Positions 1-64,000 of a DNA stretch of 64,000 bases are shown one piece after another. A model generated the notes under the pieces. That model saw nothing but the letters and a program-made list of their open reading frames with translations, did no database searches and was not told the origin of the DNA. Both the position numbers and the translations under genes were made by a program. The stretch covers positions 579,740 through 643,739 of the forward strand of contig OY970181.1 of assembly GCA_963708045.1 (NCBI GenBank), given 5' to 3'. This stretch comes from an uncultured bacterium (GTDB taxonomy: Bacteria > Patescibacteriota > Patescibacteriia > CAIQCM01). How positions within the stretch are numbered: the first letter of the stretch is position 1; the number at the start of each line of letters is the position of its first letter.

Positions 1-475
1 TGCAATAACGCTTGAGCGATTCGGAAACCGTGATCGTTCGGTCGGCATTACCACAGGCCGACCATTCGCCAAGGCGAAGCATTATGCGCGCAAAGTTTCC
101 CCATTTGTCGTGGGTGCGGTCAATGCAATGGAAAGTCACGACCACGCGCGTCTTAGGCGAAAGCAAACGCGGCAGCCACGCGAGAAGCGCCGGCCCAACG
201 CCGTGATAGTGGATAATGTCCGGTTTTAAAATAAAGATGGCGTGTAATGTGGAAGTGAAAGTGTGAATAATCGCGTCCAGATTTTTGGTATGCAAAGTCG
301 GCGTGAAAATTTGTTTCACCTTGGTGTTTTCGTTTTCGGGCGCATACCAGCGGCGGCAATAAACCGAAACATCCGTGCCGTTTTGGGCAAGGCGATCGGA
401 AAGCTCAGCGACGTGACGTTCAACGCCACCAAACTTAGCCGGAATCCCTTTTTGTCCGATCATTGCGACTTTCAT
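1..475 (-). CDS. Glycosyltransferase family 4 (group 1), N-terminal part. The gene continues beyond the window start.
   Basis: Reverse-strand translation from the ATG (complement of 473-475) gives MKVAMIGQKGIPAKFGGVERHVAELSDRLAQNGTDVSVYCRRWY. This is the classic GT4 N-terminal 'GG(V/I)ERHV' glycosyltransferase fold signature. The ORF runs off the window edge. Confidence 0.6.
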   Translation of the reverse strand, partial: MKVAMIGQKGIPAKFGGVERHVAELSDRLAQNGTDVSVYCRRWYAPENENTKVKQIFTPTLHTKNLDAIIHTFTSTLHAIFILKPDIIHYHGVGPALLAWLPRLLSPKTRVVVTFHCIDRTHDKWGNFARIMLRLGEWSACGNADRTITVSESLKRYC

Positions 476-543
476 AGTAACGAAGCACCTTAGCAAAAAA
501 CGTACTTTTTGTCAATGTCATAATTAGCGAAAAAATACATCTA

Positions 544-571
544 AAAAACGGCCTTATTAGGCCGTTTTTTA
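544..571. terminator. Bidirectional rho-independent terminator hairpin
   Basis: aaaaacggcc-ttatta-ggccgtttttt. It is a GC stem flanked by A-run and T-run, downstream of the minus-strand gene ending at 595. Confidence 0.6.
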
Positions 572-594
572 TCGTTTGTTAACTAAAGAATAAT

Positions 595-2436
595 TTATCG
601 CACCGGACCCGTTGCGGCGGCTTTGGTGTCGTCTATGAGTTTAGTGTTGAGGTCGGCGGCGTTGGCGTTTAGTTCAAGAGCGGTAAAAGAATCGCTGCCG
701 TTAATTTTTATGTTTGAAAGCAGGGCCGGGTAAGTGCCTGTTTGGTTAGCGGTCGGTGTTAACGCGACTTCAAAACCCGCACCAACAGCGTCCGTTGCCG
801 AGCCGGGGAAGGGCGCGACGGAGCCGGCGTTCCAAGTTACGGTTCTTGTTCCTGGGTCAAAGATAATTGGGTCGCCCGCGGAAACCGTCGCTTTGCCGGT
901 ATAACTAATATTTGCGGGGAGCGTTCCAGTAACACTGACGTTATCAACATTATTGGTGGTGTTTGTCACGTTAAAAAATACCCAGTATTTGGTTGTTTTG
1001 CCAACCAAAGGCGGCAGTGGTCCGCGGCCAAGTTGGTCGCCTTCGGCCGAATAGTAACGCGCAGTGGCACTGATCCCGAGCGTGGAAGCAATCTTGACGC
1101 TCCATTTTGGCGAAGAAATTGTTACATTGTCCGTACCAAGTTTTCCTTTGATAACGAAACCAAAGCCGAGTGCTGGGTTATTTTTTGTCGCAAGCGCGCC
1201 TGGCAAAGTTTGCGGCAAGCGAACATTGGCCGTGCTGGTAAATTTATCGCCGGGCGCGAGGGTTGTTTCTGAAAGATTTATTTTTTCGGCGACAATTCCA
1301 TCTTCGGAAATAAGGGCAAACGAAACGTTTGTGAGCGTTAAGTCGCCGTCGTTTTTATATTCAAGCGAATAGGGGATAAGTTCGCCGGGCCGACCGACGT
1401 TTTTACCAGAAACAGACAAGGTTATTTTTGGATCAAGAACATTAGTTCCGCCGCTCGTTGTGGCTTGCTCCACGTATTCGCCGCCCGACTTAGCGTCAAG
1501 TTCGGCTGAAAAATTTGTCCCGGAAACTGTGTTCGTAAGCGTTCCGTTCCAACCAAAAGTTCCCTCGGAATTGGCTTTAATCGTGCCGAGCGCTAAGCGT
1601 CCGTCTTTTGTGGCTATGTCCGCAGAATTTAGGATAAAGCCATCTGGCCAGTTAACGGTGAGATAAAGATTTTCCGCGTCCTTGTTTCCTTTGTTGGTAT
1701 AGCGAATTTTTCCCGAAAAATTTTGGCCGACAATCATTTGGCTGGGGAGTTCAAAGGCGATCGTGAGGAGCGAACGGGAAATGTTAAAATTTCCCGAAGC
1801 TGAGGTTTTTCCTTTGTCGTTTGTTGCGGTGTTTGTGTAACTTAAAACACCGGAAATTTTTTGTTTTTGTCCGACGGCGCCAGAAAGGTCGGCGTGGAGG
1901 AGAGCAAGCGCAGCGCCGCCCGGGTCAATGGAATCAAAATGAAGAATGTTTGTTTGGTGGTCAAATGGAACACTGGAACTTTTTATGGAAATTGATTTTG
2001 GTAAATGCAACGAGAGATCGGCCGAAATCATGTCCGCAAGATTATTTTGTACGCTCGCTTTAATGATTATTTCGCCACCGGAAACCGGTTCGTTTGGAAG
2101 GATCGTAAACGTAAGTTTAGTCGGCTCAAAAGTTTTATAGAAAAAAACAAAATAAATCGCCGCGGTTGCCGCAAGCGCGCCAAGCAGAACCAGTCCGGCG
2201 TCAATTAAAAAGATGGTGAGAGGCTTTTTAAATTTTTTTTCGTAGCGGGTTTTGTAGACGTTCGTAATCGGTTCGGTAAGAAAGGTTTTTGCCGGTTCGG
2301 CCATAATATTGAGCGTGCCGATAAAAACACCGCCGCGGCGCGCCGCTTCGGCAATCGGGCTTTTGTTTTCTTCAATCACTTCGCCCTCTATTGGTTTTGT
2401 TTCATTGTCAGGCATATTTTTTGTGTCATAGACCAT
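595..2436 (-). CDS. Membrane-anchored cell-surface protein with T/N/S/G-rich beta repeats (CARDB/DUF11-like)
   Basis: 613-aa ORF. It has an N-terminal cytoplasmic stretch, then one TM helix (TIFLIDAGLVLLGALAATAAIYFVFFY), then a long low-complexity Thr/Asn/Gly-rich extracellular region with DUF11/CARDB-like motifs (LSEYKNDGDLTLTNVSFAL). Confidence 0.5.
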   Translation of the reverse strand: MVYDTKNMPDNETKPIEGEVIEENKSPIAEAARRGGVFIGTLNIMAEPAKTFLTEPITNVYKTRYEKKFKKPLTIFLIDAGLVLLGALAATAAIYFVFFYKTFEPTKLTFTILPNEPVSGGEIIIKASVQNNLADMISADLSLHLPKSISIKSSSVPFDHQTNILHFDSIDPGGAALALLHADLSGAVGQKQKISGVLSYTNTATNDKGKTSASGNFNISRSLLTIAFELPSQMIVGQNFSGKIRYTNKGNKDAENLYLTVNWPDGFILNSADIATKDGRLALGTIKANSEGTFGWNGTLTNTVSGTNFSAELDAKSGGEYVEQATTSGGTNVLDPKITLSVSGKNVGRPGELIPYSLEYKNDGDLTLTNVSFALISEDGIVAEKINLSETTLAPGDKFTSTANVRLPQTLPGALATKNNPALGFGFVIKGKLGTDNVTISSPKWSVKIASTLGISATARYYSAEGDQLGRGPLPPLVGKTTKYWVFFNVTNTTNNVDNVSVTGTLPANISYTGKATVSAGDPIIFDPGTRTVTWNAGSVAPFPGSATDAVGAGFEVALTPTANQTGTYPALLSNIKINGSDSFTALELNANAADLNTKLIDDTKAAATGPVR

Positions 2437-2477
2437 GTACCATCAAATATGGTGGTTCATGGTTCATGGTTTATGGT

Positions 2478-4664
2478 TTATGGAATCATACCCAAGAATA
2501 ATGGTCGCTCGGGAGTTTGGAGTAGTTCCGGTAAAACCTCGGCTGGAACACGAGGTAAGACCTCGGAGATCTGAGGACTCGCCTCAGGAATAGGAAGGGG
2601 CGGCGCGCCGAGCGTGGCGGCGGCAAAAACGTCACTGCTTTGAGTAATAATTTCTATTTTTCCGTCGCCTTGAACATCGCCTGCGGAAACCTTAACGCCC
2701 TTTTTTGAACTTTGCGCAAAGGCGAAAAATTGAACAACTACTTTGTTTTTATTTGTCGGGTCAAAAACGCGCACGTGCGGCCCGCCACCCGCGCCGGCGC
2801 CGGTAATAATCTGTCCGTGTTTAAGGCCGATAATGTCGCCAACGGCCACATAAACGCCGCCTTTAAAGGTTTGTGCGTAAGCGAAGAACTGATATTTAAT
2901 AATACCGCTTCCGCTCCAAGCACGCACGTGCGGCCCGCCACCCGCGCCGGCGCCAGTCACAATTTCAGCGGCCGAATCATTGTCAACATTGCCGACGGCC
3001 AAATGCACGCCGCCTTTAAAATTTTTCGCGTAAGCTAGGAACGATTTAATTTCGTGTCCAGACACATCAAAGATTTTAACTTCTGGTGTTCCACCCGCGC
3101 CAGCGCCTAAAATGATCTCGTTTTTGCCGTCGTTATTCACGTCGCCCACGCCAAATTCCATTCCGTTTTTCCATTTCACGCCAAAAGGTTGCCACGAAGC
3201 AATAGCATTTTTTGCGGAATTATAAATCGTGACGCTGGTTTTGTCGGCGGAAATCGTTTCAATATTTCCATCGGCGTTGATGTCGGTTTCTAAAATTTGG
3301 ACGCCGCCTTTAAAACGATCGTCATAGGCAAAAAAACCGTCGCGTGTTTGTATGGCATTGCTTCCCCAAATACGGACAAATGATCCGTTAAAATAGGCGG
3401 CGCTCGCGATTTTGGCGAGCGGCCGAAGCATAATAAGTCCATCACGCGCCGGAATCGTTACGCTTGAAATAATGGATCCATCGTTGGTTATGCTGTCTTC
3501 GGTGCCGCGGATTTTTTCAAATTCAGAATCAAAAGTAATTGTTTGCGCTTGGTTAGTTGGGTTTACCAAAGCAATGCCTTTTTCAAAATTTCGTTGCCAA
3601 ACGCCGGAAGTAAATTTAATGGCTGTTCCTGTGCCGACGCTCGCGCCGGTAATGGCGTTTTTGGCGAGACCAGTTGGTTTGCCTAAATAAACTTCATATT
3701 CGTCATAGCGCCAGGTTTGTCCGTGATCTTGGTCGCCAAAGTCAAAGCTAAAATAGCCGTCGCCCATAAGCGCGCTTGCAAGCGCGAAGCGCATTTTTTG
3801 ATAATCCTCGCGATTGCCGGTGTTGGCCGTGTTGGCGTTTATAATAAACGCTTCGGGCGCGGCGACGACGGTTAGGTTGGCAACATAGCGGCGCATTATT
3901 TCGTACCAATCACCGTTCGCTTCCCAAGTTGCGGGAAACGATTCAAACATTCGGCCGTTCGTGAGTGGCTGAAACTCGGGCGTTGAAGTTCCGTTGATGA
4001 CGAAAATTTTTTGCGGGTCTAGGCTGCGCGCCGTCTTTAACATTGTAATCATTCCATTTTTCCAAGCCGCATCGGCTGTCTGCGCACCATCATTAATTCC
4101 GTCGCGGTTCAAGTCAACATTGCTGTTATTTACCCAAGAGATGCTATCCGACACCTCGTCGTAAAAAATTCCATCCCATTTTCCGGTGTTTAAAATATTG
4201 TCGTGAACGTAATTGGGCAGGTAAGTATTCCAGCTTGAAGTTGCCGAAAGTGCTTGTGTGCCCGGCCAAACGGAAATTGCGCCGCCGTATGAATCGCGAA
4301 GCCACATTTCGTCGCTAATGCCGCTTTTAAGATTAACGTGCAATGAATCGCCCCAGCCAGTAATGTAACTTTTGGTCGGGACGTAAGCAATTATAATGAT
4401 GTTTGGATTACGGCTTCTTAGTTCGCCAAAAACTTCGGGTTGTGATTCCTGAAGTTCGGCTGGTAAAATTATTAAATCAAACTTAGCGAGCGCCTCGTAG
4501 TCTTCTTGGTACACCAGTTTCATATATGGCACCGCCGTGCGCACAAATTTATCCGTCGGCGTGGCGGCTGATATTTTGGTGATTGGAAATAAATTTAAAA
4601 CAAAAATTATCGCGATAACGCTTTTAAATATTTTAAGGAAATTTTTTATGGGCAGGTTTTTCAT
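2478..4664 (-). CDS. Secreted glycoside-hydrolase-like (TIM-barrel GHL/GH114-type) domain fused to C-terminal FG-GAP/VCBS repeats
   Basis: 728 aa with an N-terminal signal peptide. The central region resembles putative glycosyl hydrolase-like families. The C-terminus has at least 4 repeats of the pattern VGDVNNDGKNEIILGAGAGGTPEVKIFD / AVGNVDNDSAAEIVTGAGAGGGPHVRAW, which is typical FG-GAP. Confidence 0.5.
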   Translation of the reverse strand: MKNLPIKNFLKIFKSVIAIIFVLNLFPITKISAATPTDKFVRTAVPYMKLVYQEDYEALAKFDLIILPAELQESQPEVFGELRSRNPNIIIIAYVPTKSYITGWGDSLHVNLKSGISDEMWLRDSYGGAISVWPGTQALSATSSWNTYLPNYVHDNILNTGKWDGIFYDEVSDSISWVNNSNVDLNRDGINDGAQTADAAWKNGMITMLKTARSLDPQKIFVINGTSTPEFQPLTNGRMFESFPATWEANGDWYEIMRRYVANLTVVAAPEAFIINANTANTGNREDYQKMRFALASALMGDGYFSFDFGDQDHGQTWRYDEYEVYLGKPTGLAKNAITGASVGTGTAIKFTSGVWQRNFEKGIALVNPTNQAQTITFDSEFEKIRGTEDSITNDGSIISSVTIPARDGLIMLRPLAKIASAAYFNGSFVRIWGSNAIQTRDGFFAYDDRFKGGVQILETDINADGNIETISADKTSVTIYNSAKNAIASWQPFGVKWKNGMEFGVGDVNNDGKNEIILGAGAGGTPEVKIFDVSGHEIKSFLAYAKNFKGGVHLAVGNVDNDSAAEIVTGAGAGGGPHVRAWSGSGIIKYQFFAYAQTFKGGVYVAVGDIIGLKHGQIITGAGAGGGPHVRVFDPTNKNKVVVQFFAFAQSSKKGVKVSAGDVQGDGKIEIITQSSDVFAAATLGAPPLPIPEASPQISEVLPRVPAEVLPELLQTPERPLFLGMIP

Positions 4665-4732
4665 ACGTCCAATGTCTAGTGCCTAACAAAGCGGTGTGCC
4701 GCGAAGCGGCGATTCGGATTAGATATTAGAAA

Positions 4733-5038
4733 TTAGATATTAGGTATTTTTTCCTTACTCTCTTCCTTCTTCAACACCGCCGGATTTGGCGAGAATTTTT
4801 TGTTGCTAATCTTCCAACTGCCGACAAATTGGCCAATCCCTTTTGCTTCGGATTTGTTTCTAACGTGCGCCGAAGCCTGCGACCATTTTACGAGCGACTC
4901 AAAAGAGATCTTATACCTATTTTGGACAACAACATAATTAAGCAGACCACTTGAAATAGCCCTACGGACGGTGAGGGCGCTAACGCCAAATAGTTTGGCG
5001 GCTTCGGATACGGATAGTCTAATGATGTTGTCGGACAT
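4733..5038 (-). CDS. Excisionase/MerR-type helix-turn-helix DNA-binding protein
   Basis: LSVSEAAKLFGVSALTVRRAISSGLL is an Xis-family HTH motif. The start is placed at the internal Met (MSDNIIRL), because the upstream 15 codons overlap a REP-like 'tggttcatgg' repeat. The ORF-track start is 5083. Confidence 0.5.
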   Translation of the reverse strand: MSDNIIRLSVSEAAKLFGVSALTVRRAISSGLLNYVVVQNRYKISFESLVKWSQASAHVRNKSEAKGIGQFVGSWKISNKKFSPNPAVLKKEESKEKIPNI

Positions 5039-5099
5039 TGTCGTTAGGGGATAGGGGCTAGATATGAACCATGAACCATCCATATACGCTCCGCGCTAG

Positions 5100-5280
5100 A
5101 TGCTATTTGTGTACGCTAGCGTACACAAATAGGCGGTTTTTGACTGCCTTGACCTTATCAGTTTTTGACCTAAATGTCAACCGTCAAGGGTCAAGGGTAT
5201 AGGGGATAGGGTTTAGTATCTTTCTGCAAACTCTATACACTAAACTATACCCTAACCCCTAAACCACGCGCTTGCCCAAA
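5100..5280. repeat. REP-like palindromic intergenic repeats: a perfect 30-nt palindrome plus inverted 'gggtataggg' arms
   Basis: ctatttgtgtacgctagcgtacacaaatag is a perfect palindrome. gggtataggggatagggtttag ... ctaaactataccctaacccctaaacc are imperfect inverted arms. The same 'accctataccc' family recurs at 21085-21195, 48380-48465 and 49690-49745. Confidence 0.5.
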
Positions 5281-5394
5281 AACCCTATTTGTTGTACTTT
5301 AGAACCACTTCGTTGGAGTCGAAGTCAGCAGAATGTTTGATGTTAGTTGGCAAAATACAATTTTAAAGCTAAATAAAGCGAGAAAAAATCGCTT

Positions 5395-5500
5395 AATTTA
5401 GTTATTTAGAGATAGAGATTAGATGTTAGATATTAGACGTTATGAAGACGAATAACAAACTTCTACATTCCAATCTCTAATCTCCAATCTCTATAGAAAG
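5395..5500. repeat. MITE/REP-like ~90-nt imperfect palindromic element, copy 1 ('agagattagag' arms, core gaagacgaataacaaacttc)
   Basis: Arms tagagatagagattagatgttagatattagacg / ctacattccaatctctaatctccaatctctat flank a conserved core. It is homologous to copies at 6062-6150 and, inverted, at 7222-7312. Confidence 0.55.
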
Positions 5501-5534
5501 GTGTAACATTATCCTCCAGTAAACGATTAACTAT

Positions 5535-6062
5535 ATGAGCAACCCGCTCACTGAGCGGCTTTGGGTGTATAGAATCAAAATGGGTCGGGACCAGAAATCA
5601 TTTGCCGCCATTTATGATCGTTATCTTACCCAAATCTACCGCTTCGTGTTCTTCAAAGTAGGATCAGAAGAAGATGCCAAGGAAATATCCACGGATGTTT
5701 TTATGCGCGCTTGGGAGCATATTTCTTCTGGCAAAGAAGTGACTCATTTAACGGGTCTCCTATATATGATTGCGCGCAGCGCGGTTGTGGATCACTTGCG
5801 CAAAAAAAAGTTTGAATTGGTTTCAATAGAAGACGCGCCAGAGACCGTTGATCAAAGAATGAATTCGGCGATGTCGTCCGAGCTTGGCGACACGCTCGCG
5901 GCGATCAAACTTTTGAAAGAAGAATATCGCGAAGCGCTCCTAATGCGGCACGTTGATGGACTTGGGGTGGGGGAGATTGCGAGCGCACTTGGAAAGACAA
6001 ATGGCAACACGCGCGTTCTTCTACACCGCGCCACGGAAGCGTTAAAAGAAATAATGAAATAG
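5535..6062 (+). CDS. RNA polymerase sigma-70 family, ECF-type sigma factor
   Basis: 175 aa. Region 2 is YRFVFFKVGSEEDAKEISTDVFMRAWE and region 4 is REALLMRHVDGLGVGEIASALGKTNGNTRVLLHRA. Size and motifs are typical of the ECF subfamily. Confidence 0.85.
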   Translation: MSNPLTERLWVYRIKMGRDQKSFAAIYDRYLTQIYRFVFFKVGSEEDAKEISTDVFMRAWEHISSGKEVTHLTGLLYMIARSAVVDHLRKKKFELVSIEDAPETVDQRMNSAMSSELGDTLAAIKLLKEEYREALLMRHVDGLGVGEIASALGKTNGNTRVLLHRATEALKEIMK

Positions 6063-6150
6063 AATTAGTAATAGAGATTAGAGATTGGAAATTAGATTTT
6101 GGAAGACGGATAACAAACTTCTAACATCCAATTTCTAATCTCAAATCTCT
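6062..6150. repeat. MITE/REP-like palindromic element, copy 2
   Basis: tagagattagagattggaaattagattttggaagacggataacaaacttctaacatccaatttctaatctcaaatctctaatc. The reverse complement of copy 3 is near-identical across the ~45-nt core. Confidence 0.55.
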
Positions 6151-6162
6151 AATCAAGTAAAA

Positions 6163-7221
6163 ATGACCAACAAGGAAATAAAAAATAAACTCTCCGCTCT
6201 TGCCGCCCTAAAGGCGACAGGGGAGCCGAACGCGCTCTGGGTAACCGAGACGCGCGCTTTGCTTATGGAAAAAATTTCCTCGTCCAAGGCGGCTCCAGTA
6301 ACGGCGGCACAAGAAATCATCAAACTGCCGCGCGTTGGATTTTTTCCAAAACTAATGTTTGCAATGCGTCCGCTTATGGTTGTTGTTTTGGTTTTTGGTT
6401 TTGGTGCTTTTGGATATTTTGGAAGCATTGGCGCGATCGCTTCGTCGCTTCCAGGAAACAAGCTTTATGGATTTAAAACAATGGCCGAACGTGCTGAGCT
6501 GACTTTCGCGGCGTCCGATGATGCGCGCGCACTTTTGCATGCCGACTTTGCCTCACGCCGCGCTTCCGAAGTAGCGGCTTTGGCCGAAGCCGGTTCTGGT
6601 GCATCAGAAAAAAATGTTGCTGCGGCAATGGCCAATCTTACTCATGAAATGAAAAATGTAAGTGAAACAATGAAGGCGGTTACAACGGATTACGGCGCTG
6701 GTGCGGTCGCAATTGCTAAGGCTGTTGATCGTAAGGCCGCCGAAGTACGGACGATTATTGGCAAGACAAAGTCAATGCTTTCTTTGGCTTCAAAAGATCA
6801 GGTTCAGTCGGTGGAAGATATGGCTGACGATCTTTCGCTTCAAGCCGTGGCCGTGCTTGCCGCCGCACCTGCTGACAAAAATGACGACGTTAAAAATCGC
6901 GTTCAGGAAAATATAAACAGCGTTCAGAAAAAATTAGAAATCGCGACGCCAGAAGGTGCCGAAGAACTTAAGGATGCCAAGGCGGCCAAAGCCGCGCTTA
7001 CCGCGGCGCAAAAAGCCGCTGATAGCGCGGACTATATTGGTGCAGTAACCAAGGTTCAGGAAGCGGTTTTGCTAGCGACGCCCGACAAGGCGACAGTGGT
7101 TGACACAACAACCGTAAACGTAAATGCCAACACGCCAAAAGTTGAAACGAATGTTAATGCAAACACCAACACCAACACAAATACTAATCAGCCTGCCAAA
7201 ATTAAAGCCATTGATTTGTAA
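6163..7221 (+). CDS. DUF5667-like membrane protein, putative anti-sigma factor partner of the upstream ECF sigma
   Basis: It sits immediately downstream of the ECF sigma. The N-terminal cytoplasmic segment (MTNKEIKNKLSALAALKA...) is followed by a single TM helix (LMVVVLVFGFGAFGYFGSIGAI) and an Ala-rich helical periplasmic domain. The tail is low-complexity NVNANTNTNTNTN. This architecture matches DUF5667 proteins paired with sigma factors. Confidence 0.55.
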   Translation: MTNKEIKNKLSALAALKATGEPNALWVTETRALLMEKISSSKAAPVTAAQEIIKLPRVGFFPKLMFAMRPLMVVVLVFGFGAFGYFGSIGAIASSLPGNKLYGFKTMAERAELTFAASDDARALLHADFASRRASEVAALAEAGSGASEKNVAAAMANLTHEMKNVSETMKAVTTDYGAGAVAIAKAVDRKAAEVRTIIGKTKSMLSLASKDQVQSVEDMADDLSLQAVAVLAAAPADKNDDVKNRVQENINSVQKKLEIATPEGAEELKDAKAAKAALTAAQKAADSADYIGAVTKVQEAVLLATPDKATVVDTTTVNVNANTPKVETNVNANTNTNTNTNQPAKIKAIDL

Positions 7222-7312
7222 ATTTAAAAAAAGAGATTAGACCTTAGAGATTAGATGTTAGAAGATTGTGTCCGTCTTCTAAAATCTAATTTCCAATCTC
7301 TAAGATCATTCC
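7222..7312. repeat. MITE/REP-like palindromic element, copy 3 (inverted orientation)
   Basis: Its reverse complement is ggaaattagattttagaagacggacacaatcttctaacatc..., which matches the copy 2 core. Confidence 0.55.
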
Positions 7313-7322
7313 TGATTCCGTC

Positions 7323-7500
7323 TTTCATTTTGTTTTTAAAACAAAATGAAAGACGGAATCGGGATAAATCCCGTTTTCTTTAAAAAATAATTCCGCCGTT
7401 CTGGCGCAGGACTCTTTACACGAAATTTTTGCGTAAAGAGTCCTGCGCACTAAAGAGCGGCGGGCTTGATTCGTCAAAGGTTGAATCCCGCTCGCCGGGA
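7323..7500. repeat. Cluster of three near-perfect long hairpins in the 5' region of the giant surface-protein gene
   Basis: Hairpin 1 is ccgtctttcattttgtt-tttaaa-aacaaaatgaaagacgg (17-bp perfect stem). Hairpin 2 is cgggat-aaa-tcccg. Hairpin 3 is gcgcaggactctttac...gtaaagagtcctgcgc (16-bp perfect stem) nested in ccgccg...cggcgg. Confidence 0.45.
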
Positions 7501-7553
7501 AGTCACTCAAGTAACTTAACTATTCTTAAATAAAAAGAAAAAATTTCATCAAT

Positions 7554-10500
7554 ATGACAGATGCATTAAAACTGTCGTACGGTGTAATGAAGCGCTCCTT
7601 CACGGTTGCCGTGGTGATTGCGACCATTCTTTGGTCCGTTGCCGCGACTTTTGCCGTTGCCCCTCGCGCCGCTCATGCGGCGACCTCGGGTGACCTCGTG
7701 AAGGGCTCGCTCTCGGCTGTCTACTATGTAGGCTCCGACAGCAAGCGCTACGTTTTCCCGAACGACAAAGTGTACTTTACTTGGTACACCGATTTCTCCA
7801 CGGTTAAGAAAATTTCCGACACTGACTTGGCTGCCCTTACAATCGGCGGCAACGTTACTTACAAGCCAGGTGTAAAAATGGTCAAAATCCAGTCTGATCC
7901 TAAGGTTTACGCCGTCGGTCACGGTGGCGTTCTCCGCCCGATCGCTTCGGAAGCCGCCGCCTCCGCCCTCTACGGCTCCACCTGGAACAAAAAGATTGAC
8001 GATATCTCCGACGCCTTCTTTGTGAACTACACTGTTGGTTCGCAAATTTCGTCCGCTTCGGACTTTGTTATCGCCACTGAACAAGCCAACTCCACCTCAA
8101 TCAATACCGACAAGGGTCTTTCCGGCGCTGGCGCGCTTAACATCTCGCTCGCCTCGGACAACCCAGCTGGTTCAACACTTACCTGCAATGCTTCTGGTGT
8201 TAACTTCCTAAAAGTTAATCTCTCGGGCACGGGTACAGTTACTGGCCTCACCTTCCACCGCATTGGTGCTGGTGTTGCCGCTGACTTTAGCAATGTCTAC
8301 CTTTACGATGGAGACACTCGCTTGACCGTTGGCCGCTCGGTGACTTCTTCCGACAACTCGGTTACGTTCTCTAACTTGAACGTTGCCGTTTCCGGTTCAA
8401 AAGAACTCACTTTGGTTGCTGACCTTGCCGCCCTCACCGCCTCCACCGCAACCCCCCCCTCCGCTTGTGTTGCTCTTGCTGGCGACTCCAACGCTTTTGC
8501 GATCAATGCCGCGACCGATGTTGTTACCAACACGACCGTCGGCGGTACCTTCCCAATTGCGGGCGGTTACTTCTCAATCGCTGCTTCTAAGAGCGGTACG
8601 CTTGCCGTTACTCCGGGTTCTGCTCCGTCCAACCCAAAGGTTGGTCAGCAGGCTGCTGAACTTGCCAGCTTTAAGGTTCAGGCTGGTTCATCCGAAGACG
8701 TGATTCTTCGCCGCATCATTGTGACCAACGCGGGTTCTGCCCAGTTGGCCAACCTTGCTAACCTAAAGATTACGGATGCCGGTACAATCATCGCGCAAAA
8801 CCCGATTATTTCGGGAACGACCGCGACCTTTGTGCTTGCTGTCCCATACACTTTGGGCAAAGGCATTCAACGCACGCTCTCGCTCGTTGGCGACGTCCTC
8901 GCGGCTAACCGCGCTGGCGTTGACACGATCAAGTTCTACATTGACCAGACCTACGACGTCTACGCCACTGGTTCCACTTACGGAATGGGCGTGAACGTGA
9001 CCAACACCTTCACTACGGGCAACTCGCTCAGTATTGATGGCGGTCAGATCACTTATGCGTTTAATGGTCCGACAACCGGCAATATCTCGGTTGGCGCTAA
9101 CGATGCTAATCTCCTCAAGTTCGCGATTACTTCGCAGAACAATATTGAAGTGAAAAGCACGACCGTTCGTCTCACTTTTAGTGCTGACGTTTCGGCCGAT
9201 ATCGCTAATGTCACTGATATTAAAATCAAGAACGCCGACACCGGCGTTGTTGTCGCTGGTCCGTTTGACCTTTCGTCCTGGACTGGTTACACCGATGCTA
9301 CTTTCGTAACCGTAGACGCCACGCCGTCACAATGGTATGCCAAGACGTTCACCGATCGCTACGACGTTTCGTCGGGCAAAACGGTTAACTATGTTGTCTC
9401 GGCTGACATTTTGACCACTGGCACGGGTCTCGCCGCCAAATCCGTTACGGCGACCCTCGCCGCTCGCGTTGGCACCAACATCCGCAATATGGATTCCAAC
9501 CTGGATGTTGCCACAACCGATATCGTCCCGGCCTCTGCCCTCGCTGGCAATCCGCAGACGGTTAGCGCTTCTGGTTTGACCGTTGGTCTTGCGAGCTCGC
9601 CTTCAACAGCGACCGTAACCAAGGGTTCTACCGTTAACGCGGTGGGCATCAACTTTACCGCCGGTTCTGCGTCGGACGTTAAAGTTTCTCAAGTTAAGCT
9701 CTATGCTTACATCAACCTTATTAATGGTGATGAAGTCTTGGGCGTTTCGGATGTTGACAGCACAAGCGCGACTCACTATTCCGCTGACTTGGTTCAATCC
9801 GTTTCCATCTGGGACGGTACGACCCAGCTTGGCACCACGCAGTCGCCTTCGGCTGGTCTTCTGACCTTCTCTAACCTTGCGTGGACTATTCCCGCCGGCA
9901 CCACCAAGACGCTTGTTGCCAAGGTAACTTCCTCCAACAACGCGCCTTATGGAGCTCAAACCAACCACATTGTTATTGACTTAGTTGGTACGGGCGATGA
10001 CAACACCACGTCAGACATCGCCGCGACTGACAAGGACACCAACACTGTCTCGGCGACTTCTACAGCTTGGTCTTCTACACAAAGCCACTTGAACACCACG
10101 GCCGCCAATGACACTGCTTGGGGTACCAACGGCGCTCCAGCTGTTTATGACGACATTGTTGCTTCGGGTTCGCTTACTATGAGCCTTGATGGCGACACAC
10201 CAGTTACTTCCATTGTTACGGCCAACACTAACGACAACTCGGTCACCCGCGTTAAGTTTAACTCGGTGAACGAAGCGTTCTTGGTTACCCGTTTGACTGT
10301 GGAAAACGTTGGTTCTATCGCTTCCAGCCGCTCCATTACTTCCGTCCGCGTCTATGACAAAGATGGAACCTTGGTCTGCTCGGGCGCGCTTGATTCCGCG
10401 AACCGCTTGCGTTGTGCAAACGACGCCGGTCTCTTCACGGTAAATGGTAACCACACGGTTACCATCAAGACCAACCTTGCTCAGGAAGGCTCTGGTACAA

Positions 10501-11621
10501 CCGGCGCCAATTCCGGCGATAAGCCGAAAATGGCCGTCGTTGTTCCACAAGCCGATGATGCCGCTGATGTTTACACCGACGACATTAAGGTCGTTGGCGT
10601 TTCCTCGGGCACGGCTTTGGTTGACACAGACGTTGGCGGCGGTTCTTTGACCGTCTCCGACAACTTGCTTGCAACCAAGATCACCGTCGCCACCACCGAT
10701 ATTTCTGGTGGATCATTCGTAGTCGGTGATACTGTTACTCAGGGTAGCGCTACTGGCCGGATCGTATCGGTCACGGTAGTTTCCACCAACACTGTAATCA
10801 CTGTTGTTGACACTGCCGGCGCCGCGTTCACCGCGAGCGGTACTGATCTTGTTAGCACCTCTTCACCTGTTGCGACGGCCGCCACTGTTGGCGCCGTTGA
10901 CACCACTGTTGTGCTTGTCGGCGCTCAGGGCAATAGCTCGGTTATTCGTAAGACTCAACCGACCGTTGCGACTGTTGCTACATCAACAAATCTTATCAAC
11001 GGCGAACAGACTGTTTACCAATTCTCGGTAACATCCTCTTCCAACGCCGATGTTGCGATTCACCAGTTCAACCTCAATATGTCCCGCTACAGCGTAGCTG
11101 TTAATTCGTACCGTGTCTTTGAAAACGGTGCGCCAATTGACGCTTCGCTTTATCGCGTCTGCTCCGGTACTTCTACCGCCGCCCCTGTCTTTGTGGCCGG
11201 CGTTATGACTACTTGTTCAACAGAAGTGAGCGGAAGCAATATTGATTTGACGACCGTTGCTGGTATCGCCACGGGTGATACAACTAAGATTATCTCGGTT
11301 GTCTTTGGCACTGAACGTACGATTGCCGCCGGTACCACCAAGACCTATGCCATCAAGGCTACGGTTTCTGGAGCTATCTCGGGCGATTCATTGAGCCACG
11401 TTATGTCGGATGATGCGACGGAAACCAGCATTTCGGGCGCCAATACCGGCAATCTTGTGAACGTTGTTGCTGCCGCTGCTCCGAACTTCGTTTGGTCCGA
11501 CACCTCGGCTGATTCCCACAACACTGGGACGGCTGCCACTTTTGCCTCCTCTTCAACCGACTGGACCAATGGTTACTTGGTTAAAACCTTGCCAACCTCG
11601 TCTCAAACGCTTTCTCTCTAA
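7554..11621 (+). CDS. Giant secreted surface protein (1355 aa) with an N-terminal conserved ~110-aa module and long T/S/V/A-rich beta-repeat region
   Basis: Signal peptide MKRSFTVAVVIATILWSVAATFAVAPRAAHA. Residues ~46-160 (GSLSAVYYVGSDSKRYVFPNDKVYFTWYTDF...MVKIQSDPKVYAV...DDISDAFFVNYTVGSQI) are homologous to the C-termini of the 12470, 19934 and 21242 proteins. The remainder is low-complexity Thr/Ser/Val-rich. An internal poly-C(8) tract lies at 8452-8459. Confidence 0.8.
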   Translation: MTDALKLSYGVMKRSFTVAVVIATILWSVAATFAVAPRAAHAATSGDLVKGSLSAVYYVGSDSKRYVFPNDKVYFTWYTDFSTVKKISDTDLAALTIGGNVTYKPGVKMVKIQSDPKVYAVGHGGVLRPIASEAAASALYGSTWNKKIDDISDAFFVNYTVGSQISSASDFVIATEQANSTSINTDKGLSGAGALNISLASDNPAGSTLTCNASGVNFLKVNLSGTGTVTGLTFHRIGAGVAADFSNVYLYDGDTRLTVGRSVTSSDNSVTFSNLNVAVSGSKELTLVADLAALTASTATPPSACVALAGDSNAFAINAATDVVTNTTVGGTFPIAGGYFSIAASKSGTLAVTPGSAPSNPKVGQQAAELASFKVQAGSSEDVILRRIIVTNAGSAQLANLANLKITDAGTIIAQNPIISGTTATFVLAVPYTLGKGIQRTLSLVGDVLAANRAGVDTIKFYIDQTYDVYATGSTYGMGVNVTNTFTTGNSLSIDGGQITYAFNGPTTGNISVGANDANLLKFAITSQNNIEVKSTTVRLTFSADVSADIANVTDIKIKNADTGVVVAGPFDLSSWTGYTDATFVTVDATPSQWYAKTFTDRYDVSSGKTVNYVVSADILTTGTGLAAKSVTATLAARVGTNIRNMDSNLDVATTDIVPASALAGNPQTVSASGLTVGLASSPSTATVTKGSTVNAVGINFTAGSASDVKVSQVKLYAYINLINGDEVLGVSDVDSTSATHYSADLVQSVSIWDGTTQLGTTQSPSAGLLTFSNLAWTIPAGTTKTLVAKVTSSNNAPYGAQTNHIVIDLVGTGDDNTTSDIAATDKDTNTVSATSTAWSSTQSHLNTTAANDTAWGTNGAPAVYDDIVASGSLTMSLDGDTPVTSIVTANTNDNSVTRVKFNSVNEAFLVTRLTVENVGSIASSRSITSVRVYDKDGTLVCSGALDSANRLRCANDAGLFTVNGNHTVTIKTNLAQEGSGTTGANSGDKPKMAVVVPQADDAADVYTDDIKVVGVSSGTALVDTDVGGGSLTVSDNLLATKITVATTDISGGSFVVGDTVTQGSATGRIVSVTVVSTNTVITVVDTAGAAFTASGTDLVSTSSPVATAATVGAVDTTVVLVGAQGNSSVIRKTQPTVATVATSTNLINGEQTVYQFSVTSSSNADVAIHQFNLNMSRYSVAVNSYRVFENGAPIDASLYRVCSGTSTAAPVFVAGVMTTCSTEVSGSNIDLTTVAGIATGDTTKIISVVFGTERTIAAGTTKTYAIKATVSGAISGDSLSHVMSDDATETSISGANTGNLVNVVAAAAPNFVWSDTSADSHNTGTAATFASSSTDWTNGYLVKTLPTSSQTLSL

Positions 11622-11718
11622 TCATTTGATTAGCTAAGTTAAAAGCGTAATTAACTTTTGACTTAAGAAAGCGAAGTTTGACGCGATGACCTAAAAAGCA
11701 TCGTTACCAAACGGCAAA

Positions 11719-11748
11719 CCCCTCCGATGATACATCGGAGGGGTTTTG
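11719..11748 (+). terminator. Rho-independent terminator
   Basis: cccctccgatg-atac-atcggagggg followed by tttt. Confidence 0.7.
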
Positions 11749-11753
11749 CGTTA

Positions 11754-11797
11754 TTTACACCCTCCCCCGAGTGCGGGGGAGGGGTTGGGGGAGAGGG
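11754..11797. repeat. GC-rich hairpin repeat (ccctcccccgagtgcgggggaggg family), left direct repeat flanking the DUF559 cassette
   Basis: ttacaccctcccccgagtgcgggggaggggttgggggagaggg. It is almost identical to 12262-12306. Related copies occur at 14953-14982 and, inverted and degenerate, at 12212-12250. Confidence 0.7.
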
Positions 11798-11808
11798 CAA
11801 CTCGTCTA

Positions 11809-12186
11809 ATGGATGTTATAATAATTTCTATGGCACCGATAATAAATACCAATAAATTATTGTCTCGTCGTCGTGATTTGCGCAAAAATCAAACAGAAGC
11901 TGAAAGATTATTTTGGGAAAAAGTAAGATGCGAAAGGTTTTTTGGTCTAAAGTTTAAACGTCAATACAGCGTCGGGTCGTATATTTTAGATTTTTATTGC
12001 CGTGAAAAAAATTTGGCGATTGAAATTGATGGTTCCCAACATATTAAAAATGCTGACTATGATAAAGAGCGAACTTTGTATTTAGAAAATTTTGGGCTTA
12101 CCGTTTTACGTTTTTGGAATAATGAAGTTATGAATAATATGGATGGAGTTTTGGAGGCGATACGGATTAAACTAGAAATTGAATAA
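11809..12186 (+). CDS. DUF559 / Vsr-like (very-short-patch-repair-type) endonuclease domain protein
   Basis: The RRDLRKNQTEAERLFWEKVR...YILDFYCREKNLAIEIDGSQH...LENFGLTVLRFWNNEV motif set is diagnostic of DUF559. The gene is AT-rich relative to its neighbours. The ORF-track start (11746) would include the REP hairpin, so ATG 11809 is chosen, with an alternative at 11830. Confidence 0.8.
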   Translation: MDVIIISMAPIINTNKLLSRRRDLRKNQTEAERLFWEKVRCERFFGLKFKRQYSVGSYILDFYCREKNLAIEIDGSQHIKNADYDKERTLYLENFGLTVLRFWNNEVMNNMDGVLEAIRIKLEIE

Positions 12187-12261
12187 AGTAAACATACTCC
12201 GCCACGCAACCCTCACCCGGCCTTCGGCCACCCTCTCCCACACTTGGGCGAGGGTTTTACG

Positions 12262-12306
12262 TTTACACCCTCCCCCGAGTGCGGGGGAGGGGCTGGGGGA
12301 GAGGGT
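12262..12306. repeat. GC-rich hairpin repeat, right direct repeat flanking the DUF559 cassette
   Basis: tttacaccctcccccgagtgcgggggaggggctgggggagaggg. It is a near-identical direct copy of 11754-11797. Confidence 0.7.
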
Positions 12307-12469
12307 GTCGTTGGTGGTGTATACCCAAAATAATTGTGGATAACTAGAAAAATATTTAATTCTTAAAAAGGAGTATAATAATAATCGGACAAGTTGAAGT
12401 CCGTAAAAATTTATATTTTATCCGCGGGATTAACCGCGATCAATTTTAAATCTTAAATAAAAAAGATTT

Positions 12470-14893
12470 ATGAATGTTCTTCTAAATAATACGGCAAAGG
12501 TAACCTCGCGGGTTGCTTTTTCTGTAATGGCCATTGCGTTGGCTGTTTTATTTCTCTCCGGCATTAAGCCGGCATTAGCCCTATCTGGCGAAGGCGCGGC
12601 GACCATTGCCGACACTACCGGAACTCCGGGTGTTGAACCGGCAGCCGCGGGCGTTACTGCCGAACGTGCGGTATCCGACGTATTCACAATCGTCTTAACG
12701 GTCGGTGCAAGTGGAATTGCCATAGATGCCGCTAATCCGATTTTTACCATCCCGACCGGTTTTACCGCTCCACAGGCGGCGCCGGAAGCTGCTCTTTTAG
12801 ACGTTGATGTTGATGGTGAGTGGTTTGTTGTCGGTGCTGGCGACTCTTGTTCGGTCAATCTGGCGGGGACCACAAACGCTACTGGACAGATGCTTTCGCT
12901 TGATGTTGACGGGGCGTGTGTTACGACCAATACCATCACCGTTACTTACAAAGGGACATCGTCCACTGTAATGACTGCTGCGCCGGTCGTAATAATTACC
13001 GATGATACATCTGGCCCACCTGATCCAGTGGCAATCACTGCACCGCCAACAATCACGGTAAGCGACACGGTTGCTCCAACTGCAACCGATGCCCCAACCG
13101 CCGCCGCTGGTGCGGTTATTAACGATGCCGAAGAAGCTGCCGGTGTTGCCGTTGTTGTCCCACTTGGTACAAGTGGTGCGATTGCGGGCGATACGCTGGC
13201 TTTGTATCTTGGTGGCTCGGCTTTCCCAACACCTTTAACCCACGTTCTTACGGGTGGTGAAATTACGGCAACTGAATATACATTTACCGTTGCATCTGGT
13301 CAACTTGGCGCTGACGGCGCCGGAAAGAGTATCACCGCGTTGGTAACTGATGCCGCCGGTAATCCGGGTACAGCGAGCGCCGCCCTTGTCCTTTCTTTGG
13401 ACACGGTTGCGCCGGTTATTTCCGCGGTTACTCCTTTAACTGGAACATCTAACAACGCCGCACGAACGGTTGGTTATACTTTTGGCGAAGCGGCAGTTGC
13501 CGATGCTGGCACAAAAATATCCTTTATCCGCACTGGTGGCACGGCTGACACGCAAGGAACACATATCTATCTCTTAACTGGCGCTGAATTAACCGCGGCG
13601 GCACATACGATCGCGATTTCGGTTTTAAACGCCGATGCCGTTTCTTTTGCCTTAACTAACGCTTTGGTTGATGGTGCAATTTATACAACTACGATTGACG
13701 CCAAAGATGCCGCCGGTAACGCTTCCACAACAATAACAACATTGCTTGTTACCTATGACACTACGCCGCCAGCAACACCGGTTTCGAGTATTGCTGCGGG
13801 TACTTATCCAAGGTCTCAAAACGTTGCTCTGACCTCAACCGGTTCCAGCTCTATTCGTTACACGGTAAACGGCGATGCGATTGCTGATTGTTCTGCCGGC
13901 ACTCTTTTCGCCGATTACGTCGTTGTTTCTTCATCGCAAACGGTTAAAGCCCGCGGTTGCGATAGCGCCGGAAATATTTCCGTCGCAACAATGTCCACTG
14001 CCTATGTCATTACTAATGGTACAAGCGGCGGTAGTGGTGGATCAACCTATGTTCCGCCTCCAGTAGTTAACGTAATCTCGCCAAACGGCGGCGCGAGTTA
14101 CGCGCCAGGTTCCGTAGTCAGTGTTTCTTGGACTTCTGGCGATGGTGCTTTCGCTAAATATAATGTTTCTTACTCAGACAACAACGGCGCCACCTGGACG
14201 GTGATCGCGAGCAATGTAATCTCCACTAACGCGAGCTGGATAATGCCAAATACCGCCACAACTACGGCCAAGGTTAAAGTTGATGGTTACAATTCAACCG
14301 GTTCGCTTCTTGCTTCTGATTCTTCCAATAGCGTCTTTACAATTACCGGCACTGGCGCTCCGGCCGAAACTCCGGTTGTGCCGGAAACTCCAGCAACTCC
14401 CGCGCCAGTCGTTGACCCGACAGTTAGCGGCTCGTATAACGCCGCCGATGCCAAAAACAACAACCCGACAATCAAGGACGATAAGGGTATTGTCGCCGTT
14501 CCTGCCGGGACAACGGTTTATTGCACCGCCGGAACGCTCATTAAAGGCTCGCTCTCATCGGTTTACTACTGCGGCGCCGATGGCAAGCGTTATGTCTTCG
14601 TGAACGACAAGGCATACTTTACCTGGTACAGCGACTTTACCACGGTTAAAACCATTTCCGACGCCGATATGGCGATGATCCCGCTTGGTGGCAACATCAC
14701 TTATCGCCCAGGCACGAGAATGGTCAAAATTCAATCGGACCCCAAAGTTTATGCCATCTCACGTGGTGGAACTTTGCGCTGGGTTAGCTCCGAAGCAATT
14801 GCCGTGCAACTCTTTGGCGCCGACTGGGCCAAGATGATTGATGATGTTTCTGACGCTTTCTTTGTGAACTACAAAATTGGCGCTCAGATCTAA
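12470..14893 (+). CDS. Secreted surface protein (807 aa) with bacterial Ig-like domains and a C-terminal conserved ~110-aa module
   Basis: Signal peptide plus TM-like segment VAFSVMAIALAVLFLSG. Big-like motifs include TALVTDAAGNPGTASAALVLSLDTVAPVISAVTP. The C-terminus GSLSSVYYCGADGKRYVFVNDKAYFTWYSDFTTVKTISD...MVKIQSDPKVYAI...DDVSDAFFVNYKIGAQI is about 60% identical to the N-terminal module of the 7554 protein. Confidence 0.8.
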   Translation: MNVLLNNTAKVTSRVAFSVMAIALAVLFLSGIKPALALSGEGAATIADTTGTPGVEPAAAGVTAERAVSDVFTIVLTVGASGIAIDAANPIFTIPTGFTAPQAAPEAALLDVDVDGEWFVVGAGDSCSVNLAGTTNATGQMLSLDVDGACVTTNTITVTYKGTSSTVMTAAPVVIITDDTSGPPDPVAITAPPTITVSDTVAPTATDAPTAAAGAVINDAEEAAGVAVVVPLGTSGAIAGDTLALYLGGSAFPTPLTHVLTGGEITATEYTFTVASGQLGADGAGKSITALVTDAAGNPGTASAALVLSLDTVAPVISAVTPLTGTSNNAARTVGYTFGEAAVADAGTKISFIRTGGTADTQGTHIYLLTGAELTAAAHTIAISVLNADAVSFALTNALVDGAIYTTTIDAKDAAGNASTTITTLLVTYDTTPPATPVSSIAAGTYPRSQNVALTSTGSSSIRYTVNGDAIADCSAGTLFADYVVVSSSQTVKARGCDSAGNISVATMSTAYVITNGTSGGSGGSTYVPPPVVNVISPNGGASYAPGSVVSVSWTSGDGAFAKYNVSYSDNNGATWTVIASNVISTNASWIMPNTATTTAKVKVDGYNSTGSLLASDSSNSVFTITGTGAPAETPVVPETPATPAPVVDPTVSGSYNAADAKNNNPTIKDDKGIVAVPAGTTVYCTAGTLIKGSLSSVYYCGADGKRYVFVNDKAYFTWYSDFTTVKTISDADMAMIPLGGNITYRPGTRMVKIQSDPKVYAISRGGTLRWVSSEAIAVQLFGADWAKMIDDVSDAFFVNYKIGAQI

Positions 14894-14916
14894 GTAGAAG
14901 ACAGAAAATAAAAAAT

Positions 14917-14950
14917 TAAAAACACCTCCGATTAATTTCGGGGGTGTTTT
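14917..14950 (+). terminator. Rho-independent terminator
   Basis: acacctccg-attaatt-tcgggggtgt followed by tttgttttt. Confidence 0.65.
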
Positions 14951-14981
14951 GTTTTTACCCTCGCCCGAGTGCGGGAGAGGG

Positions 14982-15063
14982 GAGTTCGTTTCGCCGTAAA
15001 TAACTTTAACGTAATAATACAGAACTCTCCCCACCCTCCCTTTTACCAAAGGGAGGACTAAGA
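14982..15063. repeat. 83-nt structured intergenic repeat, copy 1
   Basis: gagttcgtttcgccgtaaataactttaacgtaataatacagaactctccccaccctcccttttaccaaagggaggactaaga. It contains the ggagttc/gaactcc stem and the ctccctttt-acc-aaagggag hairpin. It is identical to 15197-15279. Confidence 0.7.
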
Positions 15064-15196
15064 CTTTTTGCGCTTTGTCACTTTCTTTGTAAAAAAGATT
15101 TAATTTGAGAATTTTGTATTTGCCCCTTCTTTGCATAATAGCAGGGTTTTATCTGTAACCAGTCTTAGTCCACTCTTTGCAAAAGAGGGGGTAGGG

Positions 15197-15279
15197 GGAG
15201 TTCGTTTCGCCGTAAATAACTTTAACGTAATAATACAGAACTCTCCCCACCCTCCCTTTTACCAAAGGGAGGACTAAGA
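15197..15279. repeat. 83-nt structured intergenic repeat, copy 2
   Basis: Direct repeat of 14982-15063, separated by ~130 nt of unrelated sequence. Confidence 0.7.
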
Positions 15280-15414
15280 TTGTTGTTGAATATTTGTTAA
15301 TAACAATTGTGTTCTAAAAGTGGTATAATAAAAAACCGGACAAAAAGTCCGTGAAATTAAATTTAAAACAGGGGATAAATCCCTGAATGATTTTAAATCT
15401 TAAGAAAAAGATTT

Positions 15415-18400
15415 ATGAACGCAGTTTCAAAATTAAAATTTTTTAGCGCTAACCACAAGGGGTTGGTTTTTGCTTTTTGTTTTGTTGTGGCCGTGCTTGC
15501 CTTTGTTGCCCTGCCGACGCATAAGGCAATGGCGGCGAACGGCGACATCGTTGTCAATGTTAAAGAAGAGCTGGGAAGCAATCTTGCTGGCGCGACAGTT
15601 GAAATTAATTGTAGCGGCGGCAGTTTTGTGGCCAACGTCGCCCCGACTGACGCTTCAGGTAATGTGACTTTTTTGGTGGCTGACCTTGGTGATTCTGGCG
15701 GCGCGACTCTTTATCACACGGCCGATTGCGACACTAATGCCGAGAGTATCACTTATCGTGTGTCCAAAGATGGATACGTTACTCAAACTACCGGTGGTGC
15801 TGACACATATTTAACGGGAGCCGAAACCGACAAAAATATCACCGGTGTTCAGTTCGCCTACAAACTCACAGCTGTCACAACCGAAGGACCGGGGACAAAT
15901 ATCACAGCGACACTTTCTTCGCTGGCGGTTGGCGCTTCTGGTGCAACCGACGCCTGTACTTTAAATGGCGGCGCTTGGTATTGTCCGGTAACACTCGCCC
16001 ATAGCGTGGGGCCGCTCATTGGCGTGCCAACGCAAGATGGTTATGTACAAGCCAATTACAATTTAGTTACTGGCACAACGCGTAGCGCTAACGCCGACGC
16101 GCAAGTTTCGGACACAATCAGCACGGTTCGTTTTTCCTATAAAATAACATCGGCGACGAGCGAAATCGGCACTAACATCACGGCAATTTTGACAACACTG
16201 AGAGTTGGCGACGATACGGCCACGAACGCTTGCACTTTCTCGGTTGACGCTTGGTATTGTCCAGTCATTCTCGCCAATAGCAACGGTACGCTTAAGGCCG
16301 ACCCAGTTAAAGAAGGTTATGTTCAAGCTGACCACAATTTGGTTCTGGGCACAACGCGCGTCGCGAGCTCTGACGCTCAAATAACTGATTCTTTCACTGG
16401 TGTTCAATATGCATACAAAATAACCTCTGCAACTTCTGAAGCTTTAGCAGTCAATCTTATTTCTACATTAAGCGCGCTTGCCGTTGGTGACGCGACCGCG
16501 ACCAACGCTTGTGAAACCTCGGGTGGCGCTTGGTACTGTCCGGTTGTTCTCGCAAATAGCGACGGCACGCTTCTTGGAGTTCCTACTCAAGACGGCTATG
16601 TGCAAACAAATTACAATTTGGTAATCGGTACAACTCGTGTTGCTAATAATGCATTGCAGATATCGGACACGATCGTTAATGTTCAATACGCTTACAAAAT
16701 TACTTCCGTTACAACCGAAGGCCCAGGCACCGAGCTCCGAGCCACCTTGTCTTCGCTCACGGTTGGCGATGATACCGCCAAAACCGCCTGTGCATTAAAC
16801 GGCACGACTTGGTATTGCCCGGTTATCCTTGCGAACAGCAATGGCACACTTGTCGGCGTGCCAACGCAAGACGGGTACGTATCGGGTGATGATAATTTGG
16901 TAATTGGTACAACGCGCGTTCTTAATACGGCGGCGCAAGTTTCGGACACAATTAGCACCGTTCGGTTTGCTTATAAAATAACCGCGGTTACGGCTGAGGG
17001 TCCGGGAACAAATATTACTGCGACACTGGTTTCGCTTGCAGTTGGCGACGATACAGCTACGACACTTTGTACTTTCAATGTTGCGACTTGGTATTGTCCG
17101 GTTATTCTTGCAAATAGCGATGGTACATTAATTAGTATCCCGATCAAAGACGGTTATGTGCAGGCTAATTATAATTTGGTTCTAGGCACGACGCGTCTTA
17201 CGGCCGCTGCGGCGCAAGTTTCAGATACAGTAACTGGTGTTAGATTTTCTTATAAAATCACTTCGGCGACGAGCGAAATCGGCACCAATATTACCGCAAT
17301 TCTTACGACGCTCGCGGTTGGCGACGATACGACAACAAACGCCTGTGCATTCTCGGTTGATGCTTGGTATTGTCCAGTCGTACTCGCGAACAGCAATGGC
17401 ACGCTAAAAGCCGATCCGGTTAAAGAAGGCTATGTTCAAGCCGACCATAATTTAGTTCTAGGCACAACGCGTCTTGCTAATCTAGACGCTCAAATTGTTG
17501 ATTCGTTTACTGGTGTTCAGTTTGCTTACAAAATCACTTCCGTAACTGCCGAAGGTCCTGGCACCAACCTTACCGCCACCCTCGCTGGTTTAGTTGTTGG
17601 TGATGTTACGGGAACCGATACCTGTATTTTAAACGGCGGCGCTTGGTACTGCCCAGTTGTTCTCGCAAATAGCGACGGCACACTTCTCGGCGTGCCAACG
17701 CAAGATGGTTATGTGGCGGCAAATAATAATTTAGTGATTGGTACGACTCGTGGCACAAATGCTGCCGCCCAAGTTTCTGACACAATTACTGGTGTTGATT
17801 TCGCTTACAAAATCACCGCCGTTACCACCGAAGGGCCTGGTACCAACCTTACAGCGACACTTTCTTCGCTCGTGGTTGGTGACGATACTGGTACAACGGC
17901 CTGTGCTCTTAACGGTGGTGCTTGGTATTGTCCGGTTTTGCTTGCAAATAGCGACGGCACGCTTATCGGCGTGCCAACGCAAGATGGTTACGTCGCGGCT
18001 AATAACAATTTAGTGATTGGCACGACGCGTATTACTAACGCTGCGGCGCAAGTTTCTGACACGATTAGCACGGTTAAATTCTCATACAAACTTACAGCCA
18101 TTACCACCGAAGGGCCTGGTACCAACCTTACAGCGACACTTTCTTCGCTCGTGGTTGGTGACGTGACGGGAACCAACGCTTGTATTTTAAATGGTGGCGC
18201 TTGGTATTGTCCGGTTTTGCTCGCGAATAGCGACGGTACGCTTATCGGCAATTTGGTTGAAGACGGTTATGTGCAGGCAAACTATAATTTGGTTAATGGC
18301 ACAACGCGCGCCGCGGCCGGCGATCCACAGCGCACTGAAACTATTAACACGGTTCAATTCGCTTATAAAATTACAGGAGCGACGACAGAAATTAGCACCG

Positions 18401-19929
18401 ACATTACCGCAATTTTAACAACGCTCGCGGTTGGCGATGATTCCGCAACCAATGCTTGTACCTTTTCGGTTGATGCTTGGTACTGTCCAGTTATTCTCGC
18501 GAACAGTAATGGCACGCTAAAAGCTGATCCAGTTAAAGAAGGTTATGTTCGGGCTGACCATAATTTGGTTCTAGGGACGACGCGCCTAACAAATACTGCT
18601 GCTCAAATTTCCGACACATTTACCGGTGTTCAATTTGCTTACAAAATCACTTCCGTAACCGCCGAAGCTATTGGCACTAACCTAACAAGCACATTAACGG
18701 GACTGCTTGTCGGAGATGCGACCGCAACCAATACCTGTGTTCTTAATACCGGCGCTTGGTACTGTCCAGTTGTTCTCGCAAATAGCGATGGCACACTTCT
18801 TGGTGTACCAACGCAGGATGGCTATGTTCAAGCAAATCATAATTTAGTTACTGGCACGACGCGCGTTGCAAATACTGATGCTCAGCGTTCAGATACAATC
18901 ACTAACGTTTTATTTGCTCTTAAAGTTACAATCCAGCGCGAAGGCGACAACGCGGCTGTGACCGGTTCTACGGTTACCGCTGACGGTCCGACGCTTTACG
19001 ACGTGACTTGCGCCGAAAATGGAACAACCGGCATTCATTATTGCGTTATTCCCGTGGCACAAACAGGAACGATTACGCGAATTGTTAATCCTTCGTTTAT
19101 TACAAAAACACTAAGCTATACCGACCGCACAACGCAAATCGGCGGCCAAGGTACGATGACCGCGGTTTTGAGCACTTCGGGCGATATCACTCCGCCGACG
19201 ATTACCGGCCAGACTCCGGCCGATGGCGCGACCGGCGTTTCAATTATTGTTTCGCCAACCATAACCTTTAACGAAGCAATGGATGCGGCGACGTTAAACG
19301 GTGGCACGATTCAAATTCGCAAATATTCCGACGATACTGCGGTTTCCGCTAGTCTTCTCTATAATCCTTCAACCTTCGTCGTGACGCTAACCCCGGTTGC
19401 AAGTCTTGTCTACAACACGCAATATTATCTCTATGTTGTTGGTGCAAAAGATGCCGCGGGCAATTCGGTAAGCACCGACTACGCAGCTGGCACAAAGAGC
19501 AGTCACGAATTTACAACGGTTGCCGAAGCCAACGGTTCGCTCGCGGTCACGGGCATTGATCGTATTAGCACCTATGCCGTTACTGGTGGCGATTATGCCA
19601 ATGGTTGGAAATGGACTTTCCACGTCACCGTTCCGACCACCGAAACATCATTTAAAATGAAATTCACTGACCTTGTGAGCGGAACTCATTCTATTGCGGC
19701 GGCAGCGAATATGCGTTTCTTTTCTTCGCAATCATCTAACGCGTACGATGAAAGCACGGCAATTAGCATTACTGTTGCCGAAGCTTATAGCTCAACAATG
19801 ACACTCAACGCTGATCTTAGTGCTGGCACAGCCGGTCGGCAAATAGACGTTACGATTGAGGCGCGCGTACCAACAGGAACGGCGGCTGGGTCATACTCAA
19901 CCAGTTACGGGATTCAAACGACGATTTAA
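15415..19929 (+). CDS. Giant secreted tandem-repeat surface protein (1504 aa): ~11 x 93-94-aa Cys-containing repeats plus a C-terminal SbsA-type Ig-like domain
   Basis: Signal peptide VFAFCFVVAVLAFVALPTHKAMA. The repeat consensus is YKIT..T.E..GTN.TA.L..L.VGD.T.T.AC.....AWYCPV.LANS.GTL...P..(D/E)GYV....NLV.GTTR......Q.SDT...V.FA. The C-terminus TPPTITGQTPADGATGVSIIVSPTITFNEAMD...YYLYVVGAKDAAGN is typical of an S-layer Ig-like domain. Confidence 0.8.
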   Translation: MNAVSKLKFFSANHKGLVFAFCFVVAVLAFVALPTHKAMAANGDIVVNVKEELGSNLAGATVEINCSGGSFVANVAPTDASGNVTFLVADLGDSGGATLYHTADCDTNAESITYRVSKDGYVTQTTGGADTYLTGAETDKNITGVQFAYKLTAVTTEGPGTNITATLSSLAVGASGATDACTLNGGAWYCPVTLAHSVGPLIGVPTQDGYVQANYNLVTGTTRSANADAQVSDTISTVRFSYKITSATSEIGTNITAILTTLRVGDDTATNACTFSVDAWYCPVILANSNGTLKADPVKEGYVQADHNLVLGTTRVASSDAQITDSFTGVQYAYKITSATSEALAVNLISTLSALAVGDATATNACETSGGAWYCPVVLANSDGTLLGVPTQDGYVQTNYNLVIGTTRVANNALQISDTIVNVQYAYKITSVTTEGPGTELRATLSSLTVGDDTAKTACALNGTTWYCPVILANSNGTLVGVPTQDGYVSGDDNLVIGTTRVLNTAAQVSDTISTVRFAYKITAVTAEGPGTNITATLVSLAVGDDTATTLCTFNVATWYCPVILANSDGTLISIPIKDGYVQANYNLVLGTTRLTAAAAQVSDTVTGVRFSYKITSATSEIGTNITAILTTLAVGDDTTTNACAFSVDAWYCPVVLANSNGTLKADPVKEGYVQADHNLVLGTTRLANLDAQIVDSFTGVQFAYKITSVTAEGPGTNLTATLAGLVVGDVTGTDTCILNGGAWYCPVVLANSDGTLLGVPTQDGYVAANNNLVIGTTRGTNAAAQVSDTITGVDFAYKITAVTTEGPGTNLTATLSSLVVGDDTGTTACALNGGAWYCPVLLANSDGTLIGVPTQDGYVAANNNLVIGTTRITNAAAQVSDTISTVKFSYKLTAITTEGPGTNLTATLSSLVVGDVTGTNACILNGGAWYCPVLLANSDGTLIGNLVEDGYVQANYNLVNGTTRAAAGDPQRTETINTVQFAYKITGATTEISTDITAILTTLAVGDDSATNACTFSVDAWYCPVILANSNGTLKADPVKEGYVRADHNLVLGTTRLTNTAAQISDTFTGVQFAYKITSVTAEAIGTNLTSTLTGLLVGDATATNTCVLNTGAWYCPVVLANSDGTLLGVPTQDGYVQANHNLVTGTTRVANTDAQRSDTITNVLFALKVTIQREGDNAAVTGSTVTADGPTLYDVTCAENGTTGIHYCVIPVAQTGTITRIVNPSFITKTLSYTDRTTQIGGQGTMTAVLSTSGDITPPTITGQTPADGATGVSIIVSPTITFNEAMDAATLNGGTIQIRKYSDDTAVSASLLYNPSTFVVTLTPVASLVYNTQYYLYVVGAKDAAGNSVSTDYAAGTKSSHEFTTVAEANGSLAVTGIDRISTYAVTGGDYANGWKWTFHVTVPTTETSFKMKFTDLVSGTHSIAAAANMRFFSSQSSNAYDESTAISITVAEAYSSTMTLNADLSAGTAGRQIDVTIEARVPTGTAAGSYSTSYGIQTTI
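15853..18925 (+). repeat. Intragenic tandem repeat array, unit 279-282 bp, with a 4-unit (~1116 bp) higher-order period
   Basis: Unit starts fall at about 15853, 16135, 16417, 16693, 16972, 17251, 17530, 17809, 18088, 18367 and 18646. Units 2, 6 and 10 (TSATSEIGTNITAILTTL...FSVDAWYCPVILANSNGTLKADPVKEGYVQADHNLVLGTTR) are near-identical. Units 3, 7 and 11 are likewise similar. DNA stretches 17825-17885 and 18100-18160 are nearly identical. Confidence 0.8.
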
Positions 19930-19933
19930 ATAA

Positions 19934-21079
19934 TTGCTTAAGCGCAAAAAAATGAACAAATATATAAAAATTTTGTTCGGTTTCGCAGTGGTGTTTCTTG
20001 GTCTTGTTGCGGGTGGTGTGGTTTTGGCCTCAGAAACAACTGGCGATTTAAATACAGGATTAGATACGGGCGTTGATGGAATTGTCGTGGCACCGCCGAG
20101 CGCCGCGCCCATTGCTGGCACTTATAGTTCCGCGCTCGCGATCACGCTTACGGCAACCGGTGCGACCAGTATGCGCTATTCAATCAATGGAACTGATCCG
20201 ACTTGTTCCACGGGGATAGTTTATGTTGAAGAAATTGCTGTTGCATCATCAAGAATAATTAAAGCAATTTCTTGTTATCCAGGCGGTATTGCTTCGTCGG
20301 TTGCCACGTTTATTTATACGATCTCGTCCTCGTCGGGCGGTGGCGGGGGTGGGGGAGGCGGGGGAAATTTTATACCCGCACCAACGCCGGTTACTGGAAA
20401 ATTTAGCCGCACCGAAGCTAACGCCAAACTTCCGCCAAATTTTCCGGTTGATTCGCTTGTAAAATTAGCTGATGACAAAAATCCTAAAACCGATGTTGAT
20501 AGTGCTGTTTATTACATCGGGCTTGATGCCAAGCGTCATTCGTTCATTAATAATCATATTTTCTCTAGCTGGTATAGTAATTTTGATGATATAAAAATCA
20601 TAGACGCAACCACACTTGCTTCTATTACGCTTGGTACGCCAATTCTTTCGCGTCCAGGCACGTGGTGGGTAAAAATCGCTTCCGACCCAAAGACATATTA
20701 TGTTGAACCGGGGAGCTACAAGCTTCGTTGGATTAAAGACGAAGCCACAGCGCTTGCTTTGGGTGGGTCGGATTGGAACAAAAATATTCTTGACGTTGGC
20801 GTAAGTTACTTTGCTAACTATTCAAGCGGTGATCCGATTGATATGACATATTTGGCCAAACTTTGGCCAGCTGGCGCTTTGCTAAAACTCGCAAGCGATA
20901 CCACGATTTGGTACGCGACTGGTACAGAACGCCGGCGGTTTGCGTCAAAAAGCGCTTTTTCCGCGAATGGTTTTCAAGATCGCTTTATTGAATTAAATAA
21001 TAAACCAGGCTGGCAATATCTTCCGACAGGCGCGGACATTACCGGTTTTGAAGACGCGCTCTTTAGCCTTCAACACTAA
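19934..21079 (+). CDS. Secreted protein (381 aa) with an Fn3-associated-like domain, a poly-Gly linker and the conserved ~110-aa module
   Basis: Signal/TM FGFAVVFLGLVAGGVVLA. The Fn3_assoc-like segment is APIAGTYSSALAITLTATGATSMRYSINGTDPTCS. A G12 linker follows. The shared module is DSAVYYIGLDAKRHSFINNHIFSSWYSNFDDIKIID...WVKIASDPKTYYV...ILDVGVSYFANY, plus a partial second copy. Confidence 0.75.
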   Translation: MLKRKKMNKYIKILFGFAVVFLGLVAGGVVLASETTGDLNTGLDTGVDGIVVAPPSAAPIAGTYSSALAITLTATGATSMRYSINGTDPTCSTGIVYVEEIAVASSRIIKAISCYPGGIASSVATFIYTISSSSGGGGGGGGGGNFIPAPTPVTGKFSRTEANAKLPPNFPVDSLVKLADDKNPKTDVDSAVYYIGLDAKRHSFINNHIFSSWYSNFDDIKIIDATTLASITLGTPILSRPGTWWVKIASDPKTYYVEPGSYKLRWIKDEATALALGGSDWNKNILDVGVSYFANYSSGDPIDMTYLAKLWPAGALLKLASDTTIWYATGTERRRFASKSAFSANGFQDRFIELNNKPGWQYLPTGADITGFEDALFSLQH

Positions 21080-21120
21080 CGTAGCGTATAGGGGTTAGGG
21101 TATAGAGTATAGAAAAAAGA

Positions 21121-21151
21121 AAAAACCTCCGATTTTTATCGGAGGTTTTTT
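21121..21151 (+). terminator. Rho-independent terminator embedded in REP-like inverted repeat
   Basis: aaaaacctccg-atttttat-cggaggtttttt. It is flanked by the inverted arms tataggggttagggtatag / ctagcccctaaaccctataccctag. Confidence 0.7.
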
Positions 21152-21241
21152 ATTCTAGCCCCTAAACCCTATACCCTAGACGCTAATAGTAAGTTGAAAT
21201 AATCTTCTTTACGGAGTATTCTTATTAAACAATGCTATCCT

Positions 21242-23512
21242 ATGAAAAATAAAATCCTCCCCATTTTTTTATTTGTTTTCACGGCTTTTTTGTTTGGTCA
21301 TCAAGCCAAGGCCGCAACCAAAGAATGGCTTGCTAATGCGCCGGGCGATCTGGCTTCGGTTGCGACAAATTGGGCAAGCGGCGTTTTGCCGTCTTCGGGC
21401 GATGATCTTGTTTTTCCTTCAGGCGCAACAGTTGTATGGGACATTAGCGGCGTGATGCCGAGAAATGTCACGACCCAAGCCAATGTCTCGCTCAAAGCTC
21501 CTTTGGCTTTGATGGGCGACTTTAAAGTAAGCGGAGGGAAGTTACTTTCAAACAGTAATGCTATTTCGGTTGGCGGAGCGGTTATTCTTTCGGGTGGCGC
21601 GGCGGATTTTGGCGCCTCGTCAATTAACGTGAGTGGCGATTGGAAATTTTCTGGCGGCACTGCCGTCCTTTCATCGGCCACGGTAAGTTTTACCGGAAGC
21701 GGGGATAAATTAATTTATTCATCGGGAAATAGTTTTGGTAAATTATCAATCAATGCGCCGGGCGTGACCGTAAAATTAGCAGATGATTTTGAAAGCAATG
21801 ATAAAATAACCGTTTCTGATGGAATTTTTTCGTTAGCCGGAAAAACAATGACTTTGACGGGTGGTCTTGATCTTATAGGTGGAACAGTGACGCTCTCTGG
21901 AGGAAAAATAAATTTTGTCGGCACCAAAGGGAAACCGTTTTCAATTTCCGGCGGAAGTTTTAACGTTGATGCTGGCGGTACGGTTGTTTATGCGCCGACC
22001 GCTGGAAGTATCACCGTCGCGGCGGCCGATTATTATGATTTAGAACTTTCTGGAAATGCGGTTTTTTCTCTTTCGGGAGGAACAACAGTAAACGGAAAAT
22101 TAATAATTGGCGTGGGCGCAACGCTTTCGCCTAGCTCATTTACGATTTCGGCGAAAGGACAGGTAGAAAACAGTGGAAAGATTTTGGGGGATAAGGGAAT
22201 AGACACGGCCGTCGGCTCGATAAAATTTATTAACGACAATTTCGCGGAAATTTTTTCGTTTACGAAAAGCTCAGGCGTTGTTCGGGTAAGTATTGAAAAT
22301 ATCGGTAAAAATTTTATTGGCAGTGTGGCAGAAACGCTTGCTGGGCTAACTTTAACGACAATGTCAGGTGACAAAGAGATAATTAACGCCGTGGAAACCA
22401 GCAATTCAACCGGCGTTTTTGTAACGCCGGCGATTGTTGTTCACGAGGCGGCAGTGGAACAAGGAAACGGTCAGCTCGAGGTATCGCAGAATGATATAAT
22501 TTTTGCGACTTACGTTGACCCACAAAACTCGGCGCGTAAAAAAAGCGCCGAAATTACCGTGAGCGCGACGACCTCTTCAAATACCGGCATTCCGCAAATT
22601 GTCGCTAAGCCAATTCTTACCAACTGGAGCTCGGTAACGTCGTCCTCAGGAACAACTTATTCGGCACATATTATCTGGGAAACTGATATTGTGAGTTCTT
22701 CGGCAATAACGGTTTCTGGTGGCAGTTTTAGTTTGCCGGTTTCTGCTGGCAGCCTAACACCAACTTTAACCCACGATGTTTTGGTTTCCGGTTTGTCGCG
22801 CGGCTACGTGTATTCTTATAAAGTAAGTTCAATGTCGGCTGATGGCAAAAGCGTTACGAGCGATTCGGCAAAGTTTACGGTTATTGTTGCTGGCGATCGG
22901 ATTAAAACGGCTAATTCGTCGGCGGTGTATTGGTACCTAAACGGCAAGCGAAACGTATTTTCTAATTTTTTCGTTTATGATTCTTGGTTTCCCGATTTTA
23001 AAAATGTTGTAACGATTCCAGCCGAACAAATGTCCGATATTCTAATTGGTCGGGGTATTCCCGTGCGTGCTGGCACATATCTTGTAAAAATTCAGTCCGA
23101 CCCGCGGGTTTATGCGGTTTTGCCGTTTGGAAAATTAAGCTGGGTGCAAACCGAAACGCAAGCGATCGCTCTTTACGGAGAAAATTGGTCAAAGCGGGTA
23201 ATTGATATGGATGTGGCTTTCTTTGGTTCCTATTCATATGCCGATCCGATGGTAGACGGAAAAATGCCCGACGGGTTTGTTTATTCCGCCGGTGGGGAAA
23301 ACGGAATTTATTTGGAAAATAGTTTGCATCGCTTAAACGACGCCGCGCTTCCGGTAAATGGTATAGATAAACGTTTTATTTCCCCGGTTGTTTTAAGTAT
23401 GATTACGAACGCGACAAATGGCGGTATTTATTATGGTTACGCACCTGCAGCAAATACAGTTTTTAAAGACGGAAATTCCGAAGTTGTCGCGCCAGCGCGC
23501 ATAGAAAAATAA
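21242..23512 (+). CDS. Secreted surface protein (756 aa) with Gly/Ser-rich beta-helix-like region, an Fn3-like domain and the conserved ~110-aa module near the C-terminus
   Basis: Signal peptide ILPIFLFVFTAFLFGHQAKA. The Fn3/purple-acid-phosphatase-N-like segment is TSSSGTTYSAHIIWETDIVSSSAITVSG. The shared module is NSSAVYWYLNGKRNVFSNFFVYDSWFPDFKNVVTIP...LVKIQSDPRVYAV...IDMDVAFFGSYSYADP. Confidence 0.75.
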   Translation: MKNKILPIFLFVFTAFLFGHQAKAATKEWLANAPGDLASVATNWASGVLPSSGDDLVFPSGATVVWDISGVMPRNVTTQANVSLKAPLALMGDFKVSGGKLLSNSNAISVGGAVILSGGAADFGASSINVSGDWKFSGGTAVLSSATVSFTGSGDKLIYSSGNSFGKLSINAPGVTVKLADDFESNDKITVSDGIFSLAGKTMTLTGGLDLIGGTVTLSGGKINFVGTKGKPFSISGGSFNVDAGGTVVYAPTAGSITVAAADYYDLELSGNAVFSLSGGTTVNGKLIIGVGATLSPSSFTISAKGQVENSGKILGDKGIDTAVGSIKFINDNFAEIFSFTKSSGVVRVSIENIGKNFIGSVAETLAGLTLTTMSGDKEIINAVETSNSTGVFVTPAIVVHEAAVEQGNGQLEVSQNDIIFATYVDPQNSARKKSAEITVSATTSSNTGIPQIVAKPILTNWSSVTSSSGTTYSAHIIWETDIVSSSAITVSGGSFSLPVSAGSLTPTLTHDVLVSGLSRGYVYSYKVSSMSADGKSVTSDSAKFTVIVAGDRIKTANSSAVYWYLNGKRNVFSNFFVYDSWFPDFKNVVTIPAEQMSDILIGRGIPVRAGTYLVKIQSDPRVYAVLPFGKLSWVQTETQAIALYGENWSKRVIDMDVAFFGSYSYADPMVDGKMPDGFVYSAGGENGIYLENSLHRLNDAALPVNGIDKRFISPVVLSMITNATNGGIYYGYAPAANTVFKDGNSEVVAPARIEK

Positions 23513-23513
23513 T

Positions 23514-24677
23514 GTGGAAGAAGAAATAAAAACTAAAAAATTTCCTCGGCGTTCTATTTTTGTCTTAGCGGTTGCGTTGCTTATTTTGGGCGCGGCGGTT
23601 TATTGCTATCCGCGCGCCGTTGCCGATCGCGCCGTTCCACCTTTGGTTGTAGAAAAAGCGCCGCGCACTAATCATCTCGCTGTCCCGTCCGAAGTCAGAG
23701 CAATTTATATCACGGCGGAAATGGCAGGAAATGAAAAAAGATTTTCGGAAGTTGTTAATTTGGGCAAAAGCCGCGGGATTAATTCTTTGGTGGTTGATCT
23801 AAAAAATGAAAACGGTTCGCTCGCATTTTTGCCCAAAAACGAAACGTTAAAAGCCGAGATTGGGAAAAATGTTCCGCTCGGCGACCTTGGTGTTTTTGCC
23901 GATAAAGTTCATGGCCTCGGTTTGTACCTTATCGCGCGAATGCCGGTTTTTGAAGATCCGAATTATGCAATTGGACATCCGGCCTTTGCCTTAAAACGTT
24001 CCGGCGGCAAACTATGGACTGACGCGAATGGTTTGGCTTGGCTTGACCCGGCTTCGGAAGACGTTTGGAAATATAATTCCGCCGTGGCGACGGAAGCGTA
24101 TACGCTTGGTTTTGATGAAATTCAGTTTGACTATATCCGTTTTGCGACCGACGGCGTAACCTCGGCGATCGTTTTTCCGGTCTATGACAAAAAGAAAGAA
24201 ACATACCGACAAGTTATTTCTCGTTTCTTTTCATTTCTTGATTCCGAACTTCGCGCCAAAGGAATTCCAATCTCGGCCGATGTTTTTGGTTTTGTTACTT
24301 GGCACCAGTCGGACTTGGGCATTGGCCAGTGGTACGACGACGCCATAAGAACGATGGATTATGTTTCGCCGATGGTTTATCCGTCGCATTATCCATCGGG
24401 CGTGTTACAATTTAAAAATCCGGCCGCTCACCCGTACGAAATAATCGCTGACTCTTTAAAAAAGGGGAACGAAGTTATTTCTTTGGCCGCGAAAGATCCG
24501 GATCTTAAACTTGCGACGCAACGTCCGTGGCTGCAAGCCTTTGATATGGGCGCCAAATACACGCCCGAGTTGATTCTGGCCGAAGTAAAAGCCAGCCGCG
24601 ACAATAACGCCTCCGGTTTTATGTTCTGGAACGCCAGAAACGATTACTCTAATCTGCCGGTACTTACTAATCTCTAA
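23514..24677 (+). CDS. Putative glycoside hydrolase-like protein (DUF4015/GHL TIM-barrel type), membrane-anchored
   Basis: 387 aa. An N-terminal TM helix (IFVLAVALLILGAAVYCY) is followed by motifs RAIYITAEMAG...GINSLVVDLKNENG...FDEIQFDYIRF, which resemble the putative glycosyl-hydrolase DUF4015 family. Confidence 0.45.
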   Translation: MEEEIKTKKFPRRSIFVLAVALLILGAAVYCYPRAVADRAVPPLVVEKAPRTNHLAVPSEVRAIYITAEMAGNEKRFSEVVNLGKSRGINSLVVDLKNENGSLAFLPKNETLKAEIGKNVPLGDLGVFADKVHGLGLYLIARMPVFEDPNYAIGHPAFALKRSGGKLWTDANGLAWLDPASEDVWKYNSAVATEAYTLGFDEIQFDYIRFATDGVTSAIVFPVYDKKKETYRQVISRFFSFLDSELRAKGIPISADVFGFVTWHQSDLGIGQWYDDAIRTMDYVSPMVYPSHYPSGVLQFKNPAAHPYEIIADSLKKGNEVISLAAKDPDLKLATQRPWLQAFDMGAKYTPELILAEVKASRDNNASGFMFWNARNDYSNLPVLTNL

Positions 24678-24708
24678 TTTCAAATCTCTAATCTCTAATT
24701 CCAAAAAT

Positions 24709-25278
24709 ATGAAATTTGCCGGTTTTTGGCGACGACTCGTCGCGAGCGTTATTGATCAATTTTTAATCGGTTTGCTTGCCTATTTTATTGGTAACGCCGC
24801 GCTGCTTGTCTCACTTTATGTTGCGCCAATTTCGCAAGCAAAATACAGCGGTTTTTTTAACATTGCCACCTTGCTGAGCTATGCCCTTGGGGGGTTTCTT
24901 TATTTTTCCCTTTTTGAGGGAAAAACTGGTGAGACAATGGGAAAGCGATTGTTAAAGCTTAAACTCGTACGGATTGATCAGCCTAATCGTGATGGGATCG
25001 GCGTTGTGCGCGCCGGTTTTCGTTCGGTTTTTTCTTTTATTGTCCAGATTTTTGCCGGCGTAAATTATATTCTGATGTTGCTTAACTCCGAACGGCGAAC
25101 ACTCCATGATAATCTTTTTAAGACCGCGGTCGTATATGACCCTAAGGGTGATTTCCCATCGTTTGACCCCGACAAGTTGCCGCTGGCCTCAAAAAAGCCG
25201 GTTCTTTTTGCGCTTGCGCTTATTATCTCGCTACTTGCCGCAATCGGGCAAATAATGTATTTTTCGGGTTTAGTATAA
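24709..25278 (+). CDS. RDD family membrane protein
   Basis: The N-terminal FAGFWRRLVASVIDQFLIGLL is the RDD-domain signature. Three predicted TM helices. Confidence 0.75.
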   Translation: MKFAGFWRRLVASVIDQFLIGLLAYFIGNAALLVSLYVAPISQAKYSGFFNIATLLSYALGGFLYFSLFEGKTGETMGKRLLKLKLVRIDQPNRDGIGVVRAGFRSVFSFIVQIFAGVNYILMLLNSERRTLHDNLFKTAVVYDPKGDFPSFDPDKLPLASKKPVLFALALIISLLAAIGQIMYFSGLV

Positions 25279-26757
25279 ATGATGAAAAAACTGACTGACA
25301 AAATGTTTTACAAATACCTGCGCTGCCCGCATTGGGTGTATTGGGATATTTACGGCAAGAAAAACGATGTTGAGGAGGTAGATGAAATTTTGGAAAAAAT
25401 TCACGAGCATACGGTTTTTAACAAAGAAGAATATCTTGGGGCTTTTGGCAAAGTTGAAATTATTCCCGCGGGCGGCGACGAGGACGAACGCTTTGTTAAA
25501 ACGCTAGAACTTATGAAAGCGGGGAGCGCGGCAATTTTGGGCGGTCGTTTGGTTGATGGAAATTGGATCGGCACGCCCGATCTTTTGGTAAAGACGCCGC
25601 CACCCCAGGGAGCCGTTTCGCGTTTTGGCGACTGGCTTTATGAACCGTATGTCATTAAAAGCGCGATCGTTGCCGAAGAAAAAGACATTAAAGACGAATA
25701 TCGTTTTGAACTGGCTTTTTACGCGCTTATTTTGGAAAAACTCCAGGGTTTTCGTCCGGAAAACGGTTGGCTCGTCGCCGCCGACAAAAAAATTCATCGC
25801 GTCAAAATAAATAATGTTTTAGAAAATTTTCATTTAACCCTTCGCGAGATTGAAAATATTTTAAACGGTCGCAAGCCAGCCCCGTTTCTTTCTTCTTCGT
25901 GTAAAGAATCGCCGTGGTTTTCTAATTGCGTTCGCGAAGCCGAAACCGACGATGACATTTGTTTGATTTATAAAATCCGCCGAACTGATCACGCCAAACT
26001 TTATGAGGCAGGCATAAAAACCGTGAGCGAGCTGGCAGCAACCGATCTTCAAACGCTGGAAAACGCCGTCCCCGATATGAGCCGACGTAAATTGGAAATG
26101 CTTCGGCGTCAAGCAATTGCACTTCACGAACGAAAGATTATCACCATTCAAAACCCGATTTTTCCGTCGGCAATGCCGGAATATTATTTTGACATAGAAG
26201 GCGATCCGCTTCGGAACCTGCATTATCTTTTTGGTTTGCTGTGTGTAAAAAGCCCGCGTGCCAAAGGCGTTTACGATTATGTTTTAGCCGAAAAACCAGA
26301 GGACGAAAAAACCGCTTGGCTTGGTTTTTTGGAAATGGTCAAAAAAATTCCAACTGGCGCCTCAATCTATCATTATGGAACTTACGAAAAAACGGTCGTG
26401 GCGCTTTTTTCGGAAAAATACGGCGGCGAAAGACGGACACTGGAAAAGCTGGAGAAGTGTTTGGTTAATTTACTGCCGACCGTTTGCGAGTCGGTGGCGC
26501 TTCCGGTTTATTTTTATTCGCTTAAGGATATTGCCAAGGAATTTGGATTCAAGTGGCGGCATAAGTCGGCGAGCGGCGTTAATTCTATTATTTGGTACGA
26601 AGATTTCTTGCGCCTTAAGGCGAGCGGAAAAAAGCGCGATCTTGTTAAAGCAAAAAAAATCCTTGCCGACATTGTCGCTTACAACGAAGACGACGTTAGG
26701 GCGACGCTTTTTCTTAAACGACAACTCGGTAAATTGCCCGAACCGGAAGCAGTATGA
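25279..26757 (+). CDS. RecB-family nuclease, TM0106-type (N-terminal PD-(D/E)xK nuclease plus C-terminal RNase H-like exonuclease fold)
   Basis: YKYLRCPHWVYWD is a Cas4/RecB-like N-terminal Cys motif. DLLVK...YEPYVIKSA is a D..E.K nuclease motif. The C-terminal YFDIEGDP...IYHYGTYE resembles the RNase H-like DEDD region of the TM0106 family. The gene is adjacent to RDD and overlaps the next gene start (ATGA). Confidence 0.6.
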   Translation: MMKKLTDKMFYKYLRCPHWVYWDIYGKKNDVEEVDEILEKIHEHTVFNKEEYLGAFGKVEIIPAGGDEDERFVKTLELMKAGSAAILGGRLVDGNWIGTPDLLVKTPPPQGAVSRFGDWLYEPYVIKSAIVAEEKDIKDEYRFELAFYALILEKLQGFRPENGWLVAADKKIHRVKINNVLENFHLTLREIENILNGRKPAPFLSSSCKESPWFSNCVREAETDDDICLIYKIRRTDHAKLYEAGIKTVSELAATDLQTLENAVPDMSRRKLEMLRRQAIALHERKIITIQNPIFPSAMPEYYFDIEGDPLRNLHYLFGLLCVKSPRAKGVYDYVLAEKPEDEKTAWLGFLEMVKKIPTGASIYHYGTYEKTVVALFSEKYGGERRTLEKLEKCLVNLLPTVCESVALPVYFYSLKDIAKEFGFKWRHKSASGVNSIIWYEDFLRLKASGKKRDLVKAKKILADIVAYNEDDVRATLFLKRQLGKLPEPEAV

Positions 26758-27599
26758 AAGAAATAATTATTACTCTTTTTACCTCACTCATAATTTGCGG
26801 CGCCATTGTTTGGGAAGCTAGACTGCTTGATACGCAAGCCAGTGTTGTTATTGCCGAAACCTTGTCCGCCCCGCCGCCAATTTTTATAAAGTATCCGAGT
26901 AAAACCGATGTGTCATCCGCCTTGGTTGAAAAAGCTTTAAAACCGGCTAAAAAAATTATTAAGCCTGTCTTCATAAACACAAACGTGCCAGACGTGACCG
27001 CGCCGGACACTGCAAAAACACCGTCACAAACAAGTGTTAATCTTGCGGTGCCGTTTGTTTCCCAAGCCCCGTTTAAGGTTTGGGACGCGATTCATGAGGA
27101 GACCTGCGAAGAGGCGGATATGATTATGGTTGATAAATATTTTAAAAAAGAAAAAACTATCAATCTCGCTGAGGCCGACCAGCTAATGAATAAAATAATT
27201 GAATGGGAAAAGGTCAACTTAGGCCGCTATGAAGACACGAACGCCGATGAAATCGCGCGAACGCTCCGCGAATTTTTTGGCTACAAGAATGTTCGCTTGG
27301 TTTACGACCCGACCGTCGCCGATCTTAAAGAAATTCTCGCTAAAGGCTTTCCGATTTTAGTTCCGGCCGACGGCAAGCAATTATTAAATCCAAATTTTAA
27401 ACACGGCGGTCCGCCGTATCACGTCGTCGTGCTTCACGGCTACGACGCCAAGGGTAACTGGATAACCAACGATCCTGGCACGCGTCTTGGCAATGGCTTT
27501 CTTTATCCGGAAAAAAATTTAATGACAGCAATGCACGACTATGTCCCCGGCGACACAGCGCACGGGCAAAAAGTGGTGGTTGTTGTTGAACCGAATTAG
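26754..27599 (+). CDS. C39-like peptidase family protein (Peptidase_C39_2-type), membrane-anchored
   Basis: N-terminal TM helix. VPFVSQAPFKVWDAIHEETCEEADMIM carries the putative catalytic Cys. HVVVLHGYDAKGNWITNDPG carries the His. Overlaps the upstream gene by 4 nt. Confidence 0.6.
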   Translation: MKEIIITLFTSLIICGAIVWEARLLDTQASVVIAETLSAPPPIFIKYPSKTDVSSALVEKALKPAKKIIKPVFINTNVPDVTAPDTAKTPSQTSVNLAVPFVSQAPFKVWDAIHEETCEEADMIMVDKYFKKEKTINLAEADQLMNKIIEWEKVNLGRYEDTNADEIARTLREFFGYKNVRLVYDPTVADLKEILAKGFPILVPADGKQLLNPNFKHGGPPYHVVVLHGYDAKGNWITNDPGTRLGNGFLYPEKNLMTAMHDYVPGDTAHGQKVVVVVEPN

Positions 27600-27709
27600 A
27601 TAATTATTTTCTTAATAATTAAGTCAAAGGACAGCGATTGACGCGCTGGCTTTTTTGTTATAGGGTTTTACTTCGGACAAAATGGAAACAAACAGATCGG
27701 AGGGATCAA

Positions 27710-28705
27710 ATGCTCGTTAATACTCCAACACGCCTTGGTTCGTTTGATATCGCTGTGGCACCCGTTCCAGCCTCGCCGCTCCAAATCGTCACGCTTGGCG
27801 CGGTCTTATTAAGAGGTCGGGAAAAGCTTGAAGCGCCAACCGGCGCCGTTCTGTATCCGTGTGGCTTGGGACCGAAAAGGAAGAAAAGAGGTATGGCAGT
27901 TTGCAAGAACGCCTTCTTGTTTTTGCGCGGTCGCGAGGGTGTTACGGCTTATTACGGCGGCGAGGGGAGGGGAAAACTTTACAAAACGGCCGAGCTCGCG
28001 AGGAAGTTTGTCAAAGATGCCGAAACATGCGACGATCCGCGCGAAAAAAAGCGCCTCTCGGCACTTGCCAAAATTTTCGCGGGACGCCTTTACCAAACCG
28101 GCCGTATGGTTTCGCGTCTGGAACTTTGGCAGATTGCTTTGCGCTTGGAGTTTGATGAAAACAAGCGCTGTCTCGTTGCTCTAGAACACTTGCTCACGAG
28201 GGTTGCAACTGGTGTAACGACAAGCTATGCCAGAATCCGGAATCTTTCCGAAGCAATTCGTTTGGCTCCCTTTGTGTGCATCCACGACGGAATCAACATA
28301 CTGCTCGTAGAAGCCGTTAGCAAAACAATACCAAACGGCGCTTTGAATCTCGCAAGAGAACTGATTCAAGAAATTCATTCATACCGGCGTCAGATCGCCT
28401 TTGAGGAAATCATCATCGGACTTAAGGAACCAGAGCGAATGATGTTTGACAAACGCCGTCAATTTATTTTCGGCGATGCTGAAAGGGGCTGGTTGCGTTG
28501 GGTCTTAAGCCAAGCTTTGGAAAAGATGGATGCCTTCCTTGTAATTCCGGACGCGAGGACGGAGGCTTTGGAGGAAAGGTATTTGGCTATGCGTGGTAAC
28601 ATTGAGCGCGCGGGCGGGTTGGTGACAAAAGGTGATTGGGTAGGCGCGCGCGAACTGGTTCAGAAAACCCGTGAAGAGATGAAGCTCGTTAGCGAATCCG
28701 TCTAG
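27710..28705 (+). CDS. Hypothetical protein (no recognisable domain)
   Basis: Long ORF with an SD-like ggaggg 5 nt upstream of ATG 27710. The ORF track begins at 27638. Codon usage and GC are somewhat atypical versus neighbours. A strong terminator follows it. Confidence 0.5.
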   Translation: MLVNTPTRLGSFDIAVAPVPASPLQIVTLGAVLLRGREKLEAPTGAVLYPCGLGPKRKKRGMAVCKNAFLFLRGREGVTAYYGGEGRGKLYKTAELARKFVKDAETCDDPREKKRLSALAKIFAGRLYQTGRMVSRLELWQIALRLEFDENKRCLVALEHLLTRVATGVTTSYARIRNLSEAIRLAPFVCIHDGINILLVEAVSKTIPNGALNLARELIQEIHSYRRQIAFEEIIIGLKEPERMMFDKRRQFIFGDAERGWLRWVLSQALEKMDAFLVIPDARTEALEERYLAMRGNIERAGGLVTKGDWVGARELVQKTREEMKLVSESV

Positions 28706-28722
28706 ACGCACATCGGATTTTT

Positions 28723-28768
28723 GCTCCGGCGATTGTTCTTCTAAAAGAACTTTAGCCGGAGCTTTTTT
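28723..28768 (+). terminator. Rho-independent terminator
   Basis: gctccggc ... gccggagc followed by tttttt. Confidence 0.65.
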
Positions 28769-28882
28769 ATTTCGCATTAGGGGGTTGAAACAAACAGTGC
28801 AATGTGATAAACAGACCTACCGCCTTACAGTAGTTGTATTGCGGCGTTTGTTTGAAAATTTATATCACCAAGGAGGTGAATT

Positions 28883-30238
28883 ATGTGCGGAATCGTTGGT
28901 TTTTATAACGTAAGTAATGCCGCTGGCAGAGCCATTCTCGCCTTACAAGCACTTCAGCATCGCGGCGATGCTGGCGCTGGCGTCGTCACCACCGACGGGA
29001 AAAGCATTTTTGACGTTCGCGAGCTTGGTACAGTTCAATTGGTTTTTTCCGAAATAGATATCGGTAAGCGTCTTCCAGGAAGGTCGGCGCTTGGCCACAA
29101 TCGTTATCCGACTTCTGGCGCAGCGCAAAATAAAAGATGTCTTCAGCCACTTATTGACGATTCGGCGACTTTGCCGATGGTCATCGCTCATAACGGCAAC
29201 ATTCCTGACGCCGCCGATTTGCGAATGGAATTGGAAAAAGATGGCGCGGTCTTTGATTCACCTTCGGACACGGCTTTGTTTCTTCATTTGGCCAAACGCG
29301 CACAAAGCGATGATATGATCACGCGCCTAAAGTATTGTTTTGAAAAGGTGCAAGGCGCGTACTCGCTTTTGGTGATGACGCCGAATGGTATGTATGCCGC
29401 GGTAGATCCGAACGGTATTCATCCACTCCTTATGGCACCGTTTGAAGACGGTATGATGCTGGCTTCTGAAACGGTTGCCTTTGATCTGTTTCAGATTGAT
29501 CCGCGAGTAATTAGAGTAGTTGAACCGGGTACGATCGTTGATGTTGGAAATGGTGTAACGCATAAGTTCGCGGAAGCAATTCATCGTCATTGTCCGTTTG
29601 AGTTTGGATATTTTATGCGTCCCGACAGCGATTGGGGGATGAGCGTGAGTGCCGTTCGCGAAAGAATGGGCATCCTTCTTGCAAAAAGTTATCCAGCAAA
29701 TGCCGACGTTGTTATTTCTGTGCCCGACTCGTCAAACACGCAAGCCTCGGCGTATGCAAGAGAAATGGGAATACCTTTTGGTCATGGCTTGGTGCGTAGT
29801 CACTATTTTGCACGAACTTTTACCGCTGGCGAAGAGGGGCGGATCATAAAAGTCAGATTGAAATACAATCCCGACAGAAGCGTGGTTTGTGGGAAGAGGG
29901 TTGTGATCGTAGATGACTCCATTGTACGGGGGCATACGATGAAAAGGGTTGTCGCCCTTGTGCGGGGAGCTGGCGCGACCGAAGTCCACGTTCGGAGCGC
30001 GATGCCGCCGATTGTTCATCCTTGTTGGCTTGGAATGGATATGCAAACGTTTGAAGAATTGGTGGCGGTCGGAAAATCGGTTGAGCAAATTCGGCAAGAG
30101 ATTGACGCTGATTCGCTTGGGTATCTTTCGGTTGGCGATCTCGGGAAAGCGCTTAATGATGAAGGTTTGGTAAGACACTGCCAAATGTGTTTCACGGGCT
30201 TGAGTCCGTATGCAAACATAAGGAGGGTGAAGAAGTAA
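28883..30238 (+). CDS. purF: Amidophosphoribosyltransferase (glutamine PRPP amidotransferase)
   Basis: MCGIVG is the N-terminal class-II GATase nucleophile. HNRYPTSG, IAHNGN and GAYSLLVM are also present. The PRTase motif is VVIVDDSIVRGHTMKRVV...GATEVHVRSAMPP. The C-terminal Cys residues match the PurF 4Fe-4S type. A canonical SD aaggaggtg lies 6 nt upstream. Confidence 0.85.
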   Translation: MCGIVGFYNVSNAAGRAILALQALQHRGDAGAGVVTTDGKSIFDVRELGTVQLVFSEIDIGKRLPGRSALGHNRYPTSGAAQNKRCLQPLIDDSATLPMVIAHNGNIPDAADLRMELEKDGAVFDSPSDTALFLHLAKRAQSDDMITRLKYCFEKVQGAYSLLVMTPNGMYAAVDPNGIHPLLMAPFEDGMMLASETVAFDLFQIDPRVIRVVEPGTIVDVGNGVTHKFAEAIHRHCPFEFGYFMRPDSDWGMSVSAVRERMGILLAKSYPANADVVISVPDSSNTQASAYAREMGIPFGHGLVRSHYFARTFTAGEEGRIIKVRLKYNPDRSVVCGKRVVIVDDSIVRGHTMKRVVALVRGAGATEVHVRSAMPPIVHPCWLGMDMQTFEELVAVGKSVEQIRQEIDADSLGYLSVGDLGKALNDEGLVRHCQMCFTGLSPYANIRRVKK

Positions 30239-30245
30239 TTCTCGC

Positions 30246-30285
30246 GCCGGCTGATTGTCTAAGGACAATCAGCCGGTTTTTCGTA
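30246..30285 (+). terminator. Rho-independent terminator
   Basis: ccggctgattgtc-taag-gacaatcagccgg followed by ttttt. Confidence 0.7.
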
Positions 30286-30330
30286 TTAAGGGGTTGTTTA
30301 TAAACGGCTAAAACGGTAATCTGTCTTAAC

Positions 30331-32427
30331 ATGCCAAAAGATTTTATTTTACCTTCAAACGAGTCGCTCGCGCCGATTGATTTTTCGGCCGCGCTTAATG
30401 CGGAACAGCTCGCGGTTGTTAAAGGCGCCGACGGCGCGAGTTTGGTTATTTCTGGCGCTGGATCGGGCAAAACGCGGACAATTATTTATCGGGTGGCATA
30501 TTTGCTGAGCCTTGGCGTGCCGGCCGAAGAAATTTTACTGCTAACTTTTACGAACAAAGCGGCGCGGGAAATGCTTTCGCGCGTTCAAGAATTGCTGGGC
30601 GGCGTCTCGGGCAAACTCACGGGCGGCACTTTCCACCACGTCTGCAATTTGTTGCTTCGCCGCTATGCGCCGCTTATTGGTTTTAAAAATAATTTTTCTA
30701 TTTTAGATCAAGAAGATTCGCGCGACCTGCTTAATGCTTGTATTAAAGACGAGGGGATAGACACTAAGCAAAAGCGTTTTCCCTCGGCTGGCGTTCTCCA
30801 GTCTTTTTGGAGTTTTTGCCGGAACGCGCGGCTGCCGTTTTCGGAAGTTGTTGAATTAAAAGCGCCGCGACTTCAAGCTGAAGTTTCTAAAATGGAAGCG
30901 GTTATTAGTGCTTACGAAAAGCGCAAGCAAGACGCGAACGCGATGGATTTTGACGATTTGCTTTGCCGCGCGACCGATCTTCTGCGCCAGAATCCGTCGG
31001 TGCGCGAGCACGTCGCAGGTGGTTATCGCTATGTGCTTGTAGACGAATATCAAGACACCAACCGCGTGCAAGCCGAATTTTTATCGCTCATCTCTTCGGT
31101 TCACAATAATTTGTTAGTCGTTGGCGATGACGCGCAGTCAATTTATTCGTTTCGCGCCGCGGACATAAAAAATATTTTATCCTTCCCCGAACGCTATCCG
31201 GACGCGAAGGTTTTTAAATTGGAAACCAATTATCGTTCCGTACCGCCGATTTTAGATTTTGCGAACGAATCAATAAAAAATAACGCCAAGCAATTCGCAA
31301 AAGTTTTACGGCCAGCCAACTTGCAACCTGAAACCTGCAACCTGCAACCAAATATAATAACCGCGGCGAGCGCCGAAGAAGAAGCGGAGTTTATCTGCGG
31401 AATGATTGAAAAAATGGTTAAAGAAGGAACGCCGCTAAGCGAAATCAGCGTTCTATTTCGCGCCACCTTTCATTCACAGGCGCTGGAATTTGCCTTAACA
31501 AAACGCGGTCTGGCCTATGATTATCGCGGTGGCATTCGTTTTTTTGAACGCGCTCACATTAAGGATGTAATTTCTTTTTTACGAATTCGTGAAAATCTTG
31601 ATGACGAAATTGCTTGGCTTCGTGTTTTGCGTTTGCAAACCGGCATTGGCACCGAAACAGCCTCAAAAATTTTTTCCGCCTGCCGCGGTTTTGAAAAATT
31701 TGAAGAAGCGCTCGCGGCCGGCGCCGCGGGAATGGGGGATCGCGCTAAGGGCGGTTGGAATGATTTTGCCAATTCGGCGACTTCAATGATCGCTGCTGGC
31801 GGAAGCCCGTCCGACGCAATTAGGGCGATTATCAAATCGGCCTATGGCGATTATTTGGATAACGAATTTCCCAACGCCGATGAGCGGCGCGAAGATCTTG
31901 AACAGTTGGCCGTGTTCGCGGAAAAGTACGCCTCGGTTGGCGCTTTTCTTTCCGACAGTGCTCTTACTGAAGGATTTAATATTGATGCTAGTGCTAGTAC
32001 AAATGAAGATCGGCTGGTTCTTTCCACGATTCATCAGGCCAAAGGTTTGGAATGGGACGCGGTTTTTGTAATGCATCTTTATAACGGCGCTTTCCCGCAC
32101 GCCCGCGCTTACGAAGAGGATGATGGGCTAGAAGAAGAACGCCGGCTGTTTTATGTAGCTGCGACGCGCGCCAGAAAAAATCTTTTTCTTTCCTATCCGC
32201 TTACGGGCGGCCGCGGCGAAGATTATTTGCACGAGATGTCACCATTTTTACGTGAACTGCCCGCAACCGTTTACGAAGAAATTGTTCTTCGCCGCGCGAG
32301 TGCCTCGGGAAGCACGGTATTTAAAGATGATTTTTTTGAAGAGGAAGAAATTGACGTTCTTGATCAGCAGTCTCCAGAGAACAAAGACAAAGATTGGAAA
32401 AAGAAGTCTTTTCTCGGTAATTATTGA
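30331..32427 (+). CDS. uvrD: ATP-dependent DNA helicase, UvrD/PcrA/Rep family (SF1)
   Basis: LNAEQLAVV...LVISGAGSGKTRTIIYRVAYLL has helicase motifs I/Ia. VLVDEYQDTN is motif II. VGDDAQSIYSFRAA is motif III. The C-terminal LVLSTIHQAKGLEWDAVFV and LFYVAATRARKNLFLSY are motifs V/VI. An internal mini-repeat is LQPETCNLQPN. Confidence 0.9.
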   Translation: MPKDFILPSNESLAPIDFSAALNAEQLAVVKGADGASLVISGAGSGKTRTIIYRVAYLLSLGVPAEEILLLTFTNKAAREMLSRVQELLGGVSGKLTGGTFHHVCNLLLRRYAPLIGFKNNFSILDQEDSRDLLNACIKDEGIDTKQKRFPSAGVLQSFWSFCRNARLPFSEVVELKAPRLQAEVSKMEAVISAYEKRKQDANAMDFDDLLCRATDLLRQNPSVREHVAGGYRYVLVDEYQDTNRVQAEFLSLISSVHNNLLVVGDDAQSIYSFRAADIKNILSFPERYPDAKVFKLETNYRSVPPILDFANESIKNNAKQFAKVLRPANLQPETCNLQPNIITAASAEEEAEFICGMIEKMVKEGTPLSEISVLFRATFHSQALEFALTKRGLAYDYRGGIRFFERAHIKDVISFLRIRENLDDEIAWLRVLRLQTGIGTETASKIFSACRGFEKFEEALAAGAAGMGDRAKGGWNDFANSATSMIAAGGSPSDAIRAIIKSAYGDYLDNEFPNADERREDLEQLAVFAEKYASVGAFLSDSALTEGFNIDASASTNEDRLVLSTIHQAKGLEWDAVFVMHLYNGAFPHARAYEEDDGLEEERRLFYVAATRARKNLFLSYPLTGGRGEDYLHEMSPFLRELPATVYEEIVLRRASASGSTVFKDDFFEEEEIDVLDQQSPENKDKDWKKKSFLGNY

Positions 32428-32501
32428 TAAAAAAACGGCTTTAACCGTACTTAATTTTGGTGTATAATATACAAGTCTTTTTAATTTATTAAAAATTCAA
32501 T

Positions 32502-33233
32502 ATGTACACGAAAAAAGGATTGTTTTTTATCGCGATTGCGGCGATCACGGCTGGGGTTGGTTTAGCGGCGGTTGTTGTTAGTGCTGAGTCGGCGTCGTCT
32601 GCAGGATCAACAGGCTCTGGGAATGGCGTCAGTGGCTCAGTTCGGATGATGCCGCCAATTGCGCCGGCGATCACCGATGCGATTGCTAACTTAAAAATTA
32701 ATCTGCCCAATCGGAACTTGAGCGGTAAAATTGCTTCTATTGATGGAGGAATAGTTACGATCAAAATTGACACCACTGATATAGCTAAAGAATTGGCGGT
32801 TGGTGATTCGGTAATGATTATAAATATGCCAAAAACCGCGAACGCCGGCGGCACGAGTGAAGGAAGTAAACCGGGCTTGGAAAATACCAACAAACCCAAG
32901 GATGGCCAAGATATTTTAAACGGCACGATAACGGTGGCGAGCGACACCTCGCTAACGGTTAAGGATAGCAAGGGAACGGAATATATTGTAGATGTAACGC
33001 AGGCAAAATTTTATAAAGTTGGCAATAAAAATGTTACGGCCGCCGATCTCAAGGTTGGTGATCGGGTAATGATCCGCGGAAACGTTAATGGAACCGCGGT
33101 TACAGCGACAATGGTGACCGATATTGGAACGCTAACTCAAAAACTACCACTGGATATTAAAACAGATGTTAAGCAGTCGGTGGTGAACCGAATTGGTAGT
33201 TTCTTTAAAAATATTTTTAATAAAAATAAATAA
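32502..33233 (+). CDS. Secreted protein with two tandem beta-rich ~70-aa repeats (DUF5666-like)
   Basis: Signal/TM FFIAIAAITAGVGLAAVVVSA. The repeats are GKIASIDGGIVTIKIDTTDIAKELAVGDSVMI and GTITVASDTSLTVKDSKGTEYIVDVTQAKFYKVG...LKVGDRVMIRG. Confidence 0.4.
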   Translation: MYTKKGLFFIAIAAITAGVGLAAVVVSAESASSAGSTGSGNGVSGSVRMMPPIAPAITDAIANLKINLPNRNLSGKIASIDGGIVTIKIDTTDIAKELAVGDSVMIINMPKTANAGGTSEGSKPGLENTNKPKDGQDILNGTITVASDTSLTVKDSKGTEYIVDVTQAKFYKVGNKNVTAADLKVGDRVMIRGNVNGTAVTATMVTDIGTLTQKLPLDIKTDVKQSVVNRIGSFFKNIFNKNK

Positions 33234-33268
33234 TTACCGGCGGATAAGTTTTTTGTGCGTTTAGCAAT

Positions 33269-33577
33269 ATGGAAAAATTTGATTTCAACGAAAATATCAT
33301 CACAAAACTCGGTCTTCAAAAGTTACCCGAAGAAAAACGGATAAAATTTTTGGAGCAAATGACAGAGATTGTTCTCCAAAGAGTGATGTTGCGGCTAATG
33401 GAAAACTTGCCCGTCGCCGAGGTTGCCAAAGCAAATGCGTTAGCCGACAAACCCGAAGAGTTAATTGCTTTTCTTTCGGGAAAAGTAGAAGATTTTTACG
33501 GTCTGCTTTCATCAGAAGTAAATGCCGTTAAAAATGAGTTTGTCTTAAATACAGCGCTTCCGGAAAACGAAAAATAA
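33269..33577 (+). CDS. Hypothetical small helical protein
   Basis: 102-aa ORF with no recognisable motif. It is the first gene of a tightly spaced plus-strand block. Confidence 0.4.
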   Translation: MEKFDFNENIITKLGLQKLPEEKRIKFLEQMTEIVLQRVMLRLMENLPVAEVAKANALADKPEELIAFLSGKVEDFYGLLSSEVNAVKNEFVLNTALPENEK

Positions 33578-33582
33578 TTTTT

Positions 33583-33774
33583 ATGACCGACGCTCAAAAA
33601 ATAGAGCGGATTAAGGAACTAACGTCGGAACTCAAAAAAATCCATAGCAATTATATGGATAAGTTTTCCAAATTGCATAAAATGCAATTAGCGCTCTTAA
33701 AACAAGTACGAACGCGCGTTGAAACGCTTAAAATTAGCGAACTAAGGGGAGTAATCAATAAGAAAAGCAAATAA
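33583..33774 (+). CDS. Hypothetical small coiled-coil protein
   Basis: 63 aa, Lys/Glu-rich helical (IERIKELTSELKKIHSNYMDKFSKLHKMQLALLKQVRTRVETLK). It lies 6 nt after the previous gene. Confidence 0.35.
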   Translation: MTDAQKIERIKELTSELKKIHSNYMDKFSKLHKMQLALLKQVRTRVETLKISELRGVINKKSK

Positions 33775-33784
33775 TATATTTTCT

Positions 33785-36553
33785 ATGGCCAAAAGAGCCG
33801 CCGCTGAAAAAATAAATCCAAACGAAGAATTAAAAGGCCCCGAAGCGCGTGGCGAACTTCGTCTTCTTGATACGGAAGAAATGTTTGTTGATGAAAAGGC
33901 GCTAGCTGAAGAAGAAACGGCGCGAGCGGCAGATGAGGCCGAAGCAACGGCGCAAGAAATCTCCGGCGCAGGCGAGCTAACCACTGATGAGCACATGGAA
34001 AATTTAAGACTCGCGACCGAAGCCCGTGATTTGCGCACCGAAGAATTAGGTGAAATTGAAATTCTGGGCGATGATCTTTCGTCAGTTGTAAGTGGTGAGA
34101 AGCGGGCGCCTGCGTCCAAAGTGGAAACAGCTAAAGTTTCTTTAGAAAATGAAATGCGCGCGGCGGGACGTAATTTAGCTTTGCTTGAAGCAAAATTAAG
34201 AAGCGGCAAGGCAACGCCCGAAGACGAAGCAGCTTTTGCCGAAGCGCAACAGGTATATGAAGACAAACGTTTGGAATACGTCGGCGACAGTTTTGAAAGA
34301 TTTGCCGCAACGCAAAAACAGCAAATAGAAGCGCGTCGCGAAGCTTTAACAATAGAAAAGGGTTTCCTCAAAAAGGTTTGTGACGGTTATAAAAAATTAG
34401 GCGAAATGAATTTAGAAAAAGCCGGTTGGAAACCTGACAGCAAGGTCGGGAAAATCGTGGCTAAAATGGCCTCGGTTAGAACGGCGATTACCGTCGGTTT
34501 GCTCGCGGGTTCGGCTATTGTTGGCGCGGGCACGGCTGTTGGTCTTGGCGCGATTGCCGCGCGGCGGATGCTTTCCGGTCTTGGTACAAGTATTTCTGTT
34601 TATGGTCTTTCAAAGCGTTTTAGTGAAGCTCGTCTAGACGCAAATTATTCCACCGAAAAAGTTGCCACAATGAACGGAGGCGAAGTGGTTGAGGGGTTGG
34701 ATAAATTTGAAGCCGAAGCGCTTACGGGCGGACGAAGCTTGGAAGGTAATGCGGCTTATGACGCGCTTCAAAAACGTTTTATTGAAGTAACTAACGATAG
34801 GCAATTAGGACAGAAAGAAGATGTGAGGATGATGATGAGAAATACCGACATGTCGGTTGAAAAGAGGCGGCAACAAGCGGCAGTAAGCAATATAAAAAAA
34901 GGAATTGTTGCCGGTTTGGCCGGGATTTTTGTCGGTTCGGGCGCGCTTGCAAAAATTTTTGGACACGGGACACATTTTGTTGGAGAAAAAATGGGAATTG
35001 TTAAAAAAGCTGGCAAAGCGGTTGTCGCGGCCAGGGAAACAACTGTTGTTCCAAACGCTGGCGTTGTACACGAAGTTGCAAGCGCCAAGGTTGAACATAT
35101 CTCAAATGTAACCCTACCAAACGAACCGGGCGCTGATGTTTTAGATGATCGTCAGTTTAATGTTTTGGGAAAGAGCGAGGTTCAGGTTGCAGGTGGAGTT
35201 GCTTTACCACAAGAGTTGCCAAATACCGAAGTAACGGCTGGTGTGCAAGTAACGCCCGAAGGTGAGATAAAAATAATCAAACCGGTCGCGGGCGAAGCAG
35301 TGCCCAGTGCGGAAGAGATCAAAGCCTCGGAAATCGTAAAAGGCGACAGCTATGCCAAGGTTGTTGAACGTAATCTTACGGCAAATCCGGAAAAATTCGG
35401 TTATAATCCGGCAGAAGACGGAAGTGTCACGGCATGGGCAAGAAAAATGCGCGGAACGATTTTGCGCGAAAACGGTTTGGTCTCGGCTGATCGCGAAATG
35501 CGTTTGCGTTTTGACCCCAAGCACCCTGGCCATGTTTCTTTGACTGTTCAGGGCGGACACATTAGCGTTGAAAAAACCGGCGTTCGGGATTATGTTTTTG
35601 GGAAACAAATTCCTCACCTTGCCGAAACGTCGGCGCCAGCCGAACCGTCCATTCCAAAAATTGTTGAAACCTCTAAATTTGACGCGCCGGTTACGCTTGA
35701 AACGCCGTCAATTAAAGTTACGGGAATTCCCGAACTTACCGGCGAACACGTAAGCGGTCACGTTGGCGCGCCCGAGCGTCAGCTGGGGTCGGTTGTTTAT
35801 GAATATAAGGCCAGCGCTGGCGCGCATTCTGTCGCGATGAATGGCGGAGAAAATCTTGGCAAGGGTACGCTAAAAAGCCAAGAAACAATCAACACGATTT
35901 TTAAAGATCGCAGCAAGCAGCTTCAAGGGTTACGCGAAGGTTACGAAGAAGCGCACCGCCAAGGCCAAAAACAGATGGAGACGCGCTTGTTCACTGGTTA
36001 TAATGCTGTCGTTCGCGAGGCTAACGGAAAATTAGGAAATATTTTTAAGGAAATTCAACCAATTAAGGGCGAGGCAATAATGCCGACACTTGTTAAGGCA
36101 AAAGCAACACTCGCCGAACACTTAACTTCGTCCGCGTCTGATTCCTCAAAATTAGCCCCGCCTCCTTTTGAAGCAAAATTTCCGGCTGCGGTTGTTGATC
36201 TCAAAAGCGGCGGGCAAGTGGAATTTTTACGCGACGCCTCTGGCAAATTAATTGGCGTCAATATTAACGAAAAGTTGAGCGAAGCCGCTCGCGCCAAGGC
36301 CGACAAAATGCTTCAGGGTGACTGGCTAAAAAGAGCAACGGAAAATTACACGGGCAAAGAAACTGATATTTCAAAGTTTAAAACCAGCATTCTAGAAAAA
36401 GTCCGACGACTCGTTGCTTACGAAAAAGTGGCCAATGATTTGGTCAAAATGAATGCGCCCGAAGACCAAGTTGATTTGGTAAAACGCAAAACCTTGGCAC
36501 TGGCTCGTACTATTAAGAAAACATACGGCGACGATATTTTTAAGAAAGCCTAA
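33785..36553 (+). CDS. Large (922 aa) hypothetical membrane protein with an acidic N-terminal coiled-coil region and internal TM segments
   Basis: The N-terminal ~200 aa is Glu/Ala-rich coiled coil. The TM-like segments are ITVGLLAGSAIVGAGTAVGLGAIAA and IVAGLAGIFVGSGALAKIF. The C-terminal ~550 aa is globular. No recognisable catalytic motif. Confidence 0.6.
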   Translation: MAKRAAAEKINPNEELKGPEARGELRLLDTEEMFVDEKALAEEETARAADEAEATAQEISGAGELTTDEHMENLRLATEARDLRTEELGEIEILGDDLSSVVSGEKRAPASKVETAKVSLENEMRAAGRNLALLEAKLRSGKATPEDEAAFAEAQQVYEDKRLEYVGDSFERFAATQKQQIEARREALTIEKGFLKKVCDGYKKLGEMNLEKAGWKPDSKVGKIVAKMASVRTAITVGLLAGSAIVGAGTAVGLGAIAARRMLSGLGTSISVYGLSKRFSEARLDANYSTEKVATMNGGEVVEGLDKFEAEALTGGRSLEGNAAYDALQKRFIEVTNDRQLGQKEDVRMMMRNTDMSVEKRRQQAAVSNIKKGIVAGLAGIFVGSGALAKIFGHGTHFVGEKMGIVKKAGKAVVAARETTVVPNAGVVHEVASAKVEHISNVTLPNEPGADVLDDRQFNVLGKSEVQVAGGVALPQELPNTEVTAGVQVTPEGEIKIIKPVAGEAVPSAEEIKASEIVKGDSYAKVVERNLTANPEKFGYNPAEDGSVTAWARKMRGTILRENGLVSADREMRLRFDPKHPGHVSLTVQGGHISVEKTGVRDYVFGKQIPHLAETSAPAEPSIPKIVETSKFDAPVTLETPSIKVTGIPELTGEHVSGHVGAPERQLGSVVYEYKASAGAHSVAMNGGENLGKGTLKSQETINTIFKDRSKQLQGLREGYEEAHRQGQKQMETRLFTGYNAVVREANGKLGNIFKEIQPIKGEAIMPTLVKAKATLAEHLTSSASDSSKLAPPPFEAKFPAAVVDLKSGGQVEFLRDASGKLIGVNINEKLSEAARAKADKMLQGDWLKRATENYTGKETDISKFKTSILEKVRRLVAYEKVANDLVKMNAPEDQVDLVKRKTLALARTIKKTYGDDIFKKA

Positions 36554-36563
36554 TCATTGTCTT

Positions 36564-37316
36564 GTGTCTGAATATTATACGGCCCAGCGTACTAAGGGAT
36601 TGTTTGATCCAAAAGCAACCGAACCGTTTAAATTGTCGCGTTCAAAAATAGATTTATTTTTGGAGTGCCCGCGCTGTTTTTATTTGGATCGCCGTCTTGG
36701 TGTCGGTCGCCCGCCGGGTTTTCCCTTTGCTCTAAATTCGGCCGTTGATCATTTGCTTAAAAAAGAATTTGATATTTACCGCGCCAAAAACGCGGCGCAT
36801 CCGCTCATAGAAAAATATGGCATAGAGGCACGTCCGGTTGCACATAATGACTTGGAAAAATGGCGGCATAATTTTACTGGCGTTCAATGTTTGCATAAGC
36901 CGACCAATTTTCTTGTCTTTGGCGCGATTGACGACCTTTGGATAAATCCAGCGGGGGAGTATATCGTGGTTGACTATAAAGCAACGGCAAAGGAAGAGGC
37001 GATAACCGAACTTAACAAAGATTGGCACCGTGGTTATAAGCGCCAGATGGAAATTTACGAATGGCTGCTTCGGCAAAATGGCTACCAAGTTTCCGATACC
37101 GGTTATTTTGTTTATTGCAATGGCAAGACCGACCGCGCGGCCTTTGACGCCAAATTGGAATTTGACGTCACCCTTATTCCATACAAAGGCGATGCTTCGT
37201 GGGTGGACGATGTACTATCCCGCGCCCGCGCGTGTCTCGTTGCCGATAAAATTCCTTTTGCTTCCTTTTCTTGCGATTACTGCGCGTATATTAAAGCGAT
37301 AAACAATAATAATTAA
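36564..37316 (+). CDS. PD-(D/E)xK nuclease, Cas4-like (DUF83-type, putative Fe-S cluster)
   Basis: The N-terminal Cys motif is LFLECPRCFYLD. The nuclease core is GAIDDLWINPAGEYIVVDYKAT (D...EYK variant). The C-terminal Cys triad is SFSCDYCAY. Cys spacing (one N-terminal plus CxxC..C C-terminal) matches Cas4/AddB-type nucleases. No CRISPR array is nearby. Confidence 0.6.
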   Translation: MSEYYTAQRTKGLFDPKATEPFKLSRSKIDLFLECPRCFYLDRRLGVGRPPGFPFALNSAVDHLLKKEFDIYRAKNAAHPLIEKYGIEARPVAHNDLEKWRHNFTGVQCLHKPTNFLVFGAIDDLWINPAGEYIVVDYKATAKEEAITELNKDWHRGYKRQMEIYEWLLRQNGYQVSDTGYFVYCNGKTDRAAFDAKLEFDVTLIPYKGDASWVDDVLSRARACLVADKIPFASFSCDYCAYIKAINNNN

Positions 37317-37324
37317 AATTTTTT

Positions 37325-37870
37325 ATGAAACAACAAAAAAGCGCGTTTAATTTGATCGTGCTCGCCGCGACCGTTCTCGCCGTTGTAATAATTTTTATTG
37401 CCGCCAAAAAACCAGCTTTGTCACCCGAACAAAGCAAGTTTGCCGAGCTAGTTCTGCCGTTTTCGTCAGAAAAAAAAGTCACGCTTTACTATTCGTCGGT
37501 TGATCAAATAAAATATTGCAACGGCGACGATATGGATAGCGTCGGTTACGGAAAAACATTGGATAAAAAAATTTCTTTTCCTTTGCCAGAATCGCTTAAG
37601 ACCCCTGAAGAAAAATTTTCGTATTTGATGGACGTCGGCGCGAGTTATGTTGGTGGGGCGTCTTCTTGTCCAAGTGCGTTTCTAAAAGATTTGCAGCTGA
37701 AGGTGAAAAATAATGTCGCGTATTTATATAACCCCGGCGGCGGTTGGGCTGGTTTTTCTATCGCGATGTGCGCCTGTGAACCGTTTCTCAACAAAAATCT
37801 TAGCGGTTTGTTTGGCGTTACAAAAACGTCTTGGGATGCTTCGCAAGCCGAATGGGACGCGATTAAATAA
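37325..37870 (+). CDS. Hypothetical membrane-anchored Cys-containing protein
   Basis: 181 aa. An N-terminal TM helix (LIVLAATVLAVVIIFIAA) is followed by an extracytoplasmic domain with 6 Cys. Confidence 0.45.
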   Translation: MKQQKSAFNLIVLAATVLAVVIIFIAAKKPALSPEQSKFAELVLPFSSEKKVTLYYSSVDQIKYCNGDDMDSVGYGKTLDKKISFPLPESLKTPEEKFSYLMDVGASYVGGASSCPSAFLKDLQLKVKNNVAYLYNPGGGWAGFSIAMCACEPFLNKNLSGLFGVTKTSWDASQAEWDAIK

Positions 37871-37902
37871 TTTCTAATCAACAAAAAATAATTAAAATAA
37901 AT

Positions 37903-38631
37903 ATGAAGTTCATTCGCCCAGGTCTAATTATTTTAGCGGCATTTATTTTAACGTATTTAATACCGTCGTTTGCGCCGCTCGCGCTATTTTCCGGTTTTGA
38001 TTTTGCCGCGTCTGTTCTTTTTGCGGCGATTTTCGGCGCCTTTTCAATATTGGCCATTTCGCGCCGCGAACGGCTTAAGGAGACGATTGCAATGGAACTT
38101 AACAAGATTCGCCGCATTTACCATCTTGGAAAAAATTTGTCGGGCGGCGAATATATACGCGCTTGGTTTACTCAGCTCCACGGTTTTGTCTATGAATATC
38201 TTGGTTCGTTTGAAAAAAACTCCATCATAAAATACGACCAAAACAACGCTGCGTTTAGAAAATTGGCATACCACATATATGCCATTCCTGAAATTCGTGA
38301 AGTAAAAGAAGAAGCGTTATATAATGGCTTGCTTAAAGCGGCTGGCGAAGTTTCCGAGGCGCGGCAAAAAGTTAGCAGTCTCCTAAAGGCGCGATTTTAT
38401 TCCAATCACTGGTTTGAACTGCTGATTGCGTTAATTCTTTTTGTCGTCACGATTTTGTCGTCGGCAAGCGATAACACTGGCGCTCGCTTTGTGACCTTTG
38501 CGACTTTATCACTTGGTCTTTTGCTTGCAGAATTTTATTTTGAGCACGATTTTTTGTCCGAAGAAACAGCACGTCATTTAGCCGATGAATACGTTGATAA
38601 TATTGGCCGACTGGAGTTAAAAAGAGAGTAG
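37903..38631 (+). CDS. Hypothetical integral membrane protein (2+2 TM topology, DUF4239-like)
   Basis: Two N-terminal TM helices, a soluble helical middle, and two C-terminal TM helices (LLIALILFVVTILSS / FATLSLGLLLAEFYF). Confidence 0.45.
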   Translation: MKFIRPGLIILAAFILTYLIPSFAPLALFSGFDFAASVLFAAIFGAFSILAISRRERLKETIAMELNKIRRIYHLGKNLSGGEYIRAWFTQLHGFVYEYLGSFEKNSIIKYDQNNAAFRKLAYHIYAIPEIREVKEEALYNGLLKAAGEVSEARQKVSSLLKARFYSNHWFELLIALILFVVTILSSASDNTGARFVTFATLSLGLLLAEFYFEHDFLSEETARHLADEYVDNIGRLELKRE

Positions 38632-38647
38632 TTATTAAAGCGATTAA

Positions 38648-38680
38648 AACTCCTCCGCCTCTGGCGGGGGAGTTTTGTTT
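38648..38680 (+). terminator. Rho-independent terminator
   Basis: actcctccgcc-tct-ggcgggggagt followed by tttgttt. Confidence 0.6.
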
Positions 38681-38812
38681 ATTGTCACCTTGACAGAAAG
38701 GCTGGGAAATGAGAAAAATAGTGATGCTCTTTTTATTGGACAAATTGCTAAACGCTGCATAGTGCGGTGTTTTGATCTATGTTCGTTCGGAAAGAAAGGA
38801 TCGGGTAGCCAT

Positions 38813-39421
38813 ATGGGTAGCCTGTTCAAACCAAGAATTCGCAAGCTCCGCAGATTTTTTTCAGCCCTGCTTAAAGCTGGGCTTACTTATTCCTTGTTTG
38901 ATGAGATAATCGCGAACCATTCGCTTGCGCTTGCAATGGTTGCGAAGGGTAATGATATTTTCTGGAAGGCGGCTGATGCCTTCACGGTGGTTTTGGTTGG
39001 AATGTTACAACCAGCGTTCGCTGAATTAGAAAATTTATTTGCCTGGGTCAATCCCGCTTATCGCGAAATTCGGTTTTTGCCGACGGTTGAGTTAAAACGC
39101 GCTAAACGAAACAAGCGGTCGGTTACATTCTACTACTTTCGGATGAAGCGGCTCGCGACGACCGCCGAGATCATCGCGGCCATTGAAGCCGCCGGTTTTC
39201 GCCCAGTGCTTTACGAAGAGTTTCTCGCCTTTGTTGGGGCACATCCAAACGAACAGAATAAGTTTCCGATCGCCGCGCTTGGTTCGTTTGCATGGCTTGA
39301 AGGAAAGGTTTGTTACGCTTTTGCCGACGCGCTTGGCAAAGCACGCGGCCTTAACCTTGTCCGCGATTTTGATGGCCGCAAGTGGCTAAGCGATTTCGTC
39401 TTCTTGGTCGCCGAGAAGTAG
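38813..39421 (+). CDS. Hypothetical protein
   Basis: The ORF-track start (38675) overlaps the upstream terminator. The in-frame ATG at 38813 is preceded by an aaaggatcg SD-like site. No recognisable domain. GC and codon usage are slightly atypical. Confidence 0.4.
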   Translation: MGSLFKPRIRKLRRFFSALLKAGLTYSLFDEIIANHSLALAMVAKGNDIFWKAADAFTVVLVGMLQPAFAELENLFAWVNPAYREIRFLPTVELKRAKRNKRSVTFYYFRMKRLATTAEIIAAIEAAGFRPVLYEEFLAFVGAHPNEQNKFPIAALGSFAWLEGKVCYAFADALGKARGLNLVRDFDGRKWLSDFVFLVAEK

Positions 39422-39426
39422 CCAAC

Positions 39427-39466
39427 GCCCCCACCAAGCACTCGTGCTTAGGTGGGGGTTTTCATT
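39427..39466 (+). terminator. Rho-independent terminator
   Basis: cccccacc-aagcactcgtgcttag-gtggggg followed by ttttcattt. Confidence 0.7.
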
Positions 39467-39487
39467 TAACAAAAAGTTGGTACTGTC

Positions 39488-39516
39488 TTGACCAAACAAC
39501 GAAGATTGGTTAGTAT
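39488..39516 (+). promoter_or_regulatory. Sigma70-type promoter for rplJ-rplL
   Basis: TTGACC (39488-39493), then a 17-nt spacer, then TAGTAT (39511-39516). Confidence 0.55.
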
Positions 39517-39672
39517 TCAAGCACAAGGGTTTAAGCCCTTGCCACAGACCGCAGGAAGGCTATATTAAGCCGTTAATTCCGCAAGGATCCTGCCGAGGCA
39601 AAAGGTCGAATCTCCACTTTCAGGTGGAGAATTTGTCTGTGGTGTCTCTAAAAGAGAACCACATATTTTTTT
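39517..39672 (+). ncRNA. Ribosomal protein L10 (rplJ) leader, putative autoregulatory L10(L12)4-binding 5'UTR
   Basis: ~155-nt structured untranslated leader between promoter and rplJ. It contains gcacaagggtttaagcccttgc and ctccactttcaggtggag hairpins. Its position and length match the conserved L10 leader of bacteria. Confidence 0.45.
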
Positions 39673-40197
39673 ATGGCAAAAACTAGATTACAAAAAGAAC
39701 AAACGCTTGCCGACTTAACGGCGGCTTTTGTGTCTTCAAAATCGGCCGTGATCGTGAACTACCAAGGGCTTAAAGTTAAGGAAGCCGAAGAGCTCCGTCG
39801 CAAGGCCGAAAAAGAAGGTATTGGTTACGTTGTCGCTAAAAAGACTTTGATCACCAAAGCGCTTAAGGCGGCCGGAACCGAATACGACGTGACCGCGCTT
39901 GGCGGTATGATCGGCGTCGCAACGTCCAAAGACGAAGTTGCCGCCGCTCGTTTGCTTGCGGAATTTAGCAAGGCACACGAGTCAATGAAGATTTTAAGCG
40001 CGGTTGTTGATGGCAAAATCATTAACGCCATCGGTGTTCAGGCGCTTGCGTCACTCCCGTCGCGTGAAGTTCTTCTTGCCCAGGTTGTTGGCACGATCAA
40101 CGCTCCAGTTTCTGGATTCGTTAATGTTCTTGCCGGCAATCTTCGCGGCCTTATGAACGTTCTTAATTCAATTAAGGACGCTAAAGTCGCCGCCTAA
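39673..40197 (+). CDS. rplJ: 50S ribosomal protein L10
   Basis: MAKTRLQKEQTLADLTAAFVSSKSAVIVNYQGLKVKEAEELRRKA... is the canonical L10 N-terminus and length (174 aa). Confidence 0.95.
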   Translation: MAKTRLQKEQTLADLTAAFVSSKSAVIVNYQGLKVKEAEELRRKAEKEGIGYVVAKKTLITKALKAAGTEYDVTALGGMIGVATSKDEVAAARLLAEFSKAHESMKILSAVVDGKIINAIGVQALASLPSREVLLAQVVGTINAPVSGFVNVLAGNLRGLMNVLNSIKDAKVAA

Positions 40198-40242
40198 TTC
40201 CTTATTCTAACCTCTAACCTCTAACCTCTAATCTCTATAAAT

Positions 40243-40647
40243 ATGTCAGACGAAAAGAAAGAAGTGATCGTTCCTGAAAAGTTCACGTCGATCGTCAAAT
40301 CGATCGAAGAGCTTTCGGTACTCGATCTCTCGGAGCTCGTTAAAACGCTTGAAGAAAAGTTCGGCGTTTCCGCCGCCGCCCCAGCCATGATGATGGCCGC
40401 CGCTCCGGCTGCTGCCGCCGCCGCGGTTGAAGAAAAGTCCGAATTCACCGTTGAACTCACCGACGCTGGCGCGAACAAGATCAACGTGATCAAGGCGATT
40501 CGCGAAGTTACTCAACTTGGTCTTAAAGAAGCCAAGGACATCGTTGACAGCGCACCTAAGGTTGTAAAGGAAGGCGTACCGAAGGCCGATGCCGAAGTCT
40601 GGAAGAAAAAGATGGAAGAAGCAGGCGGCAAGGTAACCTTGAAATAA
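40243..40647 (+). CDS. rplL: 50S ribosomal protein L7/L12
   Basis: It has an Ala/Pro hinge ([22 protein letters not shown]) and the C-terminal domain [67 protein letters not shown]. Confidence 0.95.
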
Positions 40648-40663
40648 TTTTAAGGAAACCACA

Positions 40664-40698
40664 TAAAAAAATTCTCCGTGAAAACGGAGAATTTTTTT
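40664..40698. terminator. Bidirectional rho-independent terminator
   Basis: aaaaaaa-ttctccgtg-aaa-acggagaa-tttttttt. It serves rplL on + and the convergent gene ending at 40713 on -. Confidence 0.75.
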
Positions 40699-40712
40699 TG
40701 AAAACTTTCAGC

Positions 40713-42686
40713 CTATTTGGCAATTGAAAACACAAACGTTTTGCCTTTGTCGGTAGCGAGGTAAATATTTTTTGCGGCTTCATCAACGGTAAAGGCAGTT
40801 GGTTTTCCGTTTTCTTCAGGCACAGAATACTGGGCGCTAAGTTTGCCGCTACTAGTCCATTCGGCAATTGTTCCGTCGCCGCCCAAAAGGTAAAGATTGT
40901 TTCCAATGAAAAGCGTTTTTGGGTCAAGGTTGGCCGTGGCGCCCGAGGCGCTAAAAGACGAGCGATTTCCTTTTACAAAATCATAAATCGCGTCGCCGGG
41001 AATGGCGGAAAAGATTGATCCGTCAACGGCGATCGTGGCAATGCCTTTGCCGGTAACTGCGGTTTTAAGCCATGGCGTGCCGCTTCCAAAACCGTTTCCA
41101 CTGGGGTTAATCTTAAGAATTTGTGTGCCATCGGACGTGACAACATACATTCGTCCATTCCAAAAACCGCCCGCGCGCGAGTTGTCTGGGCCGCTATATG
41201 GTAGGGAGGAGGGAATGGGATTTTTAGGATCAAAGGCAAGTAATGTTTTGTTTGATAGCATGAAATAAAGTTTATCGCCGTTTATCGCCGACCAAACCGT
41301 CGTTGCGGGAAAGGTGGCAAGGCTTTTTGCTTTGCCGTCGTTGATCGCGAAAAGATCATTGCCCGACGTGACGTAAAAAGTTCCGCCTAAAGCGAGCATC
41401 GTGGACGGTGTTCCACCAAGGTCGGCAAGAGCGGCGGTTTTGGCGGTGTAAATATGTTTAAGACGGCGAGTCAAATCGTCAAGCCGTGCTTTTAGTGATT
41501 CGCGGTCGGTTTTTTCTTGTTTGGTTTTGTCGGGGAGTTTAGCAAATTCTGTTTCTGCCGAAGCAATAAGATTGGCCGATCTAATCTCGTCGTAAATAAT
41601 ACTGCTTTCGGCTTCGTCGGCGAGGTCGTTTACTTTTTTTATTGAGGCAGTGTAAAGCGCAGCGTCGTTTATCGCGTGCTTTTTTAAGGAAATAACCTCG
41701 GCGCTTAAGAAAAAGATGCCACAGAGTGTGATCGCGACAAGCAGAGAAATTTTTGCCCGACGTGGCAGTTGGTTGACCTTGTCTAAAAATACGCTTGAAG
41801 AGAATTTTTTTGCGAGACGGGGGAATGGTTGCTTATTGTTTTTTTCTTTTGAAGCGATTATTTTGCTAATGACGTTCTGCAATTTTGGAATGCTGGATGG
41901 TTCAAGAACGCGGGCGACTTCTTCTTCGCGCGAAAGCATAGCTTTTACCGAAGGGTTTTCCTGTTTGATTTCTTGCACGCGGGAGGCGCTTAAACGGATA
42001 ATGAGACCAAGCGCTGGATTTGTCGGGCGGTTTTGGAGCGTCATATTCCGCAGGTGTGAACCAAGTGCGGCGGGATCGGCTTCGGTCGTCGTTTGGACAA
42101 AGTCGGCAATCGGGACGGTTTTTGACATCGTCTCGTTCGTAACAAGAATAACATCATCGGGATCCATTTTTCCGGAAACAACCGAAGAAAGCAGACGATC
42201 GTTTGGTTCAATTTCGTCATTAAGACCGCTCAAAATATCAATGACTTTGACGGGTTTACCTTTTCCTCTCCGCATAAAGTAGGCAAAGACGTTGCCATGC
42301 GCCGCAAGGTGAATATTTTCACCCGCAATAACACCAAAAACAAGCTGAACATTTTCTTTGTCCAGTCTGATTCTGTTTTCGGAGGCAACTTCAAAAATTC
42401 GTCTTTCTATTCGGCGCAGAGCATTTTCAAAATATTCCTCTTGGTTTTCTCCGGGGCGAAGCGCGCCCTGTCCGTAGATTGCAATAAGTTCATGGTCAAT
42501 TGCCGCGAGAATTTTATCTACTTGCGGCGTGCGCAGCATATTTAGCTCTACAAAACCAAAAACGCGCCCCAAGGCGGCTTCGCGCTCGCTAGTTAGGGCG
42601 GGGAGGTAAGTGCGGGCGCGAACGGTTGTTTGCTCGCGGCCAAGAGCAACTTCGTCTACCCGTGCGTTGTAGGAAAAAATTGCCAT
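40713..42686 (-). CDS. Hypothetical bitopic membrane protein: N-terminal cytoplasmic domain, one TM helix, coiled coil, C-terminal extracytoplasmic beta-propeller-like domain
   Basis: 657 aa. The TM helix is ISLLVAITLCGIFFLSAEVISL at ~aa 320. The C-terminal 250 aa is Gly/Thr/Ser-rich with repeated beta-strand motifs (LYFMLSNKTLLAFD, MYVVTSDGTQILKIN, LYLLGGDGTIAEW). Confidence 0.5.
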   Translation of the reverse strand: MAIFSYNARVDEVALGREQTTVRARTYLPALTSEREAALGRVFGFVELNMLRTPQVDKILAAIDHELIAIYGQGALRPGENQEEYFENALRRIERRIFEVASENRIRLDKENVQLVFGVIAGENIHLAAHGNVFAYFMRRGKGKPVKVIDILSGLNDEIEPNDRLLSSVVSGKMDPDDVILVTNETMSKTVPIADFVQTTTEADPAALGSHLRNMTLQNRPTNPALGLIIRLSASRVQEIKQENPSVKAMLSREEEVARVLEPSSIPKLQNVISKIIASKEKNNKQPFPRLAKKFSSSVFLDKVNQLPRRAKISLLVAITLCGIFFLSAEVISLKKHAINDAALYTASIKKVNDLADEAESSIIYDEIRSANLIASAETEFAKLPDKTKQEKTDRESLKARLDDLTRRLKHIYTAKTAALADLGGTPSTMLALGGTFYVTSGNDLFAINDGKAKSLATFPATTVWSAINGDKLYFMLSNKTLLAFDPKNPIPSSLPYSGPDNSRAGGFWNGRMYVVTSDGTQILKINPSGNGFGSGTPWLKTAVTGKGIATIAVDGSIFSAIPGDAIYDFVKGNRSSFSASGATANLDPKTLFIGNNLYLLGGDGTIAEWTSSGKLSAQYSVPEENGKPTAFTVDEAAKNIYLATDKGKTFVFSIAK

Positions 42687-42729
42687 AATTGATTATTTAT
42701 TATACCTTGATATAAGCAAATCATCAACA

Positions 42730-43317
42730 ATGCTTGAACACCTTTTTGGTTCAAAAACGCGAGTTCGTCTGCTCCGGCTTTTTCTTCATCATCCTGATGA
42801 CGCTTTTTTTGTACGCGAACTTGCGCGGCGCACCAATATTCAAATGCATGCCGTGCGTCGGGAAATTGATAACCTAATTAAGTTTGGCTTGCTTCTGGAA
42901 GATGTTAAAGCGGTTCCCGCTGAAGGATCTGGCCCCGTCGGCCAGCGTCGTTATTTGCGGCTGAATAAAAATTTTATTTTGTACAAAGAGCTTTACGCTT
43001 TGCTCATAAAATCACAAGTTCTTTTGGAAGAAAATTTTGTAAAAAAGATCCGTGACATTGGCACGATAAAATATTTGGCGCTGACTGGGCGTTTTGTGAA
43101 CGAGCCGGAAATGCCGACCGACTTACTTATCGTCGGACGGGTGAACCGCGATCGGCTGGAGCGGCTAACGCGCGATTTTGAACGCGAGTTTGGCGCGGAA
43201 GTTCGTTTCACAATGTTAACACCTCAAGAATACCAATATCGCCGTCAAGTTGGCGACAAGTTCCTTTACCAGATTTTGGACGGCAAAAAAATTGACGTGG
43301 TCGCTGACGAAATATGA
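42730..43317 (+). CDS. Winged-helix transcriptional regulator-like protein with degenerate nucleotidyltransferase-like C-terminal region
   Basis: The N-terminal TRVRLLRLFLHHPDDAFFVRELARRTNIQMHAVRREIDNLIKFGLL is a wHTH (ArsR/PadR-like). The C-terminal LTGRF...DLLIVG resembles a minimal NTase fold but lacks a full DxD. Confidence 0.4.
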   Translation: MLEHLFGSKTRVRLLRLFLHHPDDAFFVRELARRTNIQMHAVRREIDNLIKFGLLLEDVKAVPAEGSGPVGQRRYLRLNKNFILYKELYALLIKSQVLLEENFVKKIRDIGTIKYLALTGRFVNEPEMPTDLLIVGRVNRDRLERLTRDFEREFGAEVRFTMLTPQEYQYRRQVGDKFLYQILDGKKIDVVADEI

Positions 43318-43673
43318 TGATTGCTTTTGATACAACGGAGCGCGGCGTCGTTCGCGTTCGCCTTGACGATAATGGTAAAATTGTTCGCCGAACACGAAAG
43401 ATGTTCGCTGACGACCTGCTTAATTTTATAGACGCACTCATTAAAAAAAATCGTCCCGTCGCGCTCGCGGTCGTTAATGGACCAGGTGCTTTTAGCGCGA
43501 CTAGGAACGGTGTTGCGATTGGGAATGCTTTAGCGTATGGTTGGGGTCTTCCGATTTCCGCGCTTACCAAAGAACAGTTTGAATCTCCGGCCGAACTTCC
43601 CAAAAAGGGGAGAGCGAGTGTCGCTGTTTACTACGGCGCTTTGCCGAACATTACCGCTAAAAAGAGTAAATGA
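43314..43673 (+). CDS. tsaB: Short TsaB/YeaZ-like protein (tRNA t6A biosynthesis partner), truncated form
   Basis: IAFDTTERGVVRV...LLNFIDALIKKNRPVALAVVNGPGAFSATRNGVAIGNALAYGWGLPISAL matches the N-terminal half of TsaB (IAIDTS...GPGSFTGLRIG...A.GLA). It is only 119 aa and overlaps the upstream gene by 4 nt. Confidence 0.5.
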   Translation: MMIAFDTTERGVVRVRLDDNGKIVRRTRKMFADDLLNFIDALIKKNRPVALAVVNGPGAFSATRNGVAIGNALAYGWGLPISALTKEQFESPAELPKKGRASVAVYYGALPNITAKKSK

Positions 43674-43759
43674 AACACACGTCATGAACCTTGTACCATG
43701 TACCACGTACCATACGGATGGTTCATGGTTCATTGTCCATGGTTCATGTTCCATAAAAT

Positions 43760-45292
43760 ATGAAACTCACCGACCATCAAAAAATTCGTATCCTAGAAAT
43801 TATCCCCGGCGCGCTTATTTGGGCAACACTCATCGCCGCGGTTGTCCTTTCGTTTATCCGCCCGCTTTGGGTTATTTATTTTATCGTTATTTTTGACGTC
43901 TATTGGCTAATCCGCATCGCTTATTTTGCGATCTTTCTTATTTCATCTTGGCGCATTTATCGGCGAAATTTAAAAATTGATTGGGGAAAAAAGGCGAGCG
44001 AATGCGCGGCGTCGGCCAATCTCAATCATTTAATTTTTTTGCCGACGGTCAAAGAGCCTTATGAAGTTTTAAAAACGACTTTTGAAGCCATTGCCGCTTC
44101 AAAATATCCGCTTGATAAAATAATGATTGTTTTGGGTGGTGAAGAGCGTGTCAAGGATCTTTTTTTGCCAAAAGCCGAACGTTTAGTGCAAGAATATGGC
44201 GATGTTTTTAAAAAAGTTTTCATTACTTTGCATAAAGTAATGCCCGGCGAAATGGTCGGGAAAAGCGCTAATTTAAATTCCGCCGCACGCGAAGTTAAGC
44301 CGCAACTTGAGGCAATGGGGATTAAACCTGAAGATATTTTGGTTTCTTCTTTTGACTGCGACACCATTGTTCACCCGCAATATTTGGCACACCTTACTTA
44401 TGTTTACTGCCAAACACCCGATCCGACCCATAGTTCGTATCAACCGATGGTTGTTTACAATAATAATATTTGGGATGCGCCAGCGGCTTTGCGCGTGGCC
44501 GCTTTTGGCACGACATTTTGGCTAATGACCGAACTTGCGCGACCCGAATTTATGGCGACTTTTTCTTCACACGCAATGCCGTGGAAAATGTTGGTTGACG
44601 TTGGTTATTGGCAAGCTGACATCGTGTCCGAAGATTCGCGAATTTTTCTCCAAGCCTTTGTTCATTATAACGGCAACTATCGCGTAACGCCGCTCTATAT
44701 TCCCGTTTCAATGGATACCGTCGGATCGGATAGTTACTGGGGTTATTTTAAAGGACTTTATAAACAACAGCGTCGTTGGGCGTGGGGTGTTGAAAATTTT
44801 CCTTATCTGGCTTGGGAAATGCGAAAAAAAACGCGGCCTAATTTTCCCAAGGGGAAAAAGTGGTTTATGATTTTTCGCACGCTAGAAGGAATGTATTCGT
44901 GGGCAACGGCGCCGATTTTGATGTTTGTTTTGGGACGCCTGCCGCTATATTTAACGCGCGGCGTTGATCGCGAAGCCGCTTTTGTTCAAAACACGCCATT
45001 TACGCTCCAATATGTGATGACAATCGCGATGGTCGGGACGATAATTGCGATGACGCTGGCAACGAGAATGCTTCCGCGCCGTCCAGAAACGAAAAAACGT
45101 TGGAATTGGATCGTGATGATTTTGCAGTGGGCGCTTACGCCGATTACTTTTGTTGTTTTTGGTTCTTTCCCGGCGATTGATGCGCAAACGCGGTTGATGC
45201 TTGGCGGTCGTTTCCGTTTAGGTTTTAACGTTAGCGAAAAAGCCAAACGCCCCGTTGGAACAATCGCCGCCTTTTCCGAAATTAAAAAATAA
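43760..45292 (+). CDS. Processive family-2 glycosyltransferase (cellulose/chitin/hyaluronan-synthase-like), integral membrane
   Basis: Two N-terminal TM helices. The GT2 motifs are LIFLPTVKEPYEVLKTTFEAIAASKYP, SFDCDTIVHP (DxD region) and the processive Q(Q/R)xRW motif YKQQRRWAWG. Multiple C-terminal TM helices. Confidence 0.75.
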   Translation: MKLTDHQKIRILEIIPGALIWATLIAAVVLSFIRPLWVIYFIVIFDVYWLIRIAYFAIFLISSWRIYRRNLKIDWGKKASECAASANLNHLIFLPTVKEPYEVLKTTFEAIAASKYPLDKIMIVLGGEERVKDLFLPKAERLVQEYGDVFKKVFITLHKVMPGEMVGKSANLNSAAREVKPQLEAMGIKPEDILVSSFDCDTIVHPQYLAHLTYVYCQTPDPTHSSYQPMVVYNNNIWDAPAALRVAAFGTTFWLMTELARPEFMATFSSHAMPWKMLVDVGYWQADIVSEDSRIFLQAFVHYNGNYRVTPLYIPVSMDTVGSDSYWGYFKGLYKQQRRWAWGVENFPYLAWEMRKKTRPNFPKGKKWFMIFRTLEGMYSWATAPILMFVLGRLPLYLTRGVDREAAFVQNTPFTLQYVMTIAMVGTIIAMTLATRMLPRRPETKKRWNWIVMILQWALTPITFVVFGSFPAIDAQTRLMLGGRFRLGFNVSEKAKRPVGTIAAFSEIKK

Positions 45293-45298
45293 TTAGGT

Positions 45299-47269
45299 AT
45301 GGAATCACCGTCTTTTCATCATTTAGGGTCGCCGCCCCCAGCGCGCAAACACAATAATGTTTTAACAGTTATTGTTATCGTTGCCGCAATTTTTGTTTTA
45401 GCAGGCGGCGTTTTTTCCTTCGCCGGTTATCGCGGATACCGCGAAGCAATGGTCGGCCGCGTCGCCGTGCTCGCCGCCGTTGACGAAGCTAAAGGTTATA
45501 ATTTTTCAGCGGCCGCAATTCATTTGCGTGACGCTTCAAAACATTTAGCTGCGGCAAAAAATTATCTTCAACCGCTCGCGCCACTTAGCGTTTTGCCGAT
45601 AGTGGGGAATGACATAAAAGCCGCGCGGCAGATTGTCAGTTCAAGTTATGACGCGGTGCTTGCCTTCTCAAGAATCGCCGACGTCGGCGATAATTTGGTT
45701 AAAGCCTTAAGTGTGGCGCAAGATTTTTCAGCTTCCAATTTAACCATAAAAAATGGCGTTGAAGCATTTTTCCGTTTGCCTGTTTCTGATCGGCAAAAAG
45801 TTTTAGCAACGCTGGACGGACTTAGTGAAAAATTAGATTCGTCTACTAGCCTCATTGGCAAAGCGCTGAGTGGTTTTGAAAATTTGCCGCCGACAAAATT
45901 TCTTTCCTCGCTTTCGGCCTCGCTTAACCCGCTCATTAGCGAACTAAAAAGCGCTCGCGCCGAACTGGATACGGTAAAAAGCGCGGCCGAACTTTTGCCG
46001 GCGCTTTCAGGCTATCCTGTGCCAATAACTTATTTGGTCGTTTTGGAAAACAACACCGAACTCCGTCCAAGCGGCGGCTTTATTGGCCTTCTCGCGAGCG
46101 TTCAAATTAATGCCGGCGGCATTGGCAATATAAAAGCCGAGGATGTTTATGCCGTTGACGGGGCAAACGGCGACAAGCTTAAGACTGTGCCGCCTGCGCC
46201 GCTTGCAAAATATTTGAACGTAAAAAAATGGTTTTTGCGCGACGCTAATTGGTCGCCCGATTTTCCGACGAGCGCCAAAAAAATCGTTGAGTTTTATAAA
46301 ATTGAAAGTGGTCCTGCGCCAATCGCCGGCGTAATTTCCGTTGATATAAATTTTGCCGAGGATCTTTTAAAAATCGTCGGGCCGACCAAAATCGGGGAGT
46401 CGCTTTTTACGGCGGAAAACGCCGCTGATGAAATTGAGTATCAAGTGGAAAAAGGTTTTGATAAAAAAGGCTTGCCGATCGCCCAGCGTAAAGACGTGGT
46501 CATTGGTCTGATTTACGAAATTTTTAAAAAAGCCGTGGCCTTGCCGCCTCAAGATTGGCAAAAAGTTGTTGACGCCCTTCTAAATAATTTAAACGAAAAA
46601 CACGTTCAGATTGCGCCCTTTCTAAATCCCGCCGCCGCTTTTGCCGCGGCACGCGGTTATGACGGCGCGCTTAAGCCGTATGCCGGTGATACGCTGATGC
46701 TGGTTGACGCCAACCTCGCCGCTTTTAAAACCGACGAAGTAATGGATCGCAAAATTGATTACAAAATTGTTCCCTCGGAACGCGGCCTTATTGCGACGGT
46801 AACAATGACGTATAAAAATAACGGGAAATTTAGTTGGAAGACAACGCGCTATCGCGACTACCTGCGTCTTTATGTTCCTTTGGGGAGTTCTCTTATTAGC
46901 TCAACCGGCGCGATGGAGAACGATAAAATTCTTGATCCCAAAAAAACACCTGGCAAAATTGATATTAGCGACGAGCTCGGACGCACGGTTTTCGGCGCTT
47001 TTCTTAGTGTTGAACCGGGCGAAACAAAACAAATTTCTTTCTCTTATCTTTTGCCGGTTTCAATCTTCAATTCGGCAGTGAACGGCGCTTATCAGCTTAA
47101 CGTTATAAAACAAGCCGGAACTTTTGCCGTGCCTTTGACGCTTAGCCTAAATTTTGGTAAGAACATAGCGCAAGCCAACCCCCCCGAAGCGCGGCAAAAC
47201 TGGGGCGACCGTCTTTATTCGTTTGTGACTGACCTTCGTATTAACAGGGAGTTTGTTGTTGGATTTTAA
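45299..47269 (+). CDS. Membrane-anchored extracytoplasmic protein, possibly DUF4012 family, likely partner of the upstream GT2 synthase
   Basis: 656 aa. An N-terminal TM helix (VLTVIVIVAAIFVLAGGVFSFA) is followed by a large soluble domain (LVVLENNTELRPSGGFIGLLASVQINAGGIG...). It starts 7 nt after the GT2 stop. An internal poly-C(7) tract lies at 47177-47183. Confidence 0.45.
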   Translation: MESPSFHHLGSPPPARKHNNVLTVIVIVAAIFVLAGGVFSFAGYRGYREAMVGRVAVLAAVDEAKGYNFSAAAIHLRDASKHLAAAKNYLQPLAPLSVLPIVGNDIKAARQIVSSSYDAVLAFSRIADVGDNLVKALSVAQDFSASNLTIKNGVEAFFRLPVSDRQKVLATLDGLSEKLDSSTSLIGKALSGFENLPPTKFLSSLSASLNPLISELKSARAELDTVKSAAELLPALSGYPVPITYLVVLENNTELRPSGGFIGLLASVQINAGGIGNIKAEDVYAVDGANGDKLKTVPPAPLAKYLNVKKWFLRDANWSPDFPTSAKKIVEFYKIESGPAPIAGVISVDINFAEDLLKIVGPTKIGESLFTAENAADEIEYQVEKGFDKKGLPIAQRKDVVIGLIYEIFKKAVALPPQDWQKVVDALLNNLNEKHVQIAPFLNPAAAFAAARGYDGALKPYAGDTLMLVDANLAAFKTDEVMDRKIDYKIVPSERGLIATVTMTYKNNGKFSWKTTRYRDYLRLYVPLGSSLISSTGAMENDKILDPKKTPGKIDISDELGRTVFGAFLSVEPGETKQISFSYLLPVSIFNSAVNGAYQLNVIKQAGTFAVPLTLSLNFGKNIAQANPPEARQNWGDRLYSFVTDLRINREFVVGF

Positions 47270-47371
47270 TATGAAGCATGAAACATAAAGCATGAAACAC
47301 TTTGGTCGCCCCGATGGTCATCGGGTGGTATTAATGCTTCATGTTGCGTGCTTCGTGTTTCATTCATAAAT

Positions 47372-48379
47372 ATGTTCATAAAAAAGATTGCCATTGATCT
47401 CGGAACAACCAGCGTTTTGGTCTACGTGCCAAAGCGCGGTGTTGTTATAAACGAACCGTCGGTCGTGGCGATTTCCACAATTGATAAAAAAATAATGGCC
47501 GTTGGCAAAGAAGCTAAAGAAATGCTCGGCCGCACGCCGGACACGATTGTTGCCGTGCGTCCGCTAAAGGACGGCGTTATTGCCGACTACAAAACGACCG
47601 AGGCAATGCTTAGATATTTTATCAACAAGGCTGTTGGCGGTTTTCGTTTGTTTCGTCCCGAAGTAATGGTCGCCGTTCCGGGCGGGATCACTTCCACTGA
47701 ACGTCGCGCCGTTATTGACGCAACGATCGCCGCAGGCGCGCGCGCCGCTTATATCATCAAAGAACCAATTGTGGCTGCCATTGGTGCCGATATTCCGATC
47801 GGTTCGGCTTCCGGCCATATGATTATTGACATTGGCGGCGGCACAGCCGAAATCGCGGTCATCTCCTTGGGCGGCATTGTCGCATCCGACTCGGTCAGAA
47901 TCGGCGGCAATAAATTTGATCTGGCGATTGCCGAACATATTCGCCGCAAGTACGGACTCGCGATTGGCGAACGTACGGCCGAAGACATTAAAATCAACAT
48001 CGGCTCGGCGCTTTACTTGGACGACAAGCTCACAATGGAAATAAAAGGCCGCGATATGGTTTCTGGTCTGCCAAAAAATATCACCGTTACTTCCGAAGAC
48101 GTGACTGATGCGATCTCGGACGAGCTTCAGGGAATTGTCGCCGCGATTAAAGAAGTAATGCACCGAACGCCGCCCGAACTTTGCGCCGACGTGATGGAAA
48201 AGGGGATGATGATGTCTGGCGGTTCGTCTTTGCTCCGAAATATTGACCAGCTTTTTGGCCAAGCCATCGGCGTTCCGTGCTACGTTGCCGACGATTCGCT
48301 CTACTGCGTCGTTAAAGGCACAGGCATTGCGCTGGAAAATCTTGAAAGCTACAAGCGCTCAATTTTGGCTACAAGATAG
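47372..48379 (+). CDS. mreB: Rod-shape determining actin-like protein MreB
   Basis: The phosphate-1 loop is IAIDLGTTSVLVYV...GVVINEPSVVAI. Also present are DIGGGTAEIAVISLGGIV, SGGSSLLRNIDQL and VADDSLYCVVKGTG. The start is adjusted to MFIKK (47372). Confidence 0.9.
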   Translation: MFIKKIAIDLGTTSVLVYVPKRGVVINEPSVVAISTIDKKIMAVGKEAKEMLGRTPDTIVAVRPLKDGVIADYKTTEAMLRYFINKAVGGFRLFRPEVMVAVPGGITSTERRAVIDATIAAGARAAYIIKEPIVAAIGADIPIGSASGHMIIDIGGGTAEIAVISLGGIVASDSVRIGGNKFDLAIAEHIRRKYGLAIGERTAEDIKINIGSALYLDDKLTMEIKGRDMVSGLPKNITVTSEDVTDAISDELQGIVAAIKEVMHRTPPELCADVMEKGMMMSGGSSLLRNIDQLFGQAIGVPCYVADDSLYCVVKGTGIALENLESYKRSILATR

Positions 48380-48480
48380 GGTTTAGCGTATAGCGTATAG
48401 GGGATAGAGTTTTTTCTACACCCCTAAACCCTATACCCTTGACCCTATACCCTAAAGCTCGTCGTTATTTTTTTAATTTT

Positions 48481-49668
48481 ATGTACTCAGAAAATCGGCC
48501 GCCGGAGTTAGCTGAAAATACTGTTCCCAAAAAAGAAATACGGGAACTTTCGGGGGAACGTAAAAAAGCCCTTGCCGACCTTTGGACCGAGGTTGCAATT
48601 GATAACGCGATTCCGCCGCAGGAAATTGAAGCGATGTCGTCGGCGGAGATAAAAAAATGGCTTTTTGAATCACTGATGTCTGATGTGGATATTTTGGCCG
48701 AAGAATGGGGGATGGATTTAGACGTCGCTTTGATTGAAAAAATTCAGCAGACTGAGTCTGGTTTTGAACGTGAAAAATTGGAAATTGAATACTTCCTCGC
48801 CGCACACGCAAAAATAGACGAGCGGGTTAAAAAATTTTCCCGTTCGCCAGAAAAAAGCGCCAAATGGGATTCGTGGCCAAAAAAGATGCGCGAAACCGGC
48901 GAATTTAATTGTGTCGGCGCAACTCTTCTCGGAATCCGCGCCTTAGGCGCGGCGGGAATTGAAAATTATCTTGGCAATCCGTATGGCCACGCCGTTAATA
49001 TAGTCAAAACTTCGGCCGGCAATTGGTTTTATGTTGATTTTCGGAACGGAAAAAGGAATGTGTTTAATTTAGAACCGGAAATTGTCAAAATTAACGAAGT
49101 GACCGTTTTAAAGGTAAAAAGTCCGAGAACAGATTATCGTTTAATTCCCATCGACGACGTTGAAGATATTTCAAGTTCAATTATTGCAAATTTTTCTTCG
49201 CTCGCGCGGGAGGCTGTTGATCCGTCCGTTCCCGACCAAAGCCCAGAAAAAAAGGACGCCAAAGAAATTATGGATCGCTACGGAGCCAAGCTTAACTGCG
49301 AGGAGTTGGATGATTTTGACGAAGCGCTTTTCCCTGGGATAATTCATTTTGACGAGACTCCGGAAACACAAGAAGAGAAGCGTCGCCTAAAAAGCCAGAG
49401 AAATTTTGAAGATGAGATTGCTGTTTATCTTCGCGCGTTTCCGGATGGAACTGAAGAGCGAGAGCGTATTAACGCAGAAATTAAAAAAAATTGGGAAAAG
49501 ATGATAGCTTTTATTCTCCGCGACGATCGGACAATCTTTGAAGGCGCGAGCGATAATTTTAAGGCGTTTTTAAAAGTTTTGGATGGCGCGCTCAGTCGTT
49601 TAAAAAGCCAGCCGCCGGAAATTCGCGACGAAGTCATCGCGACGCTCATTGGCAGAATAAAAAGCTAG
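48481..49668 (+). CDS. Hypothetical protein with transglutaminase-like Cys-His-Asp core
   Basis: GEFNCVGATLLGIRALGAAGIENYLGNPYGHAVNIVKTSAGNWFYVDFRNG follows the transglutaminase-like cysteine-protease pattern (C ... H ... D with the G.C..A.L sheet). The start is adjusted to MYSENRPPE (48481). Confidence 0.4.
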   Translation: MYSENRPPELAENTVPKKEIRELSGERKKALADLWTEVAIDNAIPPQEIEAMSSAEIKKWLFESLMSDVDILAEEWGMDLDVALIEKIQQTESGFEREKLEIEYFLAAHAKIDERVKKFSRSPEKSAKWDSWPKKMRETGEFNCVGATLLGIRALGAAGIENYLGNPYGHAVNIVKTSAGNWFYVDFRNGKRNVFNLEPEIVKINEVTVLKVKSPRTDYRLIPIDDVEDISSSIIANFSSLAREAVDPSVPDQSPEKKDAKEIMDRYGAKLNCEELDDFDEALFPGIIHFDETPETQEEKRRLKSQRNFEDEIAVYLRAFPDGTEERERINAEIKKNWEKMIAFILRDDRTIFEGASDNFKAFLKVLDGALSRLKSQPPEIRDEVIATLIGRIKS

Positions 49669-49729
49669 GTACCTAGGATAAAGTATTTAATCCAAATTCC
49701 TAAAACTCTATACCCTATACCCAAAACCC

Positions 49730-50815
49730 TTGACCCTAAACCCTATGCTCATCGGAATAGACGCCTCGCGCGCCGAGGCAAAAATTAAAACTGGCGTTGA
49801 GCGGTATTCGTTTGAACTAATCCGCGCGCTGCGCGCTTCTCTTCCGATGAACACGGAGGTTGTTTTGTATTCGCGCGTGCCGCTAAGTTCCGAGCTCGGA
49901 CCGTTTAACGAAAATTGGAAAAACGTCGTTTTGAGCTGGCCGCCCAAGCGGCTTTGGACGCAGTTTCGTTTAAGCTGGGAAATGTTTCGCCGCCCGCCGG
50001 ACGTCTTGTTTATTCCAAGCCACGAATTGCCGCGGATTATCGCGAAAAAAACAGTGAAGACAGTACACGACGCGTTTTTTATGGATAATCCGAAAATGTT
50101 TCCGTGGCACGAGCGAATATTTTTAAAGGCAAGCCTTTTTGATTCTTGCCGCCGCGCGAACACAATTATTGTTCCGTCAAATTTTGTAGCGCAGCAAATC
50201 AATAAATGGCGAAAGGAAAATGTTACAGTTATACCTCATGGCGTCAGAGTTTCTCGTATGTCAGATCCACAAGCCACAAGCTACAAGCCACAAGCCTACT
50301 TTATTGTCCTAGGGCGGATTGAAAAAAAGAAAAATTTGGACGTTGTGATTGATGCCTTTAATGAATTTGTAAAAAATCACCCCGACTACAAATTATATTT
50401 TGTCGGACGCTTTGCAAACGGCGCGGAAGAAATTGTAAAACGTGCACAAAAAACCGCCGCCATAAAGAATATTGAATTTTTGGGCGCGCTACCTGACGCC
50501 GAGATGTTTTCTTTAATGAAGGGTGCAGTCGCCTTGCTTCACCCTTGTCCGTATGAGGGGTTTGGTCTGCCAGCGATTGAAGCAATGTCTTTAGGCGTGC
50601 CCGTCATTGTCGCTGCTGAAGGCGCAATTGCCGAAGCCGTGGGCGACGCCGGCCTTAGCGCCCCGCCCTTTGATGCGGCTAAATGGGCCGAAGCGATGAA
50701 CCAGATCACTTTTGATATTTTTAGAAAAAATTTAATAGAAAAAGGTTTAGCTCGCGCAAAAGATTTCACCTGGCCAAAATCCGCCGCCCAAACTTGGCGT
50801 GCACTTATTGGTTAG
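49730..50815 (+). CDS. Glycosyltransferase family 4 (group 1)
   Basis: The C-terminal GT-B motifs are GRIEKKKNLDVVIDAF, LLHPCPYEGFGLPAIEAMSLGVPVIV and E..G. An internal tandem nucleotide repeat (ccacaagccacaagctacaagccacaagcc) encodes PQATSYKPQA. Confidence 0.85.
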   Translation: MTLNPMLIGIDASRAEAKIKTGVERYSFELIRALRASLPMNTEVVLYSRVPLSSELGPFNENWKNVVLSWPPKRLWTQFRLSWEMFRRPPDVLFIPSHELPRIIAKKTVKTVHDAFFMDNPKMFPWHERIFLKASLFDSCRRANTIIVPSNFVAQQINKWRKENVTVIPHGVRVSRMSDPQATSYKPQAYFIVLGRIEKKKNLDVVIDAFNEFVKNHPDYKLYFVGRFANGAEEIVKRAQKTAAIKNIEFLGALPDAEMFSLMKGAVALLHPCPYEGFGLPAIEAMSLGVPVIVAAEGAIAEAVGDAGLSAPPFDAAKWAEAMNQITFDIFRKNLIEKGLARAKDFTWPKSAAQTWRALIG

Positions 50816-50890
50816 CTTTTAGTTTTTAGAAGGGGTATAATATTTAAAAGCTGTTACTGAGCGTTCATTCTTTGTTATTTTGATCTTTCA

Positions 50891-52663
50891 ATGGAAAAAG
50901 AAAAAACCATAAAAATTTTAAATTTAAAAACGCTTCTGGCGGTTTTGTTTTTTGGTATTTTTGGATTTCTTTTTAGCGCACATTCGGCTTTGGCTGCATC
51001 ATTATATATTTCGCCGTCTTCAGCCTCGGTTGCTCCTGGGAAAAGTGTAACTGTGTCTATCGGCGTCGTAAGTTCCGACCAAGCAATGAACGCGGCTTCT
51101 GGCGTTTTAACTTTCCCCGCCGATAAGTTAGAAGTTGTTTCTGTCTCCAAAACCGGTTCCATTATCAGTTTGTGGGTACAAGAACCGTCGTCAACCGCAA
51201 GCACGGTTAATTTTGAAGGAATTGTTTTAAACCCGGGTTACACTGGTTCGGCTGGAAAAATTCTTTCTGTTACTTTTAAAGCTAAAGCCGCCGGCGCCGC
51301 TAATCTTTCTTTTTCTTCGGGCTCGGTTTTAGCGAACGATGGTGAGGGAACGAATATTCTTTCGGGAATGGGCAAAGCCACAATAACAATTACTGGTGCT
51401 ACGGAAAAACCCGAAACGCCTGTTTCGCCAGTTGTTCCACCAACCGAAAACCAGCCAACCACAGCCAACCTTCCGCCGACACCGGTTGTGGCTTCGGTTA
51501 GTCATCAAAATCCAAACATTTGGTATCAAAACACCACGGTTGATTTTCACTGGACGCTTCCTAAGGGCGTGACGGCGGTGAGTTATCTTGTGAACGATAA
51601 ACCGGAATCAAATCCGGGAACGGTTTCCGATGGTCTTGTTTCTTCATATTCCTTAAAAAACGCGAGCGACGGGATTGGTTATTTCCATCTTCGGTATAAA
51701 AATTCCGCCGGTTGGGGACCGATTGCGGACTTCCGTTTTCAAGTTGATACAACCACACCTGCGCCCTTTGGCATAAAACAAATTGAACGATCAGGCGCGA
51801 ACGTTTCGGAGCCAGCGTTTGTCTGGGGTGCGACCGATACAATTTCGGACATTGATCGCTACGAAGTAAAAATTGACGACGGTGCGGCAATCAAAATCGC
51901 CGCCAATCAAATAACATCAGAAAATCCGTACCTACTTCCATCTGGGCTTTCTGGTAATCATCGTCTTTTGGTTACGGCTTTTGATAAAGCTGGTAATCAT
52001 AGTTCGGCAAATGCTGATTTTACCGTGAGCGCGCTTGAAAAACCGATAATAACGAGATATTCGCAACGTCTGAATGCTGGCGAACAAATGGTTGTAGAAG
52101 GAAAAACGGGTTATCCGGAAATGCCAATCTTAATTTTTGTTGAAGTTAATGGCGATAATCCAAAAATCACTACGGTACGTACCGATGCGCAGGGCAGCTT
52201 CTATTATATTGATTCCGAGCGCGTGAGCGCTGGCATATACAAAATTTGGGCGCAAACGGTTAATGAAAAAGGTATTAAGAGTCCGGCTAGCGACCAAGTA
52301 ACAATAATCGTTGAAGCAGCTGCGTTTGATGGTTCTTGGAAATATCTCATCGTTCTTATTGCGCTGCTGTTAGTTGTTATTCATATCTATATATTTTTAC
52401 GCCGCCGCCGAGAATTATTTCTGCGAAAAGAGAACATTAGAAACGGTTCGGGTGAATTGCAAGAAGCGCTGCATCAAGCTTTTACCCTCCTAAAAGAACG
52501 TCTTTATGCGCAAGTCAGAAACTTGGAGCACGCGAGCGAAAAGCGTCGTCTTACCATTTTGGAAGAAAGAATGATTAAAGAAATTAAAAAAGATTTGGCC
52601 GACGCGGAAAAAATGTTAAGCGATAAAATTAGCAAGTTAAAACGCGGTAAAAACCGGGTATAA
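50891..52663 (+). CDS. Cohesin-domain-containing surface protein with Fn3/Ig-like domains and a C-terminal TM anchor plus cytoplasmic coiled-coil tail
   Basis: Signal/TM LAVLFFGIFGFLFSAHSALA. The cohesin-like N-terminal segment is SLYISPSSASVAPGKSVTVSIGVVSSDQAMNAASGVLTFPADKLEVVSV. The C-terminal TM helix is YLIVLIALLLVVIHIYIFL, followed by RRRRE and a Lys/Glu-rich tail. Confidence 0.55.
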   Translation: MEKEKTIKILNLKTLLAVLFFGIFGFLFSAHSALAASLYISPSSASVAPGKSVTVSIGVVSSDQAMNAASGVLTFPADKLEVVSVSKTGSIISLWVQEPSSTASTVNFEGIVLNPGYTGSAGKILSVTFKAKAAGAANLSFSSGSVLANDGEGTNILSGMGKATITITGATEKPETPVSPVVPPTENQPTTANLPPTPVVASVSHQNPNIWYQNTTVDFHWTLPKGVTAVSYLVNDKPESNPGTVSDGLVSSYSLKNASDGIGYFHLRYKNSAGWGPIADFRFQVDTTTPAPFGIKQIERSGANVSEPAFVWGATDTISDIDRYEVKIDDGAAIKIAANQITSENPYLLPSGLSGNHRLLVTAFDKAGNHSSANADFTVSALEKPIITRYSQRLNAGEQMVVEGKTGYPEMPILIFVEVNGDNPKITTVRTDAQGSFYYIDSERVSAGIYKIWAQTVNEKGIKSPASDQVTIIVEAAAFDGSWKYLIVLIALLLVVIHIYIFLRRRRELFLRKENIRNGSGELQEALHQAFTLLKERLYAQVRNLEHASEKRRLTILEERMIKEIKKDLADAEKMLSDKISKLKRGKNRV

Positions 52664-52704
52664 AAAGCGTTGCCTCGGCCGCTTAATAAAGCTATACTCT
52701 AGGT

Positions 52705-53661
52705 ATGGATTATTTATTAAACGACGAGATTGTTGGCCACGACGCTTTGCGCGGCTTTTTGTCGCGTTCGCTCAAAGATTTGCATCATCATGCCTATCTT
52801 TTGGCTGGGCCGGAAGGGGCGGGCAAAGATACAGTGGCGCGCGCGTTTGTGGGCGGGCTGGTTGGAAAAAAGATTAATGATTGGTCAGAAATTGTTTCAA
52901 ACGTTGATATTCACGTATTAAGACGCGATGAAGAAAAAAAATTAATCGGCGTTGCTGAACTGCGTAATTTTCAAAGTCATTTTATGGTTAGCGGTTTTGG
53001 TAATGGGTATAAAATCGGGGTTATTCTTGGAGCACACGAACTGAGTATTGAAGCGGCAAATGCTTTTCTTAAAACACTGGAAGAGCCGCCAGGACGCTCG
53101 GTTTTTATTTTGCTTGCCGACGATATTTCGGCAATACCCGCAACGATTGCCTCGCGAAGCGCAGTTTTGCGTTTTTTGCCGGTTGCCGAAAACGTAATTG
53201 TGGCGGCACTTACCAAGCGTGGCGTGGACACCGCCGAAGCACGTCTGCTTGCCCGCGAGGCAAATGGCCTCCCTGGTCTCGCGATTTCTTTGCTTAACGA
53301 CAAAAAAGGAACGCTGGTTCGCCGTGGTAAGGTTAACGATTTTTTGGATTTTGCCGTGCGTCCGCTTGCGGGACGAATTGCTATGGCTGCTGATTTGGCC
53401 GAGGCGAAAAAACCAGCCGCCGATCTTGGGGCGCAATTTGATCTCTGGCTTTCGGTTCTCCGTGACGCACTTTTAATAAAATCCGGCAACCGCGAACTAG
53501 TCGCAAACGCTGTTCACGAAGAAAAGATCGTCGCTCTTACCAAACCATTTACGATGGATAAAATTCGCGCCGTTATTAAAGCGATTGTTTTGGGAAAGAA
53601 AATGCTGGGAGCAAATGTTAACCCGCGTTTAATAATTGAAAATATCGCCCTATCCCTCTAA
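52705..53661 (+). CDS. holB: DNA polymerase III subunit delta'
   Basis: The Walker-A-like motif is HHAYLLAGPEGAGKDTVARAF. EAANAFLKTLEEPPGRSVFILLADD...IASRS matches the delta' clamp-loader signature. Confidence 0.85.
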   Translation: MDYLLNDEIVGHDALRGFLSRSLKDLHHHAYLLAGPEGAGKDTVARAFVGGLVGKKINDWSEIVSNVDIHVLRRDEEKKLIGVAELRNFQSHFMVSGFGNGYKIGVILGAHELSIEAANAFLKTLEEPPGRSVFILLADDISAIPATIASRSAVLRFLPVAENVIVAALTKRGVDTAEARLLAREANGLPGLAISLLNDKKGTLVRRGKVNDFLDFAVRPLAGRIAMAADLAEAKKPAADLGAQFDLWLSVLRDALLIKSGNRELVANAVHEEKIVALTKPFTMDKIRAVIKAIVLGKKMLGANVNPRLIIENIALSL

Positions 53662-53680
53662 CAAATTAGTAAATATTATT

Positions 53681-54736
53681 ATGAAAAAATTTTTAAAAAT
53701 CGCCCCCGTTCTGCTTACGCTTTTCTTTTTCGGCCAATCTTGTCCGTTTCAACTTGCTGGTAGTGGCGCGCCCGATGGGGGGATTATCAAGACGGCGGAT
53801 GGCGGCGCAAATTGGGCGTTAAAGGGCGCAGTTCTTTCCACGGCCGGCGGACGAACACTTTCGCAAACCGACGTCTTAAGTTTGGTCGCCGATCCGGCTG
53901 AACCCGCGACCATATATATCGGGACGGCGGCAAATGGCCTTTTTTATACGGTAGACAATGGTGAGTCTTGGTTTCAGCCGTCAATGCTCGCTTCGGCAAA
54001 AATTAACGCCATTGCTGTTCATCCAAAAAATAAATGTGTCGTTTACGCCGTCTCTGGCAATGTCGTTGTAAAGACAGTTGACTGCGCTCGCACCTGGGCG
54101 AAAGTTTTTGAGGATACGCGCGGCGACGTCGCGATAAACACGATCGGCGTAGACGCTTTTAATCCGGCGATTATTTATCTTGGTACTTCAAAAGGCGACG
54201 TTATTAAATCAACGAACGATGGCGCGAGCTGGGGTACGTTAAAAGTTCTTTCAAGCTCAATTGTGGCGATGCCGATTGACCCGTTTGATTCGCGAATCCT
54301 TTATGCGGCGACTCGCTCAAATGGCGTTTGGAAAAGTACTGACGCTGGCGCAAATTGGATGGACGTAAGCGGAGAGATGAACAATCGCGACGGCGCCAAG
54401 GAAATTTTTGGCCTTTACCCCGATCGTTCCAAACGTGATTCTTATGTTGTAGTGTCAACCTTTGGGTTAATGCGCACGGTGGACGCTGGTAGTCACTGGG
54501 ATATTATTCGTTTGCTTACGCCATCGGGTCAGGCGCGGATTTACGGTTTTGCAATGAACCCCGGAAACGGCTTGGAAATGTACTATGCAACGGCGACGAT
54601 TTTTTACAAATCAACCGACGGCGGCGCGCACTGGACGACCAAGCGACTGCCGACGACGCGCGTTGGAAATGTTCTCCTCGTTGACGCAAAGAGCCCGAAT
54701 GTAATATATTTAGGAACGCTTAAATTAAAAAAGTAA
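53681..54736 (+). CDS. BNR/Asp-box repeat beta-propeller protein (Ycf48/sortilin-like), secreted
   Basis: Signal peptide MKKFLKIAPVLLTLFFFG. Multiple S/T-x-D-x-G-x-x-W BNR motifs are present (KTADGGANWA, TVDNGESWF, KSTNDGASWG, KSTDAGANWM, KSTDGGAHWT). The start is adjusted to 53681. It overlaps the holB end. Confidence 0.7.
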   Translation: MKKFLKIAPVLLTLFFFGQSCPFQLAGSGAPDGGIIKTADGGANWALKGAVLSTAGGRTLSQTDVLSLVADPAEPATIYIGTAANGLFYTVDNGESWFQPSMLASAKINAIAVHPKNKCVVYAVSGNVVVKTVDCARTWAKVFEDTRGDVAINTIGVDAFNPAIIYLGTSKGDVIKSTNDGASWGTLKVLSSSIVAMPIDPFDSRILYAATRSNGVWKSTDAGANWMDVSGEMNNRDGAKEIFGLYPDRSKRDSYVVVSTFGLMRTVDAGSHWDIIRLLTPSGQARIYGFAMNPGNGLEMYYATATIFYKSTDGGAHWTTKRLPTTRVGNVLLVDAKSPNVIYLGTLKLKK

Positions 54737-54765
54737 CCAATTGGCAAGTTTTAGCCCATATAAAT

Positions 54766-55320
54766 ATGCATGATCTTATTGCGATGTTTAAGCCGGATTT
54801 TCAAAAATCCATTGACCATCTTAAGTTGGGATTAACCTCAATCCGTACGGGACGCGCAACCTCGGCCTTGGTTGAGAATATTCAGGTGGAAGCCTATGGC
54901 GGGTCAATGCCGGTTAAGGGCGTGGCCGGGATCGGCGTTCCCGACGCAAAAACGATTACCATTGATCCTTGGGACAAGTCGCTCATAAAAAATATTGAAA
55001 AAGGTATTCGCGACGCTGGTGTCGGACTAAATCCCGTAAATGAAGGGACGATGCTTCGTATTGTTATTCCGCAGCTTTCCGAAGAAAATCGCCGCGAACT
55101 TACTCGCGTTGTCGGTGAAAAAATTGAAGAAGCGCGCGAGCGGCTAAGAAGCACGCGCGAGGAGTGTAAAGAAACGATTATTACGGCGGAACGCGAAAAA
55201 GAAATCGCCGAAGACGAGCGCTATCAGCTAACCGACGAATTGGAAAAGCTGGTAGGACAATTTAACGACGATGTTAAAAAGATTGGTGAGGATAAGGAAA
55301 AGGAAATTATGACTATTTAG
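54766..55320 (+). CDS. frr: Ribosome recycling factor
   Basis: LKLGLTSIRTGRATSALVENIQVEAYGGSMPVKGVAGIGVPDAKTITIDPWDKSL...NPVNEGTMLRIVIPQLSEENRRELTRVVGEKIEEARERLRSTR aligns with RRF along its full length. Confidence 0.95.
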   Translation: MHDLIAMFKPDFQKSIDHLKLGLTSIRTGRATSALVENIQVEAYGGSMPVKGVAGIGVPDAKTITIDPWDKSLIKNIEKGIRDAGVGLNPVNEGTMLRIVIPQLSEENRRELTRVVGEKIEEARERLRSTREECKETIITAEREKEIAEDERYQLTDELEKLVGQFNDDVKKIGEDKEKEIMTI

Positions 55321-55322
55321 TG

Positions 55323-55449
55323 ATCTCTGCGAAATAATTATTTATTTCGCCTCAAAAATTAGAACTGATTACCTTCATAATTATTTTCTGTATAATCGTA
55401 CTATCACCTTGGCCGTTTCGGCGAAATAAATAATTATTTCGCAGAGATC
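55323..55449. repeat. Perfect 29-bp inverted repeat pair (stem-loop 1) in the frr-glyQS intergenic region
   Basis: atctctgcgaaataattatttatttcgcc (55323-55351) and its exact reverse complement ggcgaaataaataattatttcgcagagat (55421-55449). The ~70-nt loop contains tataat. Confidence 0.8.
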
Positions 55450-55462
55450 GCAGGGGGGGGTG

Positions 55463-55588
55463 GGCGCGGCGGAAAATATTATTTCTTCGCCGAAACGGTT
55501 TTGGTCGGAAGTAGATTAATAAAATAATTTAGCAGGCGTGATGTTGAGGCTAATTTTTGAGGCGAAGAAATAATATTTTCCGCCGCGC
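55463..55588. repeat. Perfect 29-bp inverted repeat pair (stem-loop 2) overlapping the glyQS 5' leader
   Basis: ggcgcggcggaaaatattatttcttcgcc (55463-55491) and its exact reverse complement at 55560-55588. It is preceded by a G8 run and a GGGTGGG motif. Confidence 0.8.
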
Positions 55589-55607
55589 CATAAAACATAA
55601 AATCTCT

Positions 55608-56939
55608 ATGACAGAAAACATAATGGAAAAAATTGTGTCGCTCGCGAAACGCCGCGGCTTTGTTTTTCAAGGCAGCGAACTCTATGGCGGGCTTCAGGGC
55701 ACTTGGGACTATGGTCCGCTTGGTGTGTTAATGAAAAATAATATCAAAGCCGCGTGGTGGAAAAAGAATATTCAAGAGCGTGGCGATATGGTCGGGTTGG
55801 ACGCCGCGATTTTAATGAATCGCAAAGTTTGGGAAGCTTCGGGGCACACCAAATTTATGTTTGACGATTTGGTTGAGTGTAAGGCTTGTCATCACCGTTT
55901 TCGTAAAGATAAAGTCGGTCCAAAGTGTCCAGACTGCGGCGGCGAATTTTCCGAAGCCAAACCATTTAATTTAATGCTTGAAACGACGGTTGGTCCGGCG
56001 GCAACCGATGACGCAAAAATATTTTTGCGTCCCGAAACAGCGCAGGGAATTTTTGTTGACTATCAACTGATTCAAGAAACTTCGCGCCGTCGCCTGCCTT
56101 TTGGCGTCGGTCAAATTGGCAAGTCGTTCCGAAACGAAATCACGCCGGGAAATTTTGTTTTTCGCGTGCGCGAGTTTGAACAAATGGAAATTGAATATTT
56201 CTGCCGTCCCGAAGAGGGTATGGCGAAATACGAAGAGTGGCGCGAGGCGCGTTTGTCTTGGTGGCTAGAGCTTGGTATTAAAAAAGAAAACATTCGTTTT
56301 TACGAATATAAAAAAGAAGAACTCGCACACTATAGCGCCGGCACGACCGATGTGGAATTTGCTTTTCCGTTCGGCAAGAATGGCTGGGACGAACTTGAAG
56401 GTATTGCTTACCGCACTGACTTTGACCTTAAGGCGCACATCGCCGCTTCGGGCGAGGATCTTGGTTATTTTGACGAAGAAACCAAAACAAAAATCGTGCC
56501 GCATGTGGTAGAGCCGTCGGCTGGCGTTGATCGCGCTTTCCTTGCTTTTATGTTGAACGGCTACGAAGAAATTTCCGGCGGTCGCTCCACCACGACCGAA
56601 GCCAACAAAGAAGTTGAAGTTGTTTTGCATTTGCACCCAGCTATTGCGCCTTACAAGGTCGCGGTTTTGCCGCTGTCTAAAAAAGCGGAGATTAGCGCTC
56701 CGGCCAAAGAACTCGCGGCAACCCTGCGCAAACGCTGGAGCGTAGATTATGATGAAGTCGCCTCAATTGGCCGTCGTTATCGCCGCGAAGACGAAATTGG
56801 CACGCCGTATTGCATTACTTTTGATTTTGATTCACTTGATGACAAAAAAGTTACGGTTCGCGATCGCGACACGATGAAACAAGACCGCGTGGCAATAGAA
56901 GAATTGGAAGCCTACCTTGAAGAAAAACTTCGTTACTAA
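55608..56939 (+). CDS. glyQS: Glycine--tRNA ligase, class II homodimeric (alpha2) type
   Basis: MEKIVSLAKRRGFVFQGSELYGGLQGTWDYGPLGVLMKNNIKAAWW is the canonical GlyRS alpha2 N-terminus. The C-terminal anticodon-binding domain is present. The start is adjusted from 55557 to 55608, because the upstream 17 codons fall in the inverted repeat. Confidence 0.9.
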   Translation: MTENIMEKIVSLAKRRGFVFQGSELYGGLQGTWDYGPLGVLMKNNIKAAWWKKNIQERGDMVGLDAAILMNRKVWEASGHTKFMFDDLVECKACHHRFRKDKVGPKCPDCGGEFSEAKPFNLMLETTVGPAATDDAKIFLRPETAQGIFVDYQLIQETSRRRLPFGVGQIGKSFRNEITPGNFVFRVREFEQMEIEYFCRPEEGMAKYEEWREARLSWWLELGIKKENIRFYEYKKEELAHYSAGTTDVEFAFPFGKNGWDELEGIAYRTDFDLKAHIAASGEDLGYFDEETKTKIVPHVVEPSAGVDRAFLAFMLNGYEEISGGRSTTTEANKEVEVVLHLHPAIAPYKVAVLPLSKKAEISAPAKELAATLRKRWSVDYDEVASIGRRYRREDEIGTPYCITFDFDSLDDKKVTVRDRDTMKQDRVAIEELEAYLEEKLRY

Positions 56940-56951
56940 ACCCCAAAAAAA

Positions 56952-58217
56952 ATGTACCAACGAACTGTTTTAAAAAACGGCACGCGCTTGATTCTTGTTC
57001 CCGACGACCATACATCCTCGGCAACGCTTTTTGTCCTTTTTCGCGTCGGCTCGCGCTACGAGTCGCAAAAAATAAACGGCGTTTCCCACTTTATTGAACA
57101 TATGATGTTTAAGGGAACCAAGCGCCGCCCGCGCACCGTTGATATTTCCCGCGAACTTGATGCTGTTGGCGCCGAGTTTAACGCTTTCACCGGCAAAGAT
57201 GTTACTGGTTACTATGTAAAAATAGAAAGCAAACACTTTGACCTGGCTTTGGATATCTTGAACGATATGATTCATAATTCCAAGTTTGAAGAACGCGAAC
57301 TTCAACAGGAACGGAAAGTGATTATGGAAGAAATCCATATGTACGCGGATAATCCGATGATGCATATTGAAGATATGATAGAAGGCGAAATTTTTCGCGG
57401 CGCTAGTCTTGGGATGAATATTGCTGGTGATGAAAAAAGTATGCATTCAATTACGCGACAATCAATGCTCGCGTACCGCGACGCTTACTATACGCCGTCT
57501 CGGACGGTCGTGATTGCCGCCGGAAATTTTGGCGACAACGCTTTCGCCCAAATCGGGAAAATGTTCGGCTCGGGACGTCCAAAAAAATCCGGCCGCGACT
57601 TTGCCGTTTATCGGAAAAAGCAAACCACGCCGCGCGTCGCCTTAGAATTTAAAGAAACCGAACAAGCGCAACTGGCGCTCGGTTTTCCCGCTTTTTCTTA
57701 CGACGACAAACGACTTTCGGCGCTTTCGGTGCTTGGCAATATTTTGGGTGGCACGATGAGTTCGCGATTGTTTATTACTGTCCGTGAACGGAAGGGTTTG
57801 GCTTATTTTGTCCGCGCCGGCGTAGATGTTTATGAAGATACTGGTTCGTTCGTTGTCCGCGCGGGACTTACTAAATCAAGGATCATTGAAGCGATAAAAA
57901 CCATTTGCGACGAACTTTCTCGTGTTAAAAAAAATGGCGTTTCAGCTTCGGAACTTAAACGGGCGAAAGATAATATCGGCGGCCGGTTGGCGTTGGAACT
58001 GGAAGATTCGTCGGATCTCGCGTCATTTTATGGCAAACAGGAATTATACCAAGGCAAAATAAAATCGCCGGCTGAAAAGCTAGCGCTCATAAACGCGGTT
58101 ACAGCCGCCGAGGTTAAAGCCGTCGCGCGCGAAATCATCAGAAACGAAGCGGCGTCGCTTGCGGTAATCGGCCCCTTTAAGGACGAGAAAAAATTATTAC
58201 AAGCGGTAAAATTATAA
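56952..58217 (+). CDS. M16 family zinc metallopeptidase (insulinase/pitrilysin-like)
   Basis: The inverted zincin motif HFIEHMMFKGT (HxxEH) is present, with a downstream E in EEIHMY. Typical length ~420 aa. Confidence 0.85.
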   Translation: MYQRTVLKNGTRLILVPDDHTSSATLFVLFRVGSRYESQKINGVSHFIEHMMFKGTKRRPRTVDISRELDAVGAEFNAFTGKDVTGYYVKIESKHFDLALDILNDMIHNSKFEERELQQERKVIMEEIHMYADNPMMHIEDMIEGEIFRGASLGMNIAGDEKSMHSITRQSMLAYRDAYYTPSRTVVIAAGNFGDNAFAQIGKMFGSGRPKKSGRDFAVYRKKQTTPRVALEFKETEQAQLALGFPAFSYDDKRLSALSVLGNILGGTMSSRLFITVRERKGLAYFVRAGVDVYEDTGSFVVRAGLTKSRIIEAIKTICDELSRVKKNGVSASELKRAKDNIGGRLALELEDSSDLASFYGKQELYQGKIKSPAEKLALINAVTAAEVKAVAREIIRNEAASLAVIGPFKDEKKLLQAVKL

Positions 58218-58219
58218 AT

Positions 58220-58981
58220 ATGAATGGCGAAAAATTACTTTTTGGCAATTGGAAAATGAATGTCGCGCCGGAGCCGGGGAGTGTTCTTGCAAAAGCGCTT
58301 ATAAAAGTTAAGACCGCGTCCACGGTTAAGGTCGCAGTTTTCCCGTCGTTTCTTTCGCTCCCGACGATTTGCGAAGAACTTAAGGATAGCGTTGTCGGTG
58401 TTGGCGGCCAAGACTGTTTTTGGGAAGCGCGCGGCGCTTATACAGGAGAAATTTCTCCAAACGAGATTGCTGCTTGTGGTGCAAAGTATGTTCTTATTGG
58501 GCACTCGGAACGGCGCGGAAGTCTTGGTGAAACTTCGGCAATGGTCAATAAAAAAATAAAAGCCGCCCTTGCCGCCGGCTTAACGCCCGTCCTTTGTATT
58601 GGCGAACGCGCATCCGATCGCGCTTCTGGAACGTGGCCGGTTTTTTTGGAGCGCGAACTTAAAGATGGTTTGGACGGAGTGGATATTTCTGGAACAACGC
58701 AAATTATTATTGCCTATGAGCCGATCTGGGCGGTCGGCACGGGTAATGCTTGTGAACCTAACGATGCTGTGAGCGCTCATCTACTGATCGGTAATTACCT
58801 TTATGAACTTTTCGGCGAAGAGCGGAAGCAAAATAATTTTTCCGTCATCTATGGCGGAAGCGTTGACGCCGAAAATATTAAATCTTATTTTGAGCGCGAC
58901 GAAATTCAAGGCGCGCTCGTTGGCGGCGCGTCGCAAAAGTGGCCGACGTTTTGGGCGATGCTAAAAGCGATAAGCGAATAA
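58220..58981 (+). CDS. tpiA: Triosephosphate isomerase
   Basis: Motifs FGNWKMN, IGHSERR, AYEPIWAVGTG and YGGSV are present. Confidence 0.95.
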   Translation: MNGEKLLFGNWKMNVAPEPGSVLAKALIKVKTASTVKVAVFPSFLSLPTICEELKDSVVGVGGQDCFWEARGAYTGEISPNEIAACGAKYVLIGHSERRGSLGETSAMVNKKIKAALAAGLTPVLCIGERASDRASGTWPVFLERELKDGLDGVDISGTTQIIIAYEPIWAVGTGNACEPNDAVSAHLLIGNYLYELFGEERKQNNFSVIYGGSVDAENIKSYFERDEIQGALVGGASQKWPTFWAMLKAISE

Positions 58982-58983
58982 AA

Positions 58984-59778
58984 ATGAATTTTTTTTCATT
59001 AGCACTTTACTTGGTTGGTATACTTTTTGTTCTGGCCGGAATTATAATTCTGGCCGCGATTTTTTGGTCGCGTCGCCGCACGATCGCGCTCATTGACGTT
59101 AAAACCGTTCCCGTTGATAAGACCGAGCGAATGAAAGAGCAAATCGTGGCTGAACGCATTTTGCGAAAGATCGCCTTAATGACAAAGCCGGTCAAAGAAA
59201 AAATTAATCCCGTCTGGGAATTTTTTCAGAACCGGTTTCGTCGTCTCGCAAAAGTTGCTTTTGATATGGAAAAAAGAAGCGAACGGTTGGCGCGGGGAAG
59301 TTGGGACGCGCTCACGGCCGGAACCAGGATGCACGCGACGCTGACTGAGGCCGATAAACTTGCCAAGGAAGGAGAGTATGTCGCGGCTGAGAAGAAATAT
59401 ATGGATGCGCTCTCTTTAGACATTAAAAACCCCAAACTTTATGAGCGGCTCGGTGCGATGTACATTCGTGCCAAGTCGTACCCAGAAGCGCGCGAAACTC
59501 TGCGCTATGCCTCGCGGTTGTCGCCGAACGACGCCTCGGTCGTGGCCGCGCTCGGCGAAGTCGCAATCGCACAAGGGGAGTATGCCGACGCGATTACCTA
59601 TTTTGAGCACGCCGCCCAAATTCGCCCACGCTCGCCAAAGTATTTAAACTTCCTTATTCAAGCCTGTATCTTAGGGAAAAACAAAGTTTTGGCCGAGGAT
59701 GCGCTTAATCGTTTAGCCGAAGTAAACCCCGAAAACGCCAAACTTCAGGAACTTGATAAAAAGATAGGGGAGATGTAA
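58984..59778 (+). CDS. Membrane-anchored TPR-repeat protein
   Basis: An N-terminal TM helix (LALYLVGILFVLAGIIILAAIFW) is followed by 3-4 TPR-like helical repeats (AEKKYMDALSLD...YERLGAMYIRAKSYPEARETLRYASRLSPNDA...). The start is adjusted to MNFFS (58984). Confidence 0.65.
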   Translation: MNFFSLALYLVGILFVLAGIIILAAIFWSRRRTIALIDVKTVPVDKTERMKEQIVAERILRKIALMTKPVKEKINPVWEFFQNRFRRLAKVAFDMEKRSERLARGSWDALTAGTRMHATLTEADKLAKEGEYVAAEKKYMDALSLDIKNPKLYERLGAMYIRAKSYPEARETLRYASRLSPNDASVVAALGEVAIAQGEYADAITYFEHAAQIRPRSPKYLNFLIQACILGKNKVLAEDALNRLAEVNPENAKLQELDKKIGEM

Positions 59779-59844
59779 TATGGCCAAATAGCCAATAGCT
59801 AATTGCTAATGGTTATTATGTTTATTGAAAATCTAAGAAACAAT

Positions 59845-59917
59845 GCCGACGTAGCTCAGTTGGTAGAGCGCGTCCATGGTAAGGACGAGGTCATCGGTTC
59901 GATCCCGATCGTCGGCT
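59845..59917 (+). tRNA. tRNA-Thr (anticodon GGU)
   Basis: Manual cloverleaf. Acceptor is gccgacg/cgtcggc. D arm is gctc-agttggta-gagc. Anticodon stem is cgtcc/ggacg with loop atGGTaa. T arm is atcgg-ttcgatc-ccgat. CCA is encoded. Confidence 0.85.
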
Positions 59918-59951
59918 CCAGAAAAAAATCAACCCCGCGTAGTGGGGATTT

Positions 59952-60036
59952 TGGGCAGGTACCGAAGCGGTCAAACGGGGCAGACTGTAAATCTGCTGGC
60001 CTTGTGCCTTCATAGGTTCGATCCCTATCCTGCCCA
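59952..60036 (+). tRNA. tRNA-Tyr (anticodon GUA), type II with long variable arm
   Basis: Acceptor is gggcagg/cctgccc. Anticodon stem is gcaga/tctgc with loop ctGTAaa. A long variable arm is present. The T loop is ttcgatc. Confidence 0.8.
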
Positions 60037-60040
60037 GTGC

Positions 60041-60113
60041 GCCGCCTTAGCTCAGTTGGCAGAGCAACGGTTTTGTAAACCGTAGGTCCGCGGTTCGAGC
60101 CCGCGAGGCGGCT
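60041..60113 (+). tRNA. tRNA-Thr (anticodon UGU)
   Basis: Acceptor is gccgcct/aggcggc. D arm is gctc-agttggca-gagc. Anticodon stem is acggt/accgt with loop ttTGTaa. T arm is cgcgg-ttcgagc-ccgcg. Confidence 0.85.
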
Positions 60114-60154
60114 ATTGCCAAATATTACGAATTACGCTATTATTCCGATTCCCT

Positions 60155-60307
60155 ATGTCACAAGAAAATTTGATTAAAATGGAATGTACCGAATGCAAAC
60201 GCGTCGGTTATTATTCCACAAAAAACAAGAAGCTTAAGACCCGCATTGAACTGGCTAAATATTGCCGTTGGTGCAAAAAGCATACTCCGCATAAAGAGAC
60301 GAAATAG
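60155..60307 (+). CDS. rpmG: 50S ribosomal protein L33
   Basis: The 50-aa [53 protein letters not shown] is not in the ORF track because it is short. It has the L33 zinc-ribbon pattern (CxxC...CxxC) and a conserved HKETK end. Confidence 0.85.
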
Positions 60308-60795
60308 CACGTGGCGCGTGGCACGTTGCTCGTCGCATCGGGTCCTAATTCATAAAATATCGCCCGCCTAAAGCGGGCGGTTGAGTTTAAGCAATGTTTA
60401 GATTTGAAGAGTTGGACATTTGGAAAATGGGCGTTGAATATACAAAGAGGTGTTATTATGTCGCCAATAATTTTCCAATAAATGAACGCTTTGCCTTAGC
60501 CGATCAATTAAGAAGAGCCGCTGTGTCAATACCGACAAACATCGCCGAGGGGAGCATCGGCTCCAACAAGGAGTTTTGTAGTTTTTTGAATATCGCTTCT
60601 AGATCTGGTATTGAAACGGTAAGTTTACTTATAGTTGCAGAGAAACTAGGATACATTACAATGGAAGAGCGAATGAGGTTTTATAATGAAGCCGAAATAT
60701 TGATTCGTAAAATACGGTCATTAAGGCGCGTATGTCTTAACGGCACGTAGCTCGTAGTGCGTGGCACATGGTACGACGTGCAACGCGCCACGTGC
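60308..60795. mobile_element. ~490-bp inserted element with terminal inverted/direct repeats, carrying a four-helix-bundle ('23S rRNA IVS protein') gene between rpmG and tRNA-Trp
   Basis: The left end cacgtggcgcgtggcacgttgctcgtcgca and the right end gcacgtagctcgtagtgcgtggcac...acgcgccacgtg share a 12-nt perfect inverted repeat (cacgtggcgcgt/acgcgccacgtg) plus direct similarity. The element sits exactly where rpmG and tRNA-Trp are usually adjacent. Confidence 0.55.
60394..60750 (+). CDS. Four-helix-bundle protein (TIGR02436 / 23S rRNA-intervening-sequence protein family)
   Basis: FEELDIWKMGVEYTKRCYYVANNFPINERFALADQLRRAAVSIPTNIAEGSIGSNKEFCSFLNIASRSGIETVSLLIVAEKLGYI matches the family signature (FE.L.VW......Y.....FP..E.Y.L..Q.RRAA.SI..NIAEG). 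Confidence 0.85.
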   Translation: MFRFEELDIWKMGVEYTKRCYYVANNFPINERFALADQLRRAAVSIPTNIAEGSIGSNKEFCSFLNIASRSGIETVSLLIVAEKLGYITMEERMRFYNEAEILIRKIRSLRRVCLNGT

Positions 60796-60809
60796 AACAT
60801 GCAAAATAC

Positions 60810-60880
60810 GGGGGCTTGGTGAAGTGGTATCACAAAGGTCTCCAAAACCTTCGTCGGAGGTTCAATCCCTCCAGCCCCTG
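60810..60880 (+). tRNA. tRNA-Trp (anticodon CCA)
   Basis: Acceptor is gggggct/agcccct (one G-U pair). D arm is gtga-agtggta-tcac. Anticodon stem is aaggt/acctt with loop ctCCAaa. T arm is ggagg-ttcaatc-cctcc. Confidence 0.8.
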
Positions 60881-60883
60881 CCC

Positions 60884-60918
60884 AAACAACCATCCTTAAT
60901 CGGATGGTTGTTTGTTTT
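60884..60918 (+). terminator. Rho-independent terminator after tRNA-Trp
   Basis: aaacaaccatcc-ttaat-cggatggttgttt followed by gtttt. Confidence 0.7.
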
Positions 60919-60934
60919 GTGATAATTTTTTAAA

Positions 60935-60962
60935 TTGAAAAACCCCGCTTGCTAGGCAGGGT
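60935..60962. terminator. Weak bidirectional terminator hairpin
   Basis: aaaaa-ccccgc-ttgctag-gcaggg-tttt. It serves the minus-strand gene ending at 61003. Confidence 0.4.
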
Positions 60963-61002
60963 TTTAAGGGGCGAGGAGGTTGGGCGTGTCTTCTTTATCT
61001 GG

Positions 61003-61872
61003 CTAAAAGCCTTTGCATGCGCTGTACTCTGCGTCACAGCTATTCCAACACGCATATTTGCGGTCGGCGTTTGCTTGAATGCCGTAAGTTGGCGCGTCGC
61101 ACGCCCGGCGACAATTTATTTTTTTAATAGAGCAGTCGGCGGAACTGCGCCCTCCGCTATTTCCAAACGACGGCGTTGGGGTGCTGGAAAAATCAAACGG
61201 TGTCGGCGCAGAAGGTACGAACATTGGCGCAGAAGGTACGAACATCGGAGGGGGTGGCAGAAAGTCAAATCCGCCATATGCAGGAAGCGATGGAAAAGTG
61301 GGTGCGATTGGCGGGGCGACATAGGTTGGTTGGGGTCGGTATGTGCTCTTTGGTGGGATGACCGAACTAGATGTCTTAACCAAAGAGATTGTGCCACTGC
61401 CGGCAAATGTCGGTTGGGGCGGGGGCATTGGCACGCCCATGATGGCGCCGAGATTTGCGGAGATATCGCTCGTCATAAGAGACTGCAGTTGGTACGAACC
61501 ACTGGCTGATTTGCTTCCGCGAGGAAGGTTGATCGTGTAATAGGTGGTCGTTTTTATGAAAGCGTCGGTCGGGCTTGGTGGCGGCGCGCTCGCAACATAC
61601 AGCACGCCTTCTTTGTACGACACGCCAACGATGAGGTTGAACCCGCTAATTATTGACCCGCTTTGACAGCTGAGGTAGGACTCAACGGTCACCTGGTTTG
61701 CCGTTTCTTTGATTATCCAAAACGGCGAATTGCCAAGTTGGGCATTTGTCATGGTTTCGGGGTCAATGCCAGTTCTGGTAATCTGCCATGTTCCGGTGAT
61801 GGTTTGGGCTTGGGCCGAGTAGCAGAAACACGCGGCCAGCAGCAATAAGGCGGGGACGATTAACTTCTTCAC
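61003..61872 (-). CDS. Secreted proline-rich protein, probable lipoprotein, with Cys-rich C-terminal module
   Basis: The signal peptide has a lipobox-like LAAC (MKKLIVPALLLLAACFCYS). The central segment is Pro-rich (PPPSPTD, PMPPPQPTF, tandem PMFVPSAP x2). The C-terminus has 8 Cys (CSIKKINCRRACD...YACWNSCDAEYSAC). GC content is higher than the surrounding sequence. Confidence 0.6.
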   Translation of the reverse strand: MKKLIVPALLLLAACFCYSAQAQTITGTWQITRTGIDPETMTNAQLGNSPFWIIKETANQVTVESYLSCQSGSIISGFNLIVGVSYKEGVLYVASAPPPSPTDAFIKTTTYYTINLPRGSKSASGSYQLQSLMTSDISANLGAIMGVPMPPPQPTFAGSGTISLVKTSSSVIPPKSTYRPQPTYVAPPIAPTFPSLPAYGGFDFLPPPPMFVPSAPMFVPSAPTPFDFSSTPTPSFGNSGGRSSADCSIKKINCRRACDAPTYGIQANADRKYACWNSCDAEYSACKGF

Positions 61873-62087
61873 GAGGTGCTCCTTTTCTGGGTTTTTTACG
61901 GCAGTAGGCCGTTTGTCAAACTACAAAACTTTACATCCTTTGCATAACAATATAATCAGGCGTTCGTATTTTGTCAATCATCGCGCGCACTGCATAATGG
62001 ATAAGAGAAAATTATAAAAGCGCCGTTTTGTGGCGGCGCCTTTTGGGTTGTGCGAGGACGTCGTTTGTAAATGGCGTCCTCCGGCGT

Positions 62088-62477
62088 TCAGTTGCCTACT
62101 TCGGTGACGAATTGCCAGACGGATGATTTGTTCCACCAATGAGACAGTAGCAAGCGAAACATATGCGGACTGCGACGTTTGAGTAGCGCGATATCTGTTT
62201 GTGGCATCTCGTTCCATGCCCAGTCAATTGTCTTCAACACTTCTTGTTTTGGAATGAGCGCAGGGTCAATGGCAGCTGGTTGCTTTGCGCGATAGTGCAA
62301 GGCAAGAATAATGGCGATGCGCACCGTTTCGGCAGGTTTACCCGGGCTTAGCGCGTCGTGGCGATTTTCGCCGAACGAATTTTCTCTAACAAACGCGCTT
62401 AACTGGTATTGAATGCGCTTTAAGAGAGTGGTGTTGATTGTGTGATTTGATTTTGTTTTTTTGGGTTTGCGTTGCAT
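62088..62477 (-). CDS. Hypothetical protein with basic N-terminus
   Basis: 129-aa ORF (MQRKPKKTKSNHT...) in the same GC-richer segment. No recognisable domain. Confidence 0.35.
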   Translation of the reverse strand: MQRKPKKTKSNHTINTTLLKRIQYQLSAFVRENSFGENRHDALSPGKPAETVRIAIILALHYRAKQPAAIDPALIPKQEVLKTIDWAWNEMPQTDIALLKRRSPHMFRLLLSHWWNKSSVWQFVTEVGN

Positions 62478-62693
62478 TTTTCCCCCCTGTCTAAGGCTCG
62501 TTGCGAAATTCTGGGTTGTGGTCTTGTCTAAATGTTCTTTACTAGCTATTTAATACATTGTCAATGGCCCCAATCTCTCACTCTCATATTTATCATTTTA
62601 CCCACACATATACTTCCGTAAAAGCAGAAAAAGTCATATACTAGATAACTGGTTTTGTTATAAAATTTGCTAAGTTGCGCTTAGGCGTCGTCT

Positions 62694-64000
62694 ATGTTGC
62701 TTACTAAAAAAATAAAAAAGTCTTTTCCTGCCATAAAAGCCGGTCGGCTTGTTTCAAACAATGCCGCGAGCACTCAAGTGCCGGTTCAATTACTAGATCT
62801 GCTCAAAAAGTTGGTCGTGCAGTATGACAATGTTCATCGCGGCCAATCGCGGTCTTCACTTTTAACAACGCACGAGTTTGAAGCTTCTTACGACACAATT
62901 GCACAGTTTATCGGCGCCTTGTCGCGAAAAAATATTGTCTTATATCGTAATACGAGCGAGGCAATAAATTCGGTAATGTACTCGCTTCTTACCGAATTTA
63001 AAGACGGCGACAATGTCGTTACTACTTTTATGGAACATAATTCCAATTATGTTCCGTGGTACGGCCTTTGTCGTGAAATTTTGCCAAAGTTTGGAATAAA
63101 GGTTGAATATCGGCTGGTTAAATACGACAAAAAAACCGGCGAACTGGATTTGGATCATTTGCGATCGCTTGTGGACAACAAAACGAAACTTGTTTGCTGT
63201 TCCGGTGCTTCCAATTTTTTGGGCACGATCAATCCGATTAAAAAAGTAAAAGAAATCGCCGACCAAAGCGGCTATGTCCAGCCAGACGGTGAAACTAGGT
63301 CTTACTTATTGATTGACGGCGCTCAGCTTGTTCCAAACGTATTTATTGATGTAGAAGATTTGGGGATTGATTTTCTCGCGTGGTCTTTTCATAAAATGCT
63401 TTCGCCTTTTGGCGTTGGTGCTTTATATGCAAAAGAAAATTTACTCACGCGACTCAGGCCGTTTCTCTATGGCGGCGATATGATTGCCGAGGGTAAAGTT
63501 AGTCCAGAAAAAGTTGAATATAATTCTTTGCCGTGGAAATTTGCGGCCGGCACGCCAAATATATTGGGCACGATTTTATCGGCGCAAGCTCTTCGTTTAA
63601 TGATTGACTTTGCGCTTAATCCGGGAAAGCGCAAATATTTTTCTACCAACGACAAACTTAACCGCGCCGACGTAAAGCAGGCGATGGAAAATATTCACTT
63701 GCACGAACAGACTTTGGTCGCAGAAGCTTTAAAAATTTTGGGAGAAATCCCAACGCTCACAATTTATGGGCCAAAGGATCCCGCCAAAAGAACCTGCCTT
63801 GTGGCTTTTAATGATAAAAATAAAAATCCGCTTACTTTAGCCGAAGAGTTGAGTCGTCGGGGGGTTGAGTCGCGCGGCGGCTGTCATTGCGCCACCTTGG
63901 CACACCACTTTGAAGGACTTAATCCGCCGGCTAGCTGCCGTCTTAGTTTTTATATTTATAATGATATTAATGACGTGCAAAAGGCTTGCCGCGTTGTTAA
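62694..64000 (+). CDS. sufS: Cysteine desulfurase (class V aminotransferase, SufS/NifS-like). The gene is 3'-truncated by the window end.
   Basis: The open frame from ATG 62694 runs to the window end. The PLP-lysine motif is SFHKMLSPFGVGALY and the active-site Cys loop is RGGCHCATLAHH. It is not in the ORF track because no stop codon falls within the window. Confidence 0.8.
   Translation, partial: MLLTKKIKKSFPAIKAGRLVSNNAASTQVPVQLLDLLKKLVVQYDNVHRGQSRSSLLTTHEFEASYDTIAQFIGALSRKNIVLYRNTSEAINSVMYSLLTEFKDGDNVVTTFMEHNSNYVPWYGLCREILPKFGIKVEYRLVKYDKKTGELDLDHLRSLVDNKTKLVCCSGASNFLGTINPIKKVKEIADQSGYVQPDGETRSYLLIDGAQLVPNVFIDVEDLGIDFLAWSFHKMLSPFGVGALYAKENLLTRLRPFLYGGDMIAEGKVSPEKVEYNSLPWKFAAGTPNILGTILSAQALRLMIDFALNPGKRKYFSTNDKLNRADVKQAMENIHLHEQTLVAEALKILGEIPTLTIYGPKDPAKRTCLVAFNDKNKNPLTLAEELSRRGVESRGGCHCATLAHHFEGLNPPASCRLSFYIYNDINDVQKACRVV

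Follow-up and report, generated by a model that had tools for sequence, protein, structure and literature searches.

A candidate IVS-type four-helix-bundle gene cassette in the loop of a heptamer-array stem between rpmG and tRNA-Trp of a patescibacterial genome

The spacer between rpmG and tRNA-Trp in the 64-kb window (the whole stretch of DNA analysed, 64,000 nucleotides) is filled by an open reading frame (ORF) for a four-helix-bundle (4HB) protein of the PF05635/TIGR02436 family, enclosed by two complementary arms of tandem heptamers. The unit starts with the last base of the rpmG stop codon (G, 60307) and ends at position 60802, and the 4HB gene is the single ORF inside it. We lean towards reading the unit as a gene cassette of the intervening sequence (IVS) type that resides in a tRNA/ribosomal-protein transcription unit and not in an rRNA gene. 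The features of the locus are as follows.

60038..60040, + strand: empty ‘site A’, the 3 nt that separate tRNA-Tyr from tRNA-Thr(tgt), defined by comparison with relatives
60115..60143, + strand: promoter-like site TTGCCA-17-TATTAT ahead of rpmG, 10/12 consensus matches
60155..60307, + strand: rpmG, ribosomal protein L33, 50 aa (PF00471, E=1.4e-16; TIGR01023, E=1.6e-13)
60307..60340, + strand: 5′ arm, about five tandem heptamers (CACGTGG CGCGTGG CACGTTG CTCGTCG CATCGGG), the 5′ strand of the closing stem
60361..60381, + strand: GC-rich 7-bp hairpin, CGCCCGC-loop-GCGGGCG, 13 nt upstream of the 4HB start codon
60394..60750, + strand: 4HB protein gene, 118 aa, PF05635/TIGR02436 by profile matches
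60743..60769, + strand: sub-terminal direct heptamers (GCACGTA GCTCGTA GTGCGTG GCACAT), overlapping the 4HB stop codon
60769..60802, + strand: 3′ arm, reverse-complement heptamers (…ACGACGT GCAACGC GCCACGT GCAACAT GC), the 3′ strand of the closing stem
60809..60884, + strand: tRNA-Trp(cca), 62.8 bits
60883..60914, + strand: terminator-like hairpin with a 13-bp stem and T tail, directly after tRNA-Trp

A preliminary description of this DNA had assigned the gene to the TIGR02436 family, and profile searches bear this out. The ORF matches both PF05635 (23S_rRNA_IVP; E=1e-28, 100.1 bits, cut-off 33.8) and TIGR02436 (E=5.3e-27, 94.2 bits, cut-off 24). Its nearest solved structure is 2GSC (XCC0516; E=6e-16, residues 5-111), from which the assumption of a homopentameric toroid is taken over. 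The family motif GxxRxxxSxxxNxxE is present as R41-x3-S45-x3-N49-x2-E52, with the leading G replaced by a Q38 that is invariant in the subfamily; Q38, S45, N49 and E52 are invariant among 59 homologues. Genes for 23S_rRNA_IVP proteins, with their RxxxSxxxNxxE motif, are known to be interspersed in operons such as cas loci, where one lies between cmr3 and cmr2 (PMC3936711). The present gene has in common with these and with XCC0516 the protein family, the motif and the wedging between unrelated operon genes.

PF05635 also covers Avd-like proteins, and Avd is a nucleic-acid-handling partner of the reverse transcriptases of diversity-generating retroelements (DGRs) (PMC10053308). Avd belongs, as a distant relative, to the same four-helix-bundle superfamily, and the 4HB protein gives a weak match to the NCBIfam DivGenRetAVD model (E=0.0066). 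However, this match reaches only 16.8 bits against a cut-off of 80, no template/variable repeat (TR/VR) pair was found anywhere in the window, nor any long diverged direct repeat pair near the gene, and the neighbours of the gene, which are rpmG, tRNA-Trp and unannotated minus-strand ORFs, include no reverse transcriptase. That the protein is an Avd belonging to a DGR is thus extremely improbable, and this identity is effectively refuted at the locus. A defence-system identity was likewise dropped, as the gene matched no PADLOC anti-phage model at E<=0.01.

The arms begin and end almost flush with the neighbouring genes: the TAG stop codon of rpmG lies directly against the 5′ arm, and the 3′ arm ends 6 nt before tRNA-Trp. 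The preliminary description had placed a discrete element at 60308-60795, bounded by a 12-mer terminal inverted repeat. The discrete unit stands with slightly wider bounds, and the 12-mer is part of a longer repeat that can be drawn as 20 nt at 95% complementarity (60307-60326 with 60776-60795) or as 29 nt at 83%. Both arms are period-7 tandem arrays built of heptamers (NGCACGT) and their reverse complements, with a lag-7 self-identity of 0.63 in the 3′ flank. When up to three mismatches are allowed, the arm 20-mer occurs at these two places only in the 64 kb, while none is expected from shuffled sequences. The predicted fold of 60296-60808 pairs 60307-60340 with 60769-60802 through 29 base pairs interrupted by five 1×1 mismatches. 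Its stability (z = −3.8) was equalled by 0 of 100 shuffles, and the flank-to-flank duplex has z = −4.6.

The direct sub-terminal similarity that had also been claimed is present (60305-60335 versus 60748-60778; 31 nt, 74%), because the 3′ flank has first direct and then inverted heptamers. Specifically, the sub-terminal heptamers are the 5′ arm copied in direct orientation, and together with the 3′ arm they can form an alternative local hairpin (60743-60767 with 60771-60795; 25 nt, 72%). The GC-rich hairpin near the start codon is kept in six orthologues, with compensatory changes at two of its pairs, and may serve in 5′ end protection or as a weak attenuator. Also, the heptamer register of the 5′ arm after the TAG codon is retained in six orthologues, and the length gap between the 5′ arms of loci L001 and L002 is exactly 14 nt, or two heptamers.

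Knowledge of rRNA intervening sequences and of the conserved ORF they carry goes back to the early 1990s. The IVS of Coxiella 23S rRNA is a 428-444-nt insert with a 28-bp terminal stem, which RNase III cleaves in vitro, and its S23p ORF is preceded by a variable number of tandem heptamers (PMC4990558). Like the Coxiella burnetii IVS (compare also that of Leptospira), the unit described here is an insert of about 430-500 nt within the transcription unit of a stable RNA. In both, terminal inverted repeats pair into a stem of nearly 30 bp whose loop contains a PF05635 ORF, heptamers of variable number lie upstream of that ORF, and the distribution among relatives is patchy. Unlike the 23S rRNA IVSs, the cassette lies between rpmG and tRNA-Trp and not in an rRNA helix, and no rRNA is found in the 64-kb window. 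Moreover, its ORF is under strong purifying selection, whereas the Coxiella ORF is reported to be decaying and probably untranslated. Our literature search found no publication that describes PF05635 genes as generally flanked by short-period inverted arrays; the Coxiella report was the only link found between such genes and heptamer repeats or tRNA spacers, in a search partly obscured by unrelated terms.

Under the cassette reading, the unit consists of a translated PF05635 gene and the small conserved 5′ hairpin, both in the loop of an imperfect stem of about 29 bp, each strand of which is an array of about five heptamers complementary to the other. Co-transcription with rpmG and tRNA-Trp from a site upstream of rpmG is probable. 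The promoter-like site at 60115..60143 is the likely start of this transcript, judged from its sequence, and the relative L189 has an equivalent site (TTGCCA-17-TATCAT); no promoter-like site was detected on the + strand inside the unit. RNase III would be expected to cut the stem by analogy with the 23S rRNA IVSs, such cleavage having been demonstrated for the Coxiella IVS and being inferred for the cassette. Cleavage there would release the rpmG mRNA, the 4HB mRNA and the pre-tRNA-Trp from one another and so account for the tolerance of a cassette at a place flanked by two essential genes.

A signature of selection on the transcript was sought in the arm mismatches. Across 45 arm alignments, 56 sense-strand G·U mismatches stand against 67 antisense ones (p = 0.37), giving no sense-strand RNA signal. 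The complementarity of the arms therefore bears no mark of selection acting on the sense transcript; it may reflect upkeep at the DNA level. This null result weakens the argument for RNA selection, but the physical expectation that the stem is an RNase III substrate is unchanged.

The same 4HB gene is found between rpmG and tRNA-Trp (site B) in relatives L001-L026, L107, L109 and L190. The site-B proteins are monophyletic, and the cassette is orthologous across a deep, Buchananbacteria-like clade of Patescibacteria whose TIM proteins are only 40-55% identical. The dN/dS of the gene is 0.024 against L002 and 0.09 in a second comparison, and the 4HB protein is better conserved than TIM at the same divergence (74-76% versus 52% identity). 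The protein is thus under strong purifying selection (dN/dS 0.02-0.09), and, being maintained by selection, it has a cellular function; we infer that it is active. All relatives with the gene at site B have repeat-defined boundaries, and the repeat type recurs at other 4HB genes (see below), so neither of the two outcomes that the preliminary description named as contrary to its reading was observed. Arm sequence varies by lineage (GCACGTG, GGCAAAT, TCGCAAA), yet the flanks still pair significantly, with z values from −3.3 to −6.9. In the nearer relatives pairing is best between cognate arms, while the repeats are weak in the most distant orthologues, L022 and L025, whose short arms pair no better than non-cognate ones.

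Presence of the cassette is sporadic among close relatives, as in IVSs. It is missing from site B in L027, a sister of L017, and in L189, a sister of the window. The spacers of L027 and L189 are homologous to each other and bear no relation to the cassette, so the idea of a precise empty site was dropped; the empty-site comparison suggested earlier does yield cassette-free relatives, but the pattern suggests that one type of spacer has replaced another, not that the cassette was cleanly excised. Losses are sufficient to explain the distribution at this site. The junction itself is less constant than the preliminary description assumed when it stated that tRNA-Trp directly follows rpmG in many bacteria. 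This order is seen in only 24 of 55 Patescibacteria loci, and unrelated genes intervene in 28. We propose that the cassette is a discrete unit that would be gained, lost and replaced over evolutionary time, and that exchange between lineages could use its conserved flanks, rpmG and tRNA, as homology arms. The copy at site B, however, is a long-established resident, inherited vertically and with a protein that selection maintains.

These same data can also be read otherwise, namely that the gene is an ordinary resident that was never mobile, that its hairpins are generic terminators, stabilisers or processing sites, and that its absences are deletions. We judge this account unlikely. The one-site orthology of the gene across a deep clade and its strong conservation are as expected for a resident gene, as is the presence of ordinary genes at the junction in the 28 loci noted above. 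Cassette-free rpmG/tRNA-Trp spacers in other Patescibacteria often contain an ORF-less hairpin. The unit also lacks the marks of a transposon or MITE, since no transposase, recombinase or target-site duplication was found (60307 or 60802 checked).

Evidence of a different kind comes from elsewhere in the tRNA cluster. Site A, empty in the window, holds a heptamer-armed 4HB cassette of roughly 420-530 nt in L004, L189 and L190. At least three unrelated 4HB lineages occupy this single inter-tRNA junction, all non-orthologous to the site-B cassette, and a third 4HB cassette adjoins the start of rpmG in L001, at the junction just upstream of the gene. Close relatives include examples with only site A, only site B, both sites or neither site occupied. 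A site-A cassette sits where relatives have only 3-4 nt, indicating that its arms arrived with the ORF, which argues against the resident-gene account. In addition, L008 and L109 retain a 33-nt remnant of a site-A 5′ arm, which aligns with a score of 21-23 where shuffled sequences reach at most 13.5. An insertion in tRNA-Thr of relatives had no Rfam match at E<=1, and a group I intron model for it was dropped.

Heptamer arrays are not confined to the cassettes. About 20 of them, with many unit sequences, occur in the window, mostly as ORF-less intergenic hairpins between unrelated genes on the same strand; lag-7 segments number 19, whereas lags 5, 6 and 8-11 give 0-2. Two of the hairpins, 5413-5493 and 6069-6155, are 88%-identical copies. 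No second copy of the unit's own arms was found in the 64-kb window, and a phmmer search of all its six-frame ORFs returned no second 4HB gene. With arrays throughout the window, the arms are not unique to the 4HB element and could be generic intergenic punctuation, as the resident-gene account would have it.

A metagenomic set of 80 4HB homologues, with array statistics on 81 4HB genes, bears on this point. A heptamer array lies in a flank of 63 of the 81 genes. Lag-7 array density is 6.93 per kb within 100 nt of these genes against 0.40 per kb in the rest of those loci, a 17-fold enrichment, while other lags give 0-1 per kb. Of 76 flank pairs, 41 have duplex z <= −3. Among 157 arrays reported by Tandem Repeats Finder (TRF), 126 have a period of 7, 14 or 21. 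Heptamer arms are not a consistent feature of other small inserted genes such as PDDEXK_5, GIY-YIG and DUF559. The PF05635 family is thus generally associated with short-period arrays, and the sample suggests that arrays are tied to 4HB genes far beyond other intergenic regions. This enrichment in unrelated contexts counts against generic hairpins around a resident gene.

The metagenomic contexts also revise the view that the family is typically found in rRNA IVSs and introns. Rfam scans found no rRNA near the homologues in 40 loci checked, 8 of 80 homologues adjoin tRNA genes, and most lie between protein genes. The tRNA junctions include tRNA-Pro/tRNA-Arg in L108 and L116, tRNA-Ser/tRNA-Ser in L122 and tRNA-Arg/tRNA-His in L144. 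An array-armed Gelidibacter gene is wedged between the OEP and RND MFP genes of an efflux operon. The cassettes are therefore not confined to rRNA genes, and most homologues elsewhere are similarly wrapped. What had been described as a selfish element colonising the spacer thus retains its IVS-like anatomy, its polymorphic site and its counterparts at two further junctions; a recent insertion finds no support in the deep-clade orthology and low dN/dS, and the arms are not an element-specific terminal repeat. As a separate observation, 4HB genes share the orientation of their upstream neighbour in 51 of 64 cases and of their downstream neighbour in 42 of 59. Both proportions are significant against 50%, but they are not clearly above the usual bacterial same-strand bias and are not counted as evidence.

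Dispersed repeats of this kind have known counterparts. Cyanobacterial STRR sequences are tandem heptamers of several unit types scattered between genes, and the window shows the same arrangement in a different phylum; we are aware of no report that connects STRR with PF05635 genes. In a REPtron, hairpin-forming repeats stand in inverted copies on either side of a RAYT gene, and repeats of that class are also scattered between genes. The REPs of one genome share a single sequence, and RAYT belongs to the Y1 transposases. In contrast, array units here vary from site to site, and the 4HB protein has no known catalytic motif.

A loosely REP/RAYT-like arrangement could nevertheless be imagined, in which the 4HB protein acts in trans to make, maintain or move the arrays, which would be DNA or single-stranded DNA structures, with its gene lodged in one such hairpin and the ORF-less hairpins across the genome as products or footprints. 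The strand symmetry of the arm mismatches is compatible with this, as are the dispersal of arrays in the window, the near-identical hairpin pair, the footprint at site A, and the nucleic-acid-handling role of Avd in the same family (PMC10053308). Array copy number is variable both here and in Coxiella (PMC4990558). Array density away from 4HB genes is 0.41 per kb in the window and 0.40 in 4HB-bearing loci but 0.17 in 80 random Patescibacteria rpmG loci, a comparison that is confounded by taxonomy. However, unit sequences differ by site, which argues against sequence-specific recognition, and PF05635 has no known nuclease or recombinase motif. We regard such a DNA-level system as quite improbable.

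A broader version, which we hold to be slightly more doubtful still, is that PF05635 proteins and short-period (7-8 nt) arrays form one widespread REP/RAYT-like system. The pentamer would bind, maintain or mobilise arrays of about five units, the gene would ride in one hairpin, and ORF-less hairpins, ORF-less rRNA IVSs and STRR-like repeats would be products or footprints. Such a system would span Patescibacteria, Omnitrophota, Bacteroidota and Gammaproteobacteria.

Under the favoured interpretation, an IVS-type cassette in a tRNA/ribosomal-protein transcription unit, the IVS design of an ORF in the loop of a heptamer-array stem occurs outside rRNA with a protein that is clearly under selection. 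If this is correct, the ‘IVS’ would be a special case of a general gene cassette, and short-period arrays would become a testable candidate ligand or partner for a very large protein family that includes the DGR protein Avd. It would also offer a possible origin for the ORF-less heptamer hairpins in bacterial intergenic regions.

The 118-amino-acid ORF between rpmG and tRNA-Trp clearly encodes, from its sequence, a four-helix-bundle (4HB) protein of the PF05635/TIGR02436 family; among solved structures the closest relative is XCC0516 (PDB 2GSC). Together with the repeat arms on either side, the ORF makes up a cassette at 60307-60802. Searches across the 64-kb window for rRNA and for a second PF05635 gene found neither. 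Readings of the gene as the accessory protein (Avd) of a diversity-generating retroelement and as part of a defence system were considered and rejected.

Features of the locus, in window positions
58220-58981, + strand, TIM gene
58939-59778, + strand, TPR protein gene
59845-59920, + strand, tRNA-Thr(ggt), intact, without the insertion of relatives
59952-60037, + strand, tRNA-Tyr
60041-60113, + strand, tRNA-Thr(tgt)
60155-60307, + strand, rpmG
60394-60750, + strand, 4HB ORF, 118 aa, PF05635/TIGR02436
60809-60884, + strand, tRNA-Trp
60883-60914, + strand, terminator-like hairpin after tRNA-Trp

Just 3′ of tRNA-Trp lies a minus-strand ORF (61003-61872) for a proline-rich protein of 289 aa that has no Pfam match and includes a perfect 21-nt tandem duplication (GGCGCAGAAGGTACGAACATT twice, 61205-61245).

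The arms are built from heptamers. Directly 3′ of the rpmG stop codon these read CACGTGG CGCGTGG CACGTTG CTCGTCG CATCGGG. The 3′ flank of the 4HB ORF, whose self-identity at an offset of 7 nt (lag 7) is 0.63, begins with the direct heptamers GCACGTA GCTCGTA GTGCGTG GCACAT and continues with their reverse complements, which end 6 nt short of tRNA-Trp. Read 5′ to 3′, the unit is thus a direct array, the ORF, a second direct array and an inverted array, an order that accounts for the long-range stem and also for the direct sub-terminal similarity mentioned in the preliminary description. The terminal inverted repeat proposed there is genuine and longer than claimed (20 nt at 95% complementarity, or 29 nt at 83%); it is confined to its two positions within the window, where none is expected by chance. 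When the whole spacer is folded, 60307-60340 pairs with 60769-60802 (z = -3.8), and the resulting 29-bp stem is interrupted by five single mismatches; the same array order permits an alternative local 3′ hairpin (inverted repeat I3). A further 7-bp GC hairpin, 13 nt 5′ of the 4HB ATG, is conserved across six orthologues, where two of its pairs show compensatory changes.

The presence of a gene at the rpmG/tRNA-Trp junction (site B) is not unusual per se, since 28 of 55 Patescibacteria loci surveyed (L027-L106) have junctions of 279-2076 nt with unrelated genes, including those for AI-2E transporters, inositol-1-phosphate synthase, MazG, NUDIX, GIY-YIG and DUF1189 proteins. Another 24 of the 55 have junctions of 3-106 nt, and several "empty" spacers of other Patescibacteria also carry ORF-less repeat hairpins. 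Proteins 55-95% identical to the window 4HB protein form one clade, and in all contexts recovered (L001-L026, L107, L109 and L190, among them Candidatus Buchananbacteria MAGs) they are encoded between rpmG and tRNA-Trp, several likewise after TIM and TPR genes. By these MAGs, the window belongs to a Patescibacteria (CPR) genome close to Buchananbacteria. Period-7 arrays flank the gene in every lineage, while the unit sequence changes between lineages: GCACGTG in the window, GGCAAAT in L008 and L011, mixed in L017 and TCGCAAA in L022. The two flanks pair far better than shuffled sequences (z -3.3 to -6.9), and among nearer relatives the cognate arms are the best pairing partners; L022 and L025, the most distant relatives, have short, unremarkable arms. 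Strong purifying selection acts on the protein (dN/dS of 0.024 against L002 at dS 0.92, and of 0.09 between L008 and L011), which retains 74-76% identity over a divergence at which TIM retains 52%.

Across relatives, the cassette acts as a separate unit that can be replaced. The host tree built from TIM and TPR has two clades, the window with L189 versus (L027, L017), L008, L011 and L190. Site B is filled in the window, L004, L008, L011, L017 and L190. L189, the nearest long relative of the window, has it empty, as does L027, whose proteins are 88-92% identical to those of its sister L017. The two empty spacers (a GC hairpin, then a T run, then GCTATTGC) are mutually homologous and unrelated to the cassette, indicating that two alternative spacer types circulate. 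Exchange of these types through the flanking rpmG and tRNA sequences, which are highly conserved (88% identical in nucleotides between clades), would fit this distribution.

The tRNA-Tyr/tRNA-Thr(tgt) junction (site A) also varies. It spans 3-4 nt in the window, L017 and L027, and holds a heptamer-armed cassette of ~420-530 nt in L004, L189 and L190, whose 4HB proteins are orthologous (81-91% identity) and ~35% identical to the site-B protein. Further unrelated 4HB genes occupy site A in L020/L022/L049, in L088 and in L050. The 33-nt site-A spacer of L008 and L109 is a footprint of the cassette, its first 20 nt being those with which the site-A 5′ arm begins. L001 has a third 4HB gene, and its 3′ flank (TTATCGG TTATAAG TTATTAG TTATAGG) stops a few bases before the rpmG start codon; L002 lacks this gene, has an identical site-B protein and differs in the site-B 5′ arm by exactly two heptamers.

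Other insertions were seen in this tRNA cluster. A PDDEXK_5 nuclease-family gene separates tRNA-Thr(tgt) from rpmG in the P0002-type lineage (L007 1072-1476, L010 952-1356), where other relatives have just a ~40-nt promoter spacer. In five relatives a conserved, highly structured insertion of ~200 nt, absent from the window, lies in tRNA-Thr(GGU) directly 3′ of the anticodon (L011 3262-3460; L027 2025-2222; L189 2003-2194; L008 2899-3106; L017 2288-2486). Its U·G pair at the 5′ junction, terminal G and seven covarying pairs make it resemble a group I intron; an Rfam search returned no family at E ≤ 1.

Heptamer arrays are not restricted to 4HB genes. The window holds ~20, with 19 lag-7 segments versus 0-2 at neighbouring lags, and nearly all are intergenic. 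Unit types are many, including TGGTTCA, ATTAGAT, TAGAGAT, CCCTATA, TCTAACC and CCACAAG, and many arrays are followed by their complement to give an ORF-less hairpin.

Heptamer arrays elsewhere in the window
2445-2491
4712-4756
5170-5270
5413-5493
6069-6155
7232-7266
21082-21189
24660-24707
31311-31359
40191-40244
43683-43756
48373-48459
49702-49746
50258-50302
59783-59821

The hairpins at 5413-5493 and 6069-6155 flank an ECF-type sigma-70 gene (5535-6062) and have in common a 50-nt segment, 88% identical, spanning the loop and 3′ arm; they are direct-orientation copies of a single repeat element. A simpler rival reading of the 4HB locus takes its hairpins as generic punctuation round a resident gene. 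The window also encodes a 1504-aa protein (15415-19929) with at least 11 tandem 279-nt (93-aa) repeats (15838-18929; 60-80% identity), probably a repetitive surface protein.

The association of arrays with 4HB genes extends well beyond site B. A scan of metagenome contigs with a 59-homologue alignment yielded 80 loci with 81 4HB genes that share 37-76% identity with the query. Lag-7 arrays occur at 6.93 per kb within 100 nt of these ORFs versus 0.40 per kb elsewhere in the same loci; lag 8 gives 1.03 versus 0.14 per kb, and lags 5, 6 and 9 give 0-0.2 per kb near and far alike. At least one flank carries an array in 63 of the 81 genes and both flanks do in 34, with flank duplexes at z ≤ -3 in 41 of 76 pairs. 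Of the 157 flank arrays found by TRF, 93 have a period of 7 (median copy number 4.1), 26 of 14 and 7 of 21; the unit sequences are diverse. A Gelidibacter (Bacteroidota) homologue (L192 5870-6531), lodged between OEP and MFP in a TetR-OEP-MFP-RND efflux operon, has complementary arms of period 8 and not 7 (z = -3.8). Heptamer arms were not consistently present at other small inserted genes (PDDEXK_5, GIY-YIG, DUF559). A small DUF559/restriction-endonuclease-like ORF of the window (11746-12186, 146 aa, E = 1.8e-38), with a very large ORF on either side, is without them.

tRNA genes adjoin the 4HB gene in 8 of the 80 loci. In L108, labelled an Omnitrophica MAG, tRNA-Pro, an arm-4HB-arm cassette and tRNA-Arg follow in order. 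Small GIY-YIG genes (2021-2287 and 3169-3408) alternate there with the tRNA genes and the cassette, the first with an identical direct repeat (cggggcgtgccccgttacaaatttcagagtgttg) on each side. In the searchable literature we found no description of a general association of PF05635 genes with short-period inverted arrays, nor of such genes or arrays in tRNA clusters.

The anatomy of the cassette matches that of ORF-bearing intervening sequences (IVSs) of 23S rRNA. The Coxiella IVS (428-444 nt) has terminal repeats whose 28-bp stem RNase III cleaves in vitro, together with tandem GACAGAT heptamers in strain-variable number 5′ of its S23p ORF (PMC4990558). PF05635 ORFs also occur in 16S and 23S insertions of CPR bacteria (PMC11270868) and within cas operons (PMC3936711). 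The preliminary description, which saw a selfish-element family colonizing this spacer, is confirmed as an observation and stands in part as an interpretation: an IVS-like, repeat-bounded 4HB cassette does lie outside rRNA, at a site that is polymorphic, being filled in some relatives and empty in L189 and L027. Recent selfish colonization is not borne out, given a single site-B clade under strong purifying selection. Nor is the family mainly rRNA-borne, as rRNA was found in none of the 40 4HB loci in which it was sought, and, with similar arrays elsewhere in the window, the arms are not an element-specific terminal repeat.

Selection on the sense RNA was not detected, with 56 G·U-type mismatches on the sense versus 67 on the antisense strand (p = 0.37), so arm complementarity may be upheld in the DNA itself, through processes such as array turnover and conversion between arms. 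This result, the dispersed arrays and the site-A footprint keep alive the alternative that the arrays and the 4HB protein constitute a DNA-level system. In the favoured reading, which is RNA-level and IVS-like, a promoter-like site 5′ of rpmG, none found inside the unit and the terminator-like hairpin 3′ of the tRNA suggest that rpmG, the cassette and tRNA-Trp would share one transcript. RNase III would then cut the 29-bp stem and uncouple the three products, and the 4HB protein would be made and do something that the cell keeps.
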